This document shows, piece by piece, positions 1 to 64,000 of a DNA stretch of 64,000 nt (position 1 is its first letter; the number at the start of each line of letters is the position of its first letter). Under the pieces are notes generated by a model. The model had not been told where the DNA came from. It was given only the letters and a program-made list of their open reading frames with translations, and made no database searches. The stretch lies in assembly GCA_030646035.1 (NCBI GenBank), contig JAUSMY010000056.1, positions 5,481 through 69,480 on the forward strand. The letters run 5' to 3'. This DNA comes from Thermodesulfovibrionia bacterium (GTDB lineage Bacteria; Nitrospirota; Thermodesulfovibrionia; UBA6902). A program made the position numbers and the translations under genes.

Positions 1-279
1 AAAAGTATTGTTTCAAATTCGTGTATAGAAGCCATTCCAGGCTGTGCTTGGTGCGTCTATCAACCATACTGTGGAAATGACCCTATAAGAAACCATACCC
101 AGCATGGTCATTTTATTGGTAACAGTGCGAGAACTGATTTTTGCCATAAGCACAAAGCAATTTTCAATATTATATTTGAATACCTTCAAAGAAATGATTC
201 AAGCATTATAAATGTATTTTGGTCATGGGTTACTCGGCGAAACACATTTGAAATGAACAATAATATTATTTCTTCTTGA
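1..279 (+). CDS. 3' fragment of a radical SAM enzyme: SPASM/twitch auxiliary Fe-S cluster domain (possible HxsB-like RiPP maturase). The 5' end lies outside the window.
   Basis: Frame 1 is open from the window edge to TGA at 277-279. The translation ...CIEAIPGCAWCVYQPYCGNDP... carries the C-x-x-C-x5-C-x3-C pattern typical of SPASM domains. It sits directly upstream of a second radical SAM gene. Confidence 0.5.
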   Translation, partial: KSIVSNSCIEAIPGCAWCVYQPYCGNDPIRNHTQHGHFIGNSARTDFCHKHKAIFNIIFEYLQRNDSSIINVFWSWVTRRNTFEMNNNIISS

Positions 280-283
280 TAAC

Positions 284-1396
284 ATGAGATCATTTAAAAC
301 AATTACAAATAATAATAAAATGTGTATTTGCAAAATAACGTCAAAGTGCGTTGATGCGAATGGGACAATTTCATACTTTGCGTCTATGTCAAATGGCAAC
401 ACATGCATAATCCTTGAAGCAAGAGCGTACACGCCAGAGAACTATACAGGTTTTGTATATAGAATTTATGATGATAATCAAGCCTTAGATGTTGGAGATA
501 TAGTGCGCTTTGAAGAAACTGGACATGGCACTGTTATATACGAAAATAAGTCTTTCTCTAATGCGATTTTCCTTACTGAAAAATGTAACTGTAGATGTAT
601 AATGTGTCCACAGCCTCCAAAAAGCATCGATAATTTTGATCATATTAATTTATCACGCAACACCCTTTCTTTGTTGGATTCTGAAACAGAAGTAATAGGC
701 ATAACTGGCGGAGAGCCTACAATGGTATGGGAAGACTTAATGGAAGTTCTGACAATATGTCGAACTAAACTTCCCAAAACCTCTATTCAACTTTTGACCA
801 ATGCCAGAGTATTGAAAGACTTCGGCAAGACTCAAGAATTATCTATTGCTGGCGGCAAAAACCTGATTGTTTGTATTCCAGTTTATGCTGATGTTTATTC
901 AATTCATGATAAAATAGTTAGTGTTAAAGGAGCTTTTTGGGAAACAATTAACGGTATTTATAACTTAGAAAGGCTTAATATTAAAATTGAGTTACGTACT
1001 GTAATTTCAAAATTGAATTATTCTCGTCTTACTAATTGGAGTGAATTTATTTATCGAAACCTTCCATTTGTAAGTCATATCGCCTTAATGGGCTTAGAGC
1101 CAACTGGTTTGGCGTTAAAAAACATAGACGAGGTTTGGATTGACCCACTGGAATATATGCCGATGCTTGAAGAAGCAACTAAATTGTTATATCAACGCAA
1201 TATGAACGTGTCGATTTATAATCATCAGCTATGCACATTGCCAAAGAAACTTTGGGGATTTTCAAAAAAAAGCATATCCGAATGGAAGAATATTTATTTA
1301 ATTGAGTGTATAGCTTGTAATAAGAAAAATGAGTGCGGAGGTTTTTTTAAATCTTCAGAGAAGATAAGAGGGCGTAATATTAGCCCATTTATATAA
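284..1396 (+). CDS. Radical SAM protein, RiPP-maturase-like (His-Xaa-Ser-system HxsB/HxsC-like)
   Basis: The CNCRCIMC motif gives CX3CX2C, followed by a GITGGEPTM SAM-binding glycine-rich motif. The C-terminus is Cys-rich (CIACNKKNECGG). The gene is adjacent to a His-Xaa-Ser repeat protein. Whether the start is 284 or an internal Met is uncertain. Confidence 0.7.
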   Translation: MRSFKTITNNNKMCICKITSKCVDANGTISYFASMSNGNTCIILEARAYTPENYTGFVYRIYDDNQALDVGDIVRFEETGHGTVIYENKSFSNAIFLTEKCNCRCIMCPQPPKSIDNFDHINLSRNTLSLLDSETEVIGITGGEPTMVWEDLMEVLTICRTKLPKTSIQLLTNARVLKDFGKTQELSIAGGKNLIVCIPVYADVYSIHDKIVSVKGAFWETINGIYNLERLNIKIELRTVISKLNYSRLTNWSEFIYRNLPFVSHIALMGLEPTGLALKNIDEVWIDPLEYMPMLEEATKLLYQRNMNVSIYNHQLCTLPKKLWGFSKKSISEWKNIYLIECIACNKKNECGGFFKSSEKIRGRNISPFI

Positions 1397-1427
1397 ACAA
1401 TTTTATAATTCAAGGAGAGGTGATATT

Positions 1428-2117
1428 ATGTCAAAGAAAATGTTCTTAAAGATTTGGGCAGGTGTTTTATCTTCATTGTCATTATCAGCTACTGAGAGTG
1501 TTGCAGATCTACAAATATACCAAAGAGAACCGGCTAATGATAAATTTGAAATAATTATGGAATCAAGCAAACCAGATATCTTTCTCAAACATGCAAAAGA
1601 AACTTACTCTGATTCTATGCTATTTGCAGGGCACAGAAGTCACCGTAGCCATCAAAGTCATTATTCATCTTATTCAAATCCTGACAAAACAACTAACACC
1701 TCAACTAAATCTACTGAAAAAACAATATATACTCCCTCTACAAACCCAGACACTACAACATCTCCTGAAAATTCAATATATACACCCTCTACAAATCAAA
1801 ACACTAATACATCAAAGAAATTAAAGGAACTAAATTCTACTGATATAAAGATGATTCAATTTTCACTGAACCTTCTTGGATTTAGTGCTAATAAAGTTGA
1901 TGGGATAATGAGTAGTGGCACTAAATCTGCTATTGAGAAATTTCAAACCAGCGAGAATCTCACCGTATCTGGTAAGATGGACGGTCAGACATGTTTGTTT
2001 TTAGCTCGTAAGCTTAAAGAGAACTTCCCAGACAATGCTGATGCAAAGGCGGTACATACTCATCTTATGAGTCTCTATATGAAATTAGAAAGTAGCACAT
2101 TGGAAATCACTAATTAG
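1428..2117 (+). CDS. Secreted His-Xaa-Ser repeat protein with a C-terminal peptidoglycan-binding (PG_binding_1-like) domain. Candidate radical-SAM substrate (HxsD-like).
   Basis: Good RBS (AAGGAGAGG) before the ATG and an N-terminal signal peptide. HRSHRSHQSHYSSYS gives three consecutive H-x-S units. It is followed by an S/T/N-rich linker with duplicated TIYTPSTNP/SIYTPSTNQ and a C-terminal motif IQFSLNLLGFSANKVDGIMSSGTKSAIEKFQ typical of PG-binding domains. Confidence 0.6.
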   Translation: MSKKMFLKIWAGVLSSLSLSATESVADLQIYQREPANDKFEIIMESSKPDIFLKHAKETYSDSMLFAGHRSHRSHQSHYSSYSNPDKTTNTSTKSTEKTIYTPSTNPDTTTSPENSIYTPSTNQNTNTSKKLKELNSTDIKMIQFSLNLLGFSANKVDGIMSSGTKSAIEKFQTSENLTVSGKMDGQTCLFLARKLKENFPDNADAKAVHTHLMSLYMKLESSTLEITN

Positions 2118-2138
2118 TTCAGGAGAATTACAAAAACA

Positions 2139-3401
2139 ATGAAGCATATTAATAAAATAATAAGTGTAAATTTATTACTCTTTATTTTATTGTATGGAAC
2201 GCTTCTGTCTTTTGCAGTAACTCCTACTTCATGGTCAGGAAAAGTAATAGAGGTTCTTGACGGAGACATTATCAAAGTGCTCCATGAGAACCATGAAGAA
2301 ACTATTATTTTAGCTGAAGTTGACTGTCCAAAAGTTGACCAGCCATTCGGAAGCATCGCAAAAAACTTTACTTCATATTTGAGTCTTGGAAAAATAATTA
2401 CAGTAAAGCCAGTCGGTACTGATGGCAATAGTCATATTGTTGCTCACATAATTCTTCCTGATAGACATGATCTGAATGAGGACTTAGTAGAGGCAGGCTT
2501 AGCTTGGGTATTACCATCAACTTCAACTAAAAATGCGTTATTAGATAAAGAAGCACAAGCTCGTTCTGATAAACTTGGGATTTGGTCTGAAACAAATCCT
2601 ATTCCACCATGGGAGTGGAATATAAATATCCGCCAGGCTGAAAACGAAAGACTGCTATCTAACATCCAGGAAACGTCACCTTTATCAAAAGATGAAATTA
2701 ATACTTCTATTAGTCAGAACCTAAAATATGAATCTGATGAAAAAGACAGTTTTGTAATCTATCGTGGTTTTGTTGTGAACTTTAATTGTCTTAAAAAAGG
2801 TCCAAATTTTACCATACATAGACTTACGGCAGAACAAATATCTACGGATCATGGCGAAAAAGCTAAAAGAAGAAGCAGTTTTTTTATAGACGACCATCAT
2901 TTAAAATCATGTTCCGCAACAAACAATGATTACAAGAAAAGTGGGTACGATCGTGGGCATATGGTTCCGGCTGGTGATTTTTACTGGAATCAATTACTGA
3001 AAAATGAAACTTTCGTTTTAACGAACATTTCTCCGCAAAGTCCAAACCTTAATAGAGGTATTTGGGTATTCTTGGAGAATACAATTAGAGATAGAGTTAC
3101 CAAAACAAGGCATACATTCTATATAATCACTGGCGTTATATATAGTGAGACTAAAAGCGATGTTATGGGACTTAGTAAGGTCGAGGTGCCCGATTCATTT
3201 TACAAAATTATTTTTGATTCTGATAATAATGAAATGTATGGTTTCTTAATAAATAATGACTTAGACTCCTATGATAGGTCTTTAAAAAGTTATCAGGTTA
3301 GCATCGACTATATTGAAAAATTAGCTAATGAAGATTTCTTTGATAACCTACCTGACATGCTTGAAAACTCCATAGAATCCTCAACAATCTATTTAAATTA
3401 A
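2139..3401 (+). CDS. Secreted two-domain nuclease: N-terminal thermonuclease (SNase)-like domain fused to a C-terminal DNA/RNA non-specific endonuclease (Serratia NucA family)
   Basis: Signal peptide present. The SNase-like block reads VIEVLDGDIIKV...LAEVDCPK...GLAWV...DKLGIW. The Endonuclease_NS active-site motif reads DRGHMVPAGD ... NISPQ ... NRGIW. Confidence 0.7.
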   Translation: MKHINKIISVNLLLFILLYGTLLSFAVTPTSWSGKVIEVLDGDIIKVLHENHEETIILAEVDCPKVDQPFGSIAKNFTSYLSLGKIITVKPVGTDGNSHIVAHIILPDRHDLNEDLVEAGLAWVLPSTSTKNALLDKEAQARSDKLGIWSETNPIPPWEWNINIRQAENERLLSNIQETSPLSKDEINTSISQNLKYESDEKDSFVIYRGFVVNFNCLKKGPNFTIHRLTAEQISTDHGEKAKRRSSFFIDDHHLKSCSATNNDYKKSGYDRGHMVPAGDFYWNQLLKNETFVLTNISPQSPNLNRGIWVFLENTIRDRVTKTRHTFYIITGVIYSETKSDVMGLSKVEVPDSFYKIIFDSDNNEMYGFLINNDLDSYDRSLKSYQVSIDYIEKLANEDFFDNLPDMLENSIESSTIYLN

Positions 3402-3409
3402 TATGAATT

Positions 3410-5434
3410 ATGGCCTTGAATAAATGTTGTACCAGCCTTGCCCTTAGTATGGTCCTTTCTCTTTTTATTGCCAATCCATTTGTAATCTATCTCCTCTTTA
3501 AACAAGTATCTATTTCCATGATCGTTTTTGCAATCGTTTTTATCATGATATATACAACACATTATTTCTATAGCGATGCAAAATGGTTCTTTATATATTT
3601 ATTGAACTTCATAGTCATTCTATCAATTTTCTTATACTTTGAAGTTGTATTTAGGTATGCATTTCAGGAATATATAATCAAAGATTTGTATATAGCGAAA
3701 TCGAAGTATTATTTCAACAAACCCAATTTAAATGAACCTCTAATAGATAGTGAATATAAATCACTATACCGCACTAATAATCAAGGTTATCGTATCGGTA
3801 TATCAACTCCCATGGATAAGGAGTTGAAAGCATGTGACTGGATATTCTTAGGTGATTCTTTTACGCAAGGAGCACAAGTTGAATTTGAACAACTATACAC
3901 TTCGATGTTATATAGGTATTTCCCCAATAAAATAATACTTAACGCTGGCGTTAGTGGCTTTGGAATCGCAGAGGAATATTATTTGCTCAAAGATTTAACC
4001 GCGGAAATAAAACCTAAAAAGGTTTTTTTGCAATTAGGTAGTTTTAATGATTTTGTGAACGTTGAAATTAAATCGCGAAGCATATCAGATTATATAATGC
4101 AATATTCTGATCTGTTTAGATATTTACTGTATGGATTAAAGTATCAACGTTCTGATGACTTGCCATTAGGAAGGTGGACAGAGCCGTTTCATATATCTGA
4201 GAACGACAATATTGACTTTAATATATTTTATAATAAGTCATCTCCGCAGAAAGAAGCAGATATTGAGGCACTAAAAAAGTATTTTGTTCTTTTAAATCAA
4301 GAAGTAGAAAAAGCAGGAGCGGAGTTGATTTTAATTATTCTTCCATCAAAGGAGCAGGTCTATCCAAGATATTTTGATGAAGTCATTAAAACTTTTAAGA
4401 TTAATATTGAATATTTAGACATGAATAAGCCTAATAAAATATTAACTGACTTGGCTAACTCATTGGGAGTTAGAGTTATAGATTTAACCAAAGAGTATAA
4501 AAAACTTCCTAATGAAGTTTTCTTAGTAAAAGATGAACATTTAAATGCATATGGGCATTCAGTGACCGCTGATATCATTGCAAATAAAATGAAAACCGAA
4601 GAAGCTATGAACGTTAAAATATTAGGATCGCATTCAATGACCGAACGGTATCCATCGTATACGAAAAATGGAACAAAATTAATCTATCAAGCATTACGTG
4701 AAGGAAAATTTGAAATAATGGAAGATGATATCATTTATGGTACAGAACAAAGAGTAACCTATGGCGGTGCTGACAAGCTTCACCCAACATTTTCGCCAAA
4801 TAATGAGTTGATAGCATATACAGAAGGAGATCCATCATCACTCAGAAGTAAGATTGCAATTCTCGATGTAACTAATTCACACAAGACATTAATTACAAAT
4901 AAGGAAAACCAATTTGGAGCTATTCCAATGTTCTCAAGTAATGGTAAATTAATCACATATGCCCAATGGCATTATGATCCTCGACTAACATATTATTCAC
5001 TGCCACAAATAGTTTACTCCGAATTAAACGGGGATCATGAGACGGTTATTACAAATAATGATTTTGAAAGCTGGAGACCAGTTTTTTCAAAAGACTCACA
5101 GTCAATATTTTATATATCAAGACGTAATGAGAATTTTGATATTTATAGATATGATCTTATATCTCATATAGAAATGAATCTTACAAATACTCCATATGAT
5201 GAATGGGACCCGAGCATTTCATTTGATGGAAATAAAATTGTTTTTGCTGCTCATAAATATGGGAATTGGGATTTATTTGAAATGAGTATAAAGGGAGAAA
5301 ATATTAGACAGTTAACCTTTACCGTTGGAGATGAATGGGATCCAAGCTATTCGCCAGACGGCAGTAATGTTGTTTTTGCTGGTGATTTTGGTTTTTTGGG
5401 CGGAATATATGAATATTCTCTTAATGAGCATTAA
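3410..5434 (+). CDS. Membrane-anchored SGNH/GDSL hydrolase fused to a TolB-like (PD40/WD40-like) beta-propeller
   Basis: Three N-terminal TM helices. SGNH blocks are present: GDSFTQG (catalytic Ser), NAGVSGFG and DEHLNAYGH (Asp/His). The C-terminal half carries repeated PD40-like units (FSPNNELIAY, FSSNGKLITY, FSKDSQSIFY, SFDGNKIVF, YSPDGSNVVF). Confidence 0.6.
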   Translation: MALNKCCTSLALSMVLSLFIANPFVIYLLFKQVSISMIVFAIVFIMIYTTHYFYSDAKWFFIYLLNFIVILSIFLYFEVVFRYAFQEYIIKDLYIAKSKYYFNKPNLNEPLIDSEYKSLYRTNNQGYRIGISTPMDKELKACDWIFLGDSFTQGAQVEFEQLYTSMLYRYFPNKIILNAGVSGFGIAEEYYLLKDLTAEIKPKKVFLQLGSFNDFVNVEIKSRSISDYIMQYSDLFRYLLYGLKYQRSDDLPLGRWTEPFHISENDNIDFNIFYNKSSPQKEADIEALKKYFVLLNQEVEKAGAELILIILPSKEQVYPRYFDEVIKTFKINIEYLDMNKPNKILTDLANSLGVRVIDLTKEYKKLPNEVFLVKDEHLNAYGHSVTADIIANKMKTEEAMNVKILGSHSMTERYPSYTKNGTKLIYQALREGKFEIMEDDIIYGTEQRVTYGGADKLHPTFSPNNELIAYTEGDPSSLRSKIAILDVTNSHKTLITNKENQFGAIPMFSSNGKLITYAQWHYDPRLTYYSLPQIVYSELNGDHETVITNNDFESWRPVFSKDSQSIFYISRRNENFDIYRYDLISHIEMNLTNTPYDEWDPSISFDGNKIVFAAHKYGNWDLFEMSIKGENIRQLTFTVGDEWDPSYSPDGSNVVFAGDFGFLGGIYEYSLNEH

Positions 5435-5605
5435 TACACTGTATTTTGTAGTTGTATTTTATTATCTACACTAATTTGAAGGCCAGAAAAAAAGGACATG
5501 TCTTATGTTAATTGTTATACTAAAAAGGAGAAGCCATGTACTGCACGAATTTTAGTAATCAAGTCGACGTAAAGGCGGGCGGCAAGTGCCAGGCAGCTAA
5601 ACGCT

Positions 5606-6052
5606 ATGCTTAAAAGGAAAACTTACATGAGATTATTGCAGGTAAATTTCTTTGTTGTGATTCTCGCCTTGTCTATAGTCAGTTGCGAGAAAAGCCCTGT
5701 TGAGGAATTGCAAGAGAAGGCAACCATTTGGATCAATACACTCCATTCCCTCACAGGGGATGAACAGCATGATGTCAAGGCAATAGAGGAATTCATTGAA
5801 CCATCGTCAGTTCGTGGTGAAAGAGCAAAGGAATACTACATTGAATGGACGAAGGATACGTCGTATAAAGTGATAGCGGGCTCTGTAGATGAGGTGTTAG
5901 TTGAAACAGATGGAATTAAAGGAATGGTCCGATATAGTATGGTTTATGAAGACTCGTCAGGACAAAGACAGGTGATTTCGCAACGCACAAAATGGAAGAT
6001 GGTAGACGGAGTATGGTATCGCATTATTGAAATGCCTGACATAAGAAGATAA
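5606..6052 (+). CDS. Hypothetical lipoprotein
   Basis: Signal peptide with a lipobox-like LSIVSC. No recognisable catalytic motif. Confidence 0.4.
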   Translation: MLKRKTYMRLLQVNFFVVILALSIVSCEKSPVEELQEKATIWINTLHSLTGDEQHDVKAIEEFIEPSSVRGERAKEYYIEWTKDTSYKVIAGSVDEVLVETDGIKGMVRYSMVYEDSSGQRQVISQRTKWKMVDGVWYRIIEMPDIRR

Positions 6053-6080
6053 TTTATCTACGAATTCGTTTTAATCTCTT

Positions 6081-7562
6081 TTAAAAAATAAAATAAATAA
6101 AAGATTTTCCTCCGATATCACCCAGAAATAGCAACGAGCATATTATGATATTTAGTAAACATAATTCCTTTATTGTTACATGGTTAATGTCCGCCTTATA
6201 ATAATACCTTTCAATCCAGTCGAACGTTTCATTTAAAAAGAAAAATATAAGTAATAATAAATATGTAATTAATTCAAGTTGAGAAATACCCTGTATTTTA
6301 AATATTGACCATAAGTTATATGTATCATTAGGAATAAGATCAGCAAGTGAGAACATATCAGACATGATAGTTTTGATTATATAGGTTGCACTTGTAAGAT
6401 TATTTGCTCGGAAGAAAATCCAGCCCAAAGAAACCAAATTAAAGGTTACAATTGTTTTAATTAACTTATGTAATTTATCATATTTATTTAAACCAATTTT
6501 CTCAGCAATATATTCTCTAACATTGGCAGTCATGACGCCAGACACATAAAATAGACCATGTATTGCTCCCCATATAACAAAGTTTAAACTTGCACCATGC
6601 CATAATCCACTAACTAAAAAAACAATCATTATATTTCTATACCATCTATAAGTAGATACAGTATTGCCACCTAGAGGAATATATATATAATCCTTAAACC
6701 AAGACATTAGCGTTATGTGCCATCTTTTCCAAAAATCTGCAATTGATGTTGCAAGGTAGGGTTTTTGGAAATTTTCTGATAGCCTGTATCCAAATAGTTG
6801 TGCTGTGCCAATAGCAATGTCACAGTATCCTGAAAAATCACAATATATTTGGAAGGCAAATATATATGTTGTAAGCAGGAAAGTAAATCCGTTATTCCCA
6901 TATGGATTGCCATAAACCAAATCAACTATTAAAGCTAATTTGTCAGCTATAACAATTTTTTTAAAAAGACCCCAAAGAATCCGTTTAACACCATTTAGAA
7001 CTGCATTTAAATTTATTGTCGGCAAGTTATTAAATTGAGGAAGCAAATTGTCTGCTCGTTCTATTGGCCCAGCAAGAAGTTTTGGGAAAAAGGAAATATA
7101 TAAGGCGAATTTACTGAACTGCTTTTCAGGAATATACTTCTTATTATATATATCAAGGCAGTATGAAATAGCTTGAAAAGTATAGAATGAGATACCAATG
7201 GGTAAAGTGATATTATGAATGTTGTAAAAAGATGGGATACCAAAAGAGGGAATTATAATTTTCACAAATCTCAAGAATAAATCTAAGTACTTAAAAATAA
7301 AGAGCAACCCTATATTTGAGAATAAAACAAAAAATAGCCAAAACTTCTTTTTGAGGCCTTCAGACGAAATAATTTTTTGACTACCTAAATAGGTTGTAAC
7401 CGTAGAAAATAGAATTAAAATTATGTATATTGGTTCCGAATAAACATAAAAGAAATAGCTTGCTACCAGAAGAATAATCCAACGACATTTAGAATTAACG
7501 AGAAAATAACATGCTAATACTATTGAAAGAAAGATTAAATATTCTGTAGAGTTAAATGGCAT
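6081..7562 (-). CDS. MBOAT-family membrane-bound O-acyltransferase (AlgI/DltB/PatA-like)
   Basis: Multi-pass membrane protein. It has the MBOAT signature FWKRWHITLMSWFKDYIYIPLGGN and the conserved His region WHGASLNFVIWGAIHG. Confidence 0.8.
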   Translation of the reverse strand: MPFNSTEYLIFLSIVLACYFLVNSKCRWIILLVASYFFYVYSEPIYIILILFSTVTTYLGSQKIISSEGLKKKFWLFFVLFSNIGLLFIFKYLDLFLRFVKIIIPSFGIPSFYNIHNITLPIGISFYTFQAISYCLDIYNKKYIPEKQFSKFALYISFFPKLLAGPIERADNLLPQFNNLPTINLNAVLNGVKRILWGLFKKIVIADKLALIVDLVYGNPYGNNGFTFLLTTYIFAFQIYCDFSGYCDIAIGTAQLFGYRLSENFQKPYLATSIADFWKRWHITLMSWFKDYIYIPLGGNTVSTYRWYRNIMIVFLVSGLWHGASLNFVIWGAIHGLFYVSGVMTANVREYIAEKIGLNKYDKLHKLIKTIVTFNLVSLGWIFFRANNLTSATYIIKTIMSDMFSLADLIPNDTYNLWSIFKIQGISQLELITYLLLLIFFFLNETFDWIERYYYKADINHVTIKELCLLNIIICSLLFLGDIGGKSFIYFIF

Positions 7563-7873
7563 GAATATTTTGGGGGGACTGTCTCAGCCAACTTCGCAAC
7601 CTCATTTATCCCCAGTAATAATTATATACGAATAATTAGTAAGAATTTATTAACGGATTTAGCTTTTATTAAAATTATATAAATCATAACTTTAATAGCT
7701 GAAATCTGTTAATTATATTCTGACGATTATGAAATTTATTGTGTTGCGCTGTTTGCATATTATTTTGATATGAGCTGGGCTTATCGTATAACATAAATAT
7801 TGAATATCCATAACTTGGTCGTTTTTATTGTTATTTGATGTTTTTGAGAAATTGTAACCTATCACTCCCCCCC

Positions 7874-7890
7874 CACGCCACAGCGTGTCA
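7874..7890. promoter_or_regulatory. 17-bp palindromic site CACGCCACAGCGTGTCA. Its inverted partner lies at 14417-14433. Candidate late-activator/operator site.
   Basis: It is an exact inverted repeat of 14417-14433 (TGACACGCTGTGGCGTG). Both copies sit upstream of the duplicated leader elements of two late transcription units. Confidence 0.45.
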
Positions 7891-7969
7891 TTATTTTTAA
7901 ACCATATCTTGAAAAATCCCTGTTATATCTCTATGATTTTATTTAGATAATCAAGTTATATACACTTTT

Positions 7970-8040
7970 GGAGGCACATGATGCCCGGTTCTCCGCTTAA
8001 TAGCGGGGCAGCCGGGCATTTTTTGTTATGGCTGAAAAAG
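7970..8040 (+). promoter_or_regulatory. Copy 1 of a duplicated roughly 70-nt leader element with an RBS, a GC-clamped hairpin and a U-run, running into the start codon of the first structural gene
   Basis: It is about 90% identical to 14641-14711. The hairpin is GCCCGG..(CCGCU UAAU AGCGG)..CCGGGC followed by T6. Two substitutions between copies keep the inner stem paired through G.U wobbles. Confidence 0.55.
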
Positions 8041-8918
8041 ATAACGCATCAACAGACAAAGAGAAAGAGCAGAAGCTGAGAGAGCTTTCCCCTGAAATGC
8101 TTCTTCTTAAGCTGAAGTCTAATGTTGCCAAGAAGCTGGCTGCCGGCGAGACAGGCCTCACCAATGACATCAAACAGATCCGTGACCTTGAAGAGACGTT
8201 AAAAAAGGCCTCAGGCGGAGATGCACCAGAGACGGAAGAATTCGGGATCCCTGAGCGTTTCAAGGTGAAGAGACGTTCTTATACATTGTCTAAGGCTGCT
8301 GTTGAGCAGAGGCGCAAGGCCCAGAAAAAAGCAACTGAGGCGATGCAGAAGCAAGGCGCCTCCACAGGGCCCAAGACTGATGCCGGCAAAAAAGCAAGCC
8401 GTCATAACGCATGGAAGCATGGCTCATATGCCGACAGCCTTTTCAGTCGCCTGACACGCCCCTGTAAAAAGACATGCCCTGATTATCCATGTGTCCTGAT
8501 CGAAGGCGGCAATACCGCCCCTGGACAACCCTGCATGGATGCAGAGTATCTGTACGAGGCATTTATGGCTATTCTCGATGCCGTCAAGAATAACAATTAT
8601 GACGACTTCAACAGTATGGCTGCACTGACTACATCTGCAAATATTCAGATACTCAGAAAGATGCAGGAAGCATTAATAGAGGACGGAGTTGTGGTCATGG
8701 GCGACAAGTTTGATAAAGATGGCACTGTTATCGGGCGTGAGCTCAAGGTCCATCCGGCAATCCCATATCTTGCAAAGCTTACAGAGGCGCTCGGCTTTAC
8801 TCCGAAGGATCTGAATATTACTCCAAGAGAGCTGGCAAAGGAGAAACAGGGCGATAAGTTCCATAAGACCCTTGCTGAGATGATGAGCGGAGTTCCAAGG
8901 AAAGAGGATAAAGAATGA
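8028..8918 (+). CDS. Phage terminase small subunit (P27-family-like)
   Basis: It is the first gene of the structural block and immediately precedes the large terminase, with an ATGA overlap. The C-terminal LTEALGFTPKDLNITPRELAK resembles the P27-family C-terminus. Confidence 0.45.
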   Translation: MAEKDNASTDKEKEQKLRELSPEMLLLKLKSNVAKKLAAGETGLTNDIKQIRDLEETLKKASGGDAPETEEFGIPERFKVKRRSYTLSKAAVEQRRKAQKKATEAMQKQGASTGPKTDAGKKASRHNAWKHGSYADSLFSRLTRPCKKTCPDYPCVLIEGGNTAPGQPCMDAEYLYEAFMAILDAVKNNNYDDFNSMAALTTSANIQILRKMQEALIEDGVVVMGDKFDKDGTVIGRELKVHPAIPYLAKLTEALGFTPKDLNITPRELAKEKQGDKFHKTLAEMMSGVPRKEDKE

Positions 8919-10774
8919 ATCCTCAGGTAATGGAGCCTATTGAGCTTGCTGATCTTAAAAAAGGGATACGTGTTCCTGAAGTTGATTTTGAGAAGTGGCT
9001 GCAAGCTCACGACTGGACATGGCATCAGCTCGCAAGGAACGAATTCCCTATGCCGTTTGAAAGCCTTGATCAATTCCAATTAGCCTGTATATGTGCAGAT
9101 CCTGTCTTATGGGTGCAGGCATTTCTGAGAGAGCCTGAGGATCCTGACCACAAGGAACCTTACAACCTTTTTGATTATCAGATAGAGTCACTGAGATATC
9201 CCGGGCATGCTATTCATGCTGATGCTGCCGAGGTTGGTAAAACAAGAGAGATCGTTGCCCTTGGTCTTCAGAAAGGGTTTACCACGCAAAACGGCTCCGG
9301 TCTGATCGGAGCTCCGATGCAGTCTCACCTTGACGAGATCATCGAGGCGATGGATGACCAGTTTACCTGGAACCCTGATCTTGGAGCCTGTAGGTGGCAC
9401 AGACGCCATAAGGACGGCTGGAAGAAACACCCGCATCATGCTTTTTACTTTACAAATGGTTTCAAGATCGATTTCAAGCCTTCAGGCGACAAAGGAATGG
9501 CATACAGGGGAGTGCATGCAAGGACCTTTGCATTTAAGGATGAAGGAGTGAAGGACAAAAACCCTGCGCAGTGGTCTGAGTTCTGGAGGGCGGTAAAGCC
9601 AAACTGTATCGTCAGGCTTTATTCCGTGCTGGATGGTGACCGCTCCTGTGATTTCTATAAGCTCAAAGAGAGAGCAAAGAGCACGAAGAAGGAAGAGGAG
9701 ATGAAGATCGATTCCTTAAAAGGCGCACAGGGGCATGTGAAGAATATCAAATTCAAGCTCTTTGTATGGCCAAAGACATTAATGCCGGTACCGTACTGGA
9801 CCCCTGAGAGGAAACAGTTCTATGTTGAGCAGTACGGCGGAGAGGACTCTGCCGGTTACAAACACAATGTCATGGCGCAGGACGGCGATCCTGAGAACTC
9901 TGTCTTCCCATGGACACAGTTCGGCCTCACGATCAAGGATGTCCCGGATTATCGATGTCTTAAGGTTCTTGTTGATTCAGGCAACAATGAGGTCATTGTT
10001 AACGGCTATAAGTGCGAGTATGTCCCAGGTGATGACGGTCCGGTGCCGAGGGTGATATCTCTTATTGATGAAACATACAAGGCATCGACCTTCTTTGATT
10101 TTAATGATGATAACGAATCGGAGTTCAGAAAGCTGATCAAGAGCTTTTTTATCTCGATCCCCGGCCTTAAGCGCGGCGGCGGTGACTTTGGTTTCAGCGG
10201 TGATCCTACTGAGTTATTAATAAAGAGCATCATCGGGAAAAAGGAACGGACAGTCGCACGTCTTCAGCTGAAGCATGTTACATATGACCAGCAATGCCAG
10301 GCGATTGATGCCATGGATGATGTTTACGGCCCCATCGAATCGATAATGTGGGGAACTGACTTTGGCAATGCCGGTTCAGCTGTTACTCATATACTTCAGG
10401 GTGAGCCCAGATACAGGCATAAGAATTACAGTCACAGGTTGAAAGGTTTTATGTTTGAATCAACGGCTGACAATATCAATGAGGCCGGCGAGCCGATAAT
10501 CGAGACAAAGACACAGAAGCCGGCAACGATAACGCTCAAGGAACTGGCAACAGATATCCTGGTCCAAAAGATGCAAAGGCAGGAGCTTGAATATCCTCCT
10601 GACCCTGATATGGTTTTGTTTTACCCAAACCATACGGTCAGACAGGGAGGAAAGCACCGCATATACAAAAAAGAAGATGATCATATTATTGACGCTGACA
10701 GGGTGCAGATATTGGCAAAGCTCTTTTCGGCAATGGTGGAAGACTATTTTTCATCCGGGAGTAATGTCCGATGA
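8915..10774 (+). CDS. Phage terminase large subunit
   Basis: 619 aa in the position between TerS and the portal. ADAAEVGKTRE is Walker-A-like. It is translationally coupled on both sides. Confidence 0.55.
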   Translation: MNPQVMEPIELADLKKGIRVPEVDFEKWLQAHDWTWHQLARNEFPMPFESLDQFQLACICADPVLWVQAFLREPEDPDHKEPYNLFDYQIESLRYPGHAIHADAAEVGKTREIVALGLQKGFTTQNGSGLIGAPMQSHLDEIIEAMDDQFTWNPDLGACRWHRRHKDGWKKHPHHAFYFTNGFKIDFKPSGDKGMAYRGVHARTFAFKDEGVKDKNPAQWSEFWRAVKPNCIVRLYSVLDGDRSCDFYKLKERAKSTKKEEEMKIDSLKGAQGHVKNIKFKLFVWPKTLMPVPYWTPERKQFYVEQYGGEDSAGYKHNVMAQDGDPENSVFPWTQFGLTIKDVPDYRCLKVLVDSGNNEVIVNGYKCEYVPGDDGPVPRVISLIDETYKASTFFDFNDDNESEFRKLIKSFFISIPGLKRGGGDFGFSGDPTELLIKSIIGKKERTVARLQLKHVTYDQQCQAIDAMDDVYGPIESIMWGTDFGNAGSAVTHILQGEPRYRHKNYSHRLKGFMFESTADNINEAGEPIIETKTQKPATITLKELATDILVQKMQRQELEYPPDPDMVLFYPNHTVRQGGKHRIYKKEDDHIIDADRVQILAKLFSAMVEDYFSSGSNVR

Positions 10775-12963
10775 TATTAAAAGCAGACGGCACGATCTAT
10801 GAGAGTAAAGCCGCGCCTGATGGAATAATCGCTATCTCACAGTTACGTCATAGCAGCCCTCAGGGTCCCATGACCGACTGGTTTAATAATTATGTCTTCA
10901 GAAAGATAGCAGGCGAGTTTTATGAGGTGCTCAGGGAAGGTATCCCAATAATTGATGCCGCCATTTCGCGGCTCATATCTCTTGAGGGGACGATCAAGAT
11001 AATCGGGGATAATGCGCAGCTTGTCAGAGAGCTTGAGGATTTTCATCGGAACATTCCTGTTGGTGATATGCAGACCGGCATAAATGCATTCCACAGAAAT
11101 ATGTCTAATGAGAAGTTTGAACAGGGCTTTGCTCTTCCTGAGATCGTAGCGACAAAAGACCTTAAAGATGTTCAGGAACTCAGGGTGCCTGACAGCAAGT
11201 ATATTATCTTCAGGAGAAACAAAGACGGCAGATCTGAACCCTGGTACCGTTATCCCGGAGACTCCCCTGCGCGGAGGCCGCAATATTATTCAACGCCTCT
11301 TAATATTATTCAGGAGATACTTACCGCCTCATACGGGCAGGCCGTTAATATTAACGGTGTAAATGAGGTGAAGCTGAATCCTGCCAATAAGATATATTTC
11401 TCCATGAACAATGAGAATACAGACCCGCACGGGGTATCTCTGATGCGCTCAATGGAGTTTTGCGCGAATATCCTTGTGACTCTTGAGAATGCGATGAAGA
11501 ACTCAGGCGACCGCTTTGGAGATCCTTCTTACCATATTCATTTGAAAGGCGCGAAGGCCGGCAACCAGACGGAGGTGGAGAGCAGAAGAAAGAAGCTTGA
11601 AGCAGATTTTACAACGGTCATAGAGACAAAGAGAGCGGGGCAGAGCGCTGATCTTGTTACAGCCGGAAGCGCAGATTCAGACGTCAGTGTATCTGTGATA
11701 GGACATGACGGACAGCTATTTAATTTTATGATACCGATCCGTCATGCAAGCGAGCAGATACTTGCAAAGACAGGCCTTGCCGCGTGGAGCGTCGGGCTTT
11801 ATTGGGGCGGAGCCGGAGGTAAAGCAAACATTGAGGCAGAGATGATGCTTGCCGATGCAAAGGTCAGAGGGGCAGAGATGCTCCCCGGATACATAAAGCT
11901 TTTTTCCACCTTCCTTCAATTAAGAGGCTATACATGGAAGAGCATTACTACTTCAGAGGATAAACCCGGGGACTGGGGTGTGGTCTTTGAAACTCCAAAC
12001 ATCCGCGACCTCGTCACAACAGCACAGGCAAGATTCCTAAATGCACAGGCAGATATGATGCAGAATAATGCCGGCATGATAGAAATCAACAGTCAAGCAA
12101 GCGTTGAAATAGGCGGCAATAAGTATCCGATAATAAAGGGTAAAACATGTGGATGTAAAAGCTATGCCGGCAAGGAATTTAAACGTCCCTTGTTTTGGCC
12201 TGACCTTGATGATCTTGAAACAAAATATGAGACAAAACTAAAAGATAAGTGGCGTGATTTTGAGAACAGGTCATACAGGATATTAAGTATCGACATGGAA
12301 GAGGTCATAAAATCTCCCGACAAATTTATTTTTACTGAGATACAAAAGAAGGATCTTGAGAAGGCGCTCGATAAATACTTAAAAGGTTTAAAGCTTGATG
12401 ACCTTCCTTATTATTATGGGCAGGCTTATTCACTCGGCTTGATAGCAGCTGCTTATGTGGTTCAGAAAGAGGATGAAGGGTTTGACCTGAAAGATATAGA
12501 TTCTATTCCTCCGCAGTCATCAATTGCGGCAGTCCCGATTCTGGACATCATAAAGAATAGAGAGATATTTGAAGATATTGTCAATTCCGGTTTTGATCTT
12601 GTAAAGGACAAAGCCACCAGCCGGATCAAGGATGAGATCATTACAGAGATAGAGAGCGCGGTAGCAGCGGGTAAAAATCCAAAGGAAGTGGCATCAATAC
12701 TTAAGGGTAAATTCAGCGATGCCAATTCAGACTGGGAGCGCCTTGCACGGAGTGAACTCTCCATGGCGGCAGAAAGGGCGAAGCTCGACGAATGGGGTGA
12801 GTGGGAGATTAAAGAGGTGGAGTTCGCTCCTGCACCTGATGCCTGCCCGATATGCAGGGCGCTTGCCGGTGATTATCCGATAGCGGACTGTCCGATACCG
12901 GTCAAAGATACACATCCAAGATGCCGGTGCAGCACAAGGCCTGCGGAGAGCGAAACGAGATAA
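10771..12963 (+). CDS. Portal protein fused to a Mu F-like/SPP1 gp7-like minor head morphogenesis domain
   Basis: 730 aa directly after TerL. The C-terminal CPICRALAGDY...DTHPRCRCSTRP matches the Phage_Mu_F C-terminal Cys/His motif. Confidence 0.6.
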   Translation: MILKADGTIYESKAAPDGIIAISQLRHSSPQGPMTDWFNNYVFRKIAGEFYEVLREGIPIIDAAISRLISLEGTIKIIGDNAQLVRELEDFHRNIPVGDMQTGINAFHRNMSNEKFEQGFALPEIVATKDLKDVQELRVPDSKYIIFRRNKDGRSEPWYRYPGDSPARRPQYYSTPLNIIQEILTASYGQAVNINGVNEVKLNPANKIYFSMNNENTDPHGVSLMRSMEFCANILVTLENAMKNSGDRFGDPSYHIHLKGAKAGNQTEVESRRKKLEADFTTVIETKRAGQSADLVTAGSADSDVSVSVIGHDGQLFNFMIPIRHASEQILAKTGLAAWSVGLYWGGAGGKANIEAEMMLADAKVRGAEMLPGYIKLFSTFLQLRGYTWKSITTSEDKPGDWGVVFETPNIRDLVTTAQARFLNAQADMMQNNAGMIEINSQASVEIGGNKYPIIKGKTCGCKSYAGKEFKRPLFWPDLDDLETKYETKLKDKWRDFENRSYRILSIDMEEVIKSPDKFIFTEIQKKDLEKALDKYLKGLKLDDLPYYYGQAYSLGLIAAAYVVQKEDEGFDLKDIDSIPPQSSIAAVPILDIIKNREIFEDIVNSGFDLVKDKATSRIKDEIITEIESAVAAGKNPKEVASILKGKFSDANSDWERLARSELSMAAERAKLDEWGEWEIKEVEFAPAPDACPICRALAGDYPIADCPIPVKDTHPRCRCSTRPAESETR

Positions 12964-13029
12964 AGGATAAGTGGAGCTATGAGATCAACCTTGAAGACGG
13001 GGAACTATACATAACCACTGGAGGATAAT

Positions 13030-13299
13030 GTGTCTGATACCTATGTAACAGAGGAACGGTTTAAGGATTATAAATTAGCAGTAGAAAAACTTTGTGATAC
13101 AAAACACAGCCCTCTTGGAAAAGATGTTGAATGCTTATTCGATAAACTTCGCGATAAAGCGGAGAAGAGCGATCTTGATAAAAAAGCAGATCAGACGGAG
13201 GTGGAAGGTTTGAAGGATAACGTCAAGAGTATTGATAGAAAATTCTGGGCGGTGATTCTTTTAGTGATCACAACGCTTATAGCTGTAATTCTCAAGTAA
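13030..13299 (+). CDS. XhlA-like lysis-associated protein (coiled coil with a C-terminal TM anchor)
   Basis: 89 aa with a charged coiled-coil N-terminus and a single C-terminal TM helix (FWAVILLVITTLIAVIL). It lies immediately upstream of the holin/endolysin. Confidence 0.4.
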   Translation: MSDTYVTEERFKDYKLAVEKLCDTKHSPLGKDVECLFDKLRDKAEKSDLDKKADQTEVEGLKDNVKSIDRKFWAVILLVITTLIAVILK

Positions 13300-13471
13300 T
13301 GAAGATCGGTAATGGAATAAAAGAAGTTGGGCTCAATGACATCTGTTGCAGATGCCGTGAGGTAAGTACCTGCCCCGATCTTGAAGCGATGAAGGAATTA
13401 CCGATAGTGAAGATATTATTTATGATCATCTGTAATAAAAAGGGGACTGATGAATAAAGGAGGATGCTGAT

Positions 13472-13927
13472 ATGGTATTGAGTGTATTCGGGACAGTGTT
13501 CGGGTTTTTGACTTCATTCGCACCTAATCTGCTGAAGTTCTGGCAGGATAAGCGGGATAAAGACCATGAGCTGAAAGTGATGGAGCTGCAGATGCAGGCT
13601 CAGGCTCAGGGACACATGGAAAGGCTTGAGGAGATTAATGCCGAGGCTGACATCGCAGAGAGCAAGGCGCTCTATCAATCTGCTCAGGTTACATTATCCG
13701 GTGTCAGCTGGGTTGATGCGACACTTACCTTTCTTAATTCCAGCGTACGCCCGATTATTACATATTCATTCTTTGGAGTTTACACATGGGTGAAGGCGGA
13801 ACAGTATGCAGTTGCAAATGATATTTCAAAGGTCTGGACAGCAGAAGACATGGCGATCTTTTGCACGATTATCAGTTTCTGGTTCGGGTCACGGAGCATG
13901 AGGTACTATTTTGGCAAGAAGTCATAG
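13472..13927 (+). CDS. Putative holin
   Basis: Small membrane protein with an N-terminal TM and a second hydrophobic segment. It sits directly upstream of, and overlaps, the endolysin gene. Confidence 0.4.
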   Translation: MVLSVFGTVFGFLTSFAPNLLKFWQDKRDKDHELKVMELQMQAQAQGHMERLEEINAEADIAESKALYQSAQVTLSGVSWVDATLTFLNSSVRPIITYSFFGVYTWVKAEQYAVANDISKVWTAEDMAIFCTIISFWFGSRSMRYYFGKKS

Positions 13928-14387
13928 AAAGACAACGCCAGCGGGGCGAAAGTTGATTAAGGATTTTGAGCAGTTTTCAACAACGCCTTATATCTGCCCG
14001 GCTGGTTATTGGACAATAGCATTCGGGCATTTAATAAGAAAAGGTGAAGTTTTCACATCTGTAACAGAAGAAGAGGGAGAGGCGATACTGGAAAAGGATT
14101 TATATACAGCAGAGAGGGCTGTCCTGAGATTAATAAGCGTGCCATTATCAGACTCACAGTTTGATGCTCTTGTATCATTTGTTTTTAACCTTGGCTCCGG
14201 CGCTTTACAGAGCAGCACGTTAAGAATGAAGATCAATCGCGGCGAATATTCTGCGGAAGTGGCGGTGCAGTTTATGCGATGGGTTTATGCCGGAGGGCGG
14301 AAATTAAATGGTCTTATTCGCAGGCGCCGGGCTGAGGCCGATATGTATTGCATGTCGGCAAATATGGGATTAAAACAGGCGGCATAA
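13911..14387 (+). CDS. Endolysin, GH24 phage lysozyme (T4 E/lambda R-like muramidase)
   Basis: LIKDFEQFSTTPYICPAGYWTIAFGHL matches the GH24 catalytic N-terminus (E...D...T motif). The downstream region LNGLIRRRRAE is typical of these enzymes. Confidence 0.75.
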   Translation: MARSHRKTTPAGRKLIKDFEQFSTTPYICPAGYWTIAFGHLIRKGEVFTSVTEEEGEAILEKDLYTAERAVLRLISVPLSDSQFDALVSFVFNLGSGALQSSTLRMKINRGEYSAEVAVQFMRWVYAGGRKLNGLIRRRRAEADMYCMSANMGLKQAA

Positions 14388-14416
14388 ATGGAGATGTTTC
14401 AAAGTAATTAAAAAAG

Positions 14417-14433
14417 TGACACGCTGTGGCGTG
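14417..14433. promoter_or_regulatory. Inverted copy of the 17-bp palindromic site at 7874-7890
   Basis: Exact reverse complement of 7874-7890. It lies 34 nt upstream of the com-like gene. Confidence 0.45.
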
Positions 14434-14466
14434 AACTTTTCTTTTAAAGCTGTTATAAATTAAGCA

Positions 14467-14625
14467 ATGAAAGAAAAGAAGCCCGCTGAATTACCTAATG
14501 TACGGTGCAAAAAATGCGGGAAGCTATTATTCAAAGGAGAGTTTACAGAGATAGAGGTCAAATGCCCCCGCTGCAATTTCTTACAGACCTTCAGGGGTGC
14601 TCAAGCACTTAAGAAAGCAAGCTAA
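14467..14625 (+). CDS. com: Com-like zinc-ribbon protein (phage Mu Com translational activator family). Small ORF missing from the six-frame track.
   Basis: 52 aa: MKEKKPAELPNVRCKKCGKLLFKGEFTEIEVKCPRCNFLQTF... It has CxxC-x16-CxxC and aligns with Mu Com as I remember it (RCKNCNKLLFKA...IEIRCPRCK). Confidence 0.6.
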   Translation: MKEKKPAELPNVRCKKCGKLLFKGEFTEIEVKCPRCNFLQTFRGAQALKKAS

Positions 14626-14640
14626 TACACCATAACCTAA

Positions 14641-14711
14641 AGAGGCACATGATGCCCGGTTCTCTGCTTAACAGTGGGGAAGCCGGGCATTTTTTATTAT
14701 GGCAGACAAAA
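14641..14711 (+). promoter_or_regulatory. Copy 2 of the duplicated leader hairpin element, immediately downstream of the com-like gene
   Basis: See 7970-8040. The hairpin is GCCCGG..(CUGCU UAAC AGUGG)..CCGGGC followed by T6. Confidence 0.55.
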
Positions 14712-14803
14712 AAGGGAAGACAGACAAGATAACGCAGAAGACTTCAGATGATGCTCTGAAGGATTTTAAAAGATCCGGGATTGAAGGAACAAAGAGCAGA
14801 TGA
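14699..14803 (+). CDS. 34-aa leader ORF translationally coupled (ATGA overlap) to the prohead protease/scaffold gene
   Basis: Its start lies inside the repeated element. Its N-terminus (MADKKGKTDK) parallels the TerS N-terminus (MAEKDNASTDK). The stop TGA overlaps the ATG at 14800. Confidence 0.35.
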   Translation: MADKKGKTDKITQKTSDDALKDFKRSGIEGTKSR

Positions 14804-15933
14804 AGATCACAAAAAATAAGATCCTTAAATCATTCGGCGCCAAAGCGGTTATAACCACTCCTGACGATACTCAGCTTGCGATCATAAACGGATTTACAAA
14901 GAGGGTATTTACGGCTGATGAGCTTTATGTGTCCCAGATACGTCTTGCTAATAATGCCATTGACCGTGACGGGGAGCGTTTCAGTGATGAGACACTACAG
15001 GGGTTTATCGATTCCGCAGTAAAGAAGACCTGGCTGCTTGATCATGATAAGAAGGTCAGGTCAGCGATAGGCAAGATCTTCGCAGTTGAGAAAGAGAGTA
15101 TGACCATAGAGGATGCGAAGAAGATCGACGAGAACATCGAACTTCCAGCAGGCATGAAGGAAGTTATCTTTTTCTCTCCATGGATATACATTCCGAAGAA
15201 AGGCATTAGCGATCAGGACCTCATTAAGATCGAGGCCGGTATCTATGACTTTGCTTCAATAGGATTCAGCGCCGACAAGCTGGCTCCGGTCAGGGATGAT
15301 GAGGAGAATATCCTTTACTGGGAATACAAGGGTGCGGGAAAGACAAATGAGGGCTCTTATGTTTATCTCGGGGCACAATATGGCGCAGCTTCAAAGACAG
15401 CTGATGACGATAAATTCAAGCATGAGAAACAAGGAGGAATTGAAAAGATGAAGGACCTTATCAAGAAGTTTAAGGAGATTTTCCAGAAGACCCTTTCAGA
15501 AGACGGATATATTCAGGAGATCGTTGATTTCGTCAAAGGGTTGAAGGACGAGATAACTGCAAAAGAGACAACGATATCTGATCATGAAAAGAAGATCAAG
15601 GAGCTTGGGCCGATGGCTGAGATCGGGCAGAAGGTGAAGGACAAGCTTGTTGAAGACGCAGTTCATTCCTCTACGCTTTTAGGCGAGATTGATAACACGG
15701 ACGATGCCAAGAAGAAAGAGACAGATTACCTCAAAGGTTGTTCCTTTGACCGCCTTCAAAAGACGCATGACAGCCTTTTGTTTAGGGCAAAAGAGAAGTT
15801 TCCAACAGACCCGGCATTTCAGTCAAAGGACAATGAAGACAGGGATAAAACCAAATCCCCTGCCGGCAGCAGCGGAGGGGAGAGCCCTCTAATAAAGAAC
15901 GCAAAAGAAAGAGCAGGAATAACTGACAAATAA
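14800..15933 (+). CDS. Prohead protease fused to a coiled-coil scaffold-like C-terminus
   Basis: It sits upstream of the decoration and capsid genes. The N-terminal half is globular with a LLDHD motif. The C-terminal half is low-complexity and charged (KMKDLIKKFKEIFQ..., ...KIKELG) like scaffolding domains. Confidence 0.45.
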   Translation: MKITKNKILKSFGAKAVITTPDDTQLAIINGFTKRVFTADELYVSQIRLANNAIDRDGERFSDETLQGFIDSAVKKTWLLDHDKKVRSAIGKIFAVEKESMTIEDAKKIDENIELPAGMKEVIFFSPWIYIPKKGISDQDLIKIEAGIYDFASIGFSADKLAPVRDDEENILYWEYKGAGKTNEGSYVYLGAQYGAASKTADDDKFKHEKQGGIEKMKDLIKKFKEIFQKTLSEDGYIQEIVDFVKGLKDEITAKETTISDHEKKIKELGPMAEIGQKVKDKLVEDAVHSSTLLGEIDNTDDAKKKETDYLKGCSFDRLQKTHDSLLFRAKEKFPTDPAFQSKDNEDRDKTKSPAGSSGGESPLIKNAKERAGITDK

Positions 15934-15951
15934 AGTAAGGAGGCCATTGCA

Positions 15952-16749
15952 ATGAAGCTGACAAAAAGAGAGAAGAGGAAGTTTTCACTTATGGGGTTGA
16001 TCGTGATTACCCTCATCATGGTTATGGGGATCGGGATTGTCGGAGTGGTTGCGCCTAAAGCGCTTGCCGTTTTGCCGCTTATAGGTATCGCACTTGGGAT
16101 TGCCTATGCAGAGGGCAATTATCTGAGCGATGTTTTACTGAAGGAGGCTGATGATAGGGTCTCCCGGGAGAAAGTGACGGTCATATCAGGACAGAATCTT
16201 TTAATCGGCGCAATAGTCGGGAAGATCACAAAAGCGCTTGGGGCGATCACAGCTGATGCAGACAACACCGGTAATGGAACATGTACAGGCGTTACGATGG
16301 GGGCTGACGCATTGCTCGGCACTTATACGATTGAATGCATTACTGCTGTTGAAAATGGCGGGAAATTCAAGGTTATAAACCCACTCGGCAATGCCTTGCC
16401 GGATGCAACTGTTGCAGTTGCTTATGTGAACGATCAGATTAATTTTACAGTCAATGACGGAGCCACGGACTTTATCGTTGGTGATAAGTTCACTATCGTT
16501 GTTGGTGCCGGCAGCGGGAAGGTCACACAGCTTGCTCCTGCCGCGATTAACGGCTCACAGAATGCTTACGGCATGCTGACATCTGCGATTGATGCAAGTT
16601 CCGCAGATGTGGAAGGAGTAGCTATCGTCAGAGATGCCGTGCTAAAGAGTTTGGGTATCGTATGGCCGGCGGGCATAACGGAACCACAAAAGGCTGCTGC
16701 ATTGGCAGAGCTTGAAGCAAAACTTGTTACCACAAGGGAGGGGGTATAA
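15952..16749 (+). CDS. Head decoration protein (lambda gpD-like) with an unusual N-terminal double-TM extension
   Basis: It lies immediately upstream of the lambda E-like capsid gene. The C-terminal 120 aa are Gly/Ala/Val-rich and resemble decoration proteins. Two N-terminal hydrophobic helices are atypical. Confidence 0.4.
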   Translation: MKLTKREKRKFSLMGLIVITLIMVMGIGIVGVVAPKALAVLPLIGIALGIAYAEGNYLSDVLLKEADDRVSREKVTVISGQNLLIGAIVGKITKALGAITADADNTGNGTCTGVTMGADALLGTYTIECITAVENGGKFKVINPLGNALPDATVAVAYVNDQINFTVNDGATDFIVGDKFTIVVGAGSGKVTQLAPAAINGSQNAYGMLTSAIDASSADVEGVAIVRDAVLKSLGIVWPAGITEPQKAAALAELEAKLVTTREGV

Positions 16750-16752
16750 ACC

Positions 16753-17766
16753 ATGTTTGTCAACTTAGCGAAAGATCCTGCATTTAATGTCGCCTCACTT
16801 TCACAGGCGATAAACATCCTGCCGAATAACTACGGCAAAGTGAGAGAGATGAACCTCTTCCCGTTCAAGGGAGTGAGGACGAGAGTTATATATGTTGAAG
16901 AACAGAATGGCGTTCTCAACTTATTGCAGACACAGCCGATCGGGGCGCCGGGAGATGCCGGAATAAGCGGCAAGCGTAAAGTGAGGTCATTTGTAATACC
17001 TCATATCCCGCATGACGATGTTGTGCTTCCTGAAGAAGTTGAAGGCGTCAGGGCATTCGGCGCTGAACAGGATGTGCTCAAGACCATAGCAGATGCAGTC
17101 AATGAGAAACTTCAGAGCATGAAGAATAAGCATTCCATAACGCTTGAGCATCTGCGCATGGGTGCTCTCAAGGGGATAATCCTTGATGCCGACGGTTCAA
17201 CCCTCTACAACCTCTATACCGAGTTTGAGATAGAGGCCAAGGAGATAGATTTTGTTCTCGGCACTGCAACCACAAAGGTCATCAACAAGTGCAATGAGCT
17301 TGCGAGACATCTTGAAAAGAATCTTAAGGGTGAGGTCATGAACGGAATACATGCCTTCGTGTCTCCTGAGTTCTTTGACAAGCTGACGAATCATGCGACA
17401 GTCAAAGAAGCATATGCCAGATGGCAGAACGGCGAGGCGCTCCGGTCTGACATGAGAAAGGGTTTCAGGTTCGGCCCGATCATGTTTGAGGAGTATATCG
17501 GTGAAGCGACCGACAAGGCCGGTAACGTAAGGAAGTTCATCACGGCTGAAGAAGGGCATGCGTTCCCGACAGGGACGAATGACACATTCAAGACCTTCTG
17601 TGCTCCTGCTGACTTTAATGAGACCGTCAATACCATTGGCCAGCCGATCTACGCCAAGATCTCAGAGCGTAAGCATGGGAGAGGCTATGATCTCCATACA
17701 CAGAGCAACCCGCTGCCGCTCTGTGCAAGGCCGGGAGTCCTTGTGAAGGTCAAGTCAAGCAATTAA
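16753..17766 (+). CDS. Major capsid protein (lambda gpE-like family)
   Basis: 337 aa. The N-terminus MFVNLAKDPAFNVASLSQAINILPNNYGKVREMNLFPFKGVRTRVIYVEEQ resembles the phage major capsid protein E family. A strong intrinsic terminator follows the gene. Confidence 0.65.
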   Translation: MFVNLAKDPAFNVASLSQAINILPNNYGKVREMNLFPFKGVRTRVIYVEEQNGVLNLLQTQPIGAPGDAGISGKRKVRSFVIPHIPHDDVVLPEEVEGVRAFGAEQDVLKTIADAVNEKLQSMKNKHSITLEHLRMGALKGIILDADGSTLYNLYTEFEIEAKEIDFVLGTATTKVINKCNELARHLEKNLKGEVMNGIHAFVSPEFFDKLTNHATVKEAYARWQNGEALRSDMRKGFRFGPIMFEEYIGEATDKAGNVRKFITAEEGHAFPTGTNDTFKTFCAPADFNETVNTIGQPIYAKISERKHGRGYDLHTQSNPLPLCARPGVLVKVKSSN

Positions 17767-17789
17767 TAAACTCAGAAAAGATCGCTGAA

Positions 17790-17823
17790 AGGGGCGGGCG
17801 GTTTACCGCCTGCCCTTTTTTAT
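17790..17823 (+). terminator. Rho-independent terminator after the capsid gene
   Basis: GGGGCGGGCGG-tttac-CCGCCTGCCC stem followed by TTTTTTT. Confidence 0.7.
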
Positions 17824-17833
17824 TGAGGATTAA

Positions 17834-18247
17834 ATGGCATATTGCAATGAAGATGACATAAAGAAACGTATTCCCGAACAGGTAATTATTGAGCTTACTG
17901 ATGACAACTCCGCCGATGAAATTGATCCAGTAAAGGTCTTAGATGCCATAGCGTCGGCTGAAGGAGAAATCAATGGTTATCTGAGGTCCAGATACACACT
18001 CCCGCTCTTGTCGATACCGGACCTTATAAGAAAGCTGTCAGTTGATATCGCTATCTACTATCTTTATGCTCGCAAGGTCGAGGAGATACCTGACACCCGG
18101 AGGACGATGTATAAGGACGCTATTAATACATTACAGTCCATTGCAGCCGGAAGAGTAGTGCTTGATATTGTCGAAGAAGATGATGTGCCTGATCCGGACT
18201 TTACATCAGGGGTCGTTAAATCAACCCACTTTGGTAAATTATGCTGA
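17834..18247 (+). CDS. Head-tail connector / head completion protein (Mu gp36-like DUF1320)
   Basis: 137 aa. The N-terminus MAYCNEDDIKKRIPEQVIIELTDD is characteristic of the DUF1320 family. It lies immediately after the capsid gene. Confidence 0.5.
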   Translation: MAYCNEDDIKKRIPEQVIIELTDDNSADEIDPVKVLDAIASAEGEINGYLRSRYTLPLLSIPDLIRKLSVDIAIYYLYARKVEEIPDTRRTMYKDAINTLQSIAAGRVVLDIVEEDDVPDPDFTSGVVKSTHFGKLC

Positions 18248-18750
18248 TTTTAAAATTTGTCATAGATGACAAAAATCTTAACCATAAGCTGGACAGGATG
18301 AAGATGGGTATTCCTGCGGCTATTCAGTCAGGCATTGAGAAAGCCACTAAGAAAATTCATAGAGAAGCGCATAAAAATCTATCAGGCGCAGGAGCAAAGT
18401 CAAGGATCACAGGGAAGGCTGTCAAGGAAAATGGCAAATGGAAGATAAAAGGGCGCAAGAACATTCCGCAATCAATCCCGGGCGGTGGATGGCCTGTGCC
18501 GGTCAGAACAGGATGGCTAAGACAGATGCTTTATTTTCTTCTACCTGGAGAGACTTCTGGCAATGGAGGCCTGACAGTTACAGCCGGGCACTTTGAAGGG
18601 GTTGTTTATAACGCGGCAGAGTACGCAGATGTCATACATGAGGGAAGAGGATCGTCAAGAAAGTTTGGTAAGCGGCCGTTTATAACGCAGGCCGCGAATT
18701 TAAACCTCGGAAGCTTCATCGAATCTGAGATTGACAAGGTAACTGACTAA
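18241..18750 (+). CDS. Virion morphogenesis/head-tail joining protein (HK97 gp10-like?)
   Basis: Position in the connector block. AEYADVIHEGRG resembles the gp10-family motif. Confidence 0.35.
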   Translation: MLILKFVIDDKNLNHKLDRMKMGIPAAIQSGIEKATKKIHREAHKNLSGAGAKSRITGKAVKENGKWKIKGRKNIPQSIPGGGWPVPVRTGWLRQMLYFLLPGETSGNGGLTVTAGHFEGVVYNAAEYADVIHEGRGSSRKFGKRPFITQAANLNLGSFIESEIDKVTD

Positions 18751-19187
18751 TGTCGATAGATTTTGTTCAGGTTGAAGACAAGGTAATCGCTGAGCTTAAG
18801 GCAAATATGAAATACCTTAAAAATGTCGAGTCATATGCCGGCCAGCTCGCATCTGAGATAGATAAACTTGTGGGGAACTTCCCAGCTGTTTATGTGGCTT
18901 ACGGCGGGTCAAAACTCGAATGGGTTGACGGGACTGTTTATAACGATCTTCCTGACTTCGATATTATCGTCGTTTCCAAAAACTTCAAGGGCGGTGAGGC
19001 CCGGCGGAAGGATACTAACGGCTGTTACGACATGATCAAAGACGTCCTGAAATATTTGACCAATCAGGACTTCGGGATGGATATCGAGAAGCTGAAGCCG
19101 GTTGATGTGACACTTTTATTAAGCACACACCTGGCGACAGCTTATAACATAAAATTTCAGACCAATTTCGATATTGTCTATGAATAA
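18750..19187 (+). CDS. Mu gp37-like (DUF1834) tail-completion protein
   Basis: Gene order after the DUF1320 protein is Mu-like. The call is weak and based on size and position. Confidence 0.3.
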   Translation: MSIDFVQVEDKVIAELKANMKYLKNVESYAGQLASEIDKLVGNFPAVYVAYGGSKLEWVDGTVYNDLPDFDIIVVSKNFKGGEARRKDTNGCYDMIKDVLKYLTNQDFGMDIEKLKPVDVTLLLSTHLATAYNIKFQTNFDIVYE

Positions 19188-19226
19188 ATCATAGAAGAGA
19201 TATTCACATATTAACGGAGGAGCGAT

Positions 19227-19529
19227 ATGCCATTACCTCATATATCAACAAGTAAAAGGAAGACAGGAGTTTTAGAGTATTTCACAACTGATGACCCTAA
19301 TATATTTGTTCGCCAGGCAACAGTTGAAGACGAAATACATCTTGATAAATTGAATGCGATGATTGAAGAATTGCAATCACTTAACATAGAGGAACTTTCT
19401 ATCCCTGAAGATACCTCTGATGTAGCAATCAAAATTATAGAATCAGAAAACATAGTCATCAGGAATAATCAGGAAAGGGTTTTATCATTGCCTGCACTTT
19501 TCGCAATCAGAGAAGTAATAGAGGGTTAA
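19227..19529 (+). CDS. Hypothetical phage structural protein
   Basis: Good RBS (ACGGAGGAG). No recognisable motif. Confidence 0.3.
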   Translation: MPLPHISTSKRKTGVLEYFTTDDPNIFVRQATVEDEIHLDKLNAMIEELQSLNIEELSIPEDTSDVAIKIIESENIVIRNNQERVLSLPALFAIREVIEG

Positions 19530-22500
19530 TGGCAATCACATTTCCATCAACACAGAGAAATATTTTAATTACTGGTTACTCAGCAGTCACTCCATGTACG
19601 ATGGCTGATATTTACAATGCTGACATCGCAGCCGTAAATGGCAGGCAGTTATATACTGGCGCGGCTTCTGGAAGTCCATTCTCTATTTCTCTCGGAACAC
19701 AGACTTTTGGCTTGGTTACAACTCAACCGTGGGTAGCTGATAGTCATGGAGTCCAATTAAAGATAACATGCACAGCAAGGGCAGGAGCTACACTTGCATT
19801 GACTGGAAAGAATAGATCTGGAGAGACAGTTACGGAAACAGGAATTGATATTTCAAGCGGTTCTGCAATCACTATTAAAAAATATTTCACTCTTGATACT
19901 AATGGAATAGTTTTCACAGGATTAAGTAATGGCGATACCATAACTATTAAACAAGACCGTTGGGGAGTGGTTAGTAAAATCCAGCAAACATATCCTTATT
20001 GTGTCAATACAAAATACTGGATGTGCGAAGGCGGAATACAGATTGGTGATTATTCTTCAACGCCTGGGAACTTTGCTTCTACTAATGAACTTTTCTTTTT
20101 CCCCGGGAATCATGGGTTCGCTATTGGCTCAAATCCAGCAGGTAGTTTTGTCATAGGTTCTCTGTCTAATGGGCTTCCATCTGAAGGATCCGTCATTGTT
20201 CATGACTCAAATGGACAAAATTCAAATGCTATAGGCGTAGGTAATGACTCTGGTATAACTGGGAATATTACTATTTATGACACTGCAATAAAACACTTAA
20301 ACAGGTCATTAGCCTATGGCGGATGTTATGTAGGAAATTATGGTGGCACAGTTATCCTAAAGGGAATACATGCTAATGGTTGTGTAGTTCAATCAGGTGC
20401 ATACACCATCGATGATATCTGTATATATAGAAGCTCATCTGGTGGAATAGGCGGAGGCAATGGTTCAGTTATATCCAATGCCAGAGTTCATAACAGCCTT
20501 TCTGGATATTCTATGGCAGGACAAGGATTGTCTGATTTTGTTACGGGAGTAGTTTTAGATGGTACACATAGTACGGAATATCTATTGGCTTATGCAGGCC
20601 AATCTCCAACCACCGCCCGGCTTAATGATTGTGTTCATGGAGACAACAAGATAAAGGCTAATGGGCCAAGTAATATTTACAGGACAACCTATGTAGATAT
20701 TTTAATTAATGATATTTTGGGCAATCCCATTAGTGGAGCAGCTTGTCTCATCAAGGATATGGATGGGAATATCGTATCCTACAATCTGAGTATATCTACA
20801 AATGCGATAACAGTTCTATCATCTGCTATAGACATAGTCGCTTCTACGAGCTGGCTGACTTTTGGCTTTGCAGTCGGAGATGTCATTGTTCAAGATGCAG
20901 AATTTATGCTTATCACAGCTATTGGCGGCACAGGCAATAAAACTGCAACTGTAACAAGAGGATACTATCCAAAATATCCAGCTGTGTATCATTATTCAAG
21001 AATTATTTATAAAGCCGGTTCAGCACTTTCAAATGCCAGTGGATTTGTCCCTCAACAAATCATTCCATTGAAGAGATATTTACAGCAGCAAGGTGGAATA
21101 GAAGGTGCAGGACTTGCTACCACTTATAAAGACCACACAATAATAATCAGCAAACAGGGATATTCGACTTATCAAGATGTAATCACTTTTGCCGAGAATG
21201 ATTTAACAGGACAGGATTTAGAGATATCACTTTCTGTTTATCCAAATATAAATTTCTATACACAGTCAAATCAAAACAGGATAGGTGGGAATATCATGGA
21301 TATAAAAAAGAACGAGGCTGACGCAACCAAAAGAAGAGTTCCTATAGTCTGTGTTGATGCCGCTGACTTTGCAACTCCAGAACCAGGCGAGGCTGGAGGT
21401 CAAGCACAGAAGAGTATTAATAAAGGAGTATGGACAAATACGGCTGGAACATTAGTTCTTGTTGATGCAGCAAGTGGAAGTTATTATGTCGAATATACTC
21501 AAGCAGAAGTAAATGGCAATGACCTTGATACAATTGATACCCGATATAAGTCTGCCAATACAGCTTATACTTACGGCCCCACCGTTCAAATAAAAGCAAA
21601 GGGATTAAGTGATGTAGTTGCTGATATCGCCGCAGTATCTGGACAGGTATTGAATGTAGAAGACAAGGTTGATCTTATTGATAATATTGTCGATTCTGTA
21701 AAGACCGAGACTGATAAGATCGCCGGAGTCAAAGCAAAGACAGATAATATCCCAGTATCACCAGCAACAGAGGGGAATGTTTCTGCAGTAGGTGAAACTG
21801 TTGTTGCGGTAGGTAATGCAGTTGTAACAATTGACGGCATAGTTGATGCCATTAAAGCCAAGACCGATAATCTGCCTGATGATCCCGCAAGCGATACGAA
21901 TGTTAATGCCAATGAGGCCAAGATCGATACGGCCATTACAAATATAGCAATCCTCGACGGCAAGGTAGTTGTAGTTGACGGGATCGTGGATACGATTGTT
22001 ACCGAGACAAATAAGATAGCAGCTATTAAGACTGAGACTGACAAGATCGCTGGGGTGCAGGCTGATATAGCGACACTCGATGATAAGGTTGTCACCGTGG
22101 ACGGCGAAGTGGGAACGATAGATGCACTTGTTGATGCCATAAAGGCTAAGACCGATAACCTGCCGACTGACCCTGCAAGTGATACGAACGTTAATGCCAA
22201 TGAGGCCAAGATCGATACGGCCATTACAAATTTAGCAACGCTCGACGGCAAGGTAGTTATAGTTGACGGCATCGTTGATGCAATTAAGACTGAGACTGAT
22301 AAGATCGCTGGAGTGAAGACTGATATAGCGACTCTCGATGACAAGGTTGTCACAGTGGACAGCAAGGTGGGAACGATAGATGCGCTTGTTGATGCCATAA
22401 AGGCAAAGACCGATAACCTGCCAGTTGATCCCGCAAGCGATACGAATGTTAATGCCAATGAGGTCAAGATCGATACGGCCATTACAAACATAGCAACCCT

Positions 22501-23176
22501 CGACGACAAGGTAGTCGTTGTTGACGGCATCGTGGATGAGATTGTTACCGAGACAAATAAGATAGCAGCTATTAAGACCGAGACTGATAAGATCGCTGGA
22601 GTGAAGACTGATATAGCGACTCTTGATGACAAGGTTGGCACAATGGACAGTAAGGTTGAAACGATAGATGCGCTTGTTGATGCCATAAAAGCCAAGACTG
22701 ATAATCTGCCCGCTGATCCTGCAAGTGATACGAACGTCAATGCCAACGAGACGAAAATTGATGCAATCGCATCAGCTATATCTACCCTCGACGGGAAAGT
22801 TGTTACCCTTGTCAGCGGTGTGGCAAACAATTCCAGGACAGTAGTGGATAGTAAACCACAGGAGATTACACGGGGCGATGAAGTCCTGTTTACTATTTAT
22901 CTTAGTACATCGTGGAATTTGACAGGGAAAAAGGTGCACTTCATGGCGAAGGCTGACAAAGATGCTGCTGATTCTACCGCCATATTTAATGTGGTTTGTA
23001 CTGTCGGAGCTGCGTCCGGCGGGCTGATTCCTTGCACCTACACGCTTACTCCGGCACAGACTGCGATAAAAGGGAAATATTATGCCGAGGCTGAGGTGCG
23101 GAATACGGACGGATCATCACCTCAGACCGCGAAAGAGTTCCCGCTCATAATAAGAAATGACGTCAGAAAAGGATAA
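19529..23176 (+). CDS. Large virion protein with an N-terminal right-handed beta-helix (tailspike/depolymerase-like) and C-terminal tandem coiled-coil-like repeats. Possible fibre or neck appendage.
   Basis: The N-terminal 600 aa are Gly/Asn/Ser-rich with periodic hydrophobics typical of pectate-lyase-like beta-helices. Residues about 690-1090 consist of 96/86/96-aa near-identical repeats. Confidence 0.5.
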   Translation: MAITFPSTQRNILITGYSAVTPCTMADIYNADIAAVNGRQLYTGAASGSPFSISLGTQTFGLVTTQPWVADSHGVQLKITCTARAGATLALTGKNRSGETVTETGIDISSGSAITIKKYFTLDTNGIVFTGLSNGDTITIKQDRWGVVSKIQQTYPYCVNTKYWMCEGGIQIGDYSSTPGNFASTNELFFFPGNHGFAIGSNPAGSFVIGSLSNGLPSEGSVIVHDSNGQNSNAIGVGNDSGITGNITIYDTAIKHLNRSLAYGGCYVGNYGGTVILKGIHANGCVVQSGAYTIDDICIYRSSSGGIGGGNGSVISNARVHNSLSGYSMAGQGLSDFVTGVVLDGTHSTEYLLAYAGQSPTTARLNDCVHGDNKIKANGPSNIYRTTYVDILINDILGNPISGAACLIKDMDGNIVSYNLSISTNAITVLSSAIDIVASTSWLTFGFAVGDVIVQDAEFMLITAIGGTGNKTATVTRGYYPKYPAVYHYSRIIYKAGSALSNASGFVPQQIIPLKRYLQQQGGIEGAGLATTYKDHTIIISKQGYSTYQDVITFAENDLTGQDLEISLSVYPNINFYTQSNQNRIGGNIMDIKKNEADATKRRVPIVCVDAADFATPEPGEAGGQAQKSINKGVWTNTAGTLVLVDAASGSYYVEYTQAEVNGNDLDTIDTRYKSANTAYTYGPTVQIKAKGLSDVVADIAAVSGQVLNVEDKVDLIDNIVDSVKTETDKIAGVKAKTDNIPVSPATEGNVSAVGETVVAVGNAVVTIDGIVDAIKAKTDNLPDDPASDTNVNANEAKIDTAITNIAILDGKVVVVDGIVDTIVTETNKIAAIKTETDKIAGVQADIATLDDKVVTVDGEVGTIDALVDAIKAKTDNLPTDPASDTNVNANEAKIDTAITNLATLDGKVVIVDGIVDAIKTETDKIAGVKTDIATLDDKVVTVDSKVGTIDALVDAIKAKTDNLPVDPASDTNVNANEVKIDTAITNIATLDDKVVVVDGIVDEIVTETNKIAAIKTETDKIAGVKTDIATLDDKVGTMDSKVETIDALVDAIKAKTDNLPADPASDTNVNANETKIDAIASAISTLDGKVVTLVSGVANNSRTVVDSKPQEITRGDEVLFTIYLSTSWNLTGKKVHFMAKADKDAADSTAIFNVVCTVGAASGGLIPCTYTLTPAQTAIKGKYYAEAEVRNTDGSSPQTAKEFPLIIRNDVRKG
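21600..22800 (+). repeat. Intragenic tandem DNA repeats of 288/258/288 bp plus flanking degenerate units, above 90% identical, inside the 1215-aa gene
   Basis: Units start at 21842, 22130, 22388 and 22676 (VDAIKAKTDNLP.DPASDTNVNANE.KIDTAITN...). The 288-bp units carry an internal 30-bp duplication (TETNKIAAIK/TETDKIAGVK). The minus-strand 414-aa ORF here is a repeat artefact. Confidence 0.85.
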
Positions 23177-23187
23177 GGGAGGAGATT

Positions 23188-23367
23188 ATGATCAACGTAA
23201 CAGTCACAGACGCAGCGGATGGGACGATACACTCGAAGTATGGCCTGCTTAAAAAAGGCTCAGAGATCGAGATTGATGAAGCTGACTTTGGAGAGGAGAT
23301 ATTCAAAAAGAAGACAGTCGTCAACGAGAAACTCAAAACTGATAACTTGAAAGGGAAGGAGGAGTAG
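23188..23367 (+). CDS. Small hypothetical phage protein (59 aa)
   Basis: Strong RBS (GGGAGGAG) 6 nt before the ATG. It lies between the large repeat protein and the tail tube gene and is below the track cutoff. Confidence 0.3.
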   Translation: MINVTVTDAADGTIHSKYGLLKKGSEIEIDEADFGEEIFKKKTVVNEKLKTDNLKGKEE

Positions 23368-23370
23368 GTC

Positions 23371-24405
23371 ATGCCAAGTGTAAGCGGAAGAGAAGTTAGG
23401 GTAGCTTTAAAAAAAGCTGCGGTATGGGGTACTGCAGTAGCCTGTGGCGCCGGGGACGGGATACTGTGCCTGGCGGACAGCATGAAGAAGAAAATCAATA
23501 GCGAAGTCGACAACTCTCTGGGGTTAGCCTTTGCAGAGGATCGTGATCAGGGGAATATCGTTGTTGAGGGCGGATTGCCCGCATACTTGCGGTATGACTC
23601 GCACGACAGGCCCATAGCCCTTGCAATGGGGAGCACTCAGGCCCCGACACAGCAGGGCGCCACGGCAGCATACGTAAACAGTATTCTACTGGCTGACAAC
23701 ATTGACGGCCTCTTTGCGTCGCTGGCAATTAACAAGATCATCAATGTTGATGAATTTCCCTCTGACAAAATAGTGGGCTTCACTATTAAGGGCGTTTCCG
23801 GGCAGGTGGTGATGATCGAGTACATTAAAATCTGTAATGATAAGGTTGTGGCATCAATCGTAAACAACTTAACATCCTTTGCCAATGTTACATATCTGGA
23901 GAAGACAAACCGGGTACTCTTTGGCCAGGGCGTCTTCAGGATCAATGCTCAGGCCGGCGGAGCGCTTGCAGATGGAGATATAGTAACTCCGTCTGCGTTT
24001 GAGTTTACATTCAAACGTAACCTGAAAGGCGAGTATGTGGCAGGCTCTGCGAATAAGATAGATGAGCCGACAAATGAGGGAGTCCCGGAGATCAAGCTGA
24101 AGCTTACCTTCGCGAGATACACAGCCACAACCTATATCGCAGATCTCTTTGCGGATGTGAAGAAAAAGATGGATATCACCTTCACTGGCGCTGTGATCGA
24201 AGGTGCTTATAGCAGGCAGTTCAAGCTCCAGTTCCCGAACCTTGCATATTCTGATGCTGATGCGCCTACAAAAGAAGCCAAGCTTGATAACGTCGTTGAG
24301 TTTGACTGCCTGGCAACAACTGCTGCGCCTACAGGCATGGCCGGGATACTAAAACCGTTCCAGGTGAATCTGATCAACAAGAGGACAACGAGTCCGTTAG
24401 CGTAA
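23371..24405 (+). CDS. Major tail (tube) protein
   Basis: 344 aa located immediately upstream of the G/GT-type chaperone pair and the tape measure gene. RBS GGAAGGAGGAG. Confidence 0.5.
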   Translation: MPSVSGREVRVALKKAAVWGTAVACGAGDGILCLADSMKKKINSEVDNSLGLAFAEDRDQGNIVVEGGLPAYLRYDSHDRPIALAMGSTQAPTQQGATAAYVNSILLADNIDGLFASLAINKIINVDEFPSDKIVGFTIKGVSGQVVMIEYIKICNDKVVASIVNNLTSFANVTYLEKTNRVLFGQGVFRINAQAGGALADGDIVTPSAFEFTFKRNLKGEYVAGSANKIDEPTNEGVPEIKLKLTFARYTATTYIADLFADVKKKMDITFTGAVIEGAYSRQFKLQFPNLAYSDADAPTKEAKLDNVVEFDCLATTAAPTGMAGILKPFQVNLINKRTTSPLA

Positions 24406-24428
24406 AAAAAAACAGGAGGCAATAGATA

Positions 24429-24809
24429 ATGGCAAAAATCAATTTAACAGACGGTGATAAAAACAAATGGTTTCAGTATGACATTGACACTGAGGTGTGT
24501 TTAAGGTTGATGTCAAAGGCAGAATTGAGGGCTATAAATAAGCAGGCCAAGAAGAATTCTGGTCTTACAAGTGCGGATCAGGATGAAATAGCAGATAAAA
24601 AGCTTGGCAGAGAGGCAGTGATTGGCTGGCGCAAGATGGCAGATCATAATCATCCGGGATTTATTTTAAATGGTGAGCCTCTGTCGTTCACACCTATAAA
24701 CATTGATCTGTTGATGACAAAGAGTTTTAAGTTTTCTAAGTTTGTTAATGAGATGTGTGTTAGTGAAGATGAGTTTATCGAGGAGCCGATAAACCCAAAA
24801 AACGACTAA
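24429..24809 (+). CDS. Tail assembly chaperone (lambda G-like). Its 3' end carries an A_AAA_AAC -1 slippery site.
   Basis: Size and position before the tape measure. The heptamer A AAA AAC at 24797-24803 is in the zero frame, 1 codon before the stop. Confidence 0.55.
   Translation: MAKINLTDGDKNKWFQYDIDTEVCLRLMSKAELRAINKQAKKNSGLTSADQDEIADKKLGREAVIGWRKMADHNHPGFILNGEPLSFTPINIDLLMTKSFKFSKFVNEMCVSEDEFIEEPINPKND
24797..24803 (+). promoter_or_regulatory. Programmed -1 ribosomal frameshift slippery heptamer AAAAAAC
   Basis: X_XXY_YYZ in the zero frame of the upstream chaperone gene. A GC-rich repeat/hairpin (CCGGGCG...CCGGGCG) begins about 8 nt downstream. Confidence 0.55.
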
Positions 24810-24844
24810 TAGCTTACATCCGGGCGAAAGCGGACTTTCCGGGC

Positions 24845-25147
24845 GTGAGCTGTGAGATTTGTAAAGGGATATTACAGATAGATGAAGTCGAACCGCCGTG
24901 CTTTTGTGAGGTAGAAGAAGGTGAAATAGTTCCCGGTGTCAACGCCTGCTGGATACCGGAGCTTGACGAAAAGAGTAAAAGGATACTTGTGATCAGGCAA
25001 AAGATTACAGCACTTAAAGAACTTGTAGACTCGGGAACGATACTAAGGTTGTATGAGGCTGATTTAGAGGATATAGAGCTGTTGGCGTATCTGGAAGATG
25101 AACTGAGGCAGATGCAGGACGAAGCACCTAAACCAAAAGAGGGCTAA
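24845..25147 (+). CDS. Tail assembly chaperone frameshift extension (GT-like). Expected to be expressed as a 24429..24803/24803..25147 fusion.
   Basis: The ORF is in the -1 frame relative to 24429..24809. The -1 frame is open from the slippery site through to 25147. The annotated start is GTG with no independent SD. Confidence 0.5.
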   Translation: MSCEICKGILQIDEVEPPCFCEVEEGEIVPGVNACWIPELDEKSKRILVIRQKITALKELVDSGTILRLYEADLEDIELLAYLEDELRQMQDEAPKPKEG

Positions 25148-25148
25148 G

Positions 25149-27521
25149 ATGGCTGAAGTAAAAATATCTATAACCGCGGAAGACGGCACAAAGCAAGTCT
25201 TTAGCGCAGTCAGAGAAGGCGCAAAGACTGCATTTGATAGCGTCGAAAACTCCGCTGTTACCTCTACCGGTAAAATGAGTTCAGCATTTGATAGTTTAAA
25301 GTCGCATTGGCTTGAGGTTACGGCAGGTATTTACGCCGCATGGGAAACTGTATCAAAAGCAATTGAACTCATAAAACTCGGAGCCGGAGCCATGCAGTCT
25401 GAAGAATCATTCAAAAATGTCACCAAGGCTTATGGCGAGGACGCTGATGCGTTACTTGCCAAGATGGAAGAAGTTTCTATAGGAGCAATAGATAGCAGCG
25501 ATCTTATGCAACGTGTTGTAAAAGGTATGCAGCAGGGGTTGTCAAGCGACCAGATAGTTAAGCTGCTTGAAGTCTCCCGTTCCGCAGCCAGGGTGGCTGG
25601 GACAGATATTGCATCTGCGTTTGATGGAATTACAAATGCGGTTGCCAACCAGACCATGAGAGGATTGAAGCTGTATGGCATTATGGTCGATCAAAACAAG
25701 GCATTTGAAGATTATGCCGTTGTATTGCATAAATCAAAAGATGCGCTTACAGAACAAGAACAATCTCAGGCACTTGCAAACGCGGCAATCGCAGAAGGCG
25801 GGCGGCAAGCAAAGAATATGGGCGATATGACAATAAATGCTTCCGAGCAGATACAGATAGCAGAAGCGAAAATACACGAGCTAAAAGAGACTATTGGAAC
25901 GGAGCTGATAGAAGCGCTCGGAAAAGCTATTGAGCACACCGACTCTCTTACCGCCGCCTTGACCGTAGGTGCAATAGTTGCCGCAGTTCCGATGTTAGGT
26001 AAGATAGTAACAGCATTGAAGGCGGTAGAAATTGGAGCATTAAGCGCATCCCTGGCAGCGCGGGGTATCGGCGCAGGGATTGCTGCTGGAGTTGGCTATG
26101 AAGTGGGTAAATGGTTAGATGCAGATCTATATAAACGCCTCGGCATAGACCTCTCCGGTATGAACAGGCCGACTCAAGAGCTTACGGATGCGACCGAAGG
26201 GCTTGCCTGGGCACAAGAGGAACTGGCAAAGCGGCAAAAGAAGGTTTCAGCTGGGTTTAGTGAAAACAAAGATGCTATCAAAGCCGTAAAAGACGCAGCT
26301 GAAAAATACGCCGATGTGGTTAAAGATGTCAACGCCGACCTTCTTAAATTCGCAGGAGATGACTTCAAGAAGAACCTCAAGGATCAGGAGAAATCCACAG
26401 GCGGAATGGCTCAGGCGCTGCAAGGATATCTGAATGTGACAGATGCCGTCTATAACAAGCGGCTGCAGATGCTCTTTGTCCTTGGTCAGGAAACTGATGT
26501 GGAGTTACAAGGCACAGCGGTGCAAAAGGCTCAGGCAGAGGCACGGCTTGGAGCTTGGAGTCAGTATTATGAAACATTAAAGGGGCTGCATAACGCCGCA
26601 ATCGAGGCGCAGAAGACGAAGACTAAAGAACTTCTTGATCTTGAAACCCGCATTAAGGATCAGCGACAGGGATATGCAGATCTGACGCTTTCATTAAACC
26701 AGAAGTTGATGACCGAGACGCAGAAATACTACTCCACACAGGAGGATCTTGAGCTGAAGTATAAGTCAGCTCTGACTCTTACAGGGCAGGCAAAAATAGA
26801 CGCGCTGACAAAGTATCAGACAGCGATGGCGGCGACAGCCAACGCTGTAACGCAGGATGGACAGGAGAGAATATCTCTTGAGGAAGCAGTGGCAACTGCG
26901 CTGGAGAAAAATGCAACGGCTCAGGCAGAGATTTTAATGGCACAGGATGCTCTTAAGCTGGCGAAACAGGCAGAGATAGACCAGATTGGCGTGTGGAAGA
27001 CATCGCTTGAGACGGCAATGGCAAAGGCTACTGAGATGATGGAGTTGTATACAACTCAGATCACTGACTTGGGCACGATCATAGACGGCTTACAGATGAA
27101 TAAGACGCTGACGGTGGACACTGCCGGGGCAGTAATGCAGGTCAATAGCCTCAAGGGCGCGATTGCTTCGATACCTGATATCACATATAAACAAATAATT
27201 ATCACAACTGCCGGAGGAGCCTCTTCCGGCGACGGTTTCCAAAGCGATAGCTCAATGTCCGGGTTTCACCCGCAGCCTTTAGCCACAGGAACTCCGTATG
27301 TTAAAAAAGAAGGTCTGTTTTATCTCCATGTTGGCGAGGCGGTGACTCCTGCCAGTATGAATAATAATAACTCAAGAAAAACGACTATCAACTTCTCAGG
27401 CATGAATATCAATATAAACGGAGCCAACAAAGACGGCAAGCAGCTCGCGCGGGAGATTGATGAAGAGATGGCGGATATGGTTAAAAACGAGAGATCACGG
27501 CTGGCGAAGGCGCTTAAATAA
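25149..27521 (+). CDS. Tail tape measure protein
   Basis: 790 aa, alpha-helical and low-complexity (A/Q/E/K-rich). The position after the G/GT pair is canonical. Confidence 0.7.
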   Translation: MAEVKISITAEDGTKQVFSAVREGAKTAFDSVENSAVTSTGKMSSAFDSLKSHWLEVTAGIYAAWETVSKAIELIKLGAGAMQSEESFKNVTKAYGEDADALLAKMEEVSIGAIDSSDLMQRVVKGMQQGLSSDQIVKLLEVSRSAARVAGTDIASAFDGITNAVANQTMRGLKLYGIMVDQNKAFEDYAVVLHKSKDALTEQEQSQALANAAIAEGGRQAKNMGDMTINASEQIQIAEAKIHELKETIGTELIEALGKAIEHTDSLTAALTVGAIVAAVPMLGKIVTALKAVEIGALSASLAARGIGAGIAAGVGYEVGKWLDADLYKRLGIDLSGMNRPTQELTDATEGLAWAQEELAKRQKKVSAGFSENKDAIKAVKDAAEKYADVVKDVNADLLKFAGDDFKKNLKDQEKSTGGMAQALQGYLNVTDAVYNKRLQMLFVLGQETDVELQGTAVQKAQAEARLGAWSQYYETLKGLHNAAIEAQKTKTKELLDLETRIKDQRQGYADLTLSLNQKLMTETQKYYSTQEDLELKYKSALTLTGQAKIDALTKYQTAMAATANAVTQDGQERISLEEAVATALEKNATAQAEILMAQDALKLAKQAEIDQIGVWKTSLETAMAKATEMMELYTTQITDLGTIIDGLQMNKTLTVDTAGAVMQVNSLKGAIASIPDITYKQIIITTAGGASSGDGFQSDSSMSGFHPQPLATGTPYVKKEGLFYLHVGEAVTPASMNNNNSRKTTINFSGMNININGANKDGKQLAREIDEEMADMVKNERSRLAKALK

Positions 27522-28261
27522 TGGCAAAGGTCAAGGCGTGTTACATAAATATCCTTGAGACCAGCACTGTCACCCTCACATTAGGGACTGAAGATGTCGC
27601 GTTTCCTCTATACCGTCTCTATGACAGGGAGTGTTCTGACCTATTTAAGATCACCGCCGCTGCCACGTTTCAAATTAAGGTCAATCAGGGGGCTATTAAG
27701 GCGATCGACAGGCTCTTAATCCCTGCAGGGCATAACCTTTCAGGTTTGACGCTGACATTCTCATATTCAGACTATGATGCGGATGATTATAGTCAGGTGG
27801 AGCAATGGACTCAGAGCGGCAATGCCCTGATTGATATTCCACTTGATAGCTCGATGACTCATAAGTATTGGAAGCTTACTGTCGCATCCCCGTCAGCCAT
27901 TCCGCAGATACCTGAACTGTTCTTGACCTCAACTTATGAGTTCGAGCGCAATCCTTCCCGGCCATGCGATAAGGACAAGCGGTTTAACGTCGAAAGGCTT
28001 CAGGAGGCAGGCGGACAGCCGCGATATATTAAACACGGCGAGCCGAGGGCATATCGCCTCTATGCCTTACCGCGCATGACCGCAGCACAATCAACCAACA
28101 TACAGGTGCTCAATGACGCATGGGACGGCTGCAAGCCCTTCTTTCTCTGTGATCACAATGGCGTCTGGTTGTTTGGCGAATTACTATCCCCGATAGGACT
28201 GGCTGAAGAAAGCTCAGACAAAGATTCATGCACTCTTGAATTTCAAGAAATACCGGCATAA
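27521..28261 (+). CDS. Distal tail protein (Dit-like)
   Basis: 246 aa immediately after the tape measure gene with an ATGG overlap. The call is positional. Confidence 0.4.
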   Translation: MAKVKACYINILETSTVTLTLGTEDVAFPLYRLYDRECSDLFKITAAATFQIKVNQGAIKAIDRLLIPAGHNLSGLTLTFSYSDYDADDYSQVEQWTQSGNALIDIPLDSSMTHKYWKLTVASPSAIPQIPELFLTSTYEFERNPSRPCDKDKRFNVERLQEAGGQPRYIKHGEPRAYRLYALPRMTAAQSTNIQVLNDAWDGCKPFFLCDHNGVWLFGELLSPIGLAEESSDKDSCTLEFQEIPA

Positions 28262-30591
28262 TGAAGGCACTTACTGATGCGCAAAAACAGGCGATCGCAA
28301 ATGGCAAGCTCTATTCTGCCTATCTACTGGACATCACCCTGCAGGGCACAGGTGCGCCGACTCTCCACATATCAGACAGAACCATTACCGTCTCAGGTGT
28401 AACTTATCAGAATTATCTTAAGGACCTCTCCGGGCTGGGAGAAGAGATAGACCGTGCCAATTCTGAAGGCAGGAACGCGGACATCACGCTCGTATTCAAG
28501 AATAAACCGTACCTCACTTACAACTTCTTTATTCAGATAGGCAGCACATATCCGTTCGAGGGTGCGCTTATCACCATAAAAGAAATTCTTATTAATGATC
28601 TCAATGTCCCGGGAGAGCCGATAACGATCCATATGGGCGTCCTTGATGAGGCGCAGGATGTCGACACACTGAGCTTCACTTACCAAGCGTCATCGCTCTG
28701 GAAGTTGAAGGATGAGCAGTTCAAACAAGCTTTGATCACGGCTGCGGTTTACCCCGGAGCAGATCCTGATGATATTAATAAACCTGCAAATATTGGATAC
28801 GGCTCACTCCAGCAGGTGAAATGTCATGCTGTTGCCGCAGGGGCAGTGGATAATCTGACCGCCAATATAACAGCATCCAGCCCCGGCAATATCGGGACAC
28901 TTGTTCTGTCAGATGCCTCTAAATACCCTGCCAGCGGTGCCTTCACTATCCAGACAGAGAGCGAGCAGATACGTATTGCTTCCAGAAGCGGCAACACCCT
29001 GACTCTTGCCTCATCAGGCGCCAGGGGATACAACAGCACCACAGCGGCGGCACATGATAAAGGAATGGCTGTTTTTGAGGTTAAGACGGAGTATATCTAT
29101 CTAATAAAAAATCATCCTGTAAAGGCTATAGGCAATGTCTATGTTGATAAAATCAGGCAGTTGACCGGTTACACAGCTTACACCGGGCAGAGTGGGGATG
29201 AGCTTAGCGGTTATGAAGGAAAGGCGGTTATTAAATTCACAGTCAAGCCGGTTGTGCAAAAGCAGGTGAATTTGGGAGTAGATGTCACGAATCCTACTCA
29301 CGGTCATCAATTTAATGGAGCCTCACAAAATCAAAATGCCAGTACGTTGGTTTCTCCCGCGTATGGATGTTCCGATCTTGGCGGTTCATTGACCCAAAAC
29401 ATAACCTTTGTCAGCCTTGCTACTGCATATCAAGGGAACAGCGCCACTGTTGGATTTACCGTGTCTTATAACAACTGTGGAATCCCCGATTATTGTGAGG
29501 TAAAGATTGGCGGTATCACGGTTTTTAAAAGGGTGAATGGGTCTACTACAATTAATCTTGGCACAAGCGTAAGCTTGGAAATGGCGTATAGTGGAGGGTC
29601 AAAGGATTTGATTCCTGTGTACATCAACGAGAGTTCTGGGTATAACCCTAACCCACACACACAGAGTGGGATAAAATGCCAAATCAATTCAGCCAGTCGT
29701 GTTGCTATCTTTAATGATGCTTCATCTTCAACAGCACAAAATACATCTGCAAGTCTTACCGGTAATTCATCCGCCGACACTGTCATCGGCACGAGTGTTA
29801 ATGCCGACGTTGACTGCTGGAAAGACGACGCCTTCGGGACATACACCGGCACGGCAAACGCCCTGATTGAGCGGCCTGACCACGTCTTTAAGCACTTCCT
29901 CGACGTCTATTTTGGCTATGCGCTGACTGATATCGATACGGCAAGCTTTGCGGCAGCAGGGGCATTATATGCCTCAGCCATATCCGGCGGATATAAGTTC
30001 GCCTTTTGTATTAATAAAGAGATCCGCTCGGCAAAGCAGGAAATCCTTGAGAACCTGGCATCTCAGTGCCGTAGCACATTAGTCGAGGAAGGTGGCAAGT
30101 GGTACCTGGATTATATCCCTGATACTGCACCAACAGAGGACAAAACTATTAAGGCATCTGAGCTTGTCGGTGAATACGCAAAGTTCCTTTTCCATAAAAC
30201 AGCGCGAGTGGATATTGAGAACGACCTCACGGCCAAATTTGGGGAGAACTACGGGAAGCTGAGCTATGATGAGTCAGAATGGCAAGGCACAGCAACTGCC
30301 TCAGACTCTACCTCACAGGGTAAGTACGGAATAAAGCCCACAAACTATATCTTCAACGCTATCCGGTCGCAGGCCATGGCAGATCATGTCCTGGCATTTA
30401 AACTCTTGCAAAAGAAGAATCCTCTCTGGTTAATAGATGCGACACTCTTCTGGCAGCATTACGACCTCGAAAGAGGCGATACAATAGCGATTGAGAACAC
30501 CCTTAACAACGGCATGAACTTCTTTCTTGAATGGGTCGGAAGGTCCCGGAAGGGCTTTGTGGAAATCAAGGGGAAGGAGTGGGTAGGATGA
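28261..30591 (+). CDS. Tail tip/hub protein (Tal-like; possible receptor-binding protein)
   Basis: 776 aa after Dit and the last gene of the structural block. The call is positional. Confidence 0.45.
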   Translation: MKALTDAQKQAIANGKLYSAYLLDITLQGTGAPTLHISDRTITVSGVTYQNYLKDLSGLGEEIDRANSEGRNADITLVFKNKPYLTYNFFIQIGSTYPFEGALITIKEILINDLNVPGEPITIHMGVLDEAQDVDTLSFTYQASSLWKLKDEQFKQALITAAVYPGADPDDINKPANIGYGSLQQVKCHAVAAGAVDNLTANITASSPGNIGTLVLSDASKYPASGAFTIQTESEQIRIASRSGNTLTLASSGARGYNSTTAAAHDKGMAVFEVKTEYIYLIKNHPVKAIGNVYVDKIRQLTGYTAYTGQSGDELSGYEGKAVIKFTVKPVVQKQVNLGVDVTNPTHGHQFNGASQNQNASTLVSPAYGCSDLGGSLTQNITFVSLATAYQGNSATVGFTVSYNNCGIPDYCEVKIGGITVFKRVNGSTTINLGTSVSLEMAYSGGSKDLIPVYINESSGYNPNPHTQSGIKCQINSASRVAIFNDASSSTAQNTSASLTGNSSADTVIGTSVNADVDCWKDDAFGTYTGTANALIERPDHVFKHFLDVYFGYALTDIDTASFAAAGALYASAISGGYKFAFCINKEIRSAKQEILENLASQCRSTLVEEGGKWYLDYIPDTAPTEDKTIKASELVGEYAKFLFHKTARVDIENDLTAKFGENYGKLSYDESEWQGTATASDSTSQGKYGIKPTNYIFNAIRSQAMADHVLAFKLLQKKNPLWLIDATLFWQHYDLERGDTIAIENTLNNGMNFFLEWVGRSRKGFVEIKGKEWVG

Positions 30592-30704
30592 TTGTGGACA
30601 TGTGATTAAGAACGCAGACTCAGCTAATTTCTTTCAATGTTTGCGTTATCACATCCTTTTAAATAATGATTGACAAGTCCTTAATAAAATAATAGAGTTA
30701 ATAA

Positions 30705-31037
30705 GTGGATATTGAAAAGAGGTTACATCCAAGAATAAATGTCGACATCAGATGTGAAATTATCTTTAAGGATAAAATCTATGACAGTCTTATTCATAAT
30801 GTGTCCATGGGAGGGTTATATATTGAATCAACCCCTGATCTCATCGGATACCCGGCAGGTCTTTCTTCAAATGATAATATTCAAGTAACATGTGTGCTCC
30901 CTTCAGGAGATAACATAATGCTTAAATGTCAGATAAAGTGGATTCTCATTCATGATAAACAACTGAATATCGGAGTGGAACTTATTGAGTCACCTTCTGC
31001 TTTTTTTGATTTCGTAAAAGAAATGGAATTAACTTAA
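30705..31037 (+). CDS. Stand-alone PilZ-domain c-di-GMP binding protein
   Basis: It carries the RxxxR motif (RLHPR) and the D/NxSxxG motif (NVSMGG). A TTGACA-17-TAGAGT promoter-like sequence lies about 30 nt upstream. GC is low, about 35%. Confidence 0.7.
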   Translation: MDIEKRLHPRINVDIRCEIIFKDKIYDSLIHNVSMGGLYIESTPDLIGYPAGLSSNDNIQVTCVLPSGDNIMLKCQIKWILIHDKQLNIGVELIESPSAFFDFVKEMELT

Positions 31038-31163
31038 AAGCTTGACAACTCCCCTATTACCACGGTTTTCTTAAATGAGTGTCTAGTATTATCTCATGAT
31101 TAATTTTGTAACGCATTATTGTAACCTATTGAATAGAGTAGCAACTTATAGTATATTTGTATA

Positions 31164-31493
31164 GTGGAAAGAAGGTGTTCAGAAAGAAAAGATGTTAAGA
31201 TCGATGTTAAGATCAGCTTATCCGGTAAAAGTTATGCCGGATTCATAGATAATATTTCTCCGGAAGGATTAGGTGCAACCATAGTAACAGCCCCTGAAGA
31301 AGATGTAAGCGGTTTTGTTAAAGGGACAAAACTTGAGCTGTCATTTCAAGCCAAAAGAGAAGAAATAACCCTGCAGTGTGAGATCAAATGGATAAATATA
31401 TCTTCAGAGATACATGTTGGCGTTATATACATTATAGGAGCTGAAATTATAGACCCGCCTGCTGAGTACAAAGAACTCATAAGAACTTTATAA
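31164..31493 (+). CDS. Second stand-alone PilZ-domain protein (GTG start)
   Basis: It carries RRCSER (RxxxR) and DNISPEG (DxSxxG). It is paralogous to the upstream PilZ protein. Confidence 0.65.
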   Translation: MERRCSERKDVKIDVKISLSGKSYAGFIDNISPEGLGATIVTAPEEDVSGFVKGTKLELSFQAKREEITLQCEIKWINISSEIHVGVIYIIGAEIIDPPAEYKELIRTL

Positions 31494-31499
31494 ATTGCA

Positions 31500-32777
31500 A
31501 TGCAACGAAGAACTACAGTTAATCTAGGGAATTTGGCCCTCTCTCTTTCTGATGCCATGGATTTGGCAAGCCCTTCATTTGTTCAACATCAACAAAGAAC
31601 AGCCTTCGTTGTATGGGAACTGGGGAAAGTTGCAAATTTCTCAGATGAAACATTGGAAAATAATTTTATTGCGGCACTTCTTCATGATGTCGGTGCATTG
31701 ACATTAGAAGAAAGAATATCCATACATACCTCTAAAGTCGAAAATCTTGAGTTGCATTGCATCCGAGGAGAATTTTTACTCGCTCAATCACCTTTACTAA
31801 ATAAGGCATCAAAAATAATTCGATTTCACCACAAGCCATGGAAAAATTGGGACGTAACTATTGATCCCGCTTTTGCTTTAGAGGCACAGATGTTGTCTGT
31901 GGCTGATTACCTTGAGCACTTGATCGATCGCAATAAATATATTTTGCATCAGCATGAGAATATTATTTCAAATATTAGATCTCTTTCGGGTTCCTCATTT
32001 CACCCACAAGTCATAGATTATTTTCTCACGGCATCCGAGCGAGAGGAATTCTGGCTGGATCTGGTTTCCCCAAGATTATATTCTCTTTTACTTAATGAAG
32101 GGCCTTTAAGAAAGATAGAAATAGGCCTTTCCAAAATAGTTGTTATATCCGAGTTATTTCGGAATATTATTGATTTTCGGTCTCATTTTACCGCAACCCA
32201 TTCTTCCGGAGTTGCAGCAGCAGCTTCAATAATATCCAGGATATTTGGCCTCACTGAAACGGAAATTAACCTCATGGAGGTTGCCGGCAACTTGCATGAT
32301 CTGGGGAAATTAGCCATACCCAGTAGTATCCTGGAAAAGCCCGGGAAGCTTACAAAAGAAGAAATGTCTATTGTGAAATCACATCCATACTATACTTATT
32401 CCGTGATTAACACTATCGGAGGCCTTCAGCAGATGGCTGAATGGGCAGCTTATCATCATGAAAGACTCGATGGTTCAGGTTATCCATTTCATTGTAAATC
32501 AGATGACCTAAGTACCGGAGCGAGGATTCTATCAGTAGCAGACATATTCACGGCGTTAGCTGAGGATCGGCCTTATAGAAAAAGAATGTCCCCAAAAGAG
32601 ATTGTAGAGATAATTAAGCAATCTTCAGACCAGCAACTTCTGGATAAGAAGATCTGTAATCTTCTTTTTGATAATTTCGATGAAATTTCTTCCTATGTTA
32701 TTGATAAGCAGGCTGTTGCCAAGGATTTCTATGAACAGCAATTTGCCTTTATCGATCAAAACTCAGACGGATTTTAA
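31500..32777 (+). CDS. HD-GYP domain c-di-GMP phosphodiesterase (N-terminal degenerate HD domain plus C-terminal canonical HD-GYP)
   Basis: The C-terminal half has HDLGKLAIP and HHERLDGSGYP. The N-terminal half has LLHDVGAL / RFHHKPW without a GYP motif. Confidence 0.8.
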   Translation: MQRRTTVNLGNLALSLSDAMDLASPSFVQHQQRTAFVVWELGKVANFSDETLENNFIAALLHDVGALTLEERISIHTSKVENLELHCIRGEFLLAQSPLLNKASKIIRFHHKPWKNWDVTIDPAFALEAQMLSVADYLEHLIDRNKYILHQHENIISNIRSLSGSSFHPQVIDYFLTASEREEFWLDLVSPRLYSLLLNEGPLRKIEIGLSKIVVISELFRNIIDFRSHFTATHSSGVAAAASIISRIFGLTETEINLMEVAGNLHDLGKLAIPSSILEKPGKLTKEEMSIVKSHPYYTYSVINTIGGLQQMAEWAAYHHERLDGSGYPFHCKSDDLSTGARILSVADIFTALAEDRPYRKRMSPKEIVEIIKQSSDQQLLDKKICNLLFDNFDEISSYVIDKQAVAKDFYEQQFAFIDQNSDGF

Positions 32778-32819
32778 GTTATTACGTATCTTCTATATAT
32801 TTGTTATAATTTTGAGCAG

Positions 32820-33059
32820 ATGATTAATGGAAAAGCAGAAAATAAGTTGTCTGAAGAGTCTTGTATTCGATTTGGCTCTATAGCAATTGCCAAAAGATAT
32901 ATTACTATTGACCAATTACTAAAAGCGTTAAATGAGCAAGTAATTAATGACGTTATAAATAAGCAGCATAAACTTATTGGAGAAATTCTGTTAAAGAATG
33001 GTTGGATGACAGAGAAGCAAATTGAATTGGTTTTATGTGAACTTCGTAAAAAAGATTGA
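32820..33059 (+). CDS. Small protein with two MshEN/T2SSE_N-like 24-residue motifs. Putative c-di-GMP receptor.
   Basis: RFGSIAIAKRYITIDQLLKALNEQ and LIGEILLKNGWMTEKQIELVLCEL resemble the tandem RLGxxLVxxG(I/F)(L/V)xxxxLxxxLxxQ motifs. The spacer between them is 11 aa rather than 5, and the first R is replaced in motif 2. Confidence 0.4.
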   Translation: MINGKAENKLSEESCIRFGSIAIAKRYITIDQLLKALNEQVINDVINKQHKLIGEILLKNGWMTEKQIELVLCELRKKD

Positions 33060-33105
33060 AGATATTAATGTAATCAGTAAGTTTCTTGTTTTTATTCTTC
33101 GTAGG

Positions 33106-33435
33106 TTATCCCTTACTTGCTTTCCAGTCTTTCAATAACCTGAGTATAGTGTGTTTTGCTTCCGGAAGGTCATTTTTTAATATTCGTGATATCAATGCAA
33201 GCTCAGGATCATCTTTCTGTGAGGCACTATTATCACCGACAAGCAGCCAGCCGGGATCGCATTGCAGGGTTTCAGACATCTTCGATAGCAGCTCAGCGCT
33301 TGGGATCCTGTGACCGCGCTCATATTTATTTAAAGTTGGATATGCAACCCCTATCGCCTTTGCCAGCTTATCTTGAGTAAGTCCGGCCTTTTTACGAGCG
33401 ATTTTGATTCGCTGTCCTAATGGGTTATTGATCAA
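33106..33435 (-). CDS. XRE-family helix-turn-helix transcriptional regulator
   Basis: LGQRIKIARKKAGLTQDKLAKAIGVAYPTLNKYERG is a classic HTH_3 motif. Confidence 0.6.
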   Translation of the reverse strand: MINNPLGQRIKIARKKAGLTQDKLAKAIGVAYPTLNKYERGHRIPSAELLSKMSETLQCDPGWLLVGDNSASQKDDPELALISRILKNDLPEAKHTILRLLKDWKASKG

Positions 33436-33566
33436 ATTCTCTCACTTTTTTTTATGAACCTCTCCATCGTGCTCTTCTCATGCCTTAATTTTAAGACATT
33501 TTAGAAGGCATATTATTTTAACTATATAGAAATCCTTACCGCCGGTTGAGGAGTCGGCTGACCAGG

Positions 33567-34058
33567 TTAATATTGCATTGGGAATACGGAATGATTATGA
33601 TCCCACCAAAGTATATAAAGAATTTCAGCTTGTCGTATACCCCACAAGCGTTCCCTTGCAGCAAATCTTAAAGAATATAATTCATCCAGATCATCTAAGT
33701 TTAGTTCTTTTAATCTATCCCTGGCATCTTTACATATTTTACTTACTGGCATGAAATGGTTTTGAGGAGAACCTTTACTGATTCGCTTAGTTGCGATTTC
33801 TCCCCATGTCATTGTCTCAAAACTTTTTAGTCTATTTTGTATTGTTTTGAAAGCATCCGCACTATTTAAATTTCCCCAGCCCCATTGCCCTTCAAAATCT
33901 ATCATACCCATTCGCCATACAGGCCTTTTTTGGTTTATTGACTCTGGTGAATGAGCGTAATCAATAGTTGGAGTTTTTTTACCGGAAGGAGTTTCTACTC
34001 TGTTGGGGGTTTTTGCTGTTGATGGCTGTATTTGCCACTTGGGCCTCTTGTTACTCAA
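33567..34058 (-). CDS. Unrecognised 163-aa protein downstream of, and overlapping, the Panacea-domain gene. Candidate toxin partner.
   Basis: A 4-nt overlap (ATGA) with the upstream DUF4065 gene implies co-translation. No known motif was recognised. It is Trp-rich (GQWGWGNL, LYILWWDHNH). Confidence 0.3.
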   Translation of the reverse strand: MSNKRPKWQIQPSTAKTPNRVETPSGKKTPTIDYAHSPESINQKRPVWRMGMIDFEGQWGWGNLNSADAFKTIQNRLKSFETMTWGEIATKRISKGSPQNHFMPVSKICKDARDRLKELNLDDLDELYSLRFAARERLWGIRQAEILYILWWDHNHSVFPMQY

Positions 34059-34486
34059 AGCCCGCTATAATACTCCATCATGCTTGCATGAGTAATAGTT
34101 CTGTTCCCGCGCATATTTGGAGCCACGCCAGTGCGTGCATCTTTCCAAGGATCTTCTTTATGTGTGAGCTCTGAAAGCCACTGTGAGGTTTTGTCACCAT
34201 AATAGTTTAAGACACCATTAATTGTTGCTCTTTGTTTTTTAGAAAGGCGAGAGGGATCCCCGACTCTTAATGAAGATATATTAAAATAACCTTTATGTTT
34301 ATCATAAAGTTCTCTTACTACAGGACCATTAGCCCACGCTTCAATCTCTTCATTAAAAATAGGCGCTTCATCCCATACGAGTGACCACGCTTGGCAATAA
34401 TAAACAAGCTTTTGAAGCTTCATGGTAGTCATTACCCCATGTTTGTTTAATATGTATGCTGCTATATCATAAACCGAAACAGACAT
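34055..34486 (-). CDS. Panacea-domain (DUF4065; SocA/GepA-like) protein. Putative antitoxin.
   Basis: The N-terminal MKLQKLVYYCQAWSLVW matches the highly conserved DUF4065 core. Confidence 0.6.
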   Translation of the reverse strand: MSVSVYDIAAYILNKHGVMTTMKLQKLVYYCQAWSLVWDEAPIFNEEIEAWANGPVVRELYDKHKGYFNISSLRVGDPSRLSKKQRATINGVLNYYGDKTSQWLSELTHKEDPWKDARTGVAPNMRGNRTITHASMMEYYSGL

Positions 34487-34596
34487 CGCCTTCTCCTTTT
34501 TTCTTATGATTCAATTATAGCAGTTTTTGTTAATAAATTATCAAGATTAATAGGCATATTGTAATATTTTATAACCAATCATCAGGCCCTTACTGT

Positions 34597-34818
34597 TTAT
34601 TTCTTCTTTGTTCCATAAGGTGATTGATTTGTAGGTTTTAAGGAGATTTTCTCTTCACTGGCTTTTGTCTGCACGGCACCGGGTGTGCGGCCTATCTTAA
34701 GACCAATGACTCTTGTAGGGGTGTTTTCTTTGGCTAGTTGTTTCAGTTGTTTAACGTCTGTTTCTGTCCATGCCTTGCCATTATTACGGGTTGATTTGCT
34801 CATTGCTTTTCCCTCCAT
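34597..34818 (-). CDS. Hypothetical small basic protein
   Basis: ORF with coding-like composition next to the repressor. No motif recognised. Confidence 0.25.
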   Translation of the reverse strand: MEGKAMSKSTRNNGKAWTETDVKQLKQLAKENTPTRVIGLKIGRTPGAVQTKASEEKISLKPTNQSPYGTKKK

Positions 34819-34970
34819 ATTTAAAGGATTGACATATCAAAGCACATCTTATTCACTCTTCCAATATACTTGCCAATATAGTTAATTTCTTAATCATTCG
34901 TGATAATTCGGTTGAGAGTAGGCGGTATTTGCAATTATAACAACCCTTTTTAAAATGATCGTATTGAAGC

Positions 34971-35360
34971 CTAAGCTGATTTGGATCTTCTTTCCTTCTT
35001 TTTTTGAGGAAGGGGAGTACTTTTACTTTTGCCGCCTCCTTCGTCGGTTATGATTTCAACAAATTTCTCGATCTTATCAGCATCCTCAGGATGCTTTTGA
35101 AGGTGCTTCTCTATCTTTGCGGCAATCTTCCAGACACTATCTTTTACGTTTGTATCATATTCTTTGGCGCCGTATCTTAACCAGGCAGGGTGTACATCAA
35201 AATACTCAGCCAGTTTTGCTGCATTCTCATCCCGTGGTTGAGTACGGCCATTTACCCAGCTTCTAATTGTTGATTCAGGCTTCCCCAAATCTTTTGCTAA
35301 TTTATATTGAGATATTCCTTTATTTTTAATGAGATTCTTTAATCTGGCAGGAAATGACAT
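34971..35360 (-). CDS. Phage cI-like repressor (XRE HTH)
   Basis: LIKNKGISQYKLAKDLGKPESTIRSWVNGRTQP HTH motif. It is divergent from the rightward early promoter. Confidence 0.6.
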   Translation of the reverse strand: MSFPARLKNLIKNKGISQYKLAKDLGKPESTIRSWVNGRTQPRDENAAKLAEYFDVHPAWLRYGAKEYDTNVKDSVWKIAAKIEKHLQKHPEDADKIEKFVEIITDEGGGKSKSTPLPQKKKERRSKSA

Positions 35361-35414
35361 AGGTATATCTTCTCTCTAAACACCGCAAAAATCAATACGC
35401 AACAAATAAACCGC

Positions 35415-35443
35415 TTGACACCGCACAAAATGTGTGGTATAAA
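35415..35443 (+). promoter_or_regulatory. Near-consensus sigma70 promoter (TTGACA-17-TATAAA) directing rightward early transcription
   Basis: The -35 TTGACA is at 35415-35420 and the -10 TATAAA at 35438-35443. It lies in the cI/early intergenic region. Confidence 0.55.
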
Positions 35444-35682
35444 ATTACACAATGATACCTGGTAAAAATCATTTTAAATTATCCCATGCACACGGACAAG
35501 TAGAAAGGTTTGTCGTTTTTCTATTAACCGATCTCTCTCATCCGAAGACTGAATTCATCGGACTGAGATCTGTCCTGCCGGGCAACTCCTCTTACTACCA
35601 GGTATCAGAAGTCCCGGCAGGGCAACCATAAAAAGGAGAGTACTTTCAATGCCGTCATCATCACACGAAGCGAGGATGCAGA

Positions 35683-35919
35683 ATGAGAGAGACTTTGGAC
35701 CTTACTCTATTGCAGATAAATAAGTACCAGGCAAAGCGCCGTATTGACTGGGTACTCTTGGGCTTTATTGCGGTCTGTGTCCTGGTCACGGTCTTTGCCT
35801 GTATGAAGATCAAGGAACGCGCTGATAACCCTACCGAGTATGAGCAATTCGTCATGGAGAACTATAAAAACGGTATAACTCTACAAGATACACTGAGGAT
35901 GGCAGAGAATGGCAAATAA
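35683..35919 (+). CDS. Small early membrane protein (hypothetical)
   Basis: 78 aa with a single TM helix (WVLLGFIAVCVLVTVFAC). It is the first gene after the early promoter. Confidence 0.3.
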   Translation: MRETLDLTLLQINKYQAKRRIDWVLLGFIAVCVLVTVFACMKIKERADNPTEYEQFVMENYKNGITLQDTLRMAENGK

Positions 35920-36532
35920 ACACTTCAATAAAGGCATCGCATGGGGCAAGCTCGAAGGCCTCAGACGCACGACTTCTGACAGCGTAGACAAGAAGCCTTA
36001 TCTCAAGATATATCTGCACTGTCACAACGCCCTGCACGGCAATGTAAAGGTTTACGGCCGTATTTGGGGCGCGGATCGCATCGCTGAGGCAGAGAAGCTC
36101 CTGATGGACGAGGACAAGCAGCTTAAAAAGGGCATGGGACTGAGACTGGAAGGCTTCTTTAATCAATATGACAAAAAAGTTGAAGACGAGATCACCCGCC
36201 TCAGTAACTTCACATTCTTTCAGATCGCTCCATATGACGGCACGGAATATCGGGCGGTCTTTATCCTGACCGGAGTGATCGAGATCATCTTAAGAGACTT
36301 GGAAGAGGGCAGTATCAGGCTCAGCCTGGATAGACAGGGGAATCAGCCTGAGGAGTTTTTGCTCTATACGGACGACCAGAAAGAACTTAAAGGATTAGAA
36401 GCCGGGCAGACCGTCCAGATCAAAGGGATGATGGCTGAGCAGGGAGAAGAGGATTATTTCGGCGCAAGCTCAGGCATTTTTAGGGCATATGCGAAAGAGA
36501 TAAAAATACTTGAGGAGGTGGAGGTATTTTGA
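35909..36532 (+). CDS. Hypothetical early protein, possibly an SSB-like OB-fold
   Basis: The N-terminus MANKHFNKGIAWGKLEG...KPYLKIYL and the later VKVYGRIWGADRIAE loosely resemble SSB N-terminal motifs. The similarity is weak. Confidence 0.25.
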   Translation: MANKHFNKGIAWGKLEGLRRTTSDSVDKKPYLKIYLHCHNALHGNVKVYGRIWGADRIAEAEKLLMDEDKQLKKGMGLRLEGFFNQYDKKVEDEITRLSNFTFFQIAPYDGTEYRAVFILTGVIEIILRDLEEGSIRLSLDRQGNQPEEFLLYTDDQKELKGLEAGQTVQIKGMMAEQGEEDYFGASSGIFRAYAKEIKILEEVEVF

Positions 36533-36873
36533 AGAGATCATACTCATGGAATAGAGAGATATTTTTGAAAGCCTTGAAGTTCATTGGCAGGTATGAACTG
36601 AAGCACCTGAAGGATGACATGAACCTTGTCGGCGCCTTTGATTGGTTCGAAATAGCGCACCCGGAGAAGTACAGAGAGTATCTCTTGGCATGTCAGGAGA
36701 TGCACAGCTTATGGGATAAAAACGATCCTGCGTCACAGGAACAGTTTAAGCAGCTCGTCAAGCAATACGTCGACACCTGCGCCTGGCTGATCACTCAATA
36801 CATCTCACACTTGAAAGAGCAGGAAGAACTTAAAAAATATCCACAGGGCGAACTGGCTCTGATGGAGGCGTAG
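36529..36873 (+). CDS. Hypothetical early protein
   Basis: ORF with translational coupling on both sides. Confidence 0.3.
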   Translation: MKRSYSWNREIFLKALKFIGRYELKHLKDDMNLVGAFDWFEIAHPEKYREYLLACQEMHSLWDKNDPASQEQFKQLVKQYVDTCAWLITQYISHLKEQEELKKYPQGELALMEA

Positions 36874-36903
36874 ATGAAGAAATTTAAAAATATAACTTTA
36901 TTC

Positions 36904-36933
36904 TTGACATCATTAATGTTATGTGTTTATAAT
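36904..36933 (+). promoter_or_regulatory. Near-consensus sigma70 promoter (TTGACA-17/18-TATAAT) embedded in the annotated 36874..37416 ORF
   Basis: TTGACA at 36904-36909 and TTATAAT at 36927-36933. Confidence 0.5.
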
Positions 36934-36939
36934 TTTAGC

Positions 36940-37115
36940 ATAGAGTCTTTGAGGGCCTTCTCCGGCCTCCGTAGCGCAAGCACGGAAAGGAGGTTTTTAG
37001 TTTTTACGGGTAAGTTTTCCCGGAGTGTTCCACTAACCGCGAGGCGTGGACGGTTCTCAAAGGCCGCTATAACACTCTGGGATTTTTTATTGCCCGGAAA
37101 TATAGAAACTTTGAG
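36940..37115 (+). ncRNA. Candidate phage-encoded structured small RNA or structured 5' leader
   Basis: It lies downstream of the consensus promoter and is GC-rich with several local hairpins (GGCCttctccGGCC, CCGTagcgcaagcACGG, CCACtaaccgcgaggcGTGG). It has no plausible start/RBS and ends near a T-run (GGGATTTTTTATT, about 37079-37091). The only ORF evidence is a low-complexity Arg/Ser translation. Confidence 0.3.
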
Positions 37116-37122
37116 GAGGCGT

Positions 37123-37416
37123 ATGACTAAGAAGAGAAGAAAGGCAGTACCTGCAGCAAAGAGGCTCAGTAAATGTATTAGAGATATCTTCTGGAAGCTT
37201 GACCATGCAGAGATAGTGAATATCCGCCAGAATATTCCACGTAAATCATCGGAAACATTATTCCCGCTTAAGCTTATTCTTGATGGACTCGTGCGGGCGG
37301 ATTTGATTGAGACGGCATGTTATCTCAATAACCTGCCAAATAAAAACTCAGGGAAGGTTGTGGACTTCCGGCAGTGGGTAAGCACACATAAAAGAGAGTT
37401 AAGGAGGGCACAATGA
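37123..37416 (+). CDS. Small basic protein (97 aa), probable true CDS within the annotated 36874..37416 ORF
   Basis: GGAGG 5 nt upstream of the ATG at 37123. The translation MTKKRRKAVPAAKR... is basic. Confidence 0.3.
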   Translation: MTKKRRKAVPAAKRLSKCIRDIFWKLDHAEIVNIRQNIPRKSSETLFPLKLILDGLVRADLIETACYLNNLPNKNSGKVVDFRQWVSTHKRELRRAQ

Positions 37417-37549
37417 AAAATTTAATGTTTCTTGAAAAAGCTATCTTGAAAGATGATTCAGAAAAACCATGAATGAAAGCGGCTGAAGGATAATATTTTA
37501 ATTTATACAGAATGTATGTCATGGACGATACCAGTTTAACTGTTTCATT

Positions 37550-37921
37550 ATGAGCAATAACATATCACAGATAATCAACCGGTTTGAAGGGTTACTTCAA
37601 GAGCTTCATGAGGTGGAAGACCCTCAGAACGCAGCAGACCGTCAGGTTGAGAAGCTTACCAAGACCGTCACTGATCCTCGCGTCCTTGCCTCTATGAAAT
37701 GGCTTACGATGAAAGAGGCGATCATATACAGCCGCAAGTCCAAAAACACCCTCCTAAAGTATATAATGAAAAATCTTATATACGGTGATCAGGTGGAGGG
37801 TGGCGACTGGATTGTTGACCGTGAGAGTATTGACAGGTTTTATAATACCCGTAATGCCGACCGGAATGCCCAAAAGCTGATCTATCTCCACCATGGCACC
37901 GACCAAAGGAGGACAGGATGA
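37550..37921 (+). CDS. xis: Excisionase/DNA-binding protein (MerR-like HTH_17)
   Basis: WLTMKEAIIYSRKSKNTLLKYI is an HTH of the excisionase family. It lies immediately upstream of, and overlapping, the integrase. Confidence 0.5.
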   Translation: MSNNISQIINRFEGLLQELHEVEDPQNAADRQVEKLTKTVTDPRVLASMKWLTMKEAIIYSRKSKNTLLKYIMKNLIYGDQVEGGDWIVDRESIDRFYNTRNADRNAQKLIYLHHGTDQRRTG

Positions 37922-39069
37922 ATCTTTTTAAGAGGGAAAACGGTGTATGGTATATCCGCAATTCCAGAGTAGAGCGAAGGCTGCTCGGGCTTCCCCAGGC
38001 GATATCTTTGAAGACAGAGGATGAATCATTAGCCAGGGCGAAGTTCCAGCAGCTGCAGGACCAGAGGAGAGACAGGCAGGTCAAAAGCATAGAGAAGGTC
38101 AATCAGATCAAACTCACGGAATACATTCCTGAGTATCTCGCCTCTCGTGAACTTCAGGGGATATCTCAGTCGACGATCAGTATTGACGCTAACGCCCTTA
38201 AGAAGTTCAAAGAAACTATCGGTGATATGACGCTCAGGGCGATTAAGAGAGAACAGGTCGATCGCTTCAAACTCATTTCATTAAGGATAAATTATTCAAA
38301 GACCTATATTAATATCATGCTCCGCAGCCTGAGCGCTGCATTCACGCATGCGCTCACATTGGAGAAGCCTTATATCTCAGTAAACCCATTTTCAAAGAGA
38401 GACAGAAATGACAAGGTCCTTTTTAAGATGGATGAAGAGATTCCACGTTACCTGCAACCTGCGGAGTTGGACAGGCTCTTTGAAGCGCTTGATAAGGAAA
38501 TAGTGCTCTTCAGCGACAAAGACGGATTCTGGCATATTAAGACCGGCCTTAAGCAAAAGCCTCTGCTTACAAGAGACCTGCAGAAGGCTGAGGCAACACT
38601 TGCAGAGGACAAAAGACGCCGTAAGGATCTGGTAGCAGCCGTCTATATTTATCTGTATACAGGTATGAGGCGCTCTGAGCTGATCAAGCTCAACCGGCAG
38701 GATGTAGACCTTGTGCACGGTCTTATTTATGTCAGGCAGACAAAAGGAAACAGAGATAGAGCTATTCCCATATGCGACAAGGTGAGGCCTTACCTTGAGC
38801 GCATTCACCCTGGCATAGGCCCGCTCTTCCCGAACTGGAGCTCACCGAATACACTCTCAAGGCTTTTTAGAAACATCGCATTGCAGGCGGGCGTTAAAGC
38901 CACACTTCACAGTCTTAGACACACATTCGCAAGTTATCTGGTCATGAAAGGGGAGGGTATTAAGAGTATAAAAGACCTGCTCGGACACCGGAACCTGAGG
39001 ACCACGGAGATCTACGCAAAACTCGACTCCGCGGCATTGTTGAAGACTGTTAATAAGCTGGATTTTTAG
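37918..39069 (+). CDS. int: Tyrosine recombinase / phage integrase
   Basis: The C-terminal catalytic signature is LHSLRHTFASYLVMKG...LLGHRNLRTTEIYAKL (R...HxxR...Y). The N-terminal SAM-like domain is present. Confidence 0.85.
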   Translation: MNLFKRENGVWYIRNSRVERRLLGLPQAISLKTEDESLARAKFQQLQDQRRDRQVKSIEKVNQIKLTEYIPEYLASRELQGISQSTISIDANALKKFKETIGDMTLRAIKREQVDRFKLISLRINYSKTYINIMLRSLSAAFTHALTLEKPYISVNPFSKRDRNDKVLFKMDEEIPRYLQPAELDRLFEALDKEIVLFSDKDGFWHIKTGLKQKPLLTRDLQKAEATLAEDKRRRKDLVAAVYIYLYTGMRRSELIKLNRQDVDLVHGLIYVRQTKGNRDRAIPICDKVRPYLERIHPGIGPLFPNWSSPNTLSRLFRNIALQAGVKATLHSLRHTFASYLVMKGEGIKSIKDLLGHRNLRTTEIYAKLDSAALLKTVNKLDF

Positions 39070-39202
39070 GAGAATGAATACAAGCTGTATACAACGAGTT
39101 CTAACCGCTTGATTTTATTAGTCGAGTCCTTCCCGTGAGAGGCCAGCGTCCTAGGCCACTAGACGATGGGACCATAAAAACTTAACTATTAACTTGATAT
39201 TT

Positions 39203-39276
39203 TGGCTGGGGAGAGAGGACTTGAACCCCTACAAGCAGATCCAGAATCTGCGGTGCTGCCATTACACTACTCCCCA
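39203..39276 (-). tRNA. tRNA-Gln (anticodon CTG), with an encoded CCA
   Basis: Minus-strand sequence UGGGGAG UA GUG UAAUGGCAG CAC C GCAGA UUCUGGA UCUGC UUGU AGGGG UUCAAGU CCUCU CUCCCCA G CCA. The 7-bp acceptor, CUG in the anticodon loop and the T-loop UUCAAGU are all present. Acceptor ends closely resemble E. coli tRNA-Gln. Confidence 0.8.
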
Positions 39277-39359
39277 AAGCCAAGATATTTTATATTATGA
39301 ATATCAGTTAATACAAGTTTTTAGGTATACTAATAAAATATAAGGGAGGTCTTGATTAT

Positions 39360-40295
39360 ATGAAAAGAATTCTTATTACAGGCGGGGCTGGTTTCATCGG
39401 CTCGCATCTCTGCGAAAGACTGCTGAATGACGGCCATGAGGTTCTGTGCGTTGATAACTTCTACACCGGCCGCAGATCCAATATAGCTCATCTAGTGCCT
39501 AATCCATATTTTGAGATCATGAGGCATGATATCTGTTTTCCTCTGTATGTTGAGGTCGATGAGATCTACAACCTTGCATGCCCTGCTTCTCCTATACATT
39601 ACCAGTTTGACCCTGTGCAGACTACAAAGACATCTGTTCACGGTGCGATAAATATTCTCGGCCTTGCAAAGAGGGTCAAGGCAAAGACCTTTCAGGCATC
39701 AACCTCTGAGGTATACGGCGATCCAACCGAACATCCGCAAACAGAAGCCTATTGGGGGAATGTAAATCCTATAGGCATACGTTCCTGTTATGATGAGGGC
39801 AAGCGCTGTGCAGAGACCCTCTTTTTTGACTACCACAGGCAGCATGGGCTTAAGATAAAAGTTGCAAGGATATTTAATACATACGGCCCTAATATGCATC
39901 CTCAGGACGGCAGGGTTGTCAGCAACTTCATCATGCAGGCATTAAGGGATGAAGATATTACTGTCTATGGAAAAGGGCAGCAGACAAGGAGCTTCTGTTA
40001 TGTTGATGACCTCGTGGAAGGTTTTGTCAGATTAATGGATTCGCCTGATAAGCTGACCGGCCCTGTGAATCTCGGCAACCCTGATGAGTTCAGCATAATA
40101 GAACTCGCCCGCATTGTAATAAAACTTACCGGCTCAAAGTCAAAGATAGTATTCAAGCCTCTGCCGCAAGACGACCCGACACAGAGACAGCCTGATATAT
40201 CTCTGGCAATGAAAGAACTTCAATGGAAGCCGAAGGTAAAGCTGGAAAAAGGATTGATCAAGACTATCAAGTACTTTAAACAGTTTGTTCCCTGA
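39360..40295 (+). CDS. uxs: UDP-glucuronate decarboxylase (UDP-xylose synthase; SDR family)
   Basis: [45 protein letters not shown] is a characteristic UXS N-terminus. YxxxK is present. Confidence 0.8.
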
Positions 40296-40310
40296 TACCT
40301 GTCTCAGCAT

Positions 40311-40952
40311 CTAATGTGAAGGGTTAATAAGGACGCTCTCTTTTCTATCGGTCTTTATCGAGACCTTTCGGCCTTCTACTTTGACCTTGCCGTCTGCATA
40401 GAGCTTGATTGCAAGCGGAAATATTATGTGCTCCTGTTTCAGAATCCTTTCAGATAGTGAATCTTCGGTATCATCTTCATATGCAGGTACAGCAGCCTGA
40501 ATGACTATAGGCCCGGTGTCAACTCCCTCATCAACAAAATGGACAGTGCAGCCTGATAGTTTTACGCCGTAATCAACCGCCTGTTTCTGGCTGTGAAGGC
40601 CGGGAAATGAAGGGAGCAGGGCAGGGTGGATGTTGATTATCTTATTTTTGTACCTGTCGATTAACGGTTTACCGACAACTCGCATGAAACCTGCAAGTAT
40701 TACAAGCCCCACGCCTCTTTTTTTGAGTTCGTCAGCGACGTGAGTATAAAAAGCATCTTTGTCTGAATATTTCTTCGGAAGGATAACGATTGATTCGATG
40801 TCATGCTTCTTTGCCCTCTCGATAGCATAGGCTTTAGGCTGGTCGGTTATCAGCACAGCTATCTTTGCATTGATAAAGCCGGACTCTATATTGTCTATAA
40901 TAGACTGAAAGTTGGAACCTCTGCCTGAAGCAAGAACTCCGATTGTTAGCAT
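40311..40952 (-). CDS. purN: Phosphoribosylglycinamide formyltransferase
   Basis: IGVLASGRGSNFQSI ... NIHPALLPSFPGLH motifs. Confidence 0.85.
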   Translation of the reverse strand: MLTIGVLASGRGSNFQSIIDNIESGFINAKIAVLITDQPKAYAIERAKKHDIESIVILPKKYSDKDAFYTHVADELKKRGVGLVILAGFMRVVGKPLIDRYKNKIINIHPALLPSFPGLHSQKQAVDYGVKLSGCTVHFVDEGVDTGPIVIQAAVPAYEDDTEDSLSERILKQEHIIFPLAIKLYADGKVKVEGRKVSIKTDRKESVLINPSH

Positions 40953-40953
40953 A

Positions 40954-41988
40954 TTAAATGTATTTCACTCCGCCTCTTCCTTTTGCTATTTCACCTATGA
41001 TATAAGCCTCTTCGCCAAGCGATTTCAGTCTCCTCATAACCTTGCAGGAATCACTTTTATCTATGACAAGCATGAAGCCGATTCCCATATTGAATGTCTT
41101 GTACATCTCATCTTCAGTGACCTTGCCTTCTCTTTGAATTAGATCATAGATCGCGTGCACAGGCCAGCTTCCTTTTTTTATGACCGCTTTCAGCACCTTT
41201 TTAGGCGGGAATATCCTCGGCAGGTTCTCGGTAATGCCGCCGCCTGTGATATGAGCCATTCCTTTCACATCAAAAGTATTGATGATTTTCAGGATGCTCT
41301 TAACATATATCTTTGTAGGTGTAAGCAGTTCTTCGCCAACAGGACGGCTGAGTTCCTTAATCTTTTTTTTCGGGCTGTATTTTTTGATACCAAAAAATAG
41401 CTTTCTCGCCAGCGAATAGCCGTTGCTGTGAAGCCCGCTTGATGAGAGCCCTATAATAATGTCGCCGTCTTTGATCTTTGAACCGTTAATGATCTTCTTT
41501 CTGTCAACCACTCCCACCGAGAAGCCGGCGAGGTCGTATTCACCGGGACTATAAAACCCGGGCATCTCAGCGGTCTCCCCGCCGACAAGGGCGCAGTCCG
41601 CCATTCTGCATCCTGCGGCAATGCCTTTGATCACATCAGCGGCCTTCTCTGTAGAAAGCTTCCCAGTTGCGAAGTAATCGAGAAAGAATAGGGGGCGTGC
41701 GCCGTTTGTGAGGATATCGTTGACGCACATTGCGACAAGGTCTATCCCTACTGTATCGTGCTTGTTAAGGTCAAATGCGATCTTGAGTTTTGTCCCGACT
41801 CCGTCAGTGCTGCTGACGAGCACAGGATCTTTGACCTTTGTACTTTTCATGCTGTAAAGAGCGCCGAACGAACCGATACTGCCCATGACGCCTGCGTTAA
41901 AGGTTGCGCGGGCAAGCGGCTTTATTATCTCTACCAGGCTGCTGCCTTTGTCTATGTCTACTCCGGATTTTTTATATGTAAGAGCCAT
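40954..41988 (-). CDS. purM: Phosphoribosylformylglycinamidine cyclo-ligase (AIR synthetase)
   Basis: MALTYKKSGVDIDKG ... GLHSNGYSL, PurM family. Confidence 0.9.
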   Translation of the reverse strand: MALTYKKSGVDIDKGSSLVEIIKPLARATFNAGVMGSIGSFGALYSMKSTKVKDPVLVSSTDGVGTKLKIAFDLNKHDTVGIDLVAMCVNDILTNGARPLFFLDYFATGKLSTEKAADVIKGIAAGCRMADCALVGGETAEMPGFYSPGEYDLAGFSVGVVDRKKIINGSKIKDGDIIIGLSSSGLHSNGYSLARKLFFGIKKYSPKKKIKELSRPVGEELLTPTKIYVKSILKIINTFDVKGMAHITGGGITENLPRIFPPKKVLKAVIKKGSWPVHAIYDLIQREGKVTEDEMYKTFNMGIGFMLVIDKSDSCKVMRRLKSLGEEAYIIGEIAKGRGGVKYI

Positions 41989-42052
41989 TGATGTCCTTTC
42001 TGTTTTTTTAAATTATGGATACTCATTATACAAGATTAAATAACATTTGCCG

Positions 42053-42778
42053 CTACGCCTTTTCTATCTTCTTGAGGCTTTCTTTCGCAGCCATCTGCTC
42101 TGCCGCCTTCTTTGTCCTGCCGTGGCCTGTGCCATAGTTCTCATTATTTATCTGAACAGAGACCTCAAACAGCTTGTCATGTTCCGGGCCTTGCTCGCTT
42201 TTTACCTGATATTCCGGCAGAACGCCGAATCTCGACTGTGTTAATTCCTGAAGGCTTGTTTTGAAATCCATCACAAGGCTGTTGTCAACAAGTTCCAGTA
42301 TTTTCGGCTCAAGAGACGATAGGATAAACTCTCTTGCCTTCTTCATTCCGCTGTCAAGAAAAATCGCTGCGATAACAGCTTCAAAGGCATTGGCAAGAAG
42401 GGAAGGTTTGTTTCTTCCGCCTGACATCTCCTCCCCCTTGCCGATCAATAGATGTCTGCCGATATCAAGTCTCTCAGCAGCCTCTGCAAGAGTTGCCTCC
42501 TGCACTAAATAGGATCTTAGTTTGGAAAGCTTTGCCTCGGAATAATCCCTGAAATGATTGAAGAGATGCTCGCTGATAACCAATCCAAGCACGGAATCTC
42601 CCAGAAACTCAAAGCGCTCATTAAAAGGGTGGTGCTTTTCCTGATTCTCATGAGAATAAGACTTGTGAGTAAGAGCTTCCCTTGCCAGAGATTTCTTCTT
42701 GAAGGTGTAATTTATTGAGAGTTCAAAACTGGCTATATCTTTTAATGACGATGCTGGCATTTGTCCCGCCGAATCCAA
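42053..42778 (-). CDS. rnc: Ribonuclease III
   Basis: [20 protein letters not shown] RNase III signature with a C-terminal dsRBD. It overlaps the fabF 3' end, so the true start is probably the internal Met (MPASSLKD, about 42760). Confidence 0.85.
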
Positions 42779-43970
42779 AAGAGTTGGAGATCGCTGATCT
42801 TATATCGAGCTTCCTCGACTTGTTAGGCACATAGTCGAGATCACATTCCGGATCAGGGTTATCAAGGTTCATAGTTGGAGGCACTATTTTGTTAAATATG
42901 CTGAGCGCGCATACAACAGCTTCAACGCCGCCTGCGGCCCCAAGAAGATGTCCGGTCATAGACTTTGTTGAACTTACGCATAACTTATAGGCGTGTTCCC
43001 CGAAGACATTTTTTATAGCTGTGGTCTCAAGCTCGTCACCGTATCTTGTTGAGGTTCCATGGGCGTTTATATAGTCAACATCTTCGGGTTTTATACCTGC
43101 ATCATTAATAGCGGCCTTCATGCATCTTGCGGCCCCTTCACCCTCAGGCGCGGGGCTTGATAAGTGGTAAGCGTCAGAGGTCATGCCGTATCCTGTTATC
43201 TCAGCGTATATCTTTGCGCCTCTCTTCAATGCGTGTTCAAGCTCCTCAAGTATCATGATTCCTGACCCTTCGCCCATGACAAAACCGTCCCTGTCCTTAT
43301 CAAAAGGCCGGCTCGCCTTCTCTGGTTCTTCATTTCTCGTTGAAAGCGCTTTCATTGCGGAAAAGCCTGCTATCGCCAGCGGGCTTATAGTGGCTTCGGT
43401 GCCTCCTGCGATCATAACATCAGCAATATTGTTCTGGATCAATTTGAACGAGTCACCTATTGAATGAGTGCCGCTTGCGCAGGCAGTGACAACTGCGGAA
43501 TTAGGACCCTTGGCCCCGAATCTGATGGATATCTGTCCCGCGGCAAGGTTTATGATCGTCATGGGGATAAAAAAAGGAGTGATCCTCTTCGGGCCTTTTT
43601 CATTGAGTATCTTGGCGTACCGCTCAATCGCAGGCAAGCCGCCCATACCCGCACCGACTATGACACCGACTCTTTCAGCCATATCATCAGTGATAATAAG
43701 TCCGGAATCCTCCATAGCCATGCTTGAAGCAGCCAGAGCGAAGTGGATGAACCGATCCATCTTCTTCTGCTCTTTGACATCGATATAGTCGTCTATAACA
43801 AAGTCTTTTACTTCAGCCGCTATCTGGCACGGGTAACCGTCAGGATCGAAGTGAGTTATCCTGGCGACTCCCGAACGGCCTTGTATCAGCCCGTTCCATG
43901 ACTTTTCTGTGCCTGTTCCCAAGGGGGAGACCATGCCAACCCCTGTTATAACTACCCTTCTATGCGTCAT
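42723..43970 (-). CDS. fabF: 3-oxoacyl-ACP synthase II
   Basis: [13 protein letters not shown] ... active-site Cys in [12 protein letters not shown]. The region around H308 (YINAHGTST) is conserved, and GHLLGAAG is present. Confidence 0.9.
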
Positions 43971-43984
43971 AAGAGGGAGTGGGG

Positions 43985-44218
43985 TTATTCTGACTTCTCG
44001 TTAATGTATTTTATGGCGTCCTGAACCTTTATTATCTTCTCTGCATCTTCGTCCGGGATCTCTATATTGAAAGCTTCTTCAAGTGCCATTACGAGTTCAA
44101 CCGTATCGAGCGAATCAGCCCCCAGATCATCGACAAAAGATGATTCAGGCGTTACCTTCTCTGCGTCTACACCAAGCTGTTTTGAGATTATCTCTTTGAC
44201 TTTTTCTTCAACTGACAT
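43985..44218 (-). CDS. acpP: Acyl carrier protein
   Basis: [18 protein letters not shown] phosphopantetheine attachment motif. Confidence 0.9.
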
Positions 44219-44315
44219 GTCTAACCCTCCGTTTTAATTTTATTCAGAATAATAAGCGGTTTTTTTTGAGAAATAATTATACATCTTTAGAATGATTTTT
44301 TCATGTAATTCTTTA

Positions 44316-45074
44316 CTACATATACATTCCGCCATTTACATGGATCACCTGTCCTGTAAGATAATCAGACTCATTTGAGGCGAGGAATATGGATGCATTT
44401 GCAACATCTTCAGGAGTGCCGAACTCTCTGAGCGGGATCGCGTTCTTCATATCTTCCTTTACTTTTTCAGGCAGGGCTTCGGTCATGGCAGTTTTAATGA
44501 AGCCCGGGGCTATGGCGTTTACCCTTATTCCGCGGCCAGCATACTCTTTTGCGATCGTCTTTGTAATCCCTATAACGCCGGCCTTTGACGCGCTGTAGTT
44601 AATCTGTCCGGGATTCCCTATAAATGCAACGACGGATGAGATGTTGATTATCTTTCCTGACCGCTGTTTTGACATTATCTTTATCGCCTCTTTAGAGCAG
44701 AGAAAGGTTCCTTTCAGGTTGATATTTATCACCGCGTCCCAATCGTCTTCCTTCATTCTCAAAGCCAGTGAATCCCTTGTGATGCCGGCATTATTTACAA
44801 GGATATCAATGCTGCCGAACTCATTGATAAATGTCTCAAAGGCGTTTGTTACGCTTTCCTGGCTGGAGACATCAAGTTTTGTGCTAATGCACCTGACACC
44901 CGACTTGTTTATCTCCGCAATAAGATCCCCTGTGTTATCTACTTTAATGTCAGCTATGCATATATTAGCTCCTTCTTTTGCCATCGCAAGCGCAATAGCC
45001 ATCCCGATGCCCTGGGCAGAGCCTGTAATAAGCGCGTTTTTACCTTTGAGTCTCATTGTCCCTCCGTATTCCAT
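44316..45074 (-). CDS. fabG: 3-oxoacyl-ACP reductase
   Basis: KNALITGSAQGIGMAIA Rossmann motif plus NAG and YSASK SDR motifs. The probable start is the internal Met (MRLKGK, 45056). Confidence 0.85.
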   Translation of the reverse strand: MEYGGTMRLKGKNALITGSAQGIGMAIALAMAKEGANICIADIKVDNTGDLIAEINKSGVRCISTKLDVSSQESVTNAFETFINEFGSIDILVNNAGITRDSLALRMKEDDWDAVININLKGTFLCSKEAIKIMSKQRSGKIINISSVVAFIGNPGQINYSASKAGVIGITKTIAKEYAGRGIRVNAIAPGFIKTAMTEALPEKVKEDMKNAIPLREFGTPEDVANASIFLASNESDYLTGQVIHVNGGMYM

Positions 45075-45218
45075 AAATAAAGTTCAAGTATTATATAAAT
45101 TCGTTTTTAATTAGGCAACCGGCATATGAAATGGGTTAAGTTTTTCTATGCAGTATGGAATTAAGATGCAACCGTTTATTTAGTTGTAATTATTATATAT
45201 TCTTGTATAATTCATATT

Positions 45219-45875
45219 ATGAATATAAGAGGCCCAATCAAAATATTTCTGTTAACTCTCATTGCTGTTATGCTCTTCCCGGCATTTGTAATCGCGGAAT
45301 ATTCAGATAAGCCTGATGCCGGGACCTTTTTTAAGCTTGGGCTGAATCTGGCTGAAAAGATGCAATACTCTGAGGCAATCGATAATTTCCAGCAAGCTGC
45401 TAAACTTAAGCCTGAATATGCTGAAGCATATTTTCATATGGGCAATGCCTATTACAAGATACATAGATATACCGATGCAATGGACGCATATAAAATGGCG
45501 GTTAAGATATCACCGAATTATGAAGAGGCGTATATTTCTCTCGGAGTCGTCTCATCAATGCTGCGTAAATATGACCAGGCTATAGATGCGCTTAAGAAGG
45601 CGGTAAAGGTTAACTCACAGAGTTCAGCCGCATACTATAATCTCGGCAATATATACATGGATATTGATGAAACATCAAAGGCTGTTGAGGCTTATAAGGA
45701 GGCGGTCAGGATCAACCCGGATTTTGCATCTGCCCGTTATAATCTTGGAGTGGCTTATCTTGAGCTTAAACAAGATTCCTTAAATCCTGCAATTGAGCAA
45801 TATAAGGCATTGCTGAACCTTGATAAAAAACTTGCGAAGGATTTGGACGAACTGATCAATAAGGCCAAAGAGTAA
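45219..45875 (+). CDS. Secreted TPR-repeat protein
   Basis: Signal peptide. Four or five TPR units (AEAYFHMGNAYYKIHRYTDAMDAYKMAVKISPNY...). Confidence 0.6.
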   Translation: MNIRGPIKIFLLTLIAVMLFPAFVIAEYSDKPDAGTFFKLGLNLAEKMQYSEAIDNFQQAAKLKPEYAEAYFHMGNAYYKIHRYTDAMDAYKMAVKISPNYEEAYISLGVVSSMLRKYDQAIDALKKAVKVNSQSSAAYYNLGNIYMDIDETSKAVEAYKEAVRINPDFASARYNLGVAYLELKQDSLNPAIEQYKALLNLDKKLAKDLDELINKAKE

Positions 45876-45993
45876 TCTGCCGCTCTTGCTGCGTCTTTTC
45901 TTTCATTTGAATAATTTCCCCTTGTTTGTATAAGCCCGTAAAAATCCATTATTAAGAGTTTTAAAAAAAAGATATATAGTATTATAATTATCA

Positions 45994-47505
45994 ATGTTTA
46001 ACCTTAACAGCCTTAAATTTAAGATTGCCATCATCACCTTCCTCCTGATTTCCATTATTATGATTGTAACTACCCGGAGGGATATTAATCTGACCGAAGA
46101 GAAGCTTCTTAGGGCACAGAAGGAGAAGACTGTCCTGCTTTCTGACAGGATAGCCCACGGCATAATGGTTCTTATGTTGAAGAGCAGGTGGAAAGATCTC
46201 CAGACAATGATGGAAAGCCTTGTCAAGGACAGTGAAGAACTGAAAGAGATCCGGATATTTCTTCCTGATGACGGCACCATAGTTGTCTCATCAGATCCCG
46301 CTGACATTGGGAAAAAGATATATGATGAAGACCTGGCAAAGTACCGTGAGGGAAATCATTTCGAGCCCTTCATGATCAAGAAGAATGATATGATCTATGC
46401 ATCCAAGCTGACAATGATAAAAAATAGTTCCGCGTGCCACAAATGTCATGGGGCTGAAAAAGATGTGCTCGGTGTCATGGATGTTGAGTTATCCCTCGCA
46501 AAGGTTCATTCAGATCTTCAAGATTTTGAAAAGGAACATTATTTAGATGCCTTTATTGGCTTTTCACTCATAATGGGAACCTTTTTATTTGTAATAGCCA
46601 TCCTGATAGACAGGCCTTTTAATCGTATGGTGCGTACTATAAAGAAGATAGAGAAGGGCGACCTTTCCGCCAGAATGGATATAAAGAGCAAAGATGAGAT
46701 CGGGCTTCTGGCAAAGAGTTTTGATAATATGGTAGAGGCGCTTGAATCTGCAAAAAATGAGCTTGAACTGACGCATGAGCAGCAGATGGAGAGGGCTGCC
46801 AAACTTGCAACTATCGGGGAGGTAGTTGCAGGAATCGCTCATGAGATAAAGAATCCCTTAACAGGCATCAGCTGTGCGGTGCAGCTTCTGCAGGCTGACC
46901 TGAGTGAGGACAGCAGCCAGAAGGTCATAACAGACAAAATATTAAATCAGGTCAAGAGGCTTGACAGGACAGTAAAGGACCTGCTGAGCTATGCAAAGCC
47001 TAAGGCCGCCCACTTTCTGCCGTTTAATATTAATGAAGTTATTGACAGGGCGGTCTTTCTTATTTATCCTGAAGCTAAAAGCCTTAATGTGAAGATCAAT
47101 ACTCAGATAGAAGAAGAATTGCCTGATATTGTAATGGACCCTGACCAGATGCAGCAGGTTGCGCTGAACCTGATGATCAATTCACTCCAGGCAATGCCTG
47201 AAGGCGGGGAACTCACGATAAAGGCATATAAAACGAATTATAAAGAGCTTGACGATTCTTTAAAGAAGGAGTTAAGCAGGGGCGAAAAACTGATCCTCAG
47301 CTTTGAGGATACAGGGAAAGGCATATCCTCTGAAGATATGGAATATATTTTTGAGCCGTTCTTCACCAGAAAAACAAAGGGTTCCGGCCTTGGCCTGTCC
47401 ATTACCCGAAAGATCATTCGTGAGCACGGCGGGGTGCTCAATTGTGAGAGTGAACTTGGCAAGGGTTCTCTCTTTACGATATACTTGCCGATAACGAAGC
47501 AATAG
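45994..47505 (+). CDS. Sensor histidine kinase with a periplasmic c-type heme (CxxCH) sensor domain, HAMP, HisKA and HATPase_c
   Basis: TM1, a periplasmic domain of about 150 aa containing CHKCH (46435-46449), TM2, HAMP, H-box IAHEIKNPLTG and N/G boxes. Confidence 0.75.
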   Translation: MFNLNSLKFKIAIITFLLISIIMIVTTRRDINLTEEKLLRAQKEKTVLLSDRIAHGIMVLMLKSRWKDLQTMMESLVKDSEELKEIRIFLPDDGTIVVSSDPADIGKKIYDEDLAKYREGNHFEPFMIKKNDMIYASKLTMIKNSSACHKCHGAEKDVLGVMDVELSLAKVHSDLQDFEKEHYLDAFIGFSLIMGTFLFVIAILIDRPFNRMVRTIKKIEKGDLSARMDIKSKDEIGLLAKSFDNMVEALESAKNELELTHEQQMERAAKLATIGEVVAGIAHEIKNPLTGISCAVQLLQADLSEDSSQKVITDKILNQVKRLDRTVKDLLSYAKPKAAHFLPFNINEVIDRAVFLIYPEAKSLNVKINTQIEEELPDIVMDPDQMQQVALNLMINSLQAMPEGGELTIKAYKTNYKELDDSLKKELSRGEKLILSFEDTGKGISSEDMEYIFEPFFTRKTKGSGLGLSITRKIIREHGGVLNCESELGKGSLFTIYLPITKQ

Positions 47506-47520
47506 GAGGGTATTGGTAAT

Positions 47521-48927
47521 TTGCATAATGTGAAAATTCTTGTCGTTGATGATGAGGAACTGATAAGGTCTTCGATTAAAAAGCACCTTGATAAAGAGGG
47601 CTATGAGGTGCTGACAGCAGAAAGCGGAGATGAGGGTCTGAAGACACTGAAGGTCCAGCTTCCGGATATAGTTCTGCTTGATCTTCATATGCCCGGCATC
47701 AGCGGAATGGAGACCCTTGAGGCGATAAAAAAATTCAACAAGGATACCGTTGTTGTCATCATAACTGCTCATGGTGCTATAGAAACGGCTGTCACTGCAA
47801 TAAAGCTCGGCGCATATGATTTCGTGGAAAAGCCTTTTGAATTGAACAGGGTATCAATAATTATTAAAAAGGCATTGGAGAATGTTGACCTGAAGAGAGA
47901 GGTCAATTTTCTCAGGAGCGAGCAGCATCAAAAATACAATTTTGACAGCATTATCTGCGAATCCGAGATAATGTCAAACATGGTTGCCCTTGCAAAGAGA
48001 ATTTCTGAAAGTGATGCAAATACCGTATTGATCCAGGGTGAAAGCGGCACAGGTAAAACCCTTATTTCCAGAGTAATTCATTATCATAGCCCAAGGGCCT
48101 CAAAGCCTTTTGTCGAGGTAACCTGTACGGCGCTGCCCGAGACGCTTGTTGAGAGCGAGCTGTTTGGATATGAAAAGGGCTCATTCACCGATGCCAAGGC
48201 GTCAAAGAAAGGCCTATTTGAAATGGCTGACGGCGGCACAGTATACCTTGATGAAGTTGGGGATATGAAGCCATCGACACAGGCAAAGTTCCTCAAGGTG
48301 ATAGAGGAAAAAACCTTCATGAGGATAGGCGGGCTCAAAGAGACTGCCGTTGATGTCAGGATCATAGCTACTACAAACAGGAACCTGAAAGAAGAGGTCA
48401 AGAGAGGCAATTTCAGAGAAGACCTTTATTACAGGCTTAATGTGATACCTTTGGAGTTTCCGGCTTTAAGGCAGAGAAAAGAGGATATTATACCTACGGC
48501 GATGCATTTTATTAATACCATGAGAAGAGAGTGCAGGAGGAATATCACAGGGATATCAAAAGAGGCCCAGGAGCTTTTATTGAACTATAACTGGCCCGGA
48601 AACATCAGAGAACTTAAGAATGTTGTTGAGAGGGTTTTTATACTTGGAACTGACGGCCCGATGCTTCCAAGCCACCTTCCGCTTGAGATATTGAATTATG
48701 GAAGCGGCCCCGTTCATAAAAATGAAGATTCTGAAAATAGAGCACAATCAGGTGAATTCAGCTTTAACCTGCCTGGTGACGGGATATCAATAGAAAATAT
48801 TGAGAAGGAATTTATTATTCAGGCGCTTCAGGTTACGAGGGACAACCAGACCAAGGCTGCTAAACTCCTTGGCCTTTCCAGGGATGCTCTTAGGTACAGG
48901 ATGCAGAAGTTTAAACTGATCGAATAA
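47521..48927 (+). CDS. Sigma-54-dependent response regulator (NtrC family). The start is more likely GTG at 47530 (MKILVVDDEE).
   Basis: REC domain, AAA+ domain with GESGTGKT and ESELFGYEKGSFTDA (GAFTGA-like), and a C-terminal Fis-type HTH. Confidence 0.85.
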   Translation: MHNVKILVVDDEELIRSSIKKHLDKEGYEVLTAESGDEGLKTLKVQLPDIVLLDLHMPGISGMETLEAIKKFNKDTVVVIITAHGAIETAVTAIKLGAYDFVEKPFELNRVSIIIKKALENVDLKREVNFLRSEQHQKYNFDSIICESEIMSNMVALAKRISESDANTVLIQGESGTGKTLISRVIHYHSPRASKPFVEVTCTALPETLVESELFGYEKGSFTDAKASKKGLFEMADGGTVYLDEVGDMKPSTQAKFLKVIEEKTFMRIGGLKETAVDVRIIATTNRNLKEEVKRGNFREDLYYRLNVIPLEFPALRQRKEDIIPTAMHFINTMRRECRRNITGISKEAQELLLNYNWPGNIRELKNVVERVFILGTDGPMLPSHLPLEILNYGSGPVHKNEDSENRAQSGEFSFNLPGDGISIENIEKEFIIQALQVTRDNQTKAAKLLGLSRDALRYRMQKFKLIE

Positions 48928-48943
48928 GTTCTTAATAAAGATC

Positions 48944-50803
48944 TTATCTTCTAAAACCTCCTATTGCAGTTGAGATTATCTCCTGCCTTAGTGATGTGAG
49001 GTTTGCGTCATTAGGATATAGATTCAATCCTTCCTCTGTAGTTATTCTCGCTTTCTTAAAATATGTAAGGGAGTTCCCGGGATCAAGCCGGCCCATTTTG
49101 AAATAGATCAATCCCTCAAGATGAAATGACGGCAGTCCGGGCCTTCTCTTCTTTTCCAGCTCATTCCATGAAAGGAACTTATTTATAACCTCCATGTTCA
49201 TGTTCGGAGCATAGGCGGCTTCAAGAGCTTTTCTGTACATGTAATCCGGTTCAGCCCAGTTTCTCAGATATATATTACTGACTGCGGGCAGAATGTCTTC
49301 CTCTGAGATGATATTTGTATTCATATAAAGTTGCTTGAAATGGTTGTACCTGCTGTAGTCGTAAAATGTTTTAAGCGCGTATCCGGCGATGCCCGCATAC
49401 AGCAGCACGGCAAATAAAACAACAGCAAGTAATAACGGCCTGCTCAGTTTTTCAAGTCCTGCTTTTTTTTCATTTTGAGAGGTTAATAAATATAGAAGTA
49501 TAATAAAAAGGAATGTATGCGCAGAAGACAGCTTCAGCGGATACTCGACCATCATATGCAGAAGGAGAGGCATAAAAAGCGCAATGGATATTCCGGCCTG
49601 CCTTATGCCTGTCTCCCTGAGTATTTTCCATATGCCGAAAAGTGCGATCATGACAGCCAGAATGCCGGCGATACCGCATTCAGAAAGAATATAGAGAAGT
49701 TCATTGTGGGGATGGCTTATGAATTCGTTATAGACCATACCCTTATAACGCGGGTTGTCTTTTGAGACGTCTGCCTTATAAAACATGAAGGTGCTGCCGA
49801 AGTTAGAGAAGCCCTGGCCGAAAAAAGGTTTATTCTTAAACATCTCATATGACGTGTCATACATTATAAGCCGTTCAGAGAATGACCGCTGGCTGGTGTC
49901 TGACAGCCAGTTCACCCTCTCTTTTGCCGCTGTTTCAGTACTCTCGATCGATCCGGCCCCGCTGCTTTTTGTGCTTATAAGATAGAACCCCGCGCTGATC
50001 CCGACTGCAAGCACCAGAGTCCATATTGCAAGATGTTTTCTTATGCCTGAGTATGCCCGCCAATTTGTAGGTAGCAGTATCATCATAGCGAGCGCTGCGC
50101 CTACAAGGCCTGCCCTTGAGCTTGCAACCATAAGGCCTGCAGATAATATAAAAAGGTAAAAATAAAAAAACACTTTCTTTATATTCTTATATCCATTGAA
50201 CCTTTCAGTTGTTATGAAATACAGGCATATTGCGATCCCTGTTGCTGTCCATGAAGCAAAGAGGTTCTTCTGCTGGAACGCACCTCCGACATCCGGTATG
50301 TATTTTGTAAGGGTTATTATTTTCATGGCGAAGCCTATCCCGAATGAATGGATATAATATGAATTGACGAAAAACTTCAGCATTATCATTATGGATTCAA
50401 TGACACAAGAGGCCATTACTATTAGAAGAATATTCTCTTTTGCCTTCTTATTAAAATCAAACTGATGGATGCCGAGCCATATTATTAAAGCACCGATAAG
50501 GCGCAGGGCGTTTATTGTGAAGATGTCAATATTTATTATCGGATTAAATATGCTGGTTGATAAAATAAGGATCACATATGCGATGAAATATTTTAAATAT
50601 GAAGGCAGGATAAAAGACTTATTGATAACAGCGTGTATGACAGAAAGCAGAACGAGGGTAAATAATCCGATCCAGATGAAATATTCACGCGGATGCGCGA
50701 CCGTCCCTCCCATGTTTGGGATGGAGATATGCATAATGCATAGCAGAATAATTGATATTACAACAATCGGCAATCTTTCGAATATCTTTAGTAGCTGTGT
50801 CAA
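48944..50803 (-). CDS. O-antigen ligase/Wzy_C-domain polytopic membrane protein with a C-terminal TPR-like soluble domain
   Basis: More than 10 TM helices. The Wzy_C-type motif is SHPHNELLYILSECGIAG. The C-terminal 150 aa are soluble. Confidence 0.55.
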   Translation of the reverse strand: MTQLLKIFERLPIVVISIILLCIMHISIPNMGGTVAHPREYFIWIGLFTLVLLSVIHAVINKSFILPSYLKYFIAYVILILSTSIFNPIINIDIFTINALRLIGALIIWLGIHQFDFNKKAKENILLIVMASCVIESIMIMLKFFVNSYYIHSFGIGFAMKIITLTKYIPDVGGAFQQKNLFASWTATGIAICLYFITTERFNGYKNIKKVFFYFYLFILSAGLMVASSRAGLVGAALAMMILLPTNWRAYSGIRKHLAIWTLVLAVGISAGFYLISTKSSGAGSIESTETAAKERVNWLSDTSQRSFSERLIMYDTSYEMFKNKPFFGQGFSNFGSTFMFYKADVSKDNPRYKGMVYNEFISHPHNELLYILSECGIAGILAVMIALFGIWKILRETGIRQAGISIALFMPLLLHMMVEYPLKLSSAHTFLFIILLYLLTSQNEKKAGLEKLSRPLLLAVVLFAVLLYAGIAGYALKTFYDYSRYNHFKQLYMNTNIISEEDILPAVSNIYLRNWAEPDYMYRKALEAAYAPNMNMEVINKFLSWNELEKKRRPGLPSFHLEGLIYFKMGRLDPGNSLTYFKKARITTEEGLNLYPNDANLTSLRQEIISTAIGGFRR

Positions 50804-50814
50804 TTCATGCTCCT

Positions 50815-52635
50815 TTATTTCGCATCAGAAGATTCAAAATCCTGTTTTAATTTGACCATACTGTTCCAGCCGGGGTAAAGACCCAGTCCTTCCTCAAGGA
50901 GCTTGTATGCCTCATCTTTTCTCCCGACGACATATAGAGAGAACGACCCTCTTTGGTATACATCCGGATGAGGGAAGACCTCTTTTTCCTTAATACAAAA
51001 GTCAGCAAAGTCTTCTATTGATTTCTTGTCACCATTCAGAAGTCCGATCCTGAAATTGGCATCAAAATAAAACCTCTTGCCAAGTTGTTCAAGATACACA
51101 TTGTCGACAGCAGGTTCAATAAGTTCAGGCCTGACAAGTCCTATAATAAGCAAGTCCTGATATTTTTTCATAGCTCTCTGAAGATTGAGGGTTGTTATTG
51201 AGAGGTAAGTTATGACCATAAAGAGCATGGCAGCAGTAGCAAGCGCGCCTGTCTTTAGCAGTCTGACAGGTTTTATCCTGATCTCTTTTATGAAATACGA
51301 CGACGGCAGATATAGTAAGAAAAGAAAGAGCGCCCAATGGGGCATGGACTGGTAAAGCGGATAACTTACCTGAGTATCAAATGCTATCGGAAATAAAAAG
51401 GCCGCATAAGTTCCGCCACGCTCTCTGCCGAGTTTGATAAGGCATACCATAAAGCCAACCCCGACCAACAGCAGCCCCGTCCCGCCAAGTAAGCCTGACT
51501 CCGCAGTCCTGTATAAAAACTCGTTATGCGGATGTAACGTAAAGGCAACTTCATATGGATATTCAGGATGTTCTTTGGCAAGCCTGCTCCTGTAATGCAT
51601 GAACTTGCTGCCGAAGCTGCCGGGCCCGTGGCCGATCAGCGGCCTGTCTTTTATCATGTTGACTGCCGTAAGGTACATCGGCACCCTCATGTCCTTTACC
51701 TCATCCCCGGACATGCTCTCCATCGTCATCTCTATCTTCTGACCTACAGAGCTGAGCGCAGAGTCCCTTTTGTAGTAATACTTCTCAGCAGCCACACTGC
51801 CGGTTATTCCCAAGCATATCATCATCAGCCATATGAAAGGGTAGAGCGCCTTCTCTCTGTAATGCACGTACCTCGCTGCCAGGAGTATAAGCGCTCCGGC
51901 TCCTGCCTCTATCACTCCTGCCCTTGAGCCTGTGAGAAAAATAATAAAGCACATGAGCAGCACAATAAGATAAAAGAGAGTTTTAAGCCAACTGCTGAAT
52001 CCCCTGAATATCTGCCCTGTTAAAAGATAAAGCGATATCACAATAGATGTCGCAAGATATGAGGCAAGGATATTTTGGTGCTGGAAATTGCCAAATACCT
52101 TGATCGGGGCAGGCGCTGCTATAAGAAAGATGCTTATTTCAGGGTTGAAGTACTGAAACAAACTTATCAGCGACTCTATCATGCCGGAGATGAATATTGC
52201 ATATAAGAGCCGCTCCTTCTCCTCATCAGAAAGCTCACATTGATGTAAGGCTATAAAGAATATTATCCCGCCAATGAGCCCGGCTGTTTCAAATATAAAT
52301 GAATGCCTGTCTATTATCGGATTAAAGAGGGCAGAAGGAAGCAGTGATAACAGAAAGATTAATATATATAAGGAAAGGCGCGGGACTGTTATCTTCCATT
52401 CATTGAATATATGTATCACTGAAAGAAGCACAAGTCCTGACAGAGTTATCCAGACAAAATATGCCACAGGCAGGACAAGCGGCGCGCCGAAGTTCCTTAT
52501 GGTTATATGTGAAATCACCAGAAAGAGCAGCGCAAGTATCCATAAATAAATTCTCTTTATCATATCTCTATTCACCCAGCTAAAAATACCAGAATCCTTC
52601 GGGCATGTCAAAAAAGGCTGGCAATAATTAAGCAC
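50815..52635 (-). CDS. Second Wzy_C-domain membrane protein with a C-terminal soluble domain (paralog of 48944..50803)
   Basis: TLHPHNEFLYRTAESGLLGG motif with the same architecture. Confidence 0.55.
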   Translation of the reverse strand: MLNYCQPFLTCPKDSGIFSWVNRDMIKRIYLWILALLFLVISHITIRNFGAPLVLPVAYFVWITLSGLVLLSVIHIFNEWKITVPRLSLYILIFLLSLLPSALFNPIIDRHSFIFETAGLIGGIIFFIALHQCELSDEEKERLLYAIFISGMIESLISLFQYFNPEISIFLIAAPAPIKVFGNFQHQNILASYLATSIVISLYLLTGQIFRGFSSWLKTLFYLIVLLMCFIIFLTGSRAGVIEAGAGALILLAARYVHYREKALYPFIWLMMICLGITGSVAAEKYYYKRDSALSSVGQKIEMTMESMSGDEVKDMRVPMYLTAVNMIKDRPLIGHGPGSFGSKFMHYRSRLAKEHPEYPYEVAFTLHPHNEFLYRTAESGLLGGTGLLLVGVGFMVCLIKLGRERGGTYAAFLFPIAFDTQVSYPLYQSMPHWALFLFLLYLPSSYFIKEIRIKPVRLLKTGALATAAMLFMVITYLSITTLNLQRAMKKYQDLLIIGLVRPELIEPAVDNVYLEQLGKRFYFDANFRIGLLNGDKKSIEDFADFCIKEKEVFPHPDVYQRGSFSLYVVGRKDEAYKLLEEGLGLYPGWNSMVKLKQDFESSDAK

Positions 52636-52945
52636 TTGAAATTAAAAAGAAGCATAGTTTAAAATACTGAACATTTTTTAGAATGATGTCTGGTTGAGTT
52701 GGACAGTTAACTGAGACTGATCAAACCATGAGACAATTTTTGCTTTATACATAATGAGTATTGCTTAATTATCAGGCAGGATATTAAAGTTAGTGCCAAG
52801 CTGTGTGAAATAACGCTTTAAGTTGGTTAAATCTATCAACTGTAATTTAAAATTTAAATAAACATTTAATATTTTCAGTCAATTTTATACGTAACTTGCT
52901 TGATTATAATGGATAATTAGATTTTTTCATGCTTCATGATAAAAT

Positions 52946-52961
52946 TGGTATGGGAATTGCA
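52946..52961 (+). promoter_or_regulatory. Candidate sigma-54 (-24/-12) promoter TGGTAT-N5-TTGCA upstream of the cytochrome gene
   Basis: GG at 52947-48 and GC at 52959-60 with the canonical spacing. It lies about 120 nt upstream of the likely cytochrome start (53079). An NtrC-type regulator is encoded at 47521-48927. Confidence 0.4.
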
Positions 52962-52991
52962 TCATTAATCGATGGAACAGGATAATAAATA

Positions 52992-54083
52992 ATGAAAACA
53001 ATAAATACAGGCAAGACTCGAAAAGCTTTTAAACCAAATTACTTTTTTAAAGTAATAAACAAAAAGGAGGAAACAAAGATGAAAAGATTACTATTAGCAA
53101 TGTGTTTAGTAATCGTGGTTGCATTCGCGTTCTACGGAACAGCTAATGCAGTCGGCGGTGTATGTTCTAACTGCCACACGATGCACGCAAGTCAGGATGG
53201 ATCAGCTGGAACTCCAAATGCCACGCTTTTGAAGAGTGCAGATGAATGTTTGGGTTGTCATGGCGGTACCGGTTCTGGTTCTGGTGCACCACTCGTTGAT
53301 AAAACAGGTGGAACAGGTATGCCGTCAGGTGGTTCTTTTAACGATGACTATGCAACATCACAGACTATGACACACAACGTATCAGACTTGTCAGTTTTAG
53401 CGTACTCCACAGCTGACCAAGATACTACACTTCTTAATGATCCTCCAGGCAATACAATGGATGGAACAGGCAATGCACTTACCGCACAGCTTAAGTGTGG
53501 CGGTACCAATGGTTGTCATGGTAATCACACATCTGCCGGCAGTACGGATGCTGTGAAGGGAATGCACCATGCAACAAAAGTTACTTACAAGTTCCTTAAG
53601 ATAGCAGCTGACAATTCAGGTGCAGGTACTAACGTTGCCGGAACATCTTCAGCTGACTATGAACAAGGCACAGTAGATGGTACAAACCACAATATTTATG
53701 CAGCAGGCGGCACAGACAGCATCAGCCAGTTCTGCAACAACTGTCATGATGATTTCCATGGCGCAACCGCTGGCGAGACAGGTACTGCTTCTCCCTGGAA
53801 ACGTCACCCGACGGATTTGCTTTTAACAGGAGCAATGGCTTCAGCGACAATAGATTATGTTAATACCCCGTTTGCATTCGTTTCAGCAGACAGGTCCGGT
53901 ATGGCTACAACTACAACTACCAACTATACAGCAGCTAAAGGTAATGTAATGTGTCTGTCATGTCACCGCGCACATGCATCTAACCAGCCTGATCTTCTCA
54001 GGTTTGCATACAGCGGTCTTAATGCTAATGCAGGCGGCGGCGGCACAACAGGATGTCTTGCTTGTCACGTAAATCAGAGGTAA
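52992..54083 (+). CDS. Secreted multiheme c-type cytochrome (5 CxxCH plus one CX5CH). The likely true start is ATG 53079 (MKRLLLAMC...).
   Basis: Strong SD (AAGGAGG) before 53079 and a signal peptide. Heme motifs are CSNCH, CLGCH, CGGTNGCH (atypical), CNNCH, CLSCH and CLACH. Confidence 0.6.
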   Translation: MKTINTGKTRKAFKPNYFFKVINKKEETKMKRLLLAMCLVIVVAFAFYGTANAVGGVCSNCHTMHASQDGSAGTPNATLLKSADECLGCHGGTGSGSGAPLVDKTGGTGMPSGGSFNDDYATSQTMTHNVSDLSVLAYSTADQDTTLLNDPPGNTMDGTGNALTAQLKCGGTNGCHGNHTSAGSTDAVKGMHHATKVTYKFLKIAADNSGAGTNVAGTSSADYEQGTVDGTNHNIYAAGGTDSISQFCNNCHDDFHGATAGETGTASPWKRHPTDLLLTGAMASATIDYVNTPFAFVSADRSGMATTTTTNYTAAKGNVMCLSCHRAHASNQPDLLRFAYSGLNANAGGGGTTGCLACHVNQR

Positions 54084-54136
54084 TTTGACATAGGTAAGGG
54101 GAACTTCGGTTCCCCTTACATCTATGGGTTTAAACA

Positions 54137-55315
54137 ATGATTAAGCCCATAGATGTAAAAAAAACAAAAGGAAATATGATGATAAATAAAAGAAAAAAAG
54201 ATGGGGTACTAAACAAAATAATTATCGCATCGGTTTTTATGGCTCTAATTGTATTGTCATCTCTCTCACCTGTTTATGCGCTTACAGGTGTATGCTCTAA
54301 CTGCCACACAATGCACAATAGTCAGGATGGCAGTACAGTAACAGGTGGTGCTGCAAATGATGTCCTGTTAACTGATGACTGTCTCGGGTGTCATAGTAAT
54401 GCCGGTTCATCAAAAATTCTTAACAATGTACCGCAGGTAATGCACACAGGTACTGATGACCTTGCAGGCGGTAACTTTAATTACTTAACTGCTTCTGACA
54501 CCAGAGGGCATAATATCATTGATCTTGCAAATCCTGATGATGTTCTTGATATCCCGCCCGGAGGAGATTGGCTCGCTCATTCTTCGGTTGTTGGTAAACT
54601 GATTGGTGATGACAGGCTTACATGCGCCGGTACTAATGGTTGTCATGGCTTAAGGGCTTTAGCGGGTCCTACTTTTCTTACTCCTCTTAATTCTTTAAAG
54701 GGTGCTCATCATAAAAATATTTCAACCGATAACACAAGCACAGCTGATGATAATTACAACAGCTACAGGTTTCTAAGGGGCGTTAAAGGTTATGAAAATA
54801 ACGTTTCCGGAAGCGAATGGCAGAATGTAGACGCAGCCAAACATAATGAATATTTAGGTTCAACAGAAACTGTTAGTTGCGCCACCAACAGTTGTCATTC
54901 TGCCACACCAGTTCCTAATATACAGCCGGCAACTCATACTATGAGCGGGTTCTGCGGCACCTGTCATGGTGAATTTCACATCTTGGACGGTACGGGAGAT
55001 GGTTCCTTTTCATCACCGTTCATTAGGCACCCGACTGATATAGTACTCCCGTCTGACATTGGCCGTGAATATGCCGCTTATACAGCATATAAAGTAAGCG
55101 CTCCTGTTGCAAAGCCACTTGCAGCGCTAACGGGCATTAGCGGTGTAGTAAATCCAGGTACTGACATTGTAATGTGTCTCTCTTGTCACAAGGCTCATGC
55201 AACTGACTTTCCTGACATGCTTAGATGGGATATGAATGATATGGTGGTTGGAACTACAGGGCCTGCTGCAGGAACCGGCTGTTTTGCCTGTCATACAGAA
55301 AAAGACGGCATCTAA
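54137..55315 (+). CDS. Secreted multiheme c-type cytochrome paralog (CxxCH x5, plus CX5CH and CX4CH variants)
   Basis: Signal peptide. [40 protein letters not shown]. The N-terminal ([15 protein letters not shown]) and C-terminal (VMCLSCH.AHA...PD.LR) blocks are shared with the upstream paralog. Confidence 0.6.
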
Positions 55316-55357
55316 CTAAGTACCGGTTCGATATTTTTTAATCTACATAGAATTATC

Positions 55358-55397
55358 AAAAGGTTGCTCATGATAAATGAACAACCTTTTTTTTTAT
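55358..55397 (+). terminator. Rho-independent terminator after the cytochrome pair
   Basis: AAGGTTG...CAACCTT stem followed by T9. Confidence 0.55.
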
Positions 55398-55531
55398 CCT
55401 GAGCTCATAAACAAAATGAATGCCTTGCGTTATATAATTAATACTATTGAATGCTGCATAATAAATATCACCTATGCGTCATTACCGTGAAAGTGGAAAT
55501 GACAAACAAGCCGTAGTTTATAATACGAATT

Positions 55532-56503
55532 ATGAGATACAGCAAGAACATTACAATCAGGAGATACGAACTTCAAAGCAGTTATTTCAGCTTGTTGCTC
55601 TTCTCTTTTTTCTTAATTATTGGTTATCCTGGCCTTCTTCACGCACAGGGCTCGCTTGTAAGGTATTTCGATAAGATCGATTATGATGAAGAGTGGAATA
55701 AGCTTGCCAGGCCTTCATTTGCGATGTCTGAGCCTGTGATGGATGAGATTTACATAATAGATGGTAAAGGGCGTGTAATAATTTATTCCTCTGACCTCTT
55801 TCCGCTTCATTCACTTGGTAAAAGTGATAAGATTGAGCTGCCCGAAGGACTTACTGTTGATCCTGATGGCAACCTGTATGTAGCACAGTCATATTCAGAG
55901 AATAATCCGAGATACAGGATATCTGTCTTTAACCCCTGCCTTAAGTGGATGCGTGATATTTATCTGGATGGTTTTGAAGGCGCAGAGTCTTTTGTTCCGC
56001 ACCGTCTTGCCTTTGACAAGAAGAATAATCTCTATATTGCAGGCCTTTATTTTCCCGGAGTTCTGGTCCTTGACAATAACTTTAAGATAATCGATATCAT
56101 GTCTCCTGCAGAGGATGAAAAGAAGGTTGCACTGATAAACGTATCAATTGATGATTCCGGATTGATATACCTTGTGAGCGAAGAGACTGGGCATATATAT
56201 GTCTATGATGAGAATAGAAAGTTCATATACCAGTTCGGGGAAAAAGGCGGCAGCACGGGTAAGCTCAGCAGGCCGAGGGCTGTTGCGATAGATAACAAGA
56301 GAGGCTGGGTTTATGTGTTAGACTATATGCGCCATACAGTTAATACATATGATAAGAACGGCAACCTGCTTTTTGAGTTTGGCGGCATGGGATTCAGTGA
56401 CGGATGGTTCAGGTTCCCCACAGACATCAGCGTAAGTAAAGAAGGAGATGTGATAGTAACAGACCTGTTTAACCACAGGGTTCAGATATTTAAACCATAT
56501 TAA
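55532..56503 (+). CDS. NHL-repeat beta-propeller protein (secreted)
   Basis: N-terminal hydrophobic signal. Repeated NHL-like units (YVADQ-type: LYVAQSY, LYIAGLY, IYLVSEE, VYVLDYM, VIVTDLFNHRVQIF). Confidence 0.6.
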   Translation: MRYSKNITIRRYELQSSYFSLLLFSFFLIIGYPGLLHAQGSLVRYFDKIDYDEEWNKLARPSFAMSEPVMDEIYIIDGKGRVIIYSSDLFPLHSLGKSDKIELPEGLTVDPDGNLYVAQSYSENNPRYRISVFNPCLKWMRDIYLDGFEGAESFVPHRLAFDKKNNLYIAGLYFPGVLVLDNNFKIIDIMSPAEDEKKVALINVSIDDSGLIYLVSEETGHIYVYDENRKFIYQFGEKGGSTGKLSRPRAVAIDNKRGWVYVLDYMRHTVNTYDKNGNLLFEFGGMGFSDGWFRFPTDISVSKEGDVIVTDLFNHRVQIFKPY

Positions 56504-56504
56504 G

Positions 56505-58163
56505 ATGATCAGGTATAGTTCAGACAATGCCAAGCGTAAGCCCTGTCTTAAAAGCCGCCCGAGTTATTCTGCTTTATTTTCATCTGTTTTTATTTCATCA
56601 TTCTCACGGATTTTAATTCTATCTTTTATCCTCTGCATTTCAGGCTGTACAACTTTTATAAAAGATGAGTCTCTAAGGGATCAAAAGCAGGCTCTTTTCA
56701 ACAGCCAGATCGTCTTATATCTTAACGGCCCTGACAAGACATCGCTGGATATCAGTTTTATACTTTCAGGCGTCAGCGTCATGTCTAAGGACGGGAATTA
56801 CAGCGATGTTATTGATAAGCCTGTTGCAGTCAACTCTTTTAAAATAAAGGGGCATCAGGTTCTGCTTGGCGAGATACGGATTCCTGAGGGTGAATATAGA
56901 AAGCTGAAGTTTACGATCACAGATGCTTCTATCAAGAGTCATGAACAAACCGCAACACTTGCTCTCCCCCCTGAAGTCATTGAAGTCCCTATTAATTTAA
57001 TAGTGCGTGAAAATCAGAGTGAAGCGCTTTTTGTTAAATGGAACCCGGATGGTTCTGTTGATGAAGGATACATGTTCAAGCCGTTGTTTTCCATAACTTC
57101 AAAAGCTCCTGAACTTAGCAGCCTGCTGGTTTATGTTACCAATGAGGACTCAGGCAATGTCTCTGTAATAAACAGGCAGTCAGGAGAGGTTGTCGGCAGC
57201 ATCATGGTGGGAAAGAAGCCCAGGGGGATAATTGCCGGCCTCAGAAAAGAACGCCTTAAGATATATGTTGCGAATTCAGGTTCAAACAGTGTGTCAGTTA
57301 TTGATCCCGCAACCAACAGGGTAGAACAGGAGATACCCATAAGGCTTGGCAGGGGGCCTGAGGGTATTGCGGTTGCAGAGGTGTCTTCCAACAGGGAACT
57401 CGTATTTGTTTCGAATTATGACTCAAATATGGTATCGATCATTGACCCTGTTACTTTTCATGAGGTTGATAATGTCAGCGTCGGGAACGGGCCTATAGCG
57501 GTGGCGGCAGACCCGCCTCTTATAGAACTGTTCAGTTCAAGATTTCTTGACCCTTCAGAGATCAGCATTCTTCGGAACTACCGTACTAAGTATCTTAATG
57601 TGTATGTTGCGAACAAGAACTCAAACAGTATTTCTGTTCTCAAAGTAAATATTCTCAATAACAGGGTTGAAGATGTCCTTAATATTGATGTCGGGTGGAG
57701 TCCTATAGCGCTTTTTGTTGATTACAGCAGAGGCAGGCTCTATGTTGCCAATAATGATTCTGACAGGATCTCTGTTATTGATATCGTCTCAATTGTTAAC
57801 GGGGATTCTTCGGGCAGTATTAATTATATTGATAATATCGGTTCCTCTGCTATTGGAGTTGCTGTAAACCCTGTCTTTGACAGGGTTTACATTCTTAAAG
57901 AGATGCCTTCAGAGATAATGGTCATCAATTCATATTTTGAAGGTTCCGGGAACTCAAGGTCTCTCATAAGTCCGATAATTAACAGTATCCCTGTGGGTGA
58001 TTCTCCCAGAACCTTTATGCTTGATCCTCAGTCAAGGAAACTCTATGTTGTCAGCAGAAGCTCGGACAGCGTTTCTGTTATCAATACCATAAACACCATT
58101 GAAGAGAAGGCAATACCGGTCGGCAGGAACCCATACGGAATAGCAATGTTTTCTGAGCAGTGA
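56505..58163 (+). CDS. YVTN-family beta-propeller repeat protein (membrane-anchored/secreted)
   Basis: N-terminal TM/signal. Multiple 40-residue YVTN-like repeats (LYVANSGSNSVSVIDPATNRV; VFVSNYDSNMVSIIDPVT; VYVANKNSNSISVL; LYVANNDSDRISVIDI; LYVVSRSSDSVSVINT). Confidence 0.65.
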   Translation: MIRYSSDNAKRKPCLKSRPSYSALFSSVFISSFSRILILSFILCISGCTTFIKDESLRDQKQALFNSQIVLYLNGPDKTSLDISFILSGVSVMSKDGNYSDVIDKPVAVNSFKIKGHQVLLGEIRIPEGEYRKLKFTITDASIKSHEQTATLALPPEVIEVPINLIVRENQSEALFVKWNPDGSVDEGYMFKPLFSITSKAPELSSLLVYVTNEDSGNVSVINRQSGEVVGSIMVGKKPRGIIAGLRKERLKIYVANSGSNSVSVIDPATNRVEQEIPIRLGRGPEGIAVAEVSSNRELVFVSNYDSNMVSIIDPVTFHEVDNVSVGNGPIAVAADPPLIELFSSRFLDPSEISILRNYRTKYLNVYVANKNSNSISVLKVNILNNRVEDVLNIDVGWSPIALFVDYSRGRLYVANNDSDRISVIDIVSIVNGDSSGSINYIDNIGSSAIGVAVNPVFDRVYILKEMPSEIMVINSYFEGSGNSRSLISPIINSIPVGDSPRTFMLDPQSRKLYVVSRSSDSVSVINTINTIEEKAIPVGRNPYGIAMFSEQ

Positions 58164-58202
58164 TTTAAGTTATTTATCAGAGAGTGATCAAATAACTCTT
58201 TT

Positions 58203-60470
58203 TTGGCCAGTGTAACTATGCAGATAATCAAATTTAAGACCATAGCTCTGTCAATACTTTTCTTATGTATTGTTCCCTCTGTATCATCAGCCGCGCTTAC
58301 AGGAATGGGGAATATTGAGAATACAGTTTCTGAGGCGGTTAATGACGGTGAAAAGACTTTAACTAATTCTACGCAGAAGAATCTCAGGCTTTCGTTTTCA
58401 AGACATATAAACGAATTGTTATCATACAATCTGGAGTTAAGGACAAATTATTCGGATTCTGATACAGAAGACCCTTACGGATTAACCACCACCACTTCCC
58501 AAAAAACACTTGAACCCGGTATCAATCTGTCATTAAAAAACCCGATGTATGAGATCAGTACCGGTTTCAGGAGGCGTGAGGTGATGTTCTCCGGGACTTT
58601 CGTAAGCGATGAAAACAAGAGGATACGGGACAACTTTTATAGTGTTTTCAAGGTGAATCCTGTGGCGCTTCCTTCGCTGTCGGCGGAGTTTAACAGGGAG
58701 AATAATAATGACGGTGCATCTGTTAATAGCACCAGTAACGGGTATAATTTCAACTCGTTTTATAAGCTTCCATCGCAAGTGCTTGATTTAAGTATGTATC
58801 TTAACTATTCACATAGAGCATATCAGGATCCGCTGAGTGTAACTTATAAAAGTGTAAGAGATGATTTTTCAGGGCATTACAGGGTGGGGCATTCAAGAAA
58901 ATTTCTTGACAGCAAGCTCTTTTTTTCTGCTGCGTATGACGGCAATTTTACAAGAAGTACCGGAGAGAGCTTTTCTAACATGACCGGTGATGTACTTTTT
59001 GAGAGGACAGGAGTCGGCTTATACGCGCAGGGGACGTTCTTAGAACCTGACGTTGATAATCTCTCTTCAAAGCCCGGCCTGACCGATCCGGATCTTATTA
59101 CCTCTACAGGCATCGGCCTCAGCAGTTATGGTTTTGATGAATATCAAAACATGGGCATCCAGGTCTCCAAGGCCGATGCTGTTGACAGGTTATATATATA
59201 TGTCAACAAAAATGTAAGCGGTGATCTTAACCTTACTCTACCCGGCAACTGGAAGGTATATTGGAGTGATATGAATCTGATCGGCACATGGAGTCCGATA
59301 GGTATTATCGGTATAAGTGTATCTGTTTTCGATGCAGCTAATAATATTTACCGTTATGAGATCAAGCTTGCGGCTCCAACAAAAGCTGTCTATTTCAAGG
59401 CGGTCAATATGGCTGTCAGCGGAGTGTCGAATGTTTTTGTAACTCAGATAGAGGCTTACGGCATAGAAGTTATCCCGGAGTCAGGTGTTCTCAAGAGTTT
59501 CAGCACATCTATATTCCAGAGGATCGATCTGTTATCTACATATCAGCCCTTCAGAAAGCTTAGATTCACCCTGAATTACTCTATAGATAAATCTGATCAA
59601 AACCCTTCATTAACAGTTGGTTCTTTTTCTTCTATTATCACAAGTATATTTTTAAAATCCAAAAGCAATCAAGACGATCCTGATTACAGCAGCAGAATTA
59701 CAAAGAGCTTTGCCTTTGGTTCTACCTGGCTGGCCCACAGGCTGCTGACCGCTGATTTCCGTATGCAGTTCAGCCAGGCATATGATAATACTTTTAAAAC
59801 TGATAGCGCCTCTAATAGTTACTCTTTGAAATTTGCTTATGTTCCGATCCCGTATCTTAACGCCAATCTTGCGCTGACACGGACTGAGTCAATGAGTTTT
59901 GAAGTAAAAGAATCGACTAATAATTCAGTCTTCCTAACAATAGGGTCAAGGCTTTACAAAGACCTTAATATGGTCACGGATATAGGATATACCAGTTCTG
60001 AAAATTTACTGTCTCTATCTCAATCTTCATCTAAATACATAAGCGGAGCCATTGATACTGACCTGACAACAAAGTTATCAGGCACGTTACGTTACGGTTT
60101 TAACTGGATGACAACTGATGCTGAACAGGTTCAATCCCGAAGCGGCTCTGCATCCATTACGTACAGGCCCGGAAAGTTTGTTAATTTGTCAGGCGATCTC
60201 AACTATTCCTCTTCTTCAGCAGGAAGTTCAGTGATCAGGGAGGTATTTGTTGCTGACTGGAGGCCTATTCCGGTAATACAGTTAGGCACCACTTATCGCC
60301 ATTCATATTCTCAGCCCGACAGTTTTACTGCAGATTATATCTCTTTCATCGGGACATGGCACATTAAGAGGTTTGCTGATCTTCAGACCTCATACTCTTA
60401 TGAGCAGAAACAGGAAGAGACTAAGAGCGAGAATAGCAGTGTAAACGCAGGATTGAGCTTAAGGTTCTGA
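58203..60470 (+). CDS. Large putative outer-membrane beta-barrel protein
   Basis: Signal peptide (…SVSSAA). S/T/Y/N-rich with alternating hydrophobicity. C-terminal ...LSLRF with a terminal Phe is typical of OMP barrels. Confidence 0.4.
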   Translation: MASVTMQIIKFKTIALSILFLCIVPSVSSAALTGMGNIENTVSEAVNDGEKTLTNSTQKNLRLSFSRHINELLSYNLELRTNYSDSDTEDPYGLTTTTSQKTLEPGINLSLKNPMYEISTGFRRREVMFSGTFVSDENKRIRDNFYSVFKVNPVALPSLSAEFNRENNNDGASVNSTSNGYNFNSFYKLPSQVLDLSMYLNYSHRAYQDPLSVTYKSVRDDFSGHYRVGHSRKFLDSKLFFSAAYDGNFTRSTGESFSNMTGDVLFERTGVGLYAQGTFLEPDVDNLSSKPGLTDPDLITSTGIGLSSYGFDEYQNMGIQVSKADAVDRLYIYVNKNVSGDLNLTLPGNWKVYWSDMNLIGTWSPIGIIGISVSVFDAANNIYRYEIKLAAPTKAVYFKAVNMAVSGVSNVFVTQIEAYGIEVIPESGVLKSFSTSIFQRIDLLSTYQPFRKLRFTLNYSIDKSDQNPSLTVGSFSSIITSIFLKSKSNQDDPDYSSRITKSFAFGSTWLAHRLLTADFRMQFSQAYDNTFKTDSASNSYSLKFAYVPIPYLNANLALTRTESMSFEVKESTNNSVFLTIGSRLYKDLNMVTDIGYTSSENLLSLSQSSSKYISGAIDTDLTTKLSGTLRYGFNWMTTDAEQVQSRSGSASITYRPGKFVNLSGDLNYSSSSAGSSVIREVFVADWRPIPVIQLGTTYRHSYSQPDSFTADYISFIGTWHIKRFADLQTSYSYEQKQEETKSENSSVNAGLSLRF

Positions 60471-60546
60471 TATGATTTTCTTAACGAAAAGCATAGTGTA
60501 TACTATATGCTTTAAATATTTTAATCTTATATAAGGGATAGTTAAA

Positions 60547-61137
60547 GTGGATTTAGCCGGAAATATTGTCAAAAGATCTTTTTTTAAGGTCCTTATAATC
60601 TTACTGCTGGCTGATATCGTGTTTTTATACGGTTGCGCAGTTAACAAATATTATAAAAAGCCAGATTATAATATTGCCCTTGTAAAAAAAGTAGCTGTAC
60701 TTCCTTTTGAGAACTTTGCTTCTGATAAATATGCAGGGGAGAAGATAAGGGAGAAGGTAGTTATTGAATTGCTGGCAAGCGGGTTTGAGGTTGTTGAAGA
60801 GGGAGAGGTCATGATGCAACTGACTCAGCTTAAGGTGCAGTCTGCTTCTTTATTGACTTTAGATGAGATCAAGAGCCTTGGGCAAAGCCTTGATGTGGAT
60901 GCGGTGATAAGGGGTTCTGTTTCAACTCTGGGGATAATAAAAGGGGCATCTGTTGAGTATCCTGAGGCTGCTTTGACCCTCAGGATGATAGAGGCAGAAA
61001 ATGGAGATACTGTCTGGTCTGTTTCAAATACTGCCGGCGGGCCGGGTTTTCTGACGAGGCACTTTGGTATTGAGGGAAAGACCCTTGATGAAGTGGCCCG
61101 GGAAGTTGTAAAAGAGTCTATTGATACATTAAAATAA
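60547..61137 (+). CDS. Lipoprotein with a TolB_N/CsgG/LpoB-like fold (VAVLPFENF motif)
   Basis: Lipobox LYGCA. The VAVLPFENFASD...LASGFEVVE pattern is shared with the next two genes. Confidence 0.4.
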   Translation: MDLAGNIVKRSFFKVLIILLLADIVFLYGCAVNKYYKKPDYNIALVKKVAVLPFENFASDKYAGEKIREKVVIELLASGFEVVEEGEVMMQLTQLKVQSASLLTLDEIKSLGQSLDVDAVIRGSVSTLGIIKGASVEYPEAALTLRMIEAENGDTVWSVSNTAGGPGFLTRHFGIEGKTLDEVAREVVKESIDTLK

Positions 61138-61175
61138 CAACTAATTTATATAATGTATATATATGATTTAATCTT

Positions 61176-61766
61176 ATGAAACTGATACATTTTAAAAGCT
61201 GGAGTTTATTGTTTCTTATGTTTTTGCTAGCGCCTATTTTGACAGGATGCGCGGGCTCAGTGACTTCTTATCATATCAAAGAGAATGTTGATTTCAGTTT
61301 CATAAAGAGAGTAGCAATTCTCCCGCTTGATAATTTTACATCGAACAAAAGTGCTTCTGAAGCGGTCAGGCAGGTAGTGACTACTGAGATGCTTGCTTCC
61401 GGATTTGTAGACGTTGTGGTTCCGGGAGATGTCATGGCAGCTATCAGCAGCATAGGTGTAAAGTCAATCTCATCTCCCAGCGTTGAGGAGATCAGGGCAT
61501 TGGGCAAATTTCTTAGAGTTGAGGCTGTTGTAACGGGTTCGGTTGATAATTACGCTGAAGTCAGGAGAGACAATGTAACAGTTGCTGAAGTATCTATCAC
61601 ATTGATGATGGTAGATACAGGCGCAGGTGATATACTCTGGTCTGTCTCAAAGACAAGTCCAGGAGCCGGTTTTATGGCAAGGCACTTTGGTGCAAGGACT
61701 CCCACTTTAAGTGAGACTACTTCAAACATCGTCAGGGAAGGCATAGCTACCCTGTCATCATATTAA
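61176..61766 (+). CDS. Paralogous lipoprotein (VAILPLDNFTS motif)
   Basis: Lipobox LTGCA. Architecture paralogous to 60547..61137, including a GPGF/GAGF C-terminal block. Confidence 0.4.
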   Translation: MKLIHFKSWSLLFLMFLLAPILTGCAGSVTSYHIKENVDFSFIKRVAILPLDNFTSNKSASEAVRQVVTTEMLASGFVDVVVPGDVMAAISSIGVKSISSPSVEEIRALGKFLRVEAVVTGSVDNYAEVRRDNVTVAEVSITLMMVDTGAGDILWSVSKTSPGAGFMARHFGARTPTLSETTSNIVREGIATLSSY

Positions 61767-61818
61767 TTCTATTTTGTATTTTTCCTTTAATGGCTGTTTT
61801 TGAATAGTTGAGCCTGAT

Positions 61819-62889
61819 ATGAAATTTATTAAATATATTGCGAAGCCATGTTTACTTATCCTGCCGATCTTTTTTTTTTATCTTTCCGAGACATCAGTAA
61901 AGGCATCGGACAGTCTATTATCTTCTGAAAAGCCTGAAATTAACAAAAGAGCTGTCGGGAAAAGAATAGCGATATTCCCTTTTGACAACTTTACTATTGA
62001 TGATAATGCGTTAAATGCTCTTATGCCAGTCATTCAGGAAGAGATGAAGGATCGCGGGTATTATGTAGTTGGGGAGCAGGAGCTTTATTCGAGTATTTGC
62101 AAGGATAGGATGCGGGAAACCGGGAACATATCAAAAGGGCTTGCTAAAAAAATATCTGATATTTTTAATGTAGAAGGGATATTGCTGGGCTCCATAGTAT
62201 CATACTCCGTAGAGGAGAAACCCAGGTTTGGGCTTATAGCCAGACTAATTGATCCATCTGACGGCTCTATACTATGGGCTGATTATTTCTCTGCCACAGG
62301 GGATGATTTCATCACGGTGCTCGGCCTTGGAGAGATCAAAGAGATGGATAAACTTATCCCGAAAGTTGTTAAAAGTCTGTTTGAATCATTCACTACAGAA
62401 ACGCCGCAAAAGGATGCCGCATACAGGATAGCTGTGATGCCGTTCATGAATGATACTGATTATAAAGATGCAGGCAAGATAGCCTCTCAGATGTTCGTGG
62501 TTCATCTTTTTAAAGATAGCAGTTTTATACCTGTAGAGTATGGGGAGGTCAGGAAGCAGTTAATTGATCTCAGGATCAGGGTTAAGGGGAATCTTGACTA
62601 TGCTACTATTACTGAGCTTACGAAAGTTATTGATGTGGATGGTTTTTTATTAGGTGAAGTCGGACTTTATTTTAACGGGGTGCAGCTCAATGCCCCTCCG
62701 GCGGCGTCTGTTTCCGCTAGGCTTATCGGATCCGTGAACAAAAAGATCCTTTGGTACGACCATGGTCAGATGAGCGGGGATGATGATGTTATAATATATG
62801 ACTGGCGCAGGCTCAGGTCAGTTGACAAAGTGGCAGATAAGATAGTTACAAAATTGGTTAATAATCTGGAGAAGACAAAATGGAACTGA
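61819..62889 (+). CDS. Tandem-domain lipoprotein of the same family (IAIFPFDNFT and IAVMPFMNDT domains)
   Basis: Two copies of the xAxxPFxNxT domain within one 356-aa protein. Confidence 0.4.
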   Translation: MKFIKYIAKPCLLILPIFFFYLSETSVKASDSLLSSEKPEINKRAVGKRIAIFPFDNFTIDDNALNALMPVIQEEMKDRGYYVVGEQELYSSICKDRMRETGNISKGLAKKISDIFNVEGILLGSIVSYSVEEKPRFGLIARLIDPSDGSILWADYFSATGDDFITVLGLGEIKEMDKLIPKVVKSLFESFTTETPQKDAAYRIAVMPFMNDTDYKDAGKIASQMFVVHLFKDSSFIPVEYGEVRKQLIDLRIRVKGNLDYATITELTKVIDVDGFLLGEVGLYFNGVQLNAPPAASVSARLIGSVNKKILWYDHGQMSGDDDVIIYDWRRLRSVDKVADKIVTKLVNNLEKTKWN

Positions 62890-62937
62890 AGAATAAATGT
62901 TTGCAGCAATATGTCGGATTTGTAAGCCCCTTTATCA

Positions 62938-64000
62938 TGATTTGTTTATTAGTATCAGCAGGGCTTCTTTCGGGCTGTGCTTCTATGGGTAAAAGAACAG
63001 ATGCACTTGCATATGTAGATGGGGATCCCATAACCAGAGATGACCTTTCATATTCATTAGGTGTTGAGCACAGGAGAGAGGACCTCTCTACCGCCAAAGC
63101 GCTTAATATAAGGGATTATCTGAATAAACTGATCAGTGATAGGCTAATCGTTCAGGAGGCACGCCGTATGGGTATACAGGAATACCCTGAGGCAAAAGAG
63201 AAGATCCAGGCATATATTCTTAGGGAGTCAGTATTGATGCTTCATGAAGATGAGATATTAAAAAAGGTTTCATTGATCCAAGAAGACGATATAAAGAAGT
63301 ATTACAAGGACAACTATAAGGTCTTTAAATTGGACGTTTTCGGCCTAAATACAAAAGAGGACGCATTAAAGCTTAAGGATATGGTCCTGCAGGGATCTGA
63401 TATAAGTCAGGTCTCAAAAGAGGATGCCGGTATCAACAGGATAGATGAAGGGAAAGAATTTACTTATAAGTCTCTTGCTCCGTCTATGCAGAAAGCAGTT
63501 TCAACGCTTAACCCTGGCGAGTACAGTGATGTTCTTGAGGTCAAAGGCGTTTATTATATCCTGAAACTCCTCAGTGTTGGGGATGCTCCTGATGACAAGC
63601 TTGAAAGCATAAGGGCTCATATAGTAAAGAGTCTCAGCACCCTTAAAGAAGAAGAGAGAAGCAATCAGTATCTTAAGGAACTGCGTGAACAGTCCTCCCT
63701 GAAGATCGATAATGACATTCTCTCATCTCTTAAACTCGGTGCTGAGGATGGCGAAAGAGCAAAGTTGGCTAATGACAGCAGGATCCTTGTAACTGTTAAT
63801 GGTGAGGTTTTGACTGTAGGAGAATTTATAGCTTTGCTGCCTCCTGTTATCAAGATCACTAATGAACAGCTCCTGAATAGCTGGATCACTCGTAAACTGG
63901 TGGATCAGGAGGCGTTGAGACGCCGCCATGACCTCCAGCCTAAACTTGAAGGGATGGTCAGGAGGTATGAGAACCAGGTCTTGCAAAATATGTATATCAA
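62938..64000 (+). CDS. SurA/PpiD-like periplasmic chaperone lipoprotein (SurA_N plus the start of a PpiC domain). The 3' end lies outside the window.
   Basis: Open frame from ATG 62938 to the window end. It is absent from the track because it has no stop. Lipobox LLSGCAS. The domain organisation resembles SurA/PrsA-type PPIase chaperones. Confidence 0.5.

Follow-up and report, generated by a model that had tools for sequence, protein, structure and literature searches.

Late genes and com in the window

The window, i.e. the whole 64,000-nucleotide stretch of DNA analysed, carries phage late genes in the order terS-like gene, gene for a 619-aa protein, portal-MuF and endolysin, then com, the leader element considered here, a small ORF, a 377-aa gene, decoration and capsid. 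The terS-like gene (8028..8918, + strand; 296 aa in the ORF list) is the first gene of the packaging operon and is followed by the genes for the 619-aa protein and portal-MuF. The labels TerS and TerL are assigned by position; a homologue of the 296-aa protein has a weak match to PF05119 (Terminase_4), and sequence searches of Pfam, PHROG, NCBIfam and the PDB gave no match for the 619-aa protein. In the head operon, a 34-aa ORF (14699..14803, + strand; MADKKGKTDKITQK...), which is conserved at the N terminus of a 97-aa protein in a related locus, L004 (59% identity over 29 aa, E = 1e-9), precedes a head protease/scaffold-like gene of 377 codons (14800..15933, + strand; phrog_16951). The latter is the first large gene of the operon, with genes for a protein containing an HDPD decoration domain and for the major head protein (16753-17766) downstream. 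The host is represented by a Thermodesulfovibrionia MAG.

An ORF overlooked in the first-pass annotation (com, 14467..14625, + strand) adjoins the second copy of the leader, ending 16 nt before it, and encodes a 52-aa zinc ribbon of the CxxC...CxxC type. Its product belongs to the Mu Com family, as indicated by matches to PF10122 (Zn_ribbon_Com; 1e-9, 38.2 bits against a cut-off of 22.9) and to phrog_6417, 'translational regulator' (5.5e-11). By tblastn it is 54% identical to Mu Com over residues 5-36, with further matches to the Com proteins of B3 and KS5, and its four N-terminal zinc-coordinating cysteines (CxxC-x15/16-CxxC; VRCKKCGKLLFKGEFTEIEVKCPRC) align with those of Mu Com and seven others. 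A zinc-finger activator of the Ogr/Delta type was considered as well, and no such Pfam match was found at E <= 0.01.

Two candidate promoters are relevant to what follows. A family-type promoter-like motif, AAAAAAGTGACA-N5-TGGCGT-N18-TGTTAT, is predicted at 14411..14456 (+ strand), 10 nt before the com ATG; the same type of motif stands ahead of terS in about 15 related loci, and the segment TATAAATTAAGCAAT is common to the window and locus L007. Upstream of the first copy of the leader, a sigma-70-like candidate, TTGAAA-N17-TATGAT (7909..7937, + strand), agrees with the consensus at 10 of 12 positions; in L004 the sequence TTGAAA-N17-TAAAAT lies at an equal distance from an inverted family motif. 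The promoter calls are consensus matches only, the consensus scan as a whole giving no enrichment over shuffled sequence.

A duplicated leader with a terminator-like hairpin

Repeat search and alignment identify a two-copy direct repeat, 7971-8039 (copy 1) and 14642-14710 (copy 2), in which 62 of 69 bases match (90% identity). The duplicated leader of about 70 nt described in the first-pass annotation is thus real, as are differences between its copies, although these number seven (copy-1 positions 7994, 8001, 8004, 8009, 8025, 8033 and 8036) rather than the six reported. Identity has a sharp 5' edge, upstream of GAGGCAC, and at its 3' edge fades a few codons into the downstream ORFs.

As + strand RNA, copy 1 folds into a terminator-like hairpin (7980..8020) with a single uninterrupted 17-bp stem (7981-8019), extended by a G.U pair (7980-8020); its loop is UAAU and a single base, C8009, is bulged. 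The corresponding hairpin of copy 2 (14651..14691, + strand) has two G.U wobbles and a bulged A14680. The hairpin described earlier is therefore present, but not as a GC clamp with a separate inner 5-bp stem. Both copies fold stably on the + strand (-34.8 and -28.3 kcal/mol for copies 1 and 2; z = -4.7 and -3.3), with 0/200 shuffles equal in either case, so that the proposed folding check was borne out, and the minus strand reaches only -22.4 and -17.8 kcal/mol, respectively.

Within the stem, C7994-G8005 of copy 1 is replaced by U.G in copy 2 and G7995-C8004 by G.U; of the remaining two differences in the hairpin, one is in the loop and one at the bulge. All four hairpin differences are therefore structure-neutral, for which the chance expectation is about 0.007 under uniform substitution and 0.04 under a strong transition bias. 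The wobbles had been recognised in the first-pass annotation and read as covariation between the copies; they are, however, one-sided changes in adjacent pairs and do not constitute compensatory covariation. By themselves the two window copies are modest evidence for RNA structure, and the strong evidence comes from the sequences of other genomes.

Each stem is directly followed by a U6 tract (8019-8024 and 14690-14695), which runs on through GUU in copy 1 (8019..8027, + strand) and AUU in copy 2 (14690..14698, + strand) to an ATG, at 8028 and 14699, as had been noted. These start codons, which open the 296-aa terS-like ORF and the 34-aa ORF, lie 8 nt past the hairpin and lack an SD of their own. 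A GC-rich stem-loop followed directly by a U tract on the transcribed strand is the form of an intrinsic (Rho-independent) terminator. A search of the 64-kb window for a third site, including by relaxed rules, found none, and a scan of positions 7000-16000 with the Rfam 15 covariance models gave nothing overlapping the element, hits up to E <= 10 included.

The upstream box resembles the published Com target

The GAGGCAC heptamer at the 5' end of each copy had been taken for an SD. Together with GAUGCC, it forms a 4-bp hairpin, P1, of the form GA-GGCA-[C NN GA]-UGCC-C. In copy 1 (7971..7986, + strand) this comprises GA (7971-72), GGCA (7973-76), the loop CAUGA (7977-81), UGCC (7982-85) and C7986; copy 2 (14642..14657, + strand) is identical and begins 16 nt past the com stop codon. 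The 3' arm of P1 overlaps the base of the terminator-like stem at 7981-7985, and P1 alone has a folding energy of -3.2 kcal/mol.

This arrangement corresponds to that of RNAs to which Mu Com binds. The Com target in the Mu mom mRNA is a 19-mer, GA-AUGC-[CUGCGA]-GCAU-CCC, adjoining a translation-inhibitory (TIS) hairpin that Com melts; SELEX gave the consensus GAGNNCC(N)2-3GAGNNCC with the core CC(N)2-3GAG, and a designed binder, SELEX RNA I, has the form GA-GAAC-[CAGAGA]-GUUC-CGG (PMC6483171). The loop GA is a footprinted Com contact (PMC6483171). The window box shares with the Mu target the layout GA, 4 bp, loop C..GA, 4 bp, C, and agrees with the bipartite SELEX motif at 8 of 10 specified positions. 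The two mismatches, A for C and U for G, are at the bases that pair to close the loop, such that a C-G pair is exchanged for A-U and the core reads AC(N)2GAU. Besides this A-U closing pair, departures from the CC(N)2-3GAG core in related loci include a 12-nt loop in L004 and, in L002 and L086, halves that are 41-49 nt apart. On the available comparisons, the window Com protein probably binds P1.

Judged by its relatives, the presumed SD is thus better described as the 5' half of a Com-type box that is conserved. A distance of 27-70 nt or more separates the box in L004, L171, L176, L181 and L186 from downstream start codons served by an SD of their own, which does not accord with the SD reading. 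The 5' half also varies, as GAGGCU, GAGGGC or GAGUGC, with complementarity to its partner always kept. A role for GAGGCAC as a transcript start or promoter element was considered and set aside, since its position is about +2 to +10 in L002 and L004 as against about +27 in the window, and linkage to com gives the better explanation.

The same segment bears on a leader-peptide or recoding mechanism, by which an AUGAUG mini-ORF would be coupled to the terS frame by -1 slippage on U UUU UUG, or by a split SD that the hairpin brings near, like that of T4 gene 38. GGAGG does stand 3-6 nt ahead of AUGAUG, the main ORF is in the -1 frame, with no stop from 8004 on, and three of the five differences inside the mini-ORF are synonymous. 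The encoded peptide (MMPGS...), however, although found in both window copies, as is the GGAGG/AGAGG, and proposed earlier to be conserved, is not kept elsewhere: the two L004 copies would encode MPCPT* and a peptide of 19 aa, L164 would give MPRLT*, and where the site reads GAAGCC there is no AUG to start from. Its seeming conservation follows from that of the box, stem and U tract. Moreover, no stimulatory structure lies 3' of the slippery run, and even with the hairpin closed about 14 nt would separate the SD from the AUG. Conservation of a leader peptide, frameshifting by -1 and a split SD of the T4 gene 38 type were accordingly dropped as explanations, such mechanisms being extremely improbable.

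The element in relatives of the prophage

For the terS-like protein there are only three homologues. L004, from a relative of this prophage, has com and two sites in the same two positions as the window. Site a of L004 (GAGGCAC-N9-GAUGCCC, hairpin, U5) is upstream of terS, and site b, of the same make-up, comes after a Com-like ORF and ahead of genes homologous to the small ORF and the 377-aa gene. Between these two copies the inner stems are wholly different, with complementarity intact, and the genes that follow have an SD of their own, 27 and 65 nt beyond the hairpin. In L002 and L086, contigs that are too short to show com, the order is box, an insert of 41-49 nt, hairpin and then terS, and the two differ by an exchange of GGCC/GGCC for GGUC/GACC.

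In about 140 further loci, related through the 619-aa protein, neither com nor the element is present; among 17 genome loci read upstream of terS, most have instead the conserved promoter-like motif directly ahead of this gene. L007, which has no com within 21.8 kb, retains a hairpin whose stem base has two mismatches without compensation and whose loop is altered; where com would stand, the shared promoter segment TATAAATTAAGCAAT runs straight into CCGGGCUUUUUU, a remnant. Such decay is expected if the terminator is not tolerated without Com.

The element and com in unrelated phages

Viral contigs were scanned from the RNA side with the pattern GAGGCAC-N0-30-GATGCCC-N14-40-GGGYWTTTT, which gave 14 loci. 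Nine of these make seven distinct elements, in each of which the stem is perfect but different. The other five (L165/166/170/172/177) form one family in which GAGGCAC is coding and a plain terminator follows, and were rejected as chance matches. A Com-like ORF stands directly upstream on the same strand in L164, L169/173/175, L171 and L176; those of L164, L169 and L171 score above the PF10122 cut-off, and that of L176 (21.4 bits) falls just below the value of 22.9. Profile searches placed com 330 nt upstream of the element in L174 and, in L168, next to a second site with P1 = GGCU/AGCC, and L167 has a marginal Com-like ribbon (E = 0.016) fused to the end of a MuF-like protein. Overall, 8 of the 10 genomes found via the GAGGCAC box have com on the same contig.

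The search was also made from the protein side, with a four-member Com alignment (an eight-member alignment being too divergent for locus search), and yielded 57 distinct com genes. All four short environmental Coms (L181, L186, L250 and L255) have P1, a GC hairpin and U6-9 within 30-250 nt downstream, their P1 arms being GGCU/AGCC, GGCU/AGCC, GGGC/GCCC and GUGC/GCGC, respectively; in L181, L186 and L250 com and the site are separated by a predicted promoter of the TTGACA...TAAAAT type. The com genes for long-tailed, Mu-like proteins overlap methyltransferase or mom genes, as do those of Mu, B3, Chuche and KS5. Several other searches were uninformative, i.e. a first pattern scan, ATGATGCCCGG...CCGGGCATTTTT, which found only L001, an unrelated terminator between convergent genes; blastn of the leader against cultured phages, which gave chance matches only; single-protein locus searches of viral contigs with the terS-like and 377-aa proteins, which gave nothing; and a word-indexed protein search with the window Com, which returned only itself.

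The composite element, as defined by these sequence patterns, is present in at least 12 other phage contigs, so that the search of related phage genomes proposed in the first-pass annotation was productive. The genes downstream of it in the various phages include those for head protease/capsid, putative terS, portal and endolysin/lysis, and homologues of the 377-aa gene sit behind the same composite element in L004, L171 and L176.

It could be argued that the sites are plain intrinsic terminators, duplicated or recombined at module boundaries, with the proximity of com being coincidental. A stem followed by a U tract is generic, the patterns also picked up plain terminators at gene ends in L001 and the L165 family, and the homology between the window copies also runs weakly into the N-terminal codons of both ORFs. 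Against this, the 15-nt box beyond the stem is conserved or covaries in unrelated phages, and, by sequence comparison, its association with com holds from whichever side the search began. A relaxed box-plus-terminator search found 13 distinct matches as against 0-1 in shuffled loci, and the terminator of the capsid gene (17792-17815) is boxless. Coincidence of this kind is thus improbable.

Covariation and strand dependence

Both helices covary across sites. Over 12 distinct variants, with Mu and RNA I included, the P1 stem is 100% paired and 4/4 pairs show compensatory change; over 13 sites the base helix of the terminator is 97% paired with compensatory change at 4/8 pairs, its unpaired cells being solely those of L007 and L168b. 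In neither case did any of 500 shuffles equal the observed value, statistics that are optimistic in that some P1 variants were recognised partly by complementarity and the helix alignments were trimmed by hand. The sense fold is more stable than the antisense fold at 14 of 15 related sites, every sense fold has G.U pairs (1-7), and the orientation of the element is always that of the downstream genes. The view that structure at the RNA level, on one strand, is involved rather than a DNA site is therefore upheld, and the element is very probably a conserved RNA structure linked to Com.

The same observations weigh upon the idea that the box is a DNA operator for a DNA-binding Com, which might be suggested by the NCBI product name 'Com family DNA-binding transcriptional regulator' and by the location of the box near predicted promoters. 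The box has the character of an RNA-type hairpin with covarying arms and no fixed DNA sequence, its sense folds with their G.U pairs are the more stable, and its orientation relative to downstream genes is fixed. Com is, moreover, an RNA-binding protein by experiment (PMC6483171). A DNA operator is thus very unlikely.

A proposed Com-dependent switch

The leader would comprise three parts, i.e. the weak P1 hairpin, a strong GC-rich hairpin with which P1 shares UGCC, and the U6 tract, the latter two together having the look of an intrinsic terminator. Folding across sites is consistent with a switch between the first two. P1 alone contributes -2 to -5 kcal/mol, and when folding is unconstrained the stem runs right up to the U tract. 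Forcing P1 to form abolishes the 2-6 pairs nearest that tract, costs 3-11 kcal/mol and leaves a shortened stem that stops 2-4 nt before the tract (11 nt in L255). In the folding models there is, therefore, a weak alternative hairpin overlapping the 5' arm of a terminator, as in RAT-type systems.

Starting from the anatomy, conservation and com linkage of the element, which are observed, we infer that Com binds it and in which direction it acts: the element would be a Com-dependent antiterminator rather than a translational operator, a reading to which we assign, on sequence grounds, a probability of about 0.6. Without Com, the long hairpin would close up to the U tract and transcripts would end before terS at copy 1, or past com but before the head operon at copy 2. 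The phage promoter at 14411-14456 would drive com, and the early com transcripts would end at copy 2. Com would then bind the weak P1 hairpin as it leaves the polymerase and lock it, stripping 2-6 base pairs beside the U tract such that RNA polymerase reads through. Once accumulated, Com would open both copy 2, for the head operon, and copy 1, for the packaging operon, which lies behind the promoter candidate at 7909-7937. One small protein from a short first transcript would in this way license two late operons, each with its own site.

Three features favour this proposal. The first is the U tract: U5-U9 abuts the stem in all 16 related sites, and although the pattern scan demanded TTTT, so that the tract is unbiased evidence only in the 11 sites found without that demand, it is present in these too, which favours an effect on termination over one on translation. 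The second is that most downstream genes have a free SD of their own outside the hairpin, as would suit an antiterminator. An exposed SD stands 15-70 nt beyond the hairpin in L004a, L004b, L171, L176, L181, L186, L167 and L169, whereas an AUG straight after the U tract without an SD, for which translational control would account as well, is found in the window, L164 and L255. The third is position: because a promoter lies between com and the site in L181, L186 and L250, the terminator in these loci would be promoter-proximal; promoter prediction suggests the same for copy 1 here and for L004.

The main rival, or possibly a companion mechanism, is a translational operator in the manner of Mu, in which the hairpin would inhibit the AUG 8 nt downstream and Com, bound to P1, would open it with transcription unaffected. 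Translational activation is the only documented activity of Com (PMC6483171). The window ORFs begin 8 nt past the stem and have no SD, in L164 and L255 the AUG is right behind the U tract, and forcing P1 to form leaves 13 nt ahead of the AUG unpaired. However, at every site the SD and start codon are outside the stem, in the eight sites listed above the next gene has its own exposed SD, and a translational operator leaves the invariant U5-U9 behind a GC-rich stem unexplained. As the sole mechanism it is unlikely, but it may operate in the window alongside antitermination, and opening of the stem base may also aid translation there, given the AUG 8 nt past the stem and the lack of an SD. The first-pass annotation had offered a translational operator, an attenuator or a processing site; of these the attenuator fits best.

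It may alternatively be that Com acts in the opposite or another direction, i.e. by promoting termination, or by protecting or processing a short leader or com transcript at its 3' end. A hairpin with a U tract makes a stable 3' end, and autoregulation of com mRNA is conceivable given that copy 2 and several other sites are directly behind com. By contrast, P1 and the stem base are mutually exclusive, so that binding to P1 should weaken the terminator, and the sites distant from com (copy 1, L004a and L168a) are leaders of other operons. The decayed hairpins of L007, which lacks com, likewise fit a terminator that needs Com to be overcome. Action of this kind is improbable, being clearly less likely than the translational operator.

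Relationship to known systems

The similarities of the proposed antiterminator to the Mu com-mom system include a regulator of the same family, PF10122; an RNA comprising GA, a 4-bp stem, a loop C/U...GA and C, followed by a second hairpin to be opened; and the position of com just upstream of a target. The differences are considerable. In the window the second hairpin is a long GC stem with U5-9 that does not sequester the SD or start codon, and P1 overlaps its base, whereas the Mu site abuts the TIS. The loop-closing pair is A-U, U-A or C-G here but an invariant C-G there. The window com overlaps neither its target gene nor a DNA-modification gene, there being an intergenic element followed by head genes, and its product has no long C-terminal tail. 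The targets are head, packaging, portal and lysis genes, not those of DNA modification, and there are two sites per genome, one of them in trans.

With respect to mechanism, there is a parallel with the RNA-binding antiterminators BglG/SacY/LicT, with their RAT sites, and with HutP and GlpP, in which a protein stabilises a weak hairpin overlapping the 5' arm of a terminator, with one site per regulated terminator. The logic of the proposed switch is the same. The fold, however, is unrelated, that of Com being a zinc ribbon of about 50 aa with no PRD or ligand-sensing domain, and Com is phage-encoded and would serve as a developmental timer rather than a nutrient sensor. In phage lambda, Q loads via a DNA site at the promoter and makes the polymerase processively termination-resistant, and N uses boxB together with Nus factors. 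The arrangement proposed here is like that of Q and N in that the late morphogenesis genes lie behind a promoter-proximal terminator that can be passed only with the help of a small phage protein; it differs in that each terminator has its own overlapping RNA site, which suggests local, non-processive action and would explain the duplication of the element.

In Pseudomonas, Com-like genes precede genes for the bacteriocin llpA, tailocin lysis and levansucrase, with a role 'to be explored' (PMC6240691). These loci resemble the present one in tying Com homologues to genes other than those for DNA modification, but the paper describes no RNA site or coupling to a terminator (PMC6240691). No description of the element was found there or in the other literature searched.

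Implications for phage late-gene control

Com has been studied for more than 30 years as the regulator of a single gene, mom. Com-like genes beside other genes have been noted, and to our knowledge no target or mechanism has been described for them. There is, we consider, an even chance that short Com zinc ribbons constitute a widespread, hitherto unrecognised class of hairpin-specific antiterminators that time phage late genes (packaging, head, portal and lysis), each operon having a Com box and a terminator. If so, phages would possess a third type of late-gene switch beside the Q-type and activator-type, and Com would grow from a translational activator of a single gene to a regulon-level transcription factor acting on RNA. 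Orphan Com genes would gain a concrete, conserved, putative RNA target, and the mechanism offered, in which a hairpin locked by a protein competes with the terminator base, is one on which whole morphogenesis operons may depend. The combination GA-N4-[C/U]N2-5GA-N4'-C plus terminator would further provide an annotation signature for late-operon leaders in uncultured phages, and a protein of 40-60 aa with its RNA may serve as an orthogonal antitermination switch.

A predicted late promoter before terS or com

In loci L008-L025, identified by database searches, terS is preceded at ~60-90 nt by a family-wide motif, AAAAA[AT][GA]TGACA-N5-CTGCCAG[AC] (e.g. L014 9240-9300), the half-sites of which are two TGnCA sequences one helical turn apart. 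A -10-like hexamer (TGTTAT, TGATAT or TGATAA) lies 18 nt 3' of the motif, and the terS start, ATG(GCAGA), follows only 9-10 nt past the hexamer. These features resemble those of a conserved late promoter of the activator type, from which terS would be transcribed as a nearly leaderless mRNA. In the window the same arrangement is present (14411-14469), but is placed before com, which encodes a zinc ribbon of the phage Mu Com family, instead of before terS; it is com, not terS, that the family-type promoter is predicted to drive there. The window endolysin gene (PF00959) and small upstream ORFs (13911-14387) sit between the portal-MuF gene and com, i.e. inside the late region and not at its end.

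In L007 (13867-14020), a locus with no com in 21.8 kb, a 24-aa mini zinc ribbon (MNVRCPYCGEIYEPDFGLCPRCRN) overlaps the portal stop, and 3' of it a com-type promoter segment joins ACCGGGCUUUUUUG directly. The arrangement looks like the result of a deletion that took out com together with the second site's 5' half.

The family motif also occurs inverted in the window, 5' of copy 1 of the duplicated leader (7872-7898), as the counterpart of 14407-14436, with which it has in common a small hairpin, CACGC-TGTG-GCGTG. Its minus-strand sequence, TGACA-N5-TGGCGT-N18-TACAAT, is directed left, to an MBOAT O-acyltransferase gene (6081-7562, minus strand). Given that a late-type promoter motif is directed at it, the MBOAT gene may be phage cargo, expressed from such a promoter. 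An equivalent leftward motif in L004, a relative of the prophage, is directed at an HTH regulator gene.

Other genes of the window

The large-terminase position is occupied by the gene for a 619-aa protein (8915-10774), which has >300 metagenome homologues (55-70% identity). Its conserved motifs include GAEVGKTRE, which is Walker-A-like, and DEA; sequence searches of Pfam, PHROG, NCBIfam and PDB gave no match. Imperfect tandem repeats of ~258-300 nt (21659-22691; 62-86% identical) are present within a 1215-aa ORF (19529-23176), the product of which is probably a fibre or tape-measure protein. Two adjacent paralogous ORFs (52992-55315; 363 and 392 aa) have in common repeats that encode CxxCH (families D5, D7 and D8) and look like host multihaem cytochromes, outside the prophage.

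Additional hairpins and an alternative terS leader

In four loci of unrelated phages, additional Com-box-like hairpins, without a terminator, are present just 5' of the main box-plus-terminator site, at 5195-5210 and 12109-12126 in L168 and 30-60 nt 5' of the site in L181, L186 and L250; neither window copy has one. Their sequences are GA-GCGG-[CUUUUGA]-CCGC-C, GA-GCAG-[CUUAGUGA]-CUGC-C, GA-GCGA-[UUCGA]-UCGC-C and GA-GCGC-[UUCGA]-GCGC-C. They may be second Com-binding sites. In L167 (81-407), a Com-like CxxC-x15-CxxC ribbon (EVRCPECNRK...MKCRRCKHEW) is fused at the C terminus of a MuF-like minor head protein, and the same contig has a Com-box terminator 5' of head protease and capsid genes.

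A different terS leader, from which the Com box is absent, is present in L005 (40-88) and in L016, L017 and L018 (~60-100 nt 5' of terS). Its predicted transcript starts with AGCCUC(C), contains an inner hairpin and ends GGAGGCU-U3-7-AUG, so that the SD would be paired with the transcript 5' end, with the U run just before the terS start. This variant could provide a separate means of gating terS.

Follow-up and report, generated by a model that had tools for sequence, protein, structure and literature searches.

The 52-aa protein encoded at positions 14467-14625 of the DNA analyzed here, a stretch of 64,000 nucleotides that is referred to as the window, is clearly a Com-family zinc ribbon and, judged from its sequence, a putative RNA binder. 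Its gene, com, is located in a prophage and is very probably wired to an adjacent hairpin and to the late structural genes. The window features two copies of a composite element in which a putative 17-nt Com site, the Com box, overlaps a predicted intrinsic terminator; one copy precedes the inferred packaging genes and the other lies directly 3' of com, ahead of the head genes. The preferred reading, held with a confidence only slightly above even, is that Com binds the box, blocks the terminator and thereby lets the late genes be read through, that is, antitermination.

The com-like ORF translates as MKEKKPAELPNVRCKKCGKLLFKGEFTEIEVKCPRCNFLQTFRGAQALKKAS and is the sole Com homologue within the 64,000-nt window. 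The zinc ribbon utilizes Cys14, Cys17, Cys33, and Cys36, which form a CxxC-x15-CxxC motif; the CxxC-x16-CxxC spacing given in the original prediction is that of Mu Com. The proposal that the protein is a Com-like zinc ribbon was confirmed by a profile check, in which Pfam PF10122 (Zn_ribbon_Com) matches the ORF with 38.2 bits and an E value of 1e-9, against a cut-off of 22.9. Additionally, the protein matches PHROG 6417 ("translational regulator", 5.5e-11) and PHROG 13819 ("gpCom", 1.2e-10). The alignment with Mu Com in the original prediction is borne out by BLASTP, which gives 16 of 29 identical residues, or 55% in the zinc ribbon, with an E value of 1e-11 and a one-residue gap that is needed to align the two proteins. 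A tblastn search with the window Com leads to Mu, D108, SfMu, and their relatives. Zinc-ribbon families alone match the protein in Pfam, where no CAT or ANTAR domain was found; no Com model of NCBIfam is matched and no relative was found in the PDB. In a 62-sequence family alignment, A1, all four cysteines are invariant and Arg13, Leu20, Leu21, Gly24, Glu30, Lys32, and Pro34 are at least 90% conserved, and the window protein has the features that define the family: four cysteines arranged as CxxC...CxxC, a length of ~40-70 aa, and the R-C, LL.K.G, and E.KCP positions. An exhaustive HMMER search of 1.84 billion representatives identified 183 representative clusters of Com homologues at E <= 1e-3, the nearest of which is 59% identical. 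The large collections were searched with a narrower alignment, A2, since A1 is too degenerate there. The ORF had been described as an unannotated ORF of 52 aa; the length holds, however NCBI already names the protein a "Com family DNA-binding transcriptional regulator" from a Thermodesulfovibrionia MAG.

The prophage spans from ~8.0 kb to a tRNA at 39206-39276, with the integrase gene adjoining the tRNA. The left border is not fixed, because its end was found to share no att-type repeat of at least 11 nt with the tRNA/integrase end. Close relatives of the prophage that would show covariation of the hairpin itself were not found: phage records gave no DNA match, and the scaffold gene had no relative on viral contigs. 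The features are collected in Table 1. The order of the genes agrees with the placement of com between lysis and head genes in the original prediction: the lysozyme gene precedes com, and the scaffold, HDPD, and capsid E genes follow it. Small membrane ORFs and a holin-like ORF sit between the portal+MuF and lysozyme genes, and connector and tail genes come after the capsid gene. The terminase assignments follow from the match in gene order to the locus L087, whose first ORF has a weak Terminase_4 match; profile scans of the window ORFs at 8028 and 8915 themselves gave no terminase match. The prediction also stated that no mom gene lies downstream. This is supported by scans of 27 of the prophage ORFs, in which no Mom or DNA-methyltransferase match was found, and it is head genes that follow.

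Table 1. Features of the prophage region that bear on com and the two box-terminator elements.
Feature	Position	Strand	Basis or remark
Com box A, GGAG GCAC AUG AUGC CC, putative Com site	7970..7986	+	repeat, R1 match; weaker under R2 alone
Direct repeat D1, copy A, 69 nt	7971..8039	+	box, terminator, U-tract, and first 4 codons
Predicted terminator hairpin A, 8 nt before ATG 8028	7980..8020	+	folding; R1 match 7964-8030
U-tract (U6) of hairpin A	8019-8024	+	
First late gene, 296 aa, inferred small terminase subunit	8028..8918	+	position/gene order alone
619-aa ORF, inferred large terminase subunit	8915-10774	+	gene order alone
Portal+MuF gene	10771-12963	+	portal from PHROGs
Phage lysozyme, last lysis-cassette gene, upstream of com	13911..14387	+	PF00959, E 6.7e-41
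Small hairpin/inverted repeat between lysozyme gene and com	14410..14433	.	reverse complement of 7874-7897, 24 nt, 92% complementary
com-like gene, 52-aa Com-family zinc ribbon, ATG to TAA, no SD	14467..14625	+	profile and BLASTP matches
Com box B, AGAG GCAC AUG AUGC CC, putative Com site, 15 nt past com stop	14641..14657	+	R2 top window match
Direct repeat D1, copy B	14642..14710	+	
Predicted terminator hairpin B, stem of 17-18 bp with a single bulge, loop UAAC	14651..14691	+	folding; R1 match 14635-14701
U-tract (U6) of hairpin B	14690-14695	+	
Lysine-rich 34-aa ORF heading head-gene block; stop overlaps next start (ATGA)	14699..14803	+	conserved N-terminus
Scaffold/protease-like head protein	14800..15933	+	phrog_16951
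HDPD decoration gene	15952-16749	+	
Major capsid E gene	16753-17766	+	
Unrelated terminator-like hairpin and U6 after capsid gene; specificity control	17790..17817	+	dG -23.6; R1 only 6 bits

The head block begins with a small ORF of 34 aa. Its N-terminus, MA.K..K.T.K....K[DE]F....IEGTK, recurs in the ORFs that precede the scaffold homologues of L087, L088, and L089, and by this conservation of sequence the ORF is taken as genuine with its start at ATG 14699. L087 is the closest relative of the head module, and there the small ORF lies directly behind the portal gene, which indicates that the lysis-com block of the window (~12964-14698) is an insertion relative to L087. A weak promoter-like sequence, TATAAA, is present 7 nt ahead of the com ATG, and its position before a start codon that has no SD is a hint that com mRNA is leaderless. 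Upstream of site A, a TTGAAA-17-TATGAT match does not stand above background. The small inverted repeat that separates the lysozyme gene from com has its partner (7874-7897) upstream of copy A.

The two copies of the direct repeat D1 are 90% identical, where the chance expectation is 0 matches. Folding of copy B gives a hairpin with a dG of -24.6 to -25.9 kcal/mol, and its 71-nt context has a z of -4.5, a stability that 0 of 200 shuffles equaled. Hairpin A was found by a scan of the whole window and features a dG of -30 to -31.5 kcal/mol and a z of -6.0. Both hairpins consist of a GC-rich stem-loop of 17 bp followed by a U-tract and are, as predicted structures, textbook-type intrinsic terminators. 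Hairpin B shares its 5' arm (14652-14659) with the 3' half of Com box B. Four of the differences between copies A and B fall inside the hairpin, and they leave the fold intact: two are changes from G-C to G-U, one affects the loop, and one the bulge. Each copy stops 8 nt short of a start codon, ATG 8028 or ATG 14699, and neither gene has an SD after the U-tract. The window has one box per site, two being present in many other loci, and the stem of the window box is comprised of 3 pairs and a C.A mismatch.

These results uphold the earlier claim that com lies directly upstream of an RNA hairpin that precedes the head genes. They do not support the statement that the hairpin occupies the translation start, since ATG 14699 is located 3' of it. 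The description of the hairpin as a conserved leader of the head operon was also rejected, because the com-less head-module relatives L087-L090 do not have the element either, and it is instead kept with com across unrelated loci. A leader peptide was considered in the form of a 26-aa ORF that starts at AUG 14652 behind AGAGG. This candidate was dismissed because the same AGAG...AUG variant is found in com-methyltransferase loci; between the two copies the 26-aa ORF shows 2 nonsynonymous and 3 synonymous changes and different end points. The occurrence of this variant in com-methyltransferase/Mom loci likewise indicates that the apparent SD and AUG (AGAGG...AUG, 14641-14651) represent the Com box and not a ribosome-binding site.

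The Com box was defined by comparison of com loci. Com homologues with their flanks were taken from viral contigs, metagenomes, and genomes, which gave 147 loci with distinct Com cores. The box consists of AGAG, a 4-nt stem, a 3-nt loop that is mostly NCG, the 4-nt complement of the stem, and CC, and it is found directly 3' of com in 63 of the 147 unique loci, often in tandem. The AGAG sequence is an invariant 5' flank of the box, also where a separate SD exists. Base pairing was evaluated in a manner that does not presuppose it, by counting all AGAG-N11-CC matches near com and elsewhere. Within -60 to +300 nt of the com stops there are 112 matches, 70% of which have 4/4 stem pairs, and elsewhere in the same loci, on both strands, there are 377 matches, of which 3.4% have 4/4 pairs. 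In the 108 distinct box sequences, 89.4% of the stem cells are paired versus 51.2% in shuffles, with 0 of 500 shuffles as high, and the covariation score is 0.90 versus 0.19. Compensatory changes are present in all four stem pairs, with 173 double-change cells, and in slid controls the pairing is at most 52%.

A variable hairpin and a U-tract come after the last box in many loci. For 16 independent loci, the RNAalifold consensus places the 5' arm of the terminator (columns 17-27) over the loop G of the box, the 3' stem of the box, and the CC, and then over the next bases. Because this stretch of the box is needed for both structures, the formation of the box hairpin excludes that of the terminator, and vice versa. 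The window shows the same overlap as this consensus. In L171, L013, L021, and L142 a free SD is located after the U-tract, so at these loci the hairpin is not masking translation signals.

Two covariance models were used, R1 for the box and terminator together, built from 16 loci with the window excluded, and R2 for a single box. R1 recovers both copies in the window, at 14635-14701 with 42.2 bits (E 1.2e-9) and at 7964-8030 with 37.9 bits (E 1.7e-8), and the next window score is 10.8 bits. A partial R1 match at 59444 lies inside a host ORF (E 0.34) and was set aside as chance. R1 matches 46 com loci, always 3' of com and on the com strand, a count that is a lower bound for terminators at com loci; no R1 match was found in L087-L090, Mu, or Chuche. 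The best window match of R2 is at 14635-14663 with 21.2 bits (E 6.5e-4), and copy A, whose box starts with GGAG, has a score of 12.2 bits (E 0.41), which is not significant. No family in Rfam 15 covers the box-terminator element.

The genes that neighbor com at other loci are diverse. Among 98 distinct genes downstream of com, 20 encode DNA methyltransferases or Mom and 18 encode TonB-dependent receptors, and further downstream genes encode periplasmic binding proteins, FeoA, and ExbB. Com boxes are present in 12 of the 18 TonB-dependent receptor loci, often with no R1-type terminator, which suggests that the box does not always act via termination. In bacterial loci from Nitrospirota, a com homologue and box are located ahead of TonB-dependent receptor and porin genes. 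R1-type elements are found ahead of endolysins, amidases, and cell-wall hydrolases (L007, L091, L175, L096) and ahead of porins (L113, L120, L211). Gene order in L021 is portal, com, box/terminator, prohead protease (S78), and capsid, which is an independent parallel to the window. Other phage loci feature com between scaffold and capsid (L001 and L003/L004), between a neck gene and a tail terminator gene (L019), or in the order terminase, com, hairpin, portal (L002). The Coms that are most like the window Com by pairwise score include those with lysis-gene neighbors (L007, L091, L175, and, weakly, L171); other top-scoring Coms precede a GroES-like gene (L146), a porin gene (L113), and a SIR2-like gene (L172).

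The proposed mechanism is a competition between the two hairpins. When Com is absent the terminator (-25 to -30 kcal/mol) would outcompete the box hairpin (~-4 kcal/mol) and transcription would stop. The box hairpin has a calculated dG of ~-4 kcal/mol in the window and -4.8 kcal/mol in the consensus, and a stability of ~-4 kcal/mol is typical of antiterminator hairpins that depend on a protein. Com bound to the nascent box would hold its 3' half so that the terminator could not nucleate, and RNA polymerase would continue past site A to the packaging/lysis block and past site B to the head block. The logic of Mu Com, in which a protein-stabilized hairpin displaces an inhibitory hairpin, would thus be applied to a terminator. 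The binding of Com to the box and the resulting read-through are steps that we infer. Since com lies downstream of terminator A, its first expression would require a separate promoter or leakage through the terminator. This position of com counts against antitermination, as do the single box at each site, the GGAG flank of copy A, the stem of 3 pairs and a C.A mismatch, and the boxes at TonB-dependent receptor loci that often have no R1-type terminator. No report of Com in connection with antitermination was found in the openly accessible literature.

The original prediction was that translational control by Com has been repurposed for late genes. The part that stands is the presence of Com beside a hairpin that carries an apparent Com site, with head genes next to it; the mode of control is more probably antitermination than translational unmasking, because the hairpin is a predicted terminator with a U6 tract and the sister loci have a free SD. 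A Mu-type activation, in which the hairpin blocks ribosomes at the head and packaging starts until it is opened by Com, is considered unlikely, although it carries some weight. The sole mechanism that has been shown experimentally for a Com protein is translational (PMC6483171). The AUGs at 14699 and 8028 are just 8 nt from the hairpin base, the 69-nt repeat takes in the first four codons, and at the classical com-methyltransferase loci the SD or start codon is sequestered in a stem that adjoins the box. However, the genuine start codons in the window are outside the hairpin, the perfect U6 tail is needless for translational masking, and sister loci with the element feature a free SD beyond the U-tract. 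Additionally, a zinc ribbon that binds beside a hairpin of -25 to -30 kcal/mol would probably not melt it once folding is complete, and competition during transcription would be easier. A translational contribution alongside antitermination is possible, since both regulated genes lack an SD.

It is also rather improbable that the elements are plain duplicated terminators and that com is a moron-like unit whose target is elsewhere, for example in host mRNAs that carry a Com box, such as those of outer-membrane receptor genes, or that has no target nearby. This explanation would account for the terminator-like hairpins that flank com (14420-14433 and 14651-14691), for a com gene that has TATAAA 7 nt before its ATG and no SD, and for the insertion of the lysis-com block relative to L087, and it agrees with the Nitrospirota com homologues with boxes that precede TonB-dependent receptor and porin genes. 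It does not explain why the box part is itself conserved, as scored independently by R2, or why the element accompanies com in 46 loci, in each case 3' of the gene and in its orientation. Beside copy A there is no com gene that could be terminated, and the terminator-like hairpin at 17790 is not matched by R1.

A split ribosome-binding site, for which gene 38 of T4 is a precedent, is very improbable. In both copies AGAGG or GGAGG is located directly 5' of the hairpin and the AUG is 8 nt 3' of it, so that the fold alone, independent of Com, would reduce the distance from AGAGG to the AUG to ~13 nt, and no other SD is present at either site; however, AGAG is an invariant flank of the Com box even beside a separate SD, the geometry is not conserved in sister loci, and the U-tract and the association with com are left unexplained. 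A DNA-level repeat, such as a packaging (pac) or recombination site, is scarcely credible: copy A is located just upstream of the inferred small terminase gene, and pac sites are often found near the gene of this subunit, but the element is linked to com in a strand-specific manner, only one strand has the U-tract, the G-U-compatible changes keep RNA but not DNA pairing, and RNA covariation is found across the family.

Taken together with the family-wide motif, the element suggests a Com protein-RNA pair that is wired to intrinsic terminators. A broader reading is put forward tentatively, with a confidence that falls somewhat short of even. In this broader reading Com-family zinc ribbons would be widespread, unrecognized riboregulators in which the Com box competes with a terminator or with a translation-inhibition stem; phages would use them as gates for the late transcription of lysis, packaging, and head genes, and bacteria (Nitrospirota, Desulfobacterota, Deferribacterota, and others) to control TonB-dependent receptors and porins. 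In the window, two box-terminator switches and a single com would form a late switch with positive feedback. To our knowledge, Com has been a curiosity of one system for 35 years, known only from the translation of Mu mom. The 17-nt covarying hairpin beside com genes is a concrete cis element that can be tested, and it connects dozens of uncultivated phages, as well as cellular operons, with the mapped Mu site. The Com-box motif and its cellular use are found in neither Rfam nor the searchable papers. If the reading is correct, the short list of RNA-binding antiterminators would gain a new protein family, the switch-on of late genes would be explained in some phages that have no recognizable Q-, N-, or Mor/C-type regulator, and a tiny orthogonal transcription switch of ~50 aa and ~60 nt would be available. 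The cellular com-box loci would also raise the question of post-initiation control of outer-membrane transporters.

Com homologues at genes other than mom are already known. The accessible portions of two papers report com-like genes ahead of the DNA methyltransferases of FluMu/Pnm1/B3, the llpA bacteriocins of Pseudomonas, lysis enzymes of tailocins, and levansucrases, with a regulatory role that is described as "to be explored" (PMC3299994, PMC6240691). These loci resemble the window in that a PF10122 gene immediately precedes one that is harmful or requires tight timing. What these portions describe are gene neighborhoods, and no mention is made in them of an RNA box-terminator or of a link to head or packaging genes (PMC3299994, PMC6240691).

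Mu Com binds a short hairpin that adjoins a translation-inhibition structure, and a GA dinucleotide is protected (PMC6483171). Set into the frame of 17 nt, the site of Mu is GAAU GCCU GCG AGCA UC and features the U-NCG-A core and the GA at matching positions. The literal Mu SELEX motif, CC(N)2-3GAG, is absent from the window box, so that what is shared with Mu is the frame and the GA only. The com-methyltransferase/Mom loci L012, L022, L038, L047, and L078 carry AGAG-NNNC-AUG-ANNN-CC, and the window box is this variant. In both Mu and the window, a PF10122 regulator is encoded directly 5' of its RNA target (putative in the window), and a short hairpin with the conserved GA is located beside a stronger inhibitory stem-loop, which in the window corresponds to the putative Com site 14641-14657 over the hairpin 14651-14691 and likewise to 7970-8020. 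The inhibitory stem-loops differ. In Mu the stem holds the start codon and in the classical com-methyltransferase loci the stem next to the box contains the SD or start codon, whereas at short-Com loci, including the window, the box abuts a terminator; in the window this terminator is of the intrinsic type with U6, and the starts at 14699 and 8028 are 3' of the stem. Unlike in Mu, com of the window does not overlap the regulated gene, and it neither overlaps nor precedes a mom or methyltransferase gene, the genes that would be regulated being those for packaging and head proteins and not a DNA-modification enzyme. The window also has two target sites, one of which is 6.5 kb from com, and its Com does not have the long C-terminal tail of Mu Com.

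In the antitermination systems of the RAT type (BglG/SacY/LicT, and ANTAR), a weak hairpin that is stabilized by a protein overlaps the 5' arm of a strong terminator, which results in read-through. The window features the same arrangement, since in its operon leaders the candidate Com-binding hairpin runs into the 5' arm of a predicted terminator, and by this analogy its system may work like RAT-type antitermination with no membership in that class. Unlike BglG, SacY, LicT, and the ANTAR proteins, the window Com is a Cys4 zinc ribbon that has neither a CAT nor an ANTAR domain and no evident sensory domain, and its context is a late operon of a phage. The arrangement also resembles lambda Q and tR', where a strong terminator directly upstream of late genes (lysis, packaging, and head) needs to be overridden. 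Lambda Q targets RNA polymerase itself, at a promoter-proximal DNA site, and gives it general resistance to terminators. In the window, by contrast, each terminator carries an RNA box of its own, which implies that the action of Com would be site-specific and at the level of the RNA.

Outer-membrane porin genes (OprB family, Porin_4/Porin_O_P) are likewise preceded by com, the gene for the Com-family zinc ribbon, and by an element of the R1 type, R1 being the covariance model of the 17-nt Com box hairpin and its terminator. Hence the box/terminator switch also extends beyond phages. TonB-dependent receptor genes are located directly 3' of chromosomal Com homologues in Nitrospirota, Deltaproteobacteria/Desulfobacterota, and Deferribacteraceae; these loci, from genomes and metagenomes, include L108, L123, L126, L131, L173, and L181, and further L191, L194, L196, L199, L203, L206, and others. 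Such receptors account for 18 of the 98 distinct genes downstream of com, and the spacer features a Com box in 12 of the 18 receptor loci. Other downstream genes encode Peripla_BP_2, FeoA, and ExbB. A cobalamin riboswitch is found at the start of the com/receptor operon in L191.

The neighbours and domain arrangements of com genes also vary. The Com genes closest to that of the window have a phrog_2161 protein of about 180 aa as a repeated upstream neighbour. In L172, a SIR2-like (PF13289) gene stands between com and the box/terminator element downstream, and it may be a defence gene within a Com-controlled unit. Single proteins were found that carry 4–6 Com-type zinc ribbons in tandem (P0008, 1065 aa; P0013, 447 aa; P0022, 318 aa; P0069, 643 aa; P0070, 482 aa), an arrangement which suggests that they are multivalent RNA binders made of the Com module. 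Searches with tblastn revealed Com-like stretches in eight loci from Sporomusaceae and other Negativicutes (L174, L177, L178, L180, L183, L205, L210, and L213), and the HMM screen found no small com ORF in these eight; the stretches may be fused into larger ORFs or have a different start.

Coordinates of features at com loci and in the window
Locus	Feature	Position	Strand
L113	porin with com and R1-type element	954-2372	
L120	porin with com and R1-type element	2531-3709	
L211	porin with com and R1-type element	877-2145	
L191	cobalamin riboswitch	2130-2318	
L007	phrog_2161 gene	1101-1622	
L171	phrog_2161 gene	3439-3999	
L172	phrog_2161 gene	2457-3008	
L172	com, SIR2-like gene, box/terminator	3009-4856	
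Window	MBOAT acyltransferase gene	6081-7562	-
Window	24-nt repeat	7874-7897	
Window	lysis cassette and com	12964-14698	
Window	24-nt repeat, opposite orientation	14410-14433	
Window	HDOD and HD-domain (HD_5) protein	31500-32777	
Window	SocA/Panacea-domain antitoxin-like protein	34055-34486	-
Window	HTH repressor	34971-35360	-

The accessory region of the prophage encodes the HDOD/HD_5 and SocA/Panacea-domain proteins, which the HTH repressor gene adjoins. The left flank (window 1-8000), which includes the MBOAT gene, has a much lower G+C content than the rest (0.30–0.34 versus 0.40–0.49) and possibly represents a further island. A search for att repeats of at least 11 nt between the left prophage border and the tRNA end found none. 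A 24-nt repeat with a small hairpin, CACGC-N4-GCGTG, is located upstream of box/terminator A, and its opposite-orientation copy, 92% complementary, lies between the lysozyme gene and com. This repeat may serve as a weak terminator in both directions or as a binding site for a protein.

Compared with L087, the closest head-module relative, which is without com, the window features the lysis cassette and com as an insertion between the portal and head genes. The cassette consists of an XhlA-like small ORF, a holin-like phrog_6637 gene, and the lysozyme gene, whereas L087 instead places a lysin of the Glyco_hydro_108 type after the connector genes.

Follow-up and report, generated by a model that had tools for sequence, protein, structure and literature searches.

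Here we report a cassette of four consecutive genes, encoding a putative c-di-GMP phosphodiesterase and three predicted c-di-GMP-binding proteins, that is located inside a temperate tailed prophage of a Thermodesulfovibrionia bacterium. The four plus-strand ORFs have a combined GC content of 0.365, coincide with the NCBI gene calls MDO8282705-708 and lie in a 64,000-nt stretch of one MAG contig, which is referred to below as the window. Judging from the encoded sequences, we put it at slightly better than an even chance that the cassette is an AT-rich moron, gained by horizontal transfer, that lowers or rewires the c-di-GMP signalling of the host; such cargo would probably let the phage alter host biofilm and motility signalling. 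The finding comes from a single uncultured MAG, and the functions given here are predicted ones.

Host prophage and position of the cassette

Packaging, head, tail, lysis, repressor and integrase genes form one block beside a tRNA gene (Table 1), and the housekeeping genes purM, purN, rnc, fabF and fabG start only past this tRNA. The block is a temperate tailed prophage of about 31 kb (about 8.0-39.1 kb), integrated beside tRNA-Gln, whose left end is set only by a shift in GC content and the first phage gene. In a search for att direct repeats, no repeat longer than 13 nt was found to join the integrase/tRNA end to the rest of the window, and clustering at 90% identity left each of the prophage proteins tested as a singleton. 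A stretch resembling the 5' half of tRNA-Glu was noticed by eye at about 39125-39170 on the minus strand, for which Rfam and ARAGORN gave no confirmation. A match to phrog_66 falls within the excisionase-like/integrase pair (37550-39069).

Table 1. Positions of the cassette genes, associated promoter-like sites and prophage features in the window
Feature	Position	Strand	Details
Packaging, head, lysis and tail block	8028-30591	+	GC 0.459
Portal	10771-12963	+	structural block
Endolysin	13911-14387	+	structural block
Major head protein	16753-17766	+	structural block
Tape-measure-like protein	25149-27521	+	structural block
Last tail protein	28261-30591	+	structural block
Promoter-like site TTGACA-17-TAGAGT	30670-30698	+	ends 6 nt before PilZ1 GTG start; 10/12 match, best of the region
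PilZ1, single-domain PilZ, 110 aa	30705-31037	+	PF07238 41.5 bits (cutoff 22.5); MDO8282705.1; GC3 0.297
Promoter-like site TTGAAT-17-TATATT	31129-31157	+	ends 6 nt before PilZ2 GTG start; 9/12 match, not above chance
PilZ2, single-domain PilZ, 109 aa	31164-31493	+	PF07238 38.4 bits (cutoff 22.5)
Putative tandem-HD phosphodiesterase, 425 aa	31500-32777	+	HD_5 (PF13487) 152.5 bits (cutoff 27.2); starts 6 bp after PilZ2 stop
Stand-alone MshEN-like four-helix protein, 79 aa	32820-33059	+	NF053729 47.7 bits (cutoff 38)
Regulatory/accessory block	33106-35360	-	GC3 also low, 0.29-0.41
HTH regulator	33106-33435	-	regulatory block
163-aa protein, no assigned family	33567-34058	-	overlaps Panacea antitoxin gene
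Panacea (SocA-like) antitoxin	34055-34486	-	phrog_1281; regulatory block
73-aa protein	34597-34818	-	regulatory block
cI-like HTH	34971-35360	-	regulatory block
Excisionase-like gene	37550-37921	+	prophage right end
Tyrosine integrase	37918-39069	+	PF00589 93 bits; prophage right end
tRNA-Gln(CTG)	39203-39276	-	just beyond integrase end

The cassette has the last tail gene on one side and minus-strand regulators on the other, and lies about 6 kb inward of the integrase/att end. A preliminary description of this DNA had placed four consecutive low-GC genes between the tail genes and the lysogeny region, and both the genes and their setting were borne out: the ORFs occupy 30705-33059, GC is 0.362 over 30650-33059, and the HTH repressors, the Panacea gene, the excisionase-like gene and the integrase follow to the right. 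The same description had put the GC content of the prophage at about 50%, which has to be corrected to about 46%, the value measured in the structural block. Taken one by one, the cassette genes have GC contents of 0.30-0.39 and GC3 values of 0.24-0.34, below those of both the phage core (GC3 0.45-0.63) and the right host flank (GC3 0.43-0.51). The low-GC block takes in the repressor region too, so that the four genes are not singled out by composition alone, and in the early, xis and int genes the GC content is back at the phage value (0.454). The sites upstream of both PilZ genes are only suggestive of promoters belonging to the cassette itself, the regional number of such sites being not above shuffle expectation; a scan of the region gave no terminator-like site flanking the cassette.

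These features bear on the alternative that the cassette is not phage cargo and is part of a separate integrative element at 30.6-39.1 kb, arranged in tandem with the structural remnant of a phage. Such an arrangement would fit the lack of detected att repeats for the whole 31-kb unit, the start of the low-GC block exactly where the tail gene ends, and a region between 35.4 and 37.9 kb in which no replication genes were recognised. However, an att site at about 30.6 kb, which the preliminary description had named as one observation that would speak against prophage cargo, was looked for and no marker of it was seen, there being neither a repeat nor a tRNA fragment at 30.55-30.72 kb. No inverted or direct repeats were found around the cassette, the composition of the early, xis and int genes matches that of the structural block, and the right-hand block consists of phage-typical families. 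Moreover, the left block has no integrase and the right block no structural genes, and joined, they amount to a single, complete temperate phage, endolysin included. We regard a separate element as extremely improbable.

Putative phosphodiesterase and c-di-GMP-binding proteins

The PilZ motif was defined as an N-terminal RxxxR followed some 20-30 residues on by (D/N)xSxxG, and both small proteins at the start of the cassette carry it in canonical form, as the preliminary description had proposed. The translations read KRLHPR (RLHPR, aa 6-10) and NVSMGG (aa 32-37) in PilZ1, and RRCSER (R4-CSE-R8) and NISPEG (N30-G35) in PilZ2. The two share 28% identity, and only two relatives of PilZ2 were found, the closest being 65% identical and in a chromosomal context. 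We predict that PilZ1 and PilZ2 are c-di-GMP receptors.

The 425-aa protein is, by its sequence, an HD-GYP phosphodiesterase with every feature expected of an active enzyme. Its best stretch against the HD_5 profile covers residues 219-384 (profile positions 2-169 of 170), and both the HHExxDGxGYP signature claimed earlier and the expected metal ligands (H...HD...H...HH...D) are present. The C-terminal HD-GYP domain contains H234, H266 D267, K270, H295, HHERLDGSGYP (residues 319-329) and D348, and the N-terminal HD domain, which has no GYP motif, contains H62 D63, H86, H110 H111 and D136. An HDLGK motif is also seen in the translation, and all columns invariant in an alignment of 25 family sequences are kept, among them those of the C-terminal metal ligands and the signature. 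The closest solved structures are V-cGAP3 (VCA0931, 5z7c) and PmGH (4mcw), with which the C-terminal domain can be aligned over its full length, including the metal ligands and all HD, H, HH, D and GYP residues, although identity is only about 30-35% and the protein belongs to a tightly conserved family of its own. V-cGAP3 resembles it further in having a second HD-type domain ahead of the HD-GYP domain; in this N-terminal domain the HD dyad (LLHD) is kept in the 425-aa protein, whereas V-cGAP3 has KD. The segment E-T-Q-N-H of PmGH is aligned with F-T-A-T-H, in which F230 is non-acidic, and V-cGAP3 has Tyr at this position. The Glu of the PmGH segment, four residues before the first His, is what we take to be the extra metal ligand E185, in the numbering reportedly used by Bellini et al. 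in 2014. The acidic ligand that marks the trinuclear-iron (PmGH-type) subclass is absent from the 425-aa protein, which has F230 in its place.

The 79-aa protein matches the NCBIfam model NF053729 ('c-di-GMP-binding domain, MshE-related') and has no Pfam match at E<=1, PF05157 included; thus, the family assignments made earlier stood for PF07238 and PF13487, and for the MshEN-like protein through NF053729, and failed for PF05157. Its family profile matches the N-domains of PilF, PilB and MshE in the PDB (E from 2e-7 to 1.5e-4). The translation contains the motif segments RFGSIAIAKRYITIDQLLKALNEQ and KLIGEILLKNGWMTEKQIELVL. The first motif, R17-F-G-S-I-A-I-A-K-R-Y-I-T-I-D-Q-L-L-K-A-L-N-E-Q40, agrees with the 24-residue pattern RLGxx(L/V/I)(L/V/I)xxG(L/V/I)(L/V/I)xxxxLxxxLxxQ, the sole deviation being Arg in place of the motif residue Gly10, which is common to several family members. 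In the second motif, K-L-I-G, Leu52 is aligned with the canonical Arg of MshE and PilB, the residue just before it is basic, being Lys51 in this copy and Arg in most family members, and the motif lacks its terminal Gln. The same pattern is seen family-wide, and of the two MshEN-like motifs proposed in the preliminary description the first matches and the second is non-canonical.

An AF2 model of the 79-aa protein shows four helices (pLDDT 82.9), and the top seven Foldseek matches in the PDB are all MshE or PilF with bound c-di-GMP (57-61 columns superposed at rmsd 0.8-2.0 A, probability 0.80-0.99). The protein shares the four-helix fold and the first motif (RxGxxhhxxxhhxxxxLxxxLxxQ) with the MshE, PilB and PilF ATPases (5htl, 8pdk), but its inter-motif spacer is six residues longer than in MshE and four longer than in PilB, and its second motif is of the (R/K)-L-I-G type. 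In these ATPases MshEN includes an alpha/beta subdomain and is joined to an ATPase, whereas the 79-aa protein ends after helix 4, with neither the C-terminal alpha/beta subdomain nor a T2SSE-type ATPase fusion. It would correspond to the c-di-GMP-binding N-subdomain of MshEN only and is a predicted binder; 456 database representatives of this stand-alone type were found.

We predict c-di-GMP as the substrate of the 425-aa protein. Against this counts the activity of its closest solved relative: V-cGAP3, a tandem HD-GYP phosphodiesterase of identical two-domain layout, acts on 3'3'-cGAMP. This relationship would suit a role in counter-defence, in which the phage would escape abortive infection because the enzyme degrades cyclic-dinucleotide immune signals, such as the 3'3'-cGAMP made by CBASS or Hypr-GGDEF enzymes, while the three binders soak up nucleotides as sponges. 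Combinations of nucleases with sponges are a known phage answer to cyclic-nucleotide defence (Acb1, Acb2, Tad1 and Tad2), and the absence of output domains makes the three binders sponge-like. However, PilZ and MshEN motifs are specific for c-di-GMP, and those of both PilZ proteins are canonical. The enzyme is an unremarkable member of a chromosomal family that was found in 477 species genomes and is absent from IMG/VR at the family level, PADLOC and the PHROG anti-defence families gave no matches, and the cassette lies in the moron/lysogeny region, not among early genes. We consider counter-defence very unlikely.

Chromosomal and viral relatives

Within the chromosomal family of the HD-GYP protein, identity among the 80 loci kept is 51-75%, with labels from many lineages, and the member is usually a lone gene. 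Its loci have a mean GC 3.9 points below that of their flanks; of 72 loci, 40 fall short of the flanks by more than 0.03 and four exceed them. Low GC and high identity across lineages are consistent with frequent transfer of this family. Some chromosomal members adjoin GGDEF, HDOD or REC-PilZ genes, and in one locus the HD-GYP gene is followed by an MshEN-like ORF; the four cassette genes are syntenic in none of 84 chromosomal loci.

The four-gene combination was not found in any other phage, contig or locus searched. HD-GYP genes as such are present on at least 120 IMG/VR contigs, and this independent recurrence in viruses counts for the cargo reading. One such contig (L142) encodes a REC-HD-GYP protein and, 2.1 kb further downstream in the same orientation, a stand-alone PilZ, and another (L164) has a tandem HD-GYP gene between terminase and portal. 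The latter protein shares the 423-425-aa tandem-HD layout, but is only 30% identical; both contigs belong to unrelated phages with distant proteins and have no MshEN-like gene, second PilZ or tight four-gene cluster. On the one related viral contig, whose tail protein is 47% identical, a Dam-like methyltransferase gene directly follows the same tail gene and the contig ends there, which suggests that the position after the tail gene is a variable cargo slot.

Phage morons and lysogenic-conversion cargo are exemplified by bor and lom of lambda and by the HK97-type morons. The cassette resembles them in its position after tail genes, a composition unlike the backbone, promoter-like sites of its own and a relative with different cargo in the slot, and differs in encoding a second-messenger phosphodiesterase with three receptor-type proteins and in having no terminator that could be found. 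Genes for c-di-GMP turnover have been described on mobile elements (diguanylate cyclases of SXT/R391 ICEs and plasmid GGDEF/EAL genes) and on phages or viral contigs (a GGDEF-only protein of phage YuA, yhjH and mucR) (PMC10333796, PMC11295528), and a 2023 review knew few c-di-GMP elements on phages. Like the cassette, these signalling genes presumably serve to reprogram the surface behaviour of the host; however, each encodes a lone enzyme, in most cases a cyclase or an EAL phosphodiesterase, whereas here an HD-GYP enzyme and three stand-alone receptors are combined in a tailed prophage. The earlier statement that no such phage cassette has been described therefore holds for the four-gene set, within the literature searched, and does not extend to its parts, given the viral HD-GYP genes and the one with PilZ nearby. 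The word 'complete', which had been applied to the turnover module, was an overstatement, as the cassette contains no diguanylate cyclase.

Since the set was seen nowhere else, it could be a recent, unselected capture. In this case, the four genes would be a passive hitch-hiker with no role for the phage, acquired neutrally from a lower-GC bacterium or phage by illegitimate recombination or module exchange, and persisting only through the youth or defectiveness of the prophage. Every component has chromosomal relatives in unrelated contexts, and the missing att repeats and the tRNA-Glu-like fragment without a partner could mean a decaying prophage. Yet all four ORFs are intact, with their diagnostic motifs and family-invariant columns kept. 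The genes are functionally coherent but not syntenic elsewhere, which makes it unlikely that four c-di-GMP genes were picked up together in one random event, and their distance from the integrase/att end argues against a pickup of the specialised-transduction type. HD-GYP genes also recur in unrelated viral contigs, in one instance inside the structural module. Neutral capture appears fairly unlikely to us.

Proposed role of the cassette

The favoured explanation remains a moron acting on host c-di-GMP signalling. The cassette would have been gained horizontally as AT-rich cargo and inserted behind the last tail gene, its HD-GYP gene being captured from the widespread, horizontally mobile chromosomal family. 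Expression in the lysogen could proceed from its own promoter-like sites, by read-through from the tail operon, or both, and the gap of only 6 bp between the PilZ2 and enzyme genes makes co-translation likely. The enzyme would hydrolyse c-di-GMP, probably locally, and the three output-less binders may serve as messenger buffers or dock on c-di-GMP-controlled machines of the host, candidates for which are type IV pilus ATPases, the motility apparatus and exopolysaccharide synthases. The net effect would be a push towards a low-c-di-GMP lysogen with less matrix, fewer pili and more dispersal, a state that would also deprive competing phages of surface receptors dependent on c-di-GMP.

The position of the cassette, which adjoins the immunity region and converges on the HTH gene at 33106-33435, would also agree with a phage-internal sensor, whose receptors and enzyme report the c-di-GMP state of the host to the repressor/antirepressor circuit and thereby tune the lysis-lysogeny decision or induction. 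Against this, profile searches detected a DNA-binding domain in none of the four proteins, no c-di-GMP riboswitch was found in the window, and a sensor would not obviously need a phosphodiesterase of its own; we hold it to be distinctly improbable. A broader and speculative view, to which we give a low but slightly higher probability, is that of a self-contained c-di-GMP circuit owned by the phage. Here, the enzyme and three private receptors would turn the biofilm or planktonic state into a phage decision, either on induction and lysogeny through the neighbouring repressor module or on superinfection exclusion by shutting down c-di-GMP-dependent pili and glycans, and phages would in addition be vectors of the HD-GYP family between phyla.

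In most bacteria, the switch from motile to biofilm life and back is under c-di-GMP control. Phages depend on this switch in three ways: pili and glycans that require c-di-GMP serve them as receptors, the biofilm matrix is a barrier to their spread, and the pool of the messenger can bias the choice of lysogeny. There is precedent for phage receptors that depend on c-di-GMP (PMC8669472) and for c-di-GMP-dependent lysogenic conversion by phage VP882 (PMC11315295). If the moron reading is true, phages can import a whole signalling branch, beyond a single enzyme. The viral contigs with HD-GYP genes suggest an under-described class of phage auxiliary genes, and the prophage would point to a concrete vehicle by which one HD-GYP family of high conservation apparently spread horizontally between phyla.

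Domain composition of the four proteins

On one strand, the cassette encodes an HD-GYP enzyme together with three small proteins, each a single domain from a c-di-GMP-receptor family, as the preliminary description had both observed and interpreted at the domain level. Both PilZ proteins, which are 28% identical to each other, pass the Pfam PilZ model PF07238 (41.5 bits for PilZ1 and 38.4 bits for PilZ2; cutoff 22.5), and their translations contain canonical RxxxR and NxSxxG motifs with normal spacing. The 425-aa protein passes the HD_5 model PF13487 with 152.5 bits over two matched stretches. Its C-terminal HD-GYP domain has a complete set of hallmarks, including the predicted intact HHExxDGxGYP motif (H234, H266 D267, K270, H295, HHERLDGSGYP at 319-329, and D348), while the N-terminal domain keeps the HD...H...HH...D pattern and lacks GYP. 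The hallmark residues of both HD domains are invariant across a 25-member family alignment, and the enzyme is apparently catalytically competent, as judged from these residues. Of the solved structures, V-cGAP3 (5z7c) and PmGH (4mcw) come closest; V-cGAP3 is a tandem HD-GYP phosphodiesterase acting on 3'3'-cGAMP. The Glu of the PmGH E-T-Q-N-H, which we take to be the extra metal ligand of that enzyme, is replaced by Phe in the 425-aa protein and by Tyr in V-cGAP3, leading us to suspect a binuclear metal site.

The assignment of the 79-aa protein to the MshEN domains was borne out in part. It has no Pfam match, so the PF05157 model fails, but the protein passes the NCBIfam model NF053729 'c-di-GMP-binding domain, MshE-related' (47.7 bits; cutoff 38). 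An exhaustive HMMER search collected 456 representatives, mostly proteins of 70-90 aa or tandem proteins of ~140 aa, and the family profile matches the N-domains of PilF, PilB, and MshE in PDB (E 2e-7 to 1.5e-4). The AlphaFold model comprises four helices (pLDDT 82.9), and its top seven Foldseek matches (0.8-2.0 A rmsd) are MshE and PilF domains with bound c-di-GMP. Of the two MshEN motifs, the first (R17...Q40) is canonical; the second is non-canonical family-wide, with Leu at the position of the canonical Arg and a basic residue, Lys51 in the window copy, one position earlier; the spacer between the motifs is longer than in MshE or PilB. On this evidence, the protein is a stand-alone MshEN N-subdomain with a putative second half-site. 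The cassette had also been called a complete turnover module; this wording is too strong, since no cyclase is encoded and the second MshEN motif deviates from the consensus.

Position, composition, and transcription signals

The four open reading frames (Table) coincide with NCBI gene calls on a 335,986-bp contig of the Thermodesulfovibrionia MAG. They are separated by 126, 6, and 42 bp in order, so that PilZ2 and the HD-GYP enzyme are nearly contiguous; the stop codon of a tail gene (776 aa) lies 113 bp upstream of PilZ1, and the 79-aa gene is convergent with a minus-strand HTH gene.

Coordinates of the cassette genes, neighboring features, and compared loci (window coordinates unless a locus is named)
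Feature	Position	Strand	Basis or remark
PilZ1 ORF, 110 aa	30705-31037	+	translation; NCBI gene call in MDO8282705-708
PilZ2 ORF, 109 aa	31164-31493	+	translation; NCBI gene call in MDO8282705-708
HD-GYP ORF, 425 aa	31500-32777	+	translation; NCBI gene call in MDO8282705-708
MshEN-like ORF, 79 aa	32820-33059	+	translation; NCBI gene call in MDO8282705-708
163-aa ORF, downstream of Panacea gene	33567-34058	-	phrog_8366; 4-bp overlap
Panacea (SocA-like) antitoxin	34055-34486	-	PF13274, 74.7 bits; phrog_1281
tRNA-Glu(CUC)-like 5' half, 45 nt	~39125-39170	-	read by eye: acceptor stem, D-arm, anticodon stem and loop
L142 REC + HD_5 gene	1403-2464	same as L142 PilZ	IMGVR_UViG_3300040781_000188, 61 kb
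L142 stand-alone PilZ	4565-4873	same as L142 REC + HD_5	29.1 bits
L164 423-aa tandem-HD HD-GYP	7219-8490	opposite to flanking genes	IMGVR_UViG_3300027985_001908; 30% identical to the window's
L049 HD-GYP orthologue and 68-aa MshEN-like ORF	10001-11551	same strand	Desulfatiglandales MAG; 75-bp gap; ORF 36% identical to the window's

To the left of the cassette are genes for a portal, endolysin, head decoration protein, major head protein, head-tail adaptor, tail chaperone, tape-measure-like protein, and tail proteins. To the right are two HTH repressor-type genes, the Panacea antitoxin, the 163-aa unknown, and a 73-aa regulator-like protein, followed by four small plus-strand ORFs, an excisionase-like gene, a tyrosine integrase, and tRNA-Gln. 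Flanked by phage genes on both sides, the cassette has ~22 kb of prophage to its left and 6 kb between it and the integrase end. Beyond tRNA-Gln lie an epimerase gene, purN, purM, rnc, fabF, and fabG, and left of ~7.6 kb there are MBOAT/AlgX-like, nuclease, and radical-SAM genes with 33% GC.

An attachment site at about 30.6 kb had been named as an alternative that would leave the cassette outside the prophage. A search of 30.55-30.72 kb returned chance-level words only, and the cassette lies inside the prophage; its membership in a separate tandem element is most improbable. No att repeats were found anywhere in the window, as exact and short-word comparisons of the integrase/tRNA end with the rest gave 9-13-mers at chance level. 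The tRNA-Glu-like stretch breaks at its anticodon loop into phage DNA beside the integrase, near tRNA-Gln (39203-39276); it was called neither by ARAGORN nor by Rfam, by the latter even on the isolated stretch, and the matching 3' half is absent from the window. The prophage may have a rearranged left end or may be incapable of excision.

The GC content of 30650-33059 is 0.362, compared with 0.459 in the phage structural block and 0.454 in the early/xis/int block, and with 0.426 in host DNA on the right side and 0.330 in DNA on the left side. The earlier estimate of about 35% versus about 50% was therefore roughly right, with measured values of ~36% and ~46%. Third codon positions follow the same pattern (GC3 of 0.24-0.34 in the four genes vs 0.45-0.63 in phage core genes). 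By sequence, both the position and the composition of the cassette are typical of phage cargo. The low-GC block extends past the cassette through the repressor region up to ~35.4 kb, and this shared composition suggests that the cassette may have arrived together with the immunity module of a lower-GC phage. No meaningful repeats were found to flank the cassette, which leaves a transposon or MITE origin without support.

Near-consensus -35/-10 pairs end 6 nt 5' of the GTG starts of PilZ1 and PilZ2; promoter-like sites are no more numerous in the region than in shuffled sequence. At 30670-30704 and 31129-31163, the -10-like hexamer stands 6 nt before each GTG, with no visible Shine-Dalgarno sequence, which hints at leaderless transcripts for both PilZ genes.

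The only related viral contig found carries a tail protein 47% identical over the full length, followed at once by a Dam-like methyltransferase, indicating that the slot after this tail gene holds variable cargo. A megablast of 25 kb against INPHARED gave no match, and IMG/VR scans with the integrase and portal gave no close relatives. The low-GC block seems to hold a second cargo, in that the Panacea gene and the overlapping 163-aa ORF resemble a toxin-antitoxin pair of the PanA type, the ORF being a candidate new toxin. Within the structural block, a 1215-aa ORF (19529-23176) with a weak match to an SbcC-like coiled-coil PHROG contains two tandem 258-nt (86-aa) repeats at 22025-22538 with 89% identity, and may encode a length-variable tail or fibre protein. 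On the host side, the region 45994-52635, 7 kb from the prophage, encodes a PilS/PilR-like pair (HAMP histidine kinase, sigma-54 response regulator) and after it, on the opposite strand, two large membrane proteins resembling O-antigen ligases (Wzy_C / Wzy_C_2), and may serve in surface glycosylation or pilin modification. No type IV pilus ATPase of the host was found within 39-64 kb.

Relatives in viral and chromosomal sequences

None of the four proteins matched a PHROG family, and PADLOC returned generic HD and HTH matches only, with no defence-system membership; we consider it very unlikely that the cassette is a cyclic-dinucleotide counter-defence module. In INPHARED, tblastn with the three small proteins found no relatives, and matches to the HD-GYP enzyme were at most 41% identical with partial coverage, in unverified faecal scaffolds and the record of 'Microcystis phage MaAM05'. 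The latter was rejected as a phage precedent, as its HD-GYP gene neighbors secE, nusG, and rplK. In this 274-kb record (MW495066.1, 30697-39119), the gene is annotated as cGAMP phosphodiesterase, tRNA-Trp, coaD, and trxB are also nearby, and the region looks like bacterial chromosome.

IMG/VR scans with the HD-GYP protein, the HD-GYP family alignment, PilZ1, and the PilZ2 alignment gave no relatives. The degenerate DNA pattern for HHExxDGxGYP occurs on at least 120 IMG/VR contigs, so HD-GYP genes on viral contigs are not unheard of. Among the 120 IMG/VR loci listed, none has an MshEN-like ORF and one, L142, has a Pfam-confirmed stand-alone PilZ. In L142, 2.1 kb separate this PilZ from a REC-HD-GYP gene upstream of it, and the contig is crowded with small unknown ORFs; this is the only other HD-GYP-plus-PilZ pairing in the set. 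On a second IMG/VR contig, L164, genes for a gpA-type large terminase and a lambda-family portal flank a tandem-HD enzyme gene. This phage is unrelated, with cargo of the same type. According to a 2023 review, phages have few known c-di-GMP elements, namely the YuA GGDEF-only protein and the PhiCD119 riboswitch, and virome studies report yhjH and mucR as single genes. We found no description of a phage cassette joining a phosphodiesterase with receptors in the literature searched. The novelty proposed earlier is thus that of the four-gene set and does not extend to phage HD-GYP genes in general.

The HD-GYP enzyme is part of a remarkably conserved family: a word-indexed search with it gave 7863 matches, the best 120 of them at 65-75% identity, and a pattern scan detected the family in 477 species genomes, from which 80 loci were kept (51-75% identity in the best segment). 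Their record labels include Nitrospirota, Syntrophales, Desulfobacterales, Geobacter, Kuenenia, Acidobacteriota, Cloacimonadota, Poribacteria, Fibrobacterota, and others. The chromosomal copies (~420-aa tandem-HD proteins) are lone genes in shifting neighborhoods, sometimes beside GGDEF, HDOD, or REC-PilZ genes. A PilZ gene lies within 5 kb in two of 84 chromosomal loci, and an MshEN-like ORF lies directly downstream in one (L049), a pairing that may reflect a functional connection of the two families. Phage structural genes and the full four-gene set were each found in none of the 84, and the latter result led us to reject an ordinary chromosomal operon.

The HD-GYP gene is systematically poorer in GC than its flanks (mean difference -0.039). 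Of 72 loci, 40 have a gene more than 0.03 below the flanks and four have one above them; the gap is extreme in Geobacter argillaceus (0.41 vs 0.62 in the flanks) and likewise reaches up to 21 points in another locus, L035. Taken with the high sequence identity between phyla, this deficit points to a family that is often transferred horizontally. Integrase genes occur ~2.5 kb from the HD-GYP copies in three chromosomal loci (L003, L014, and L080). PilZ2 has two detectable relatives only, the closer of which (65% identical) is a lone chromosomal gene adjoining an RND pump, and a JGI metagenome scan with its alignment yielded one relative, 34% identical, on a 1.2-kb contig. It thus appears that the cassette was put together from separate parts and not taken over as a ready-made operon, with an unsampled donor operon as the alternative. 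That it represents a neutral capture seems rather unlikely to us.

Proposed role in the lysogen

Most probably, the cassette would be expressed in the lysogen, where the HD-GYP enzyme would lower c-di-GMP, and the output-less binders could buffer the messenger or dock onto host machinery under its control. The outcome would be a low-c-di-GMP phenotype, in which dispersal is helped and the c-di-GMP-dependent receptors of other phages are stripped. Such a phenotype is plausible given the precedents for c-di-GMP-dependent phage receptors (PMC8669472) and for c-di-GMP control of VP882 lysogeny (PMC11315295). A role of the four proteins as a phage-internal sensor appears improbable. Known by sequence from a single MAG, the cassette would be a case of mobile-element cargo tampering with c-di-GMP signalling, a kind already known.

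Follow-up and report, generated by a model that had tools for sequence, protein, structure and literature searches.

A prophage-borne Panacea-domain gene pair of the PanAT type in a Thermodesulfovibrionia bacterium, with a predicted BECR-fold endoribonuclease as the putative toxin

The gene pair and its prophage setting

We analyzed a 64,000-nt stretch of DNA from a Thermodesulfovibrionia bacterium (GCA_030646035.1, JAUSMY010000056.1:5481-69480), referred to below as the window, with positions counted from its first letter. The original prediction, made from the sequence alone, placed two open reading frames at 33567-34486, i.e., a gene for a Panacea (DUF4065/SocA-like) protein and a gene for a partner; both are present, both on the minus strand, and are denoted here panA and panT (Table 1). 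The domain assignment is borne out as well: PanA matches PF13274 (SocA_Panacea) with E=1.4e-20 and 74.7 bits over residues 24-115, compared to a gathering score of 25.7 bits for this family, and matches phrog_1281 with 1.5e-38. The Panacea hallmark MKLQKLVYYCQAWSLVW, which had been described as the start of the protein, begins at residue 22.

Table 1. Coordinates of the panA-panT pair, its sequence features and the surrounding prophage genes in the window
Feature	Position	Strand	Description or basis
panA	34055..34486	minus	143-aa single-domain Panacea (DUF4065/SocA-like) antitoxin (putative); ATG 34486-34484, TGA 34057-34055
Panacea domain (PanA residues 24-115)	34142..34417	minus	Pfam envelope, codon coordinates checked
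panT	33567..34058	minus	163-aa predicted toxin; TTG 34058-34056, TAA 33569-33567
PanT residues 63-158, aligned to the NsnC C-terminal region	33585..33872	minus	PADLOC NsnC positions 195-280 of 284
His101 codon, candidate triad residue 1	33756..33758	minus	alignment, codon checked
Arg137 codon, candidate triad residue 2	33648..33650	minus	alignment, codon checked
His156 codon, candidate triad residue 3	33591..33593	minus	alignment, codon checked
panT start / panA stop overlap TTGA	34055..34058	minus	sequence
AT-rich intergenic region, 110 bp, 5' of panA	34487..34596	minus	sequence
portal	10771-12963		prophage gene
endolysin	13911-14387		prophage gene
major head protein	16753-17766		prophage gene
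tail and tape-measure-like genes	up to 30591		prophage genes
109-aa XRE-type HTH gene	33106-33435	minus	3' of panT
129-aa XRE/cI-like gene	34971-35360	minus	5' of panA
HTH_17 excisionase-like gene and tyrosine integrase	37550-39069; integrase 37918-39069		
tRNA-Gln	39203-39276		adjoins integrase

The two genes overlap by 4 nt on the same strand, well within the distance of at most 100 nt that is used to define PanAT pairs. The panA end reads ...GGG CTT TGA, with the TTG of panT in the +1 register; therefore, the overlap is TTGA and not ATGA, as had been proposed, and panT starts with TTG. This start is well supported because it is the sole in-frame ATG, GTG or TTG before codon 50 and because the basic N-terminus that it yields (MSKKKPK...) is common to PanT homologues; an in-frame stop lies three codons 5' of the TTG. 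Reading the sequence directly, we found an AGGAG Shine-Dalgarno motif about 8 nt 5' of the panA ATG, and none at the proper distance from the panT TTG. The combination of the TTGA overlap with a panT gene that is free of a well-spaced Shine-Dalgarno motif makes translational coupling a reasonable expectation, and suggests that translation of panT is coupled to termination of panA. From the 4-nt overlap, we infer that the two genes are co-translated.

Two sigma-70-like matches are located on the minus strand within the AT-rich region upstream of panA, at 34565-34537 and 34533-34506, and this 110-bp region may hold the module's own promoter. It should be noted that the total number of such matches around the module equals that in shuffled sequences, and that scans of the same surroundings for promoters, terminators and operators yielded nothing above chance; no inverted repeats were detected there.

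The proposed location of the pair in a prophage accessory/lysogeny region agrees with the gene content of the window, which includes portal, endolysin, head and tail genes, and an integrase next to tRNA-Gln. The tail genes are separated from the early region by a low-GC island at 30.4-35.4 kb (0.35-0.42 versus 0.44-0.49) that contains two PilZ genes, an HD_5/HDOD gene and a small ORF, followed by a minus-strand run in which the order of transcription is the 129-aa XRE/cI-like gene, a 73-aa gene, panA, panT and the 109-aa XRE gene. XRE genes thus flank the pair, as had been predicted; however, the 129-aa repressor matches the cI family PF07022 with E=0.02 only, which is under the threshold, so that solely its XRE/HTH_3 assignment is safe. 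When the tRNA-Gln region was compared with the remainder of the window, no att-type direct repeat of 13 nt or more was detected. Because the pair resides in the low-GC island, downstream of a prophage repressor-like gene, panAT is probably expressed in the lysogen. The rexAB genes of phage lambda occupy a comparable position downstream of the repressor.

Linkage of panA and panT across genomes

Scanning one genome per GTDB species, we obtained 80 loci with a panT homologue, and in 78 of these a PF13274 gene lies directly 5' on the same strand. The loci are distributed among Cyanobacteria, Acidobacteriota, Planctomycetota, Proteobacteria, Poribacteria, Synergistota and other phyla. The upstream PanA typically ends a few bases from the toxin start, with gaps mostly between about -20 and +22 nt, and all 79 PanA proteins (those of the 78 loci and that of the window) pass PF13274. 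Compared to the window proteins, identity in these loci is 45-66% for PanA and 32-45% for the toxins. Given 78 of 80 independent loci with a PF13274 gene directly upstream, the pairing is far beyond chance.

The contexts of five loci, namely four relatives and Legionella pneumophila, were looked up individually; in each of these, a PF13274 gene is immediately 5' of the toxin. The settings comprise, besides that of Legionella, a Ca. Magnetomonas chromosome (between metabolic genes), phage tail genes, a Mu-like prophage and a position beside RelA_SpoT. The genes that flank the pair are wholly different among these loci and the window, which indicates that there is no longer conserved operon, i.e., none of more than three genes. 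Thus, panA and panT constitute a mobile module of two tightly linked genes.

The original prediction had suggested looking for the partner beside other Panacea genes, and both this linkage and the conservation of the family (2,543 representatives, see below) bear it out. A chance adjacency, or a 163-aa ORF that is not a gene, could be argued from the TTG start, the missing nearby Shine-Dalgarno motif and the lack of a Pfam family. We consider this explanation to be refuted by the family size and the linkage, and leave it next to no probability: there are thousands of homologues with conserved motifs, the AlphaFold2 model is of high confidence, and the pairing with PanA recurs at nearly every locus.

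The two exceptions among the 80 loci are from Nostocales; in both, the toxin is intact, while PanA is broken in one and absent in the other. Such loci would scarcely be expected if the toxin were constitutively lethal, except where another PanA works in trans.

Relatives, predicted fold and candidate catalytic residues of PanT

PanT contains 8 Trp in 163 residues (4.9%), and its N-terminal tail (approximately residues 1-30) is basic, rich in Pro and Lys, and of low confidence in the structural model. A database entry from a Thermodesulfovibrionia MAG is identical to PanT, which also matches phrog_8366 with 3e-10. The first search detected 13 relatives, mostly from magnetotactic Nitrospirota. 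A profile built from these 13 sequences retrieved 2,543 cluster representatives (50%-identity clusters) at E<=1e-3, 1,829 of them at E<=1e-10, and almost all of the family representatives have 140-165 aa. A tblastn search of phage genomes with PanT yielded one weak true match, MT835822, adjoining a PanA.

Searches against named protein families were negative. Neither PanT nor any of 137 relatives had a significant match in Pfam, including the RelE, ParE, HigB, YoeB and YafQ toxin families; PanT had none in NCBIfam; and searches of PDB chain sequences with PanT and with the 137-member profile gave noise only. Alignment of the family profile by hhalign to two single sequences, YoeB of E. coli and HigB of P. 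vulgaris, was not significant. Even so, the local alignment to YoeB fell on the expected SRRITEEHRLVY / SLRFAARERLWG strands.

The Trp-rich composition claimed for the partner is thus present, and there is no Pfam domain; however, the protein is not devoid of a recognizable relative. PanT matches the PADLOC NsnC model with E=1.8e-4, with residues 63-158 aligned to positions 195-280 of 284, and 110 of the 137 diverse relatives match the same model, the best with 3.3e-9. The C-terminal region of NsnC is the effector domain PB-BECR1 of the Menshen system, a YafQ/RelE-like RNase with a His-Arg-His triad (PMC12065111). PanT is akin to this domain and would be a more remote relative of YafQ, HigB and YoeB. 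The similarity to the NsnC C-terminal region extends over the whole domain, and the candidate His-Arg-His set and the predicted YafQ/RelE-like fold of PanT may be further features in common with it. The differences are in the architecture and in the partners. NsnC carries an inactive PIN domain at the N-terminus, whereas PanT is a lone domain with a basic tail; the Menshen effector is preceded by NsnA (ParB/DUF262) and NsnB (ABC ATPase), whereas neither is near the window pair. A PADLOC scan of five genes flanking the pair detected no NsnA or NsnB, the neighbors being PanA, small HTH proteins and PilZ/HD genes. Panacea and DUF4065 are not mentioned in the Menshen paper (PMC12065111), whereas the partner of PanT is a Panacea protein.

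Structure prediction points in the same direction. Two AlphaFold2 models of PanT, one from 14 sequences (pLDDT 73) and another from 109 sequences (pLDDT 90.8, pTM 0.77), both begin with a disordered basic tail, which is followed by a short strand, by a long helix and by four strands with one inserted helix. In Foldseek searches of the PDB with both models, the top of the list consists almost wholly of HigB, YoeB, YafQ, RelE and ParE2 chains; the best match of the first model had E=0.034 (probability 0.85), those of the second had E>=0.3, and target-normalised TM-scores were 0.4-0.54, such that no individual match is significant. The Foldseek search recommended for the 163-aa protein is therefore led by toxins of the RelE/ParE superfamily, but each match is weak, and we regard these lists as consistent evidence for a RelE/ParE-like fold in the models, short of proof. 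HigB, YoeB, YafQ and RelE, the nearest structural neighbors of both models, differ from PanT in several respects: PanT is about 70 residues longer, with the N-terminal tail and an extra strand; it has a helix inserted between sheet strands 1 and 2; and it is paired with Panacea instead of the antitoxins RelB, YefM, HigA or DinJ.

To describe conservation, we used an alignment of 190 sequences, comprising 189 relatives and the T1 toxin of Salmonella phage Emek (see below). H101 is His in all 190 sequences (100%). R137 is Arg in 189 of the 190 (99.5%), the sole exception being the Emek protein with Ala, and H156 is His in 187 (98.4%), Emek having Phe and two other relatives differing as well. 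W151, D153 and E81 are also nearly invariant among the relatives. In the AlphaFold2 secondary structure, R137 opens the third sheet strand; H156 comes right after the last strand, within the motif WWDxxHxV(C/Y)P. A basic residue that opens the third strand, together with a His just past the last one, is an arrangement common to PanT and the RelE/ParE toxins. The positions of R137 and H156 presumably correspond to those where R65 and H83 of YoeB, and D67 and H87 of YafQ, are found. As judged from this conservation, H101, R137 and H156 are likely to form the catalytic triad of PanT. The reading of PanT as a BECR (RelE/YafQ-like) RNase rests on the convergence of three independent lines, namely structure, the NsnC sequence match and residue conservation.

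Relation to published PanAT systems and proposed function

PanAT systems, with 88 clusters of toxins, were defined by Kurata et al. 2022 (PNAS; PMC8832971). Cluster T1, labeled "mRNase", includes 217 of the 1,268 predicted pairs (PMC8832971, Dataset S1, Table S1); these pairs have a "noNTD" PanA first, tiny gaps, a toxin annotated as "hypothetical protein" and a wide taxonomic range (PMC8832971). The hhalign comparison of the PanT family profile to the T1 toxin of Emek, YP_006560566.1, gave a probability of 96.5% with E=9e-10 over 111 columns. By this measure, the window PanT is homologous to T1, and because YP_006560566.1 is a listed member of the cluster, PanT most likely belongs to it.

The organization of the pair is in line with this assignment. 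As in the window, the toxin gene of T1 pairs follows that of a single-domain PanA, and the two are barely separated or overlap slightly; the T1 toxins, of about 150 aa, are without CDD or Pfam domains, and PanT, with 163 aa, is without a Pfam domain as well. The taxonomic spread of T1 matches that of the PanT family (Cyanobacteria, Planctomycetes, Synergistetes, Legionella and phages). The portion of the published table available to us contains no entry from Thermodesulfovibrionia or Nitrospirota, the lineage of the window host. In Dulcicalothrix desertica PCC 7102, the family toxin is WP_127082463.1, and the listed Calothrix T1 toxin is WP_127081585.1. Cluster T8, which contains Nitrospirae HCH-1, was considered as an alternative home for PanT and rejected: T8 is MazF/PemK-like by HHpred, and the PanT model is not. 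Thus, of the "novel" toxin-antitoxin pair originally predicted, the Panacea antitoxin with a toxin-like partner stands, but the novelty does not, given the homology to T1 and the NsnC relative. The pair represents a catalogued type of module, PanAT, most likely of the T1 cluster, and the value of the present example is incremental.

Experiments on T1 have been inconsistent. The T1 toxin of Clostridium cadaveris was toxic, and its neutralization by PanA failed in E. coli; the T1 toxins of E. coli MOD1 and of Salmonella phage vB_SemP_Emek were non-toxic (PMC8832971). With one toxin left unneutralized and two others non-toxic, classical toxin-antitoxin behavior has never been demonstrated for T1. 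Most of the E. coli genomes with the pair have the variant represented by Emek, at an identity of at least 99%. In RefSeq, the E. coli toxin of this type is named "hypothetical protein", beside a "Panacea domain-containing protein". The candidate triad is complete in the window PanT and in at least 98% of the relatives, and incomplete in the tested Emek/E. coli variant, in which H101 is kept. The two published non-toxic results may therefore be explained by the absence of equivalents of R137 and H156 from the Emek-type toxin; conversely, the full His-Arg-His set of the window PanT predicts an active toxin.

These observations bear on whether PanT is an RNase at all. It could instead poison gyrase in the manner of ParE, or be a binding protein with a RelE/ParE-like scaffold but no catalytic activity, and ParE2 is indeed among the Foldseek matches, two T1 members are non-toxic, and both types of activity are known on the RelE/ParE fold (PMC10440598). 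We consider this very unlikely: the near-invariant His-Arg-His set appears to match the triad of the RNase-type NsnC C-terminal region, it is this RNase-type domain and not ParE that is the relative at the sequence level, and the non-toxic Emek type is precisely the variant that is deprived of two of the three residues.

In the NetFlax survey (PMC10440598), the toxin of node D3 ("AarT", WP_152878172.1) has no HHpred match and is assigned an mRNA-interferase fold; it blocks translation and has an AAA ATPase partner. AarT and PanT may belong to the same family. T1 accessions were looked for in the supplements of PMC10440598, and none were found; a literature search on PanAT retrieved no further paper beyond PMC8832971 and PMC10440598. 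A pair annotated as "GepA-like toxin / antitoxin" in a Mycobacterium prophage was also considered and set aside: the annotated roles are reversed, and the downstream gene is unrelated to the PanT family.

[quoted passage not shown] According to this model, one transcript would yield both PanA and PanT, and panT translation, being coupled to the end of panA translation through the TTGA, would not let the toxin exceed the antitoxin in amount. PanA would bind PanT and keep the RNase inactive, by analogy with characterized PanA proteins; loss, degradation or triggering of PanA would free it. The His-Arg-His RNase would then cut mRNA or another translation-related RNA and cause growth arrest, such that the prophage would be stabilized or superinfection aborted.

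The manner of neutralization could be different. SocA, the founding DUF4065 protein, is a ClpXP adaptor that delivers the toxin to the protease, and PanA could likewise act indirectly, as an adaptor to ClpXP or another host protease. SocAB, the type VI toxin-antitoxin system of Caulobacter, resembles the window pair in having an antitoxin with a DUF4065/Panacea domain, and the failure of the C. cadaveris PanA in E. coli would follow from the need for a host-specific protease. However, PanA scores 44.2 bits against the SocA equivalog model NF047745, far under its cut-off of 190 bits, and the window toxin is unrelated to SocB; the ClpXP-adaptor mechanism is probably not that of the window pair. 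In addition, a complex was formed in every PanAT pair tested by pull-down (PMC8832971), and a stand-alone Panacea domain neutralizes its toxin directly in one case (Ernits et al. 2023, PMC10440598). We therefore regard indirect, SocAB-like neutralization as unlikely.

A second question is the purpose of the module in the prophage. Judging by the position of the pair, an abortive-infection or defence role is plausible. In one formulation, the pair is a phage-defence module (abortive infection or superinfection exclusion) in which Panacea senses a phage cue and frees the RNase without turnover of PanA; this overlaps the toxin-antitoxin explanation given above and differs from it solely in the biological role and the trigger. 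Such a role would fit the location of the pair in the lysogeny/cargo region, where a repressor-like gene precedes it on its own strand, and the occurrence of the PanT domain in the effector of Menshen, a validated anti-phage system. A sensory role of Panacea has been proposed (Ernits et al. 2023, PMC10440598). The intact toxins without PanA, along with the non-toxic or unneutralized T1 toxins, are also as expected of an effector that is inactive until triggered. Conversely, the literature searched reports no defence phenotype for any T1-type PanAT, PanA has no match in PADLOC, and many members of the PanT family reside in ordinary chromosomal contexts. We hold this formulation to be possible, if somewhat doubtful, and retain the prophage-cargo toxin-antitoxin module as the preferred explanation.

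PanAT is a textbook case of a single antitoxin domain that is combined with many unrelated toxins, and T1 is the largest "hypothetical" PanT cluster, without a demonstrated mechanism and with inconsistent results in the only published assays. The window locus is an intact T1-like example with the full candidate triad, located in a prophage of an uncultivated Nitrospirota lineage. The incremental gains are the sequence link between PanT and Menshen NsnC, the candidate triad H101/R137/H156, and the degenerate triad in the non-toxic variants. A speculative extension, which we rate as rather doubtful, is that T1, as the most abundant class of Panacea-linked toxins, represents the Menshen effector RNase (PB-BECR1) in free-standing form, serving here as a lysogen-expressed abortive-infection switch in which Panacea senses the superinfecting phage and sets free the His-Arg-His BECR RNase. 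If this is true, the degenerate Emek/E. coli variants would have to be seen as relics that have lost activity, and Nostocales would tolerate their copies without PanA because an RNase that awaits its trigger does no harm. The same reading would provide the first mechanism for T1 and would tie a toxin-antitoxin family to the effector of a defence system.

Prophage setting of the pair

In the window, the integrase gene is followed after 134 bp by tRNA-Gln(CTG). An integrase gene adjoining a tRNA is the usual arrangement in tRNA-targeted prophages. We found no direct repeats of at least 13 nt between the tRNA-Gln region and the rest of the window.

Two PilZ genes and an HD_5/HDOD gene (window 30705-32777) lie between the prophage tail genes and the lysogeny region, enclosed in a low-GC island (30400-35400), and this set looks like phage-borne cargo for c-di-GMP signalling. 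Closer to the pair, the cI-like gene and panA are separated by a 73-aa ORF, which matched no Pfam family, and no conserved counterpart was seen beside PanAT at the other loci looked up.

Coordinates of features in the window and at loci from other genomes and phages
Feature	Source	Position	Remark
PilZ-domain gene	window prophage	30705-31037	
PilZ-domain gene	window prophage	31164-31493	
HD_5/HDOD gene	window prophage	31500-32777	HD-GYP-like
73-aa ORF	window	34597-34818	minus strand; phrog_323 ("transcriptional regulator, D5-like") match, 2.6e-9
Integrase gene	window	37918-39069	
tRNA-Gln(CTG)	window	39203-39276	
PanAT and RelA_SpoT-domain gene	L002	318-2586	same lineage as L003
PanAT and RelA_SpoT-domain gene	L003	3179-5447	same lineage as L002
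Locus of toxin WP_127082463.1	L015, Dulcicalothrix desertica PCC 7102	2486-3444	toxin intact, PanA fragmented
Locus of toxin	L018, Iningainema MAG	1-2021	toxin intact, PanA absent
T1 toxin variant	L088, Salmonella phage vB_SemP_Emek	1880-2365	also in E. coli prophages
Panacea-domain gene and downstream gene	L089, Mycobacterium prophage prophi68-1	1501-2453	

Related and unrelated loci

At L002 and L003, PanAT is directly preceded by a 363-aa RelA_SpoT-domain gene (toxSAS-like), which has ORFs of 66-68 aa on either side; this arrangement looks like a small toxin island. The deposited annotation of prophi68-1 swaps the two roles relative to PanAT, with "GepA-like toxin" given to the Panacea-domain protein and "antitoxin" to the product of the gene downstream. 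That product is not related to the PanT family of the window.

A possible relative is AarT (toxin node D3) of Acinetobacter guerrae, WP_152878172.1, which inhibits translation, has an AAA ATPase as its partner, and adopts an mRNA-interferase-like fold, HHpred having returned no match (PMC10440598). AarT may be a member of the PB-BECR1/T1 family, because the partner of Menshen NsnC is the ABC ATPase NsnB.

Variants within the PanT family

The family varies in length. In a subset of 200-220 aa (P0062, P0068, P0078, P0084, P0098, P0110, P0122, P0130 and P0137), an insertion of about 60 residues separates the N-terminal WR strand from the first helix of the predicted RNase domain, while P0014 and P0026 (231 aa) are instead extended at the N-terminus by about 70 residues.

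It also varies at the candidate catalytic positions. The Emek toxin keeps H101 and has Ala at the R137 position and Phe at the H156 position; the E81 and R115 positions are likewise changed. The Emek-type variant was scored "not toxic" by Kurata et al. 2022 (PMC8832971). Emek panAT DNA was matched in 82 of the 5,426 complete E. coli genomes, at an identity of at least 99% in 44 of those 82.

Both Nostocales toxins at loci with no intact PanA (L015 and L018) keep the H, R and H residues; in the Iningainema MAG, the gene preceding the toxin encodes 448 aa and no PanA is found there. Such orphans speak against a toxin that is constitutively lethal, unless they are rescued in trans.
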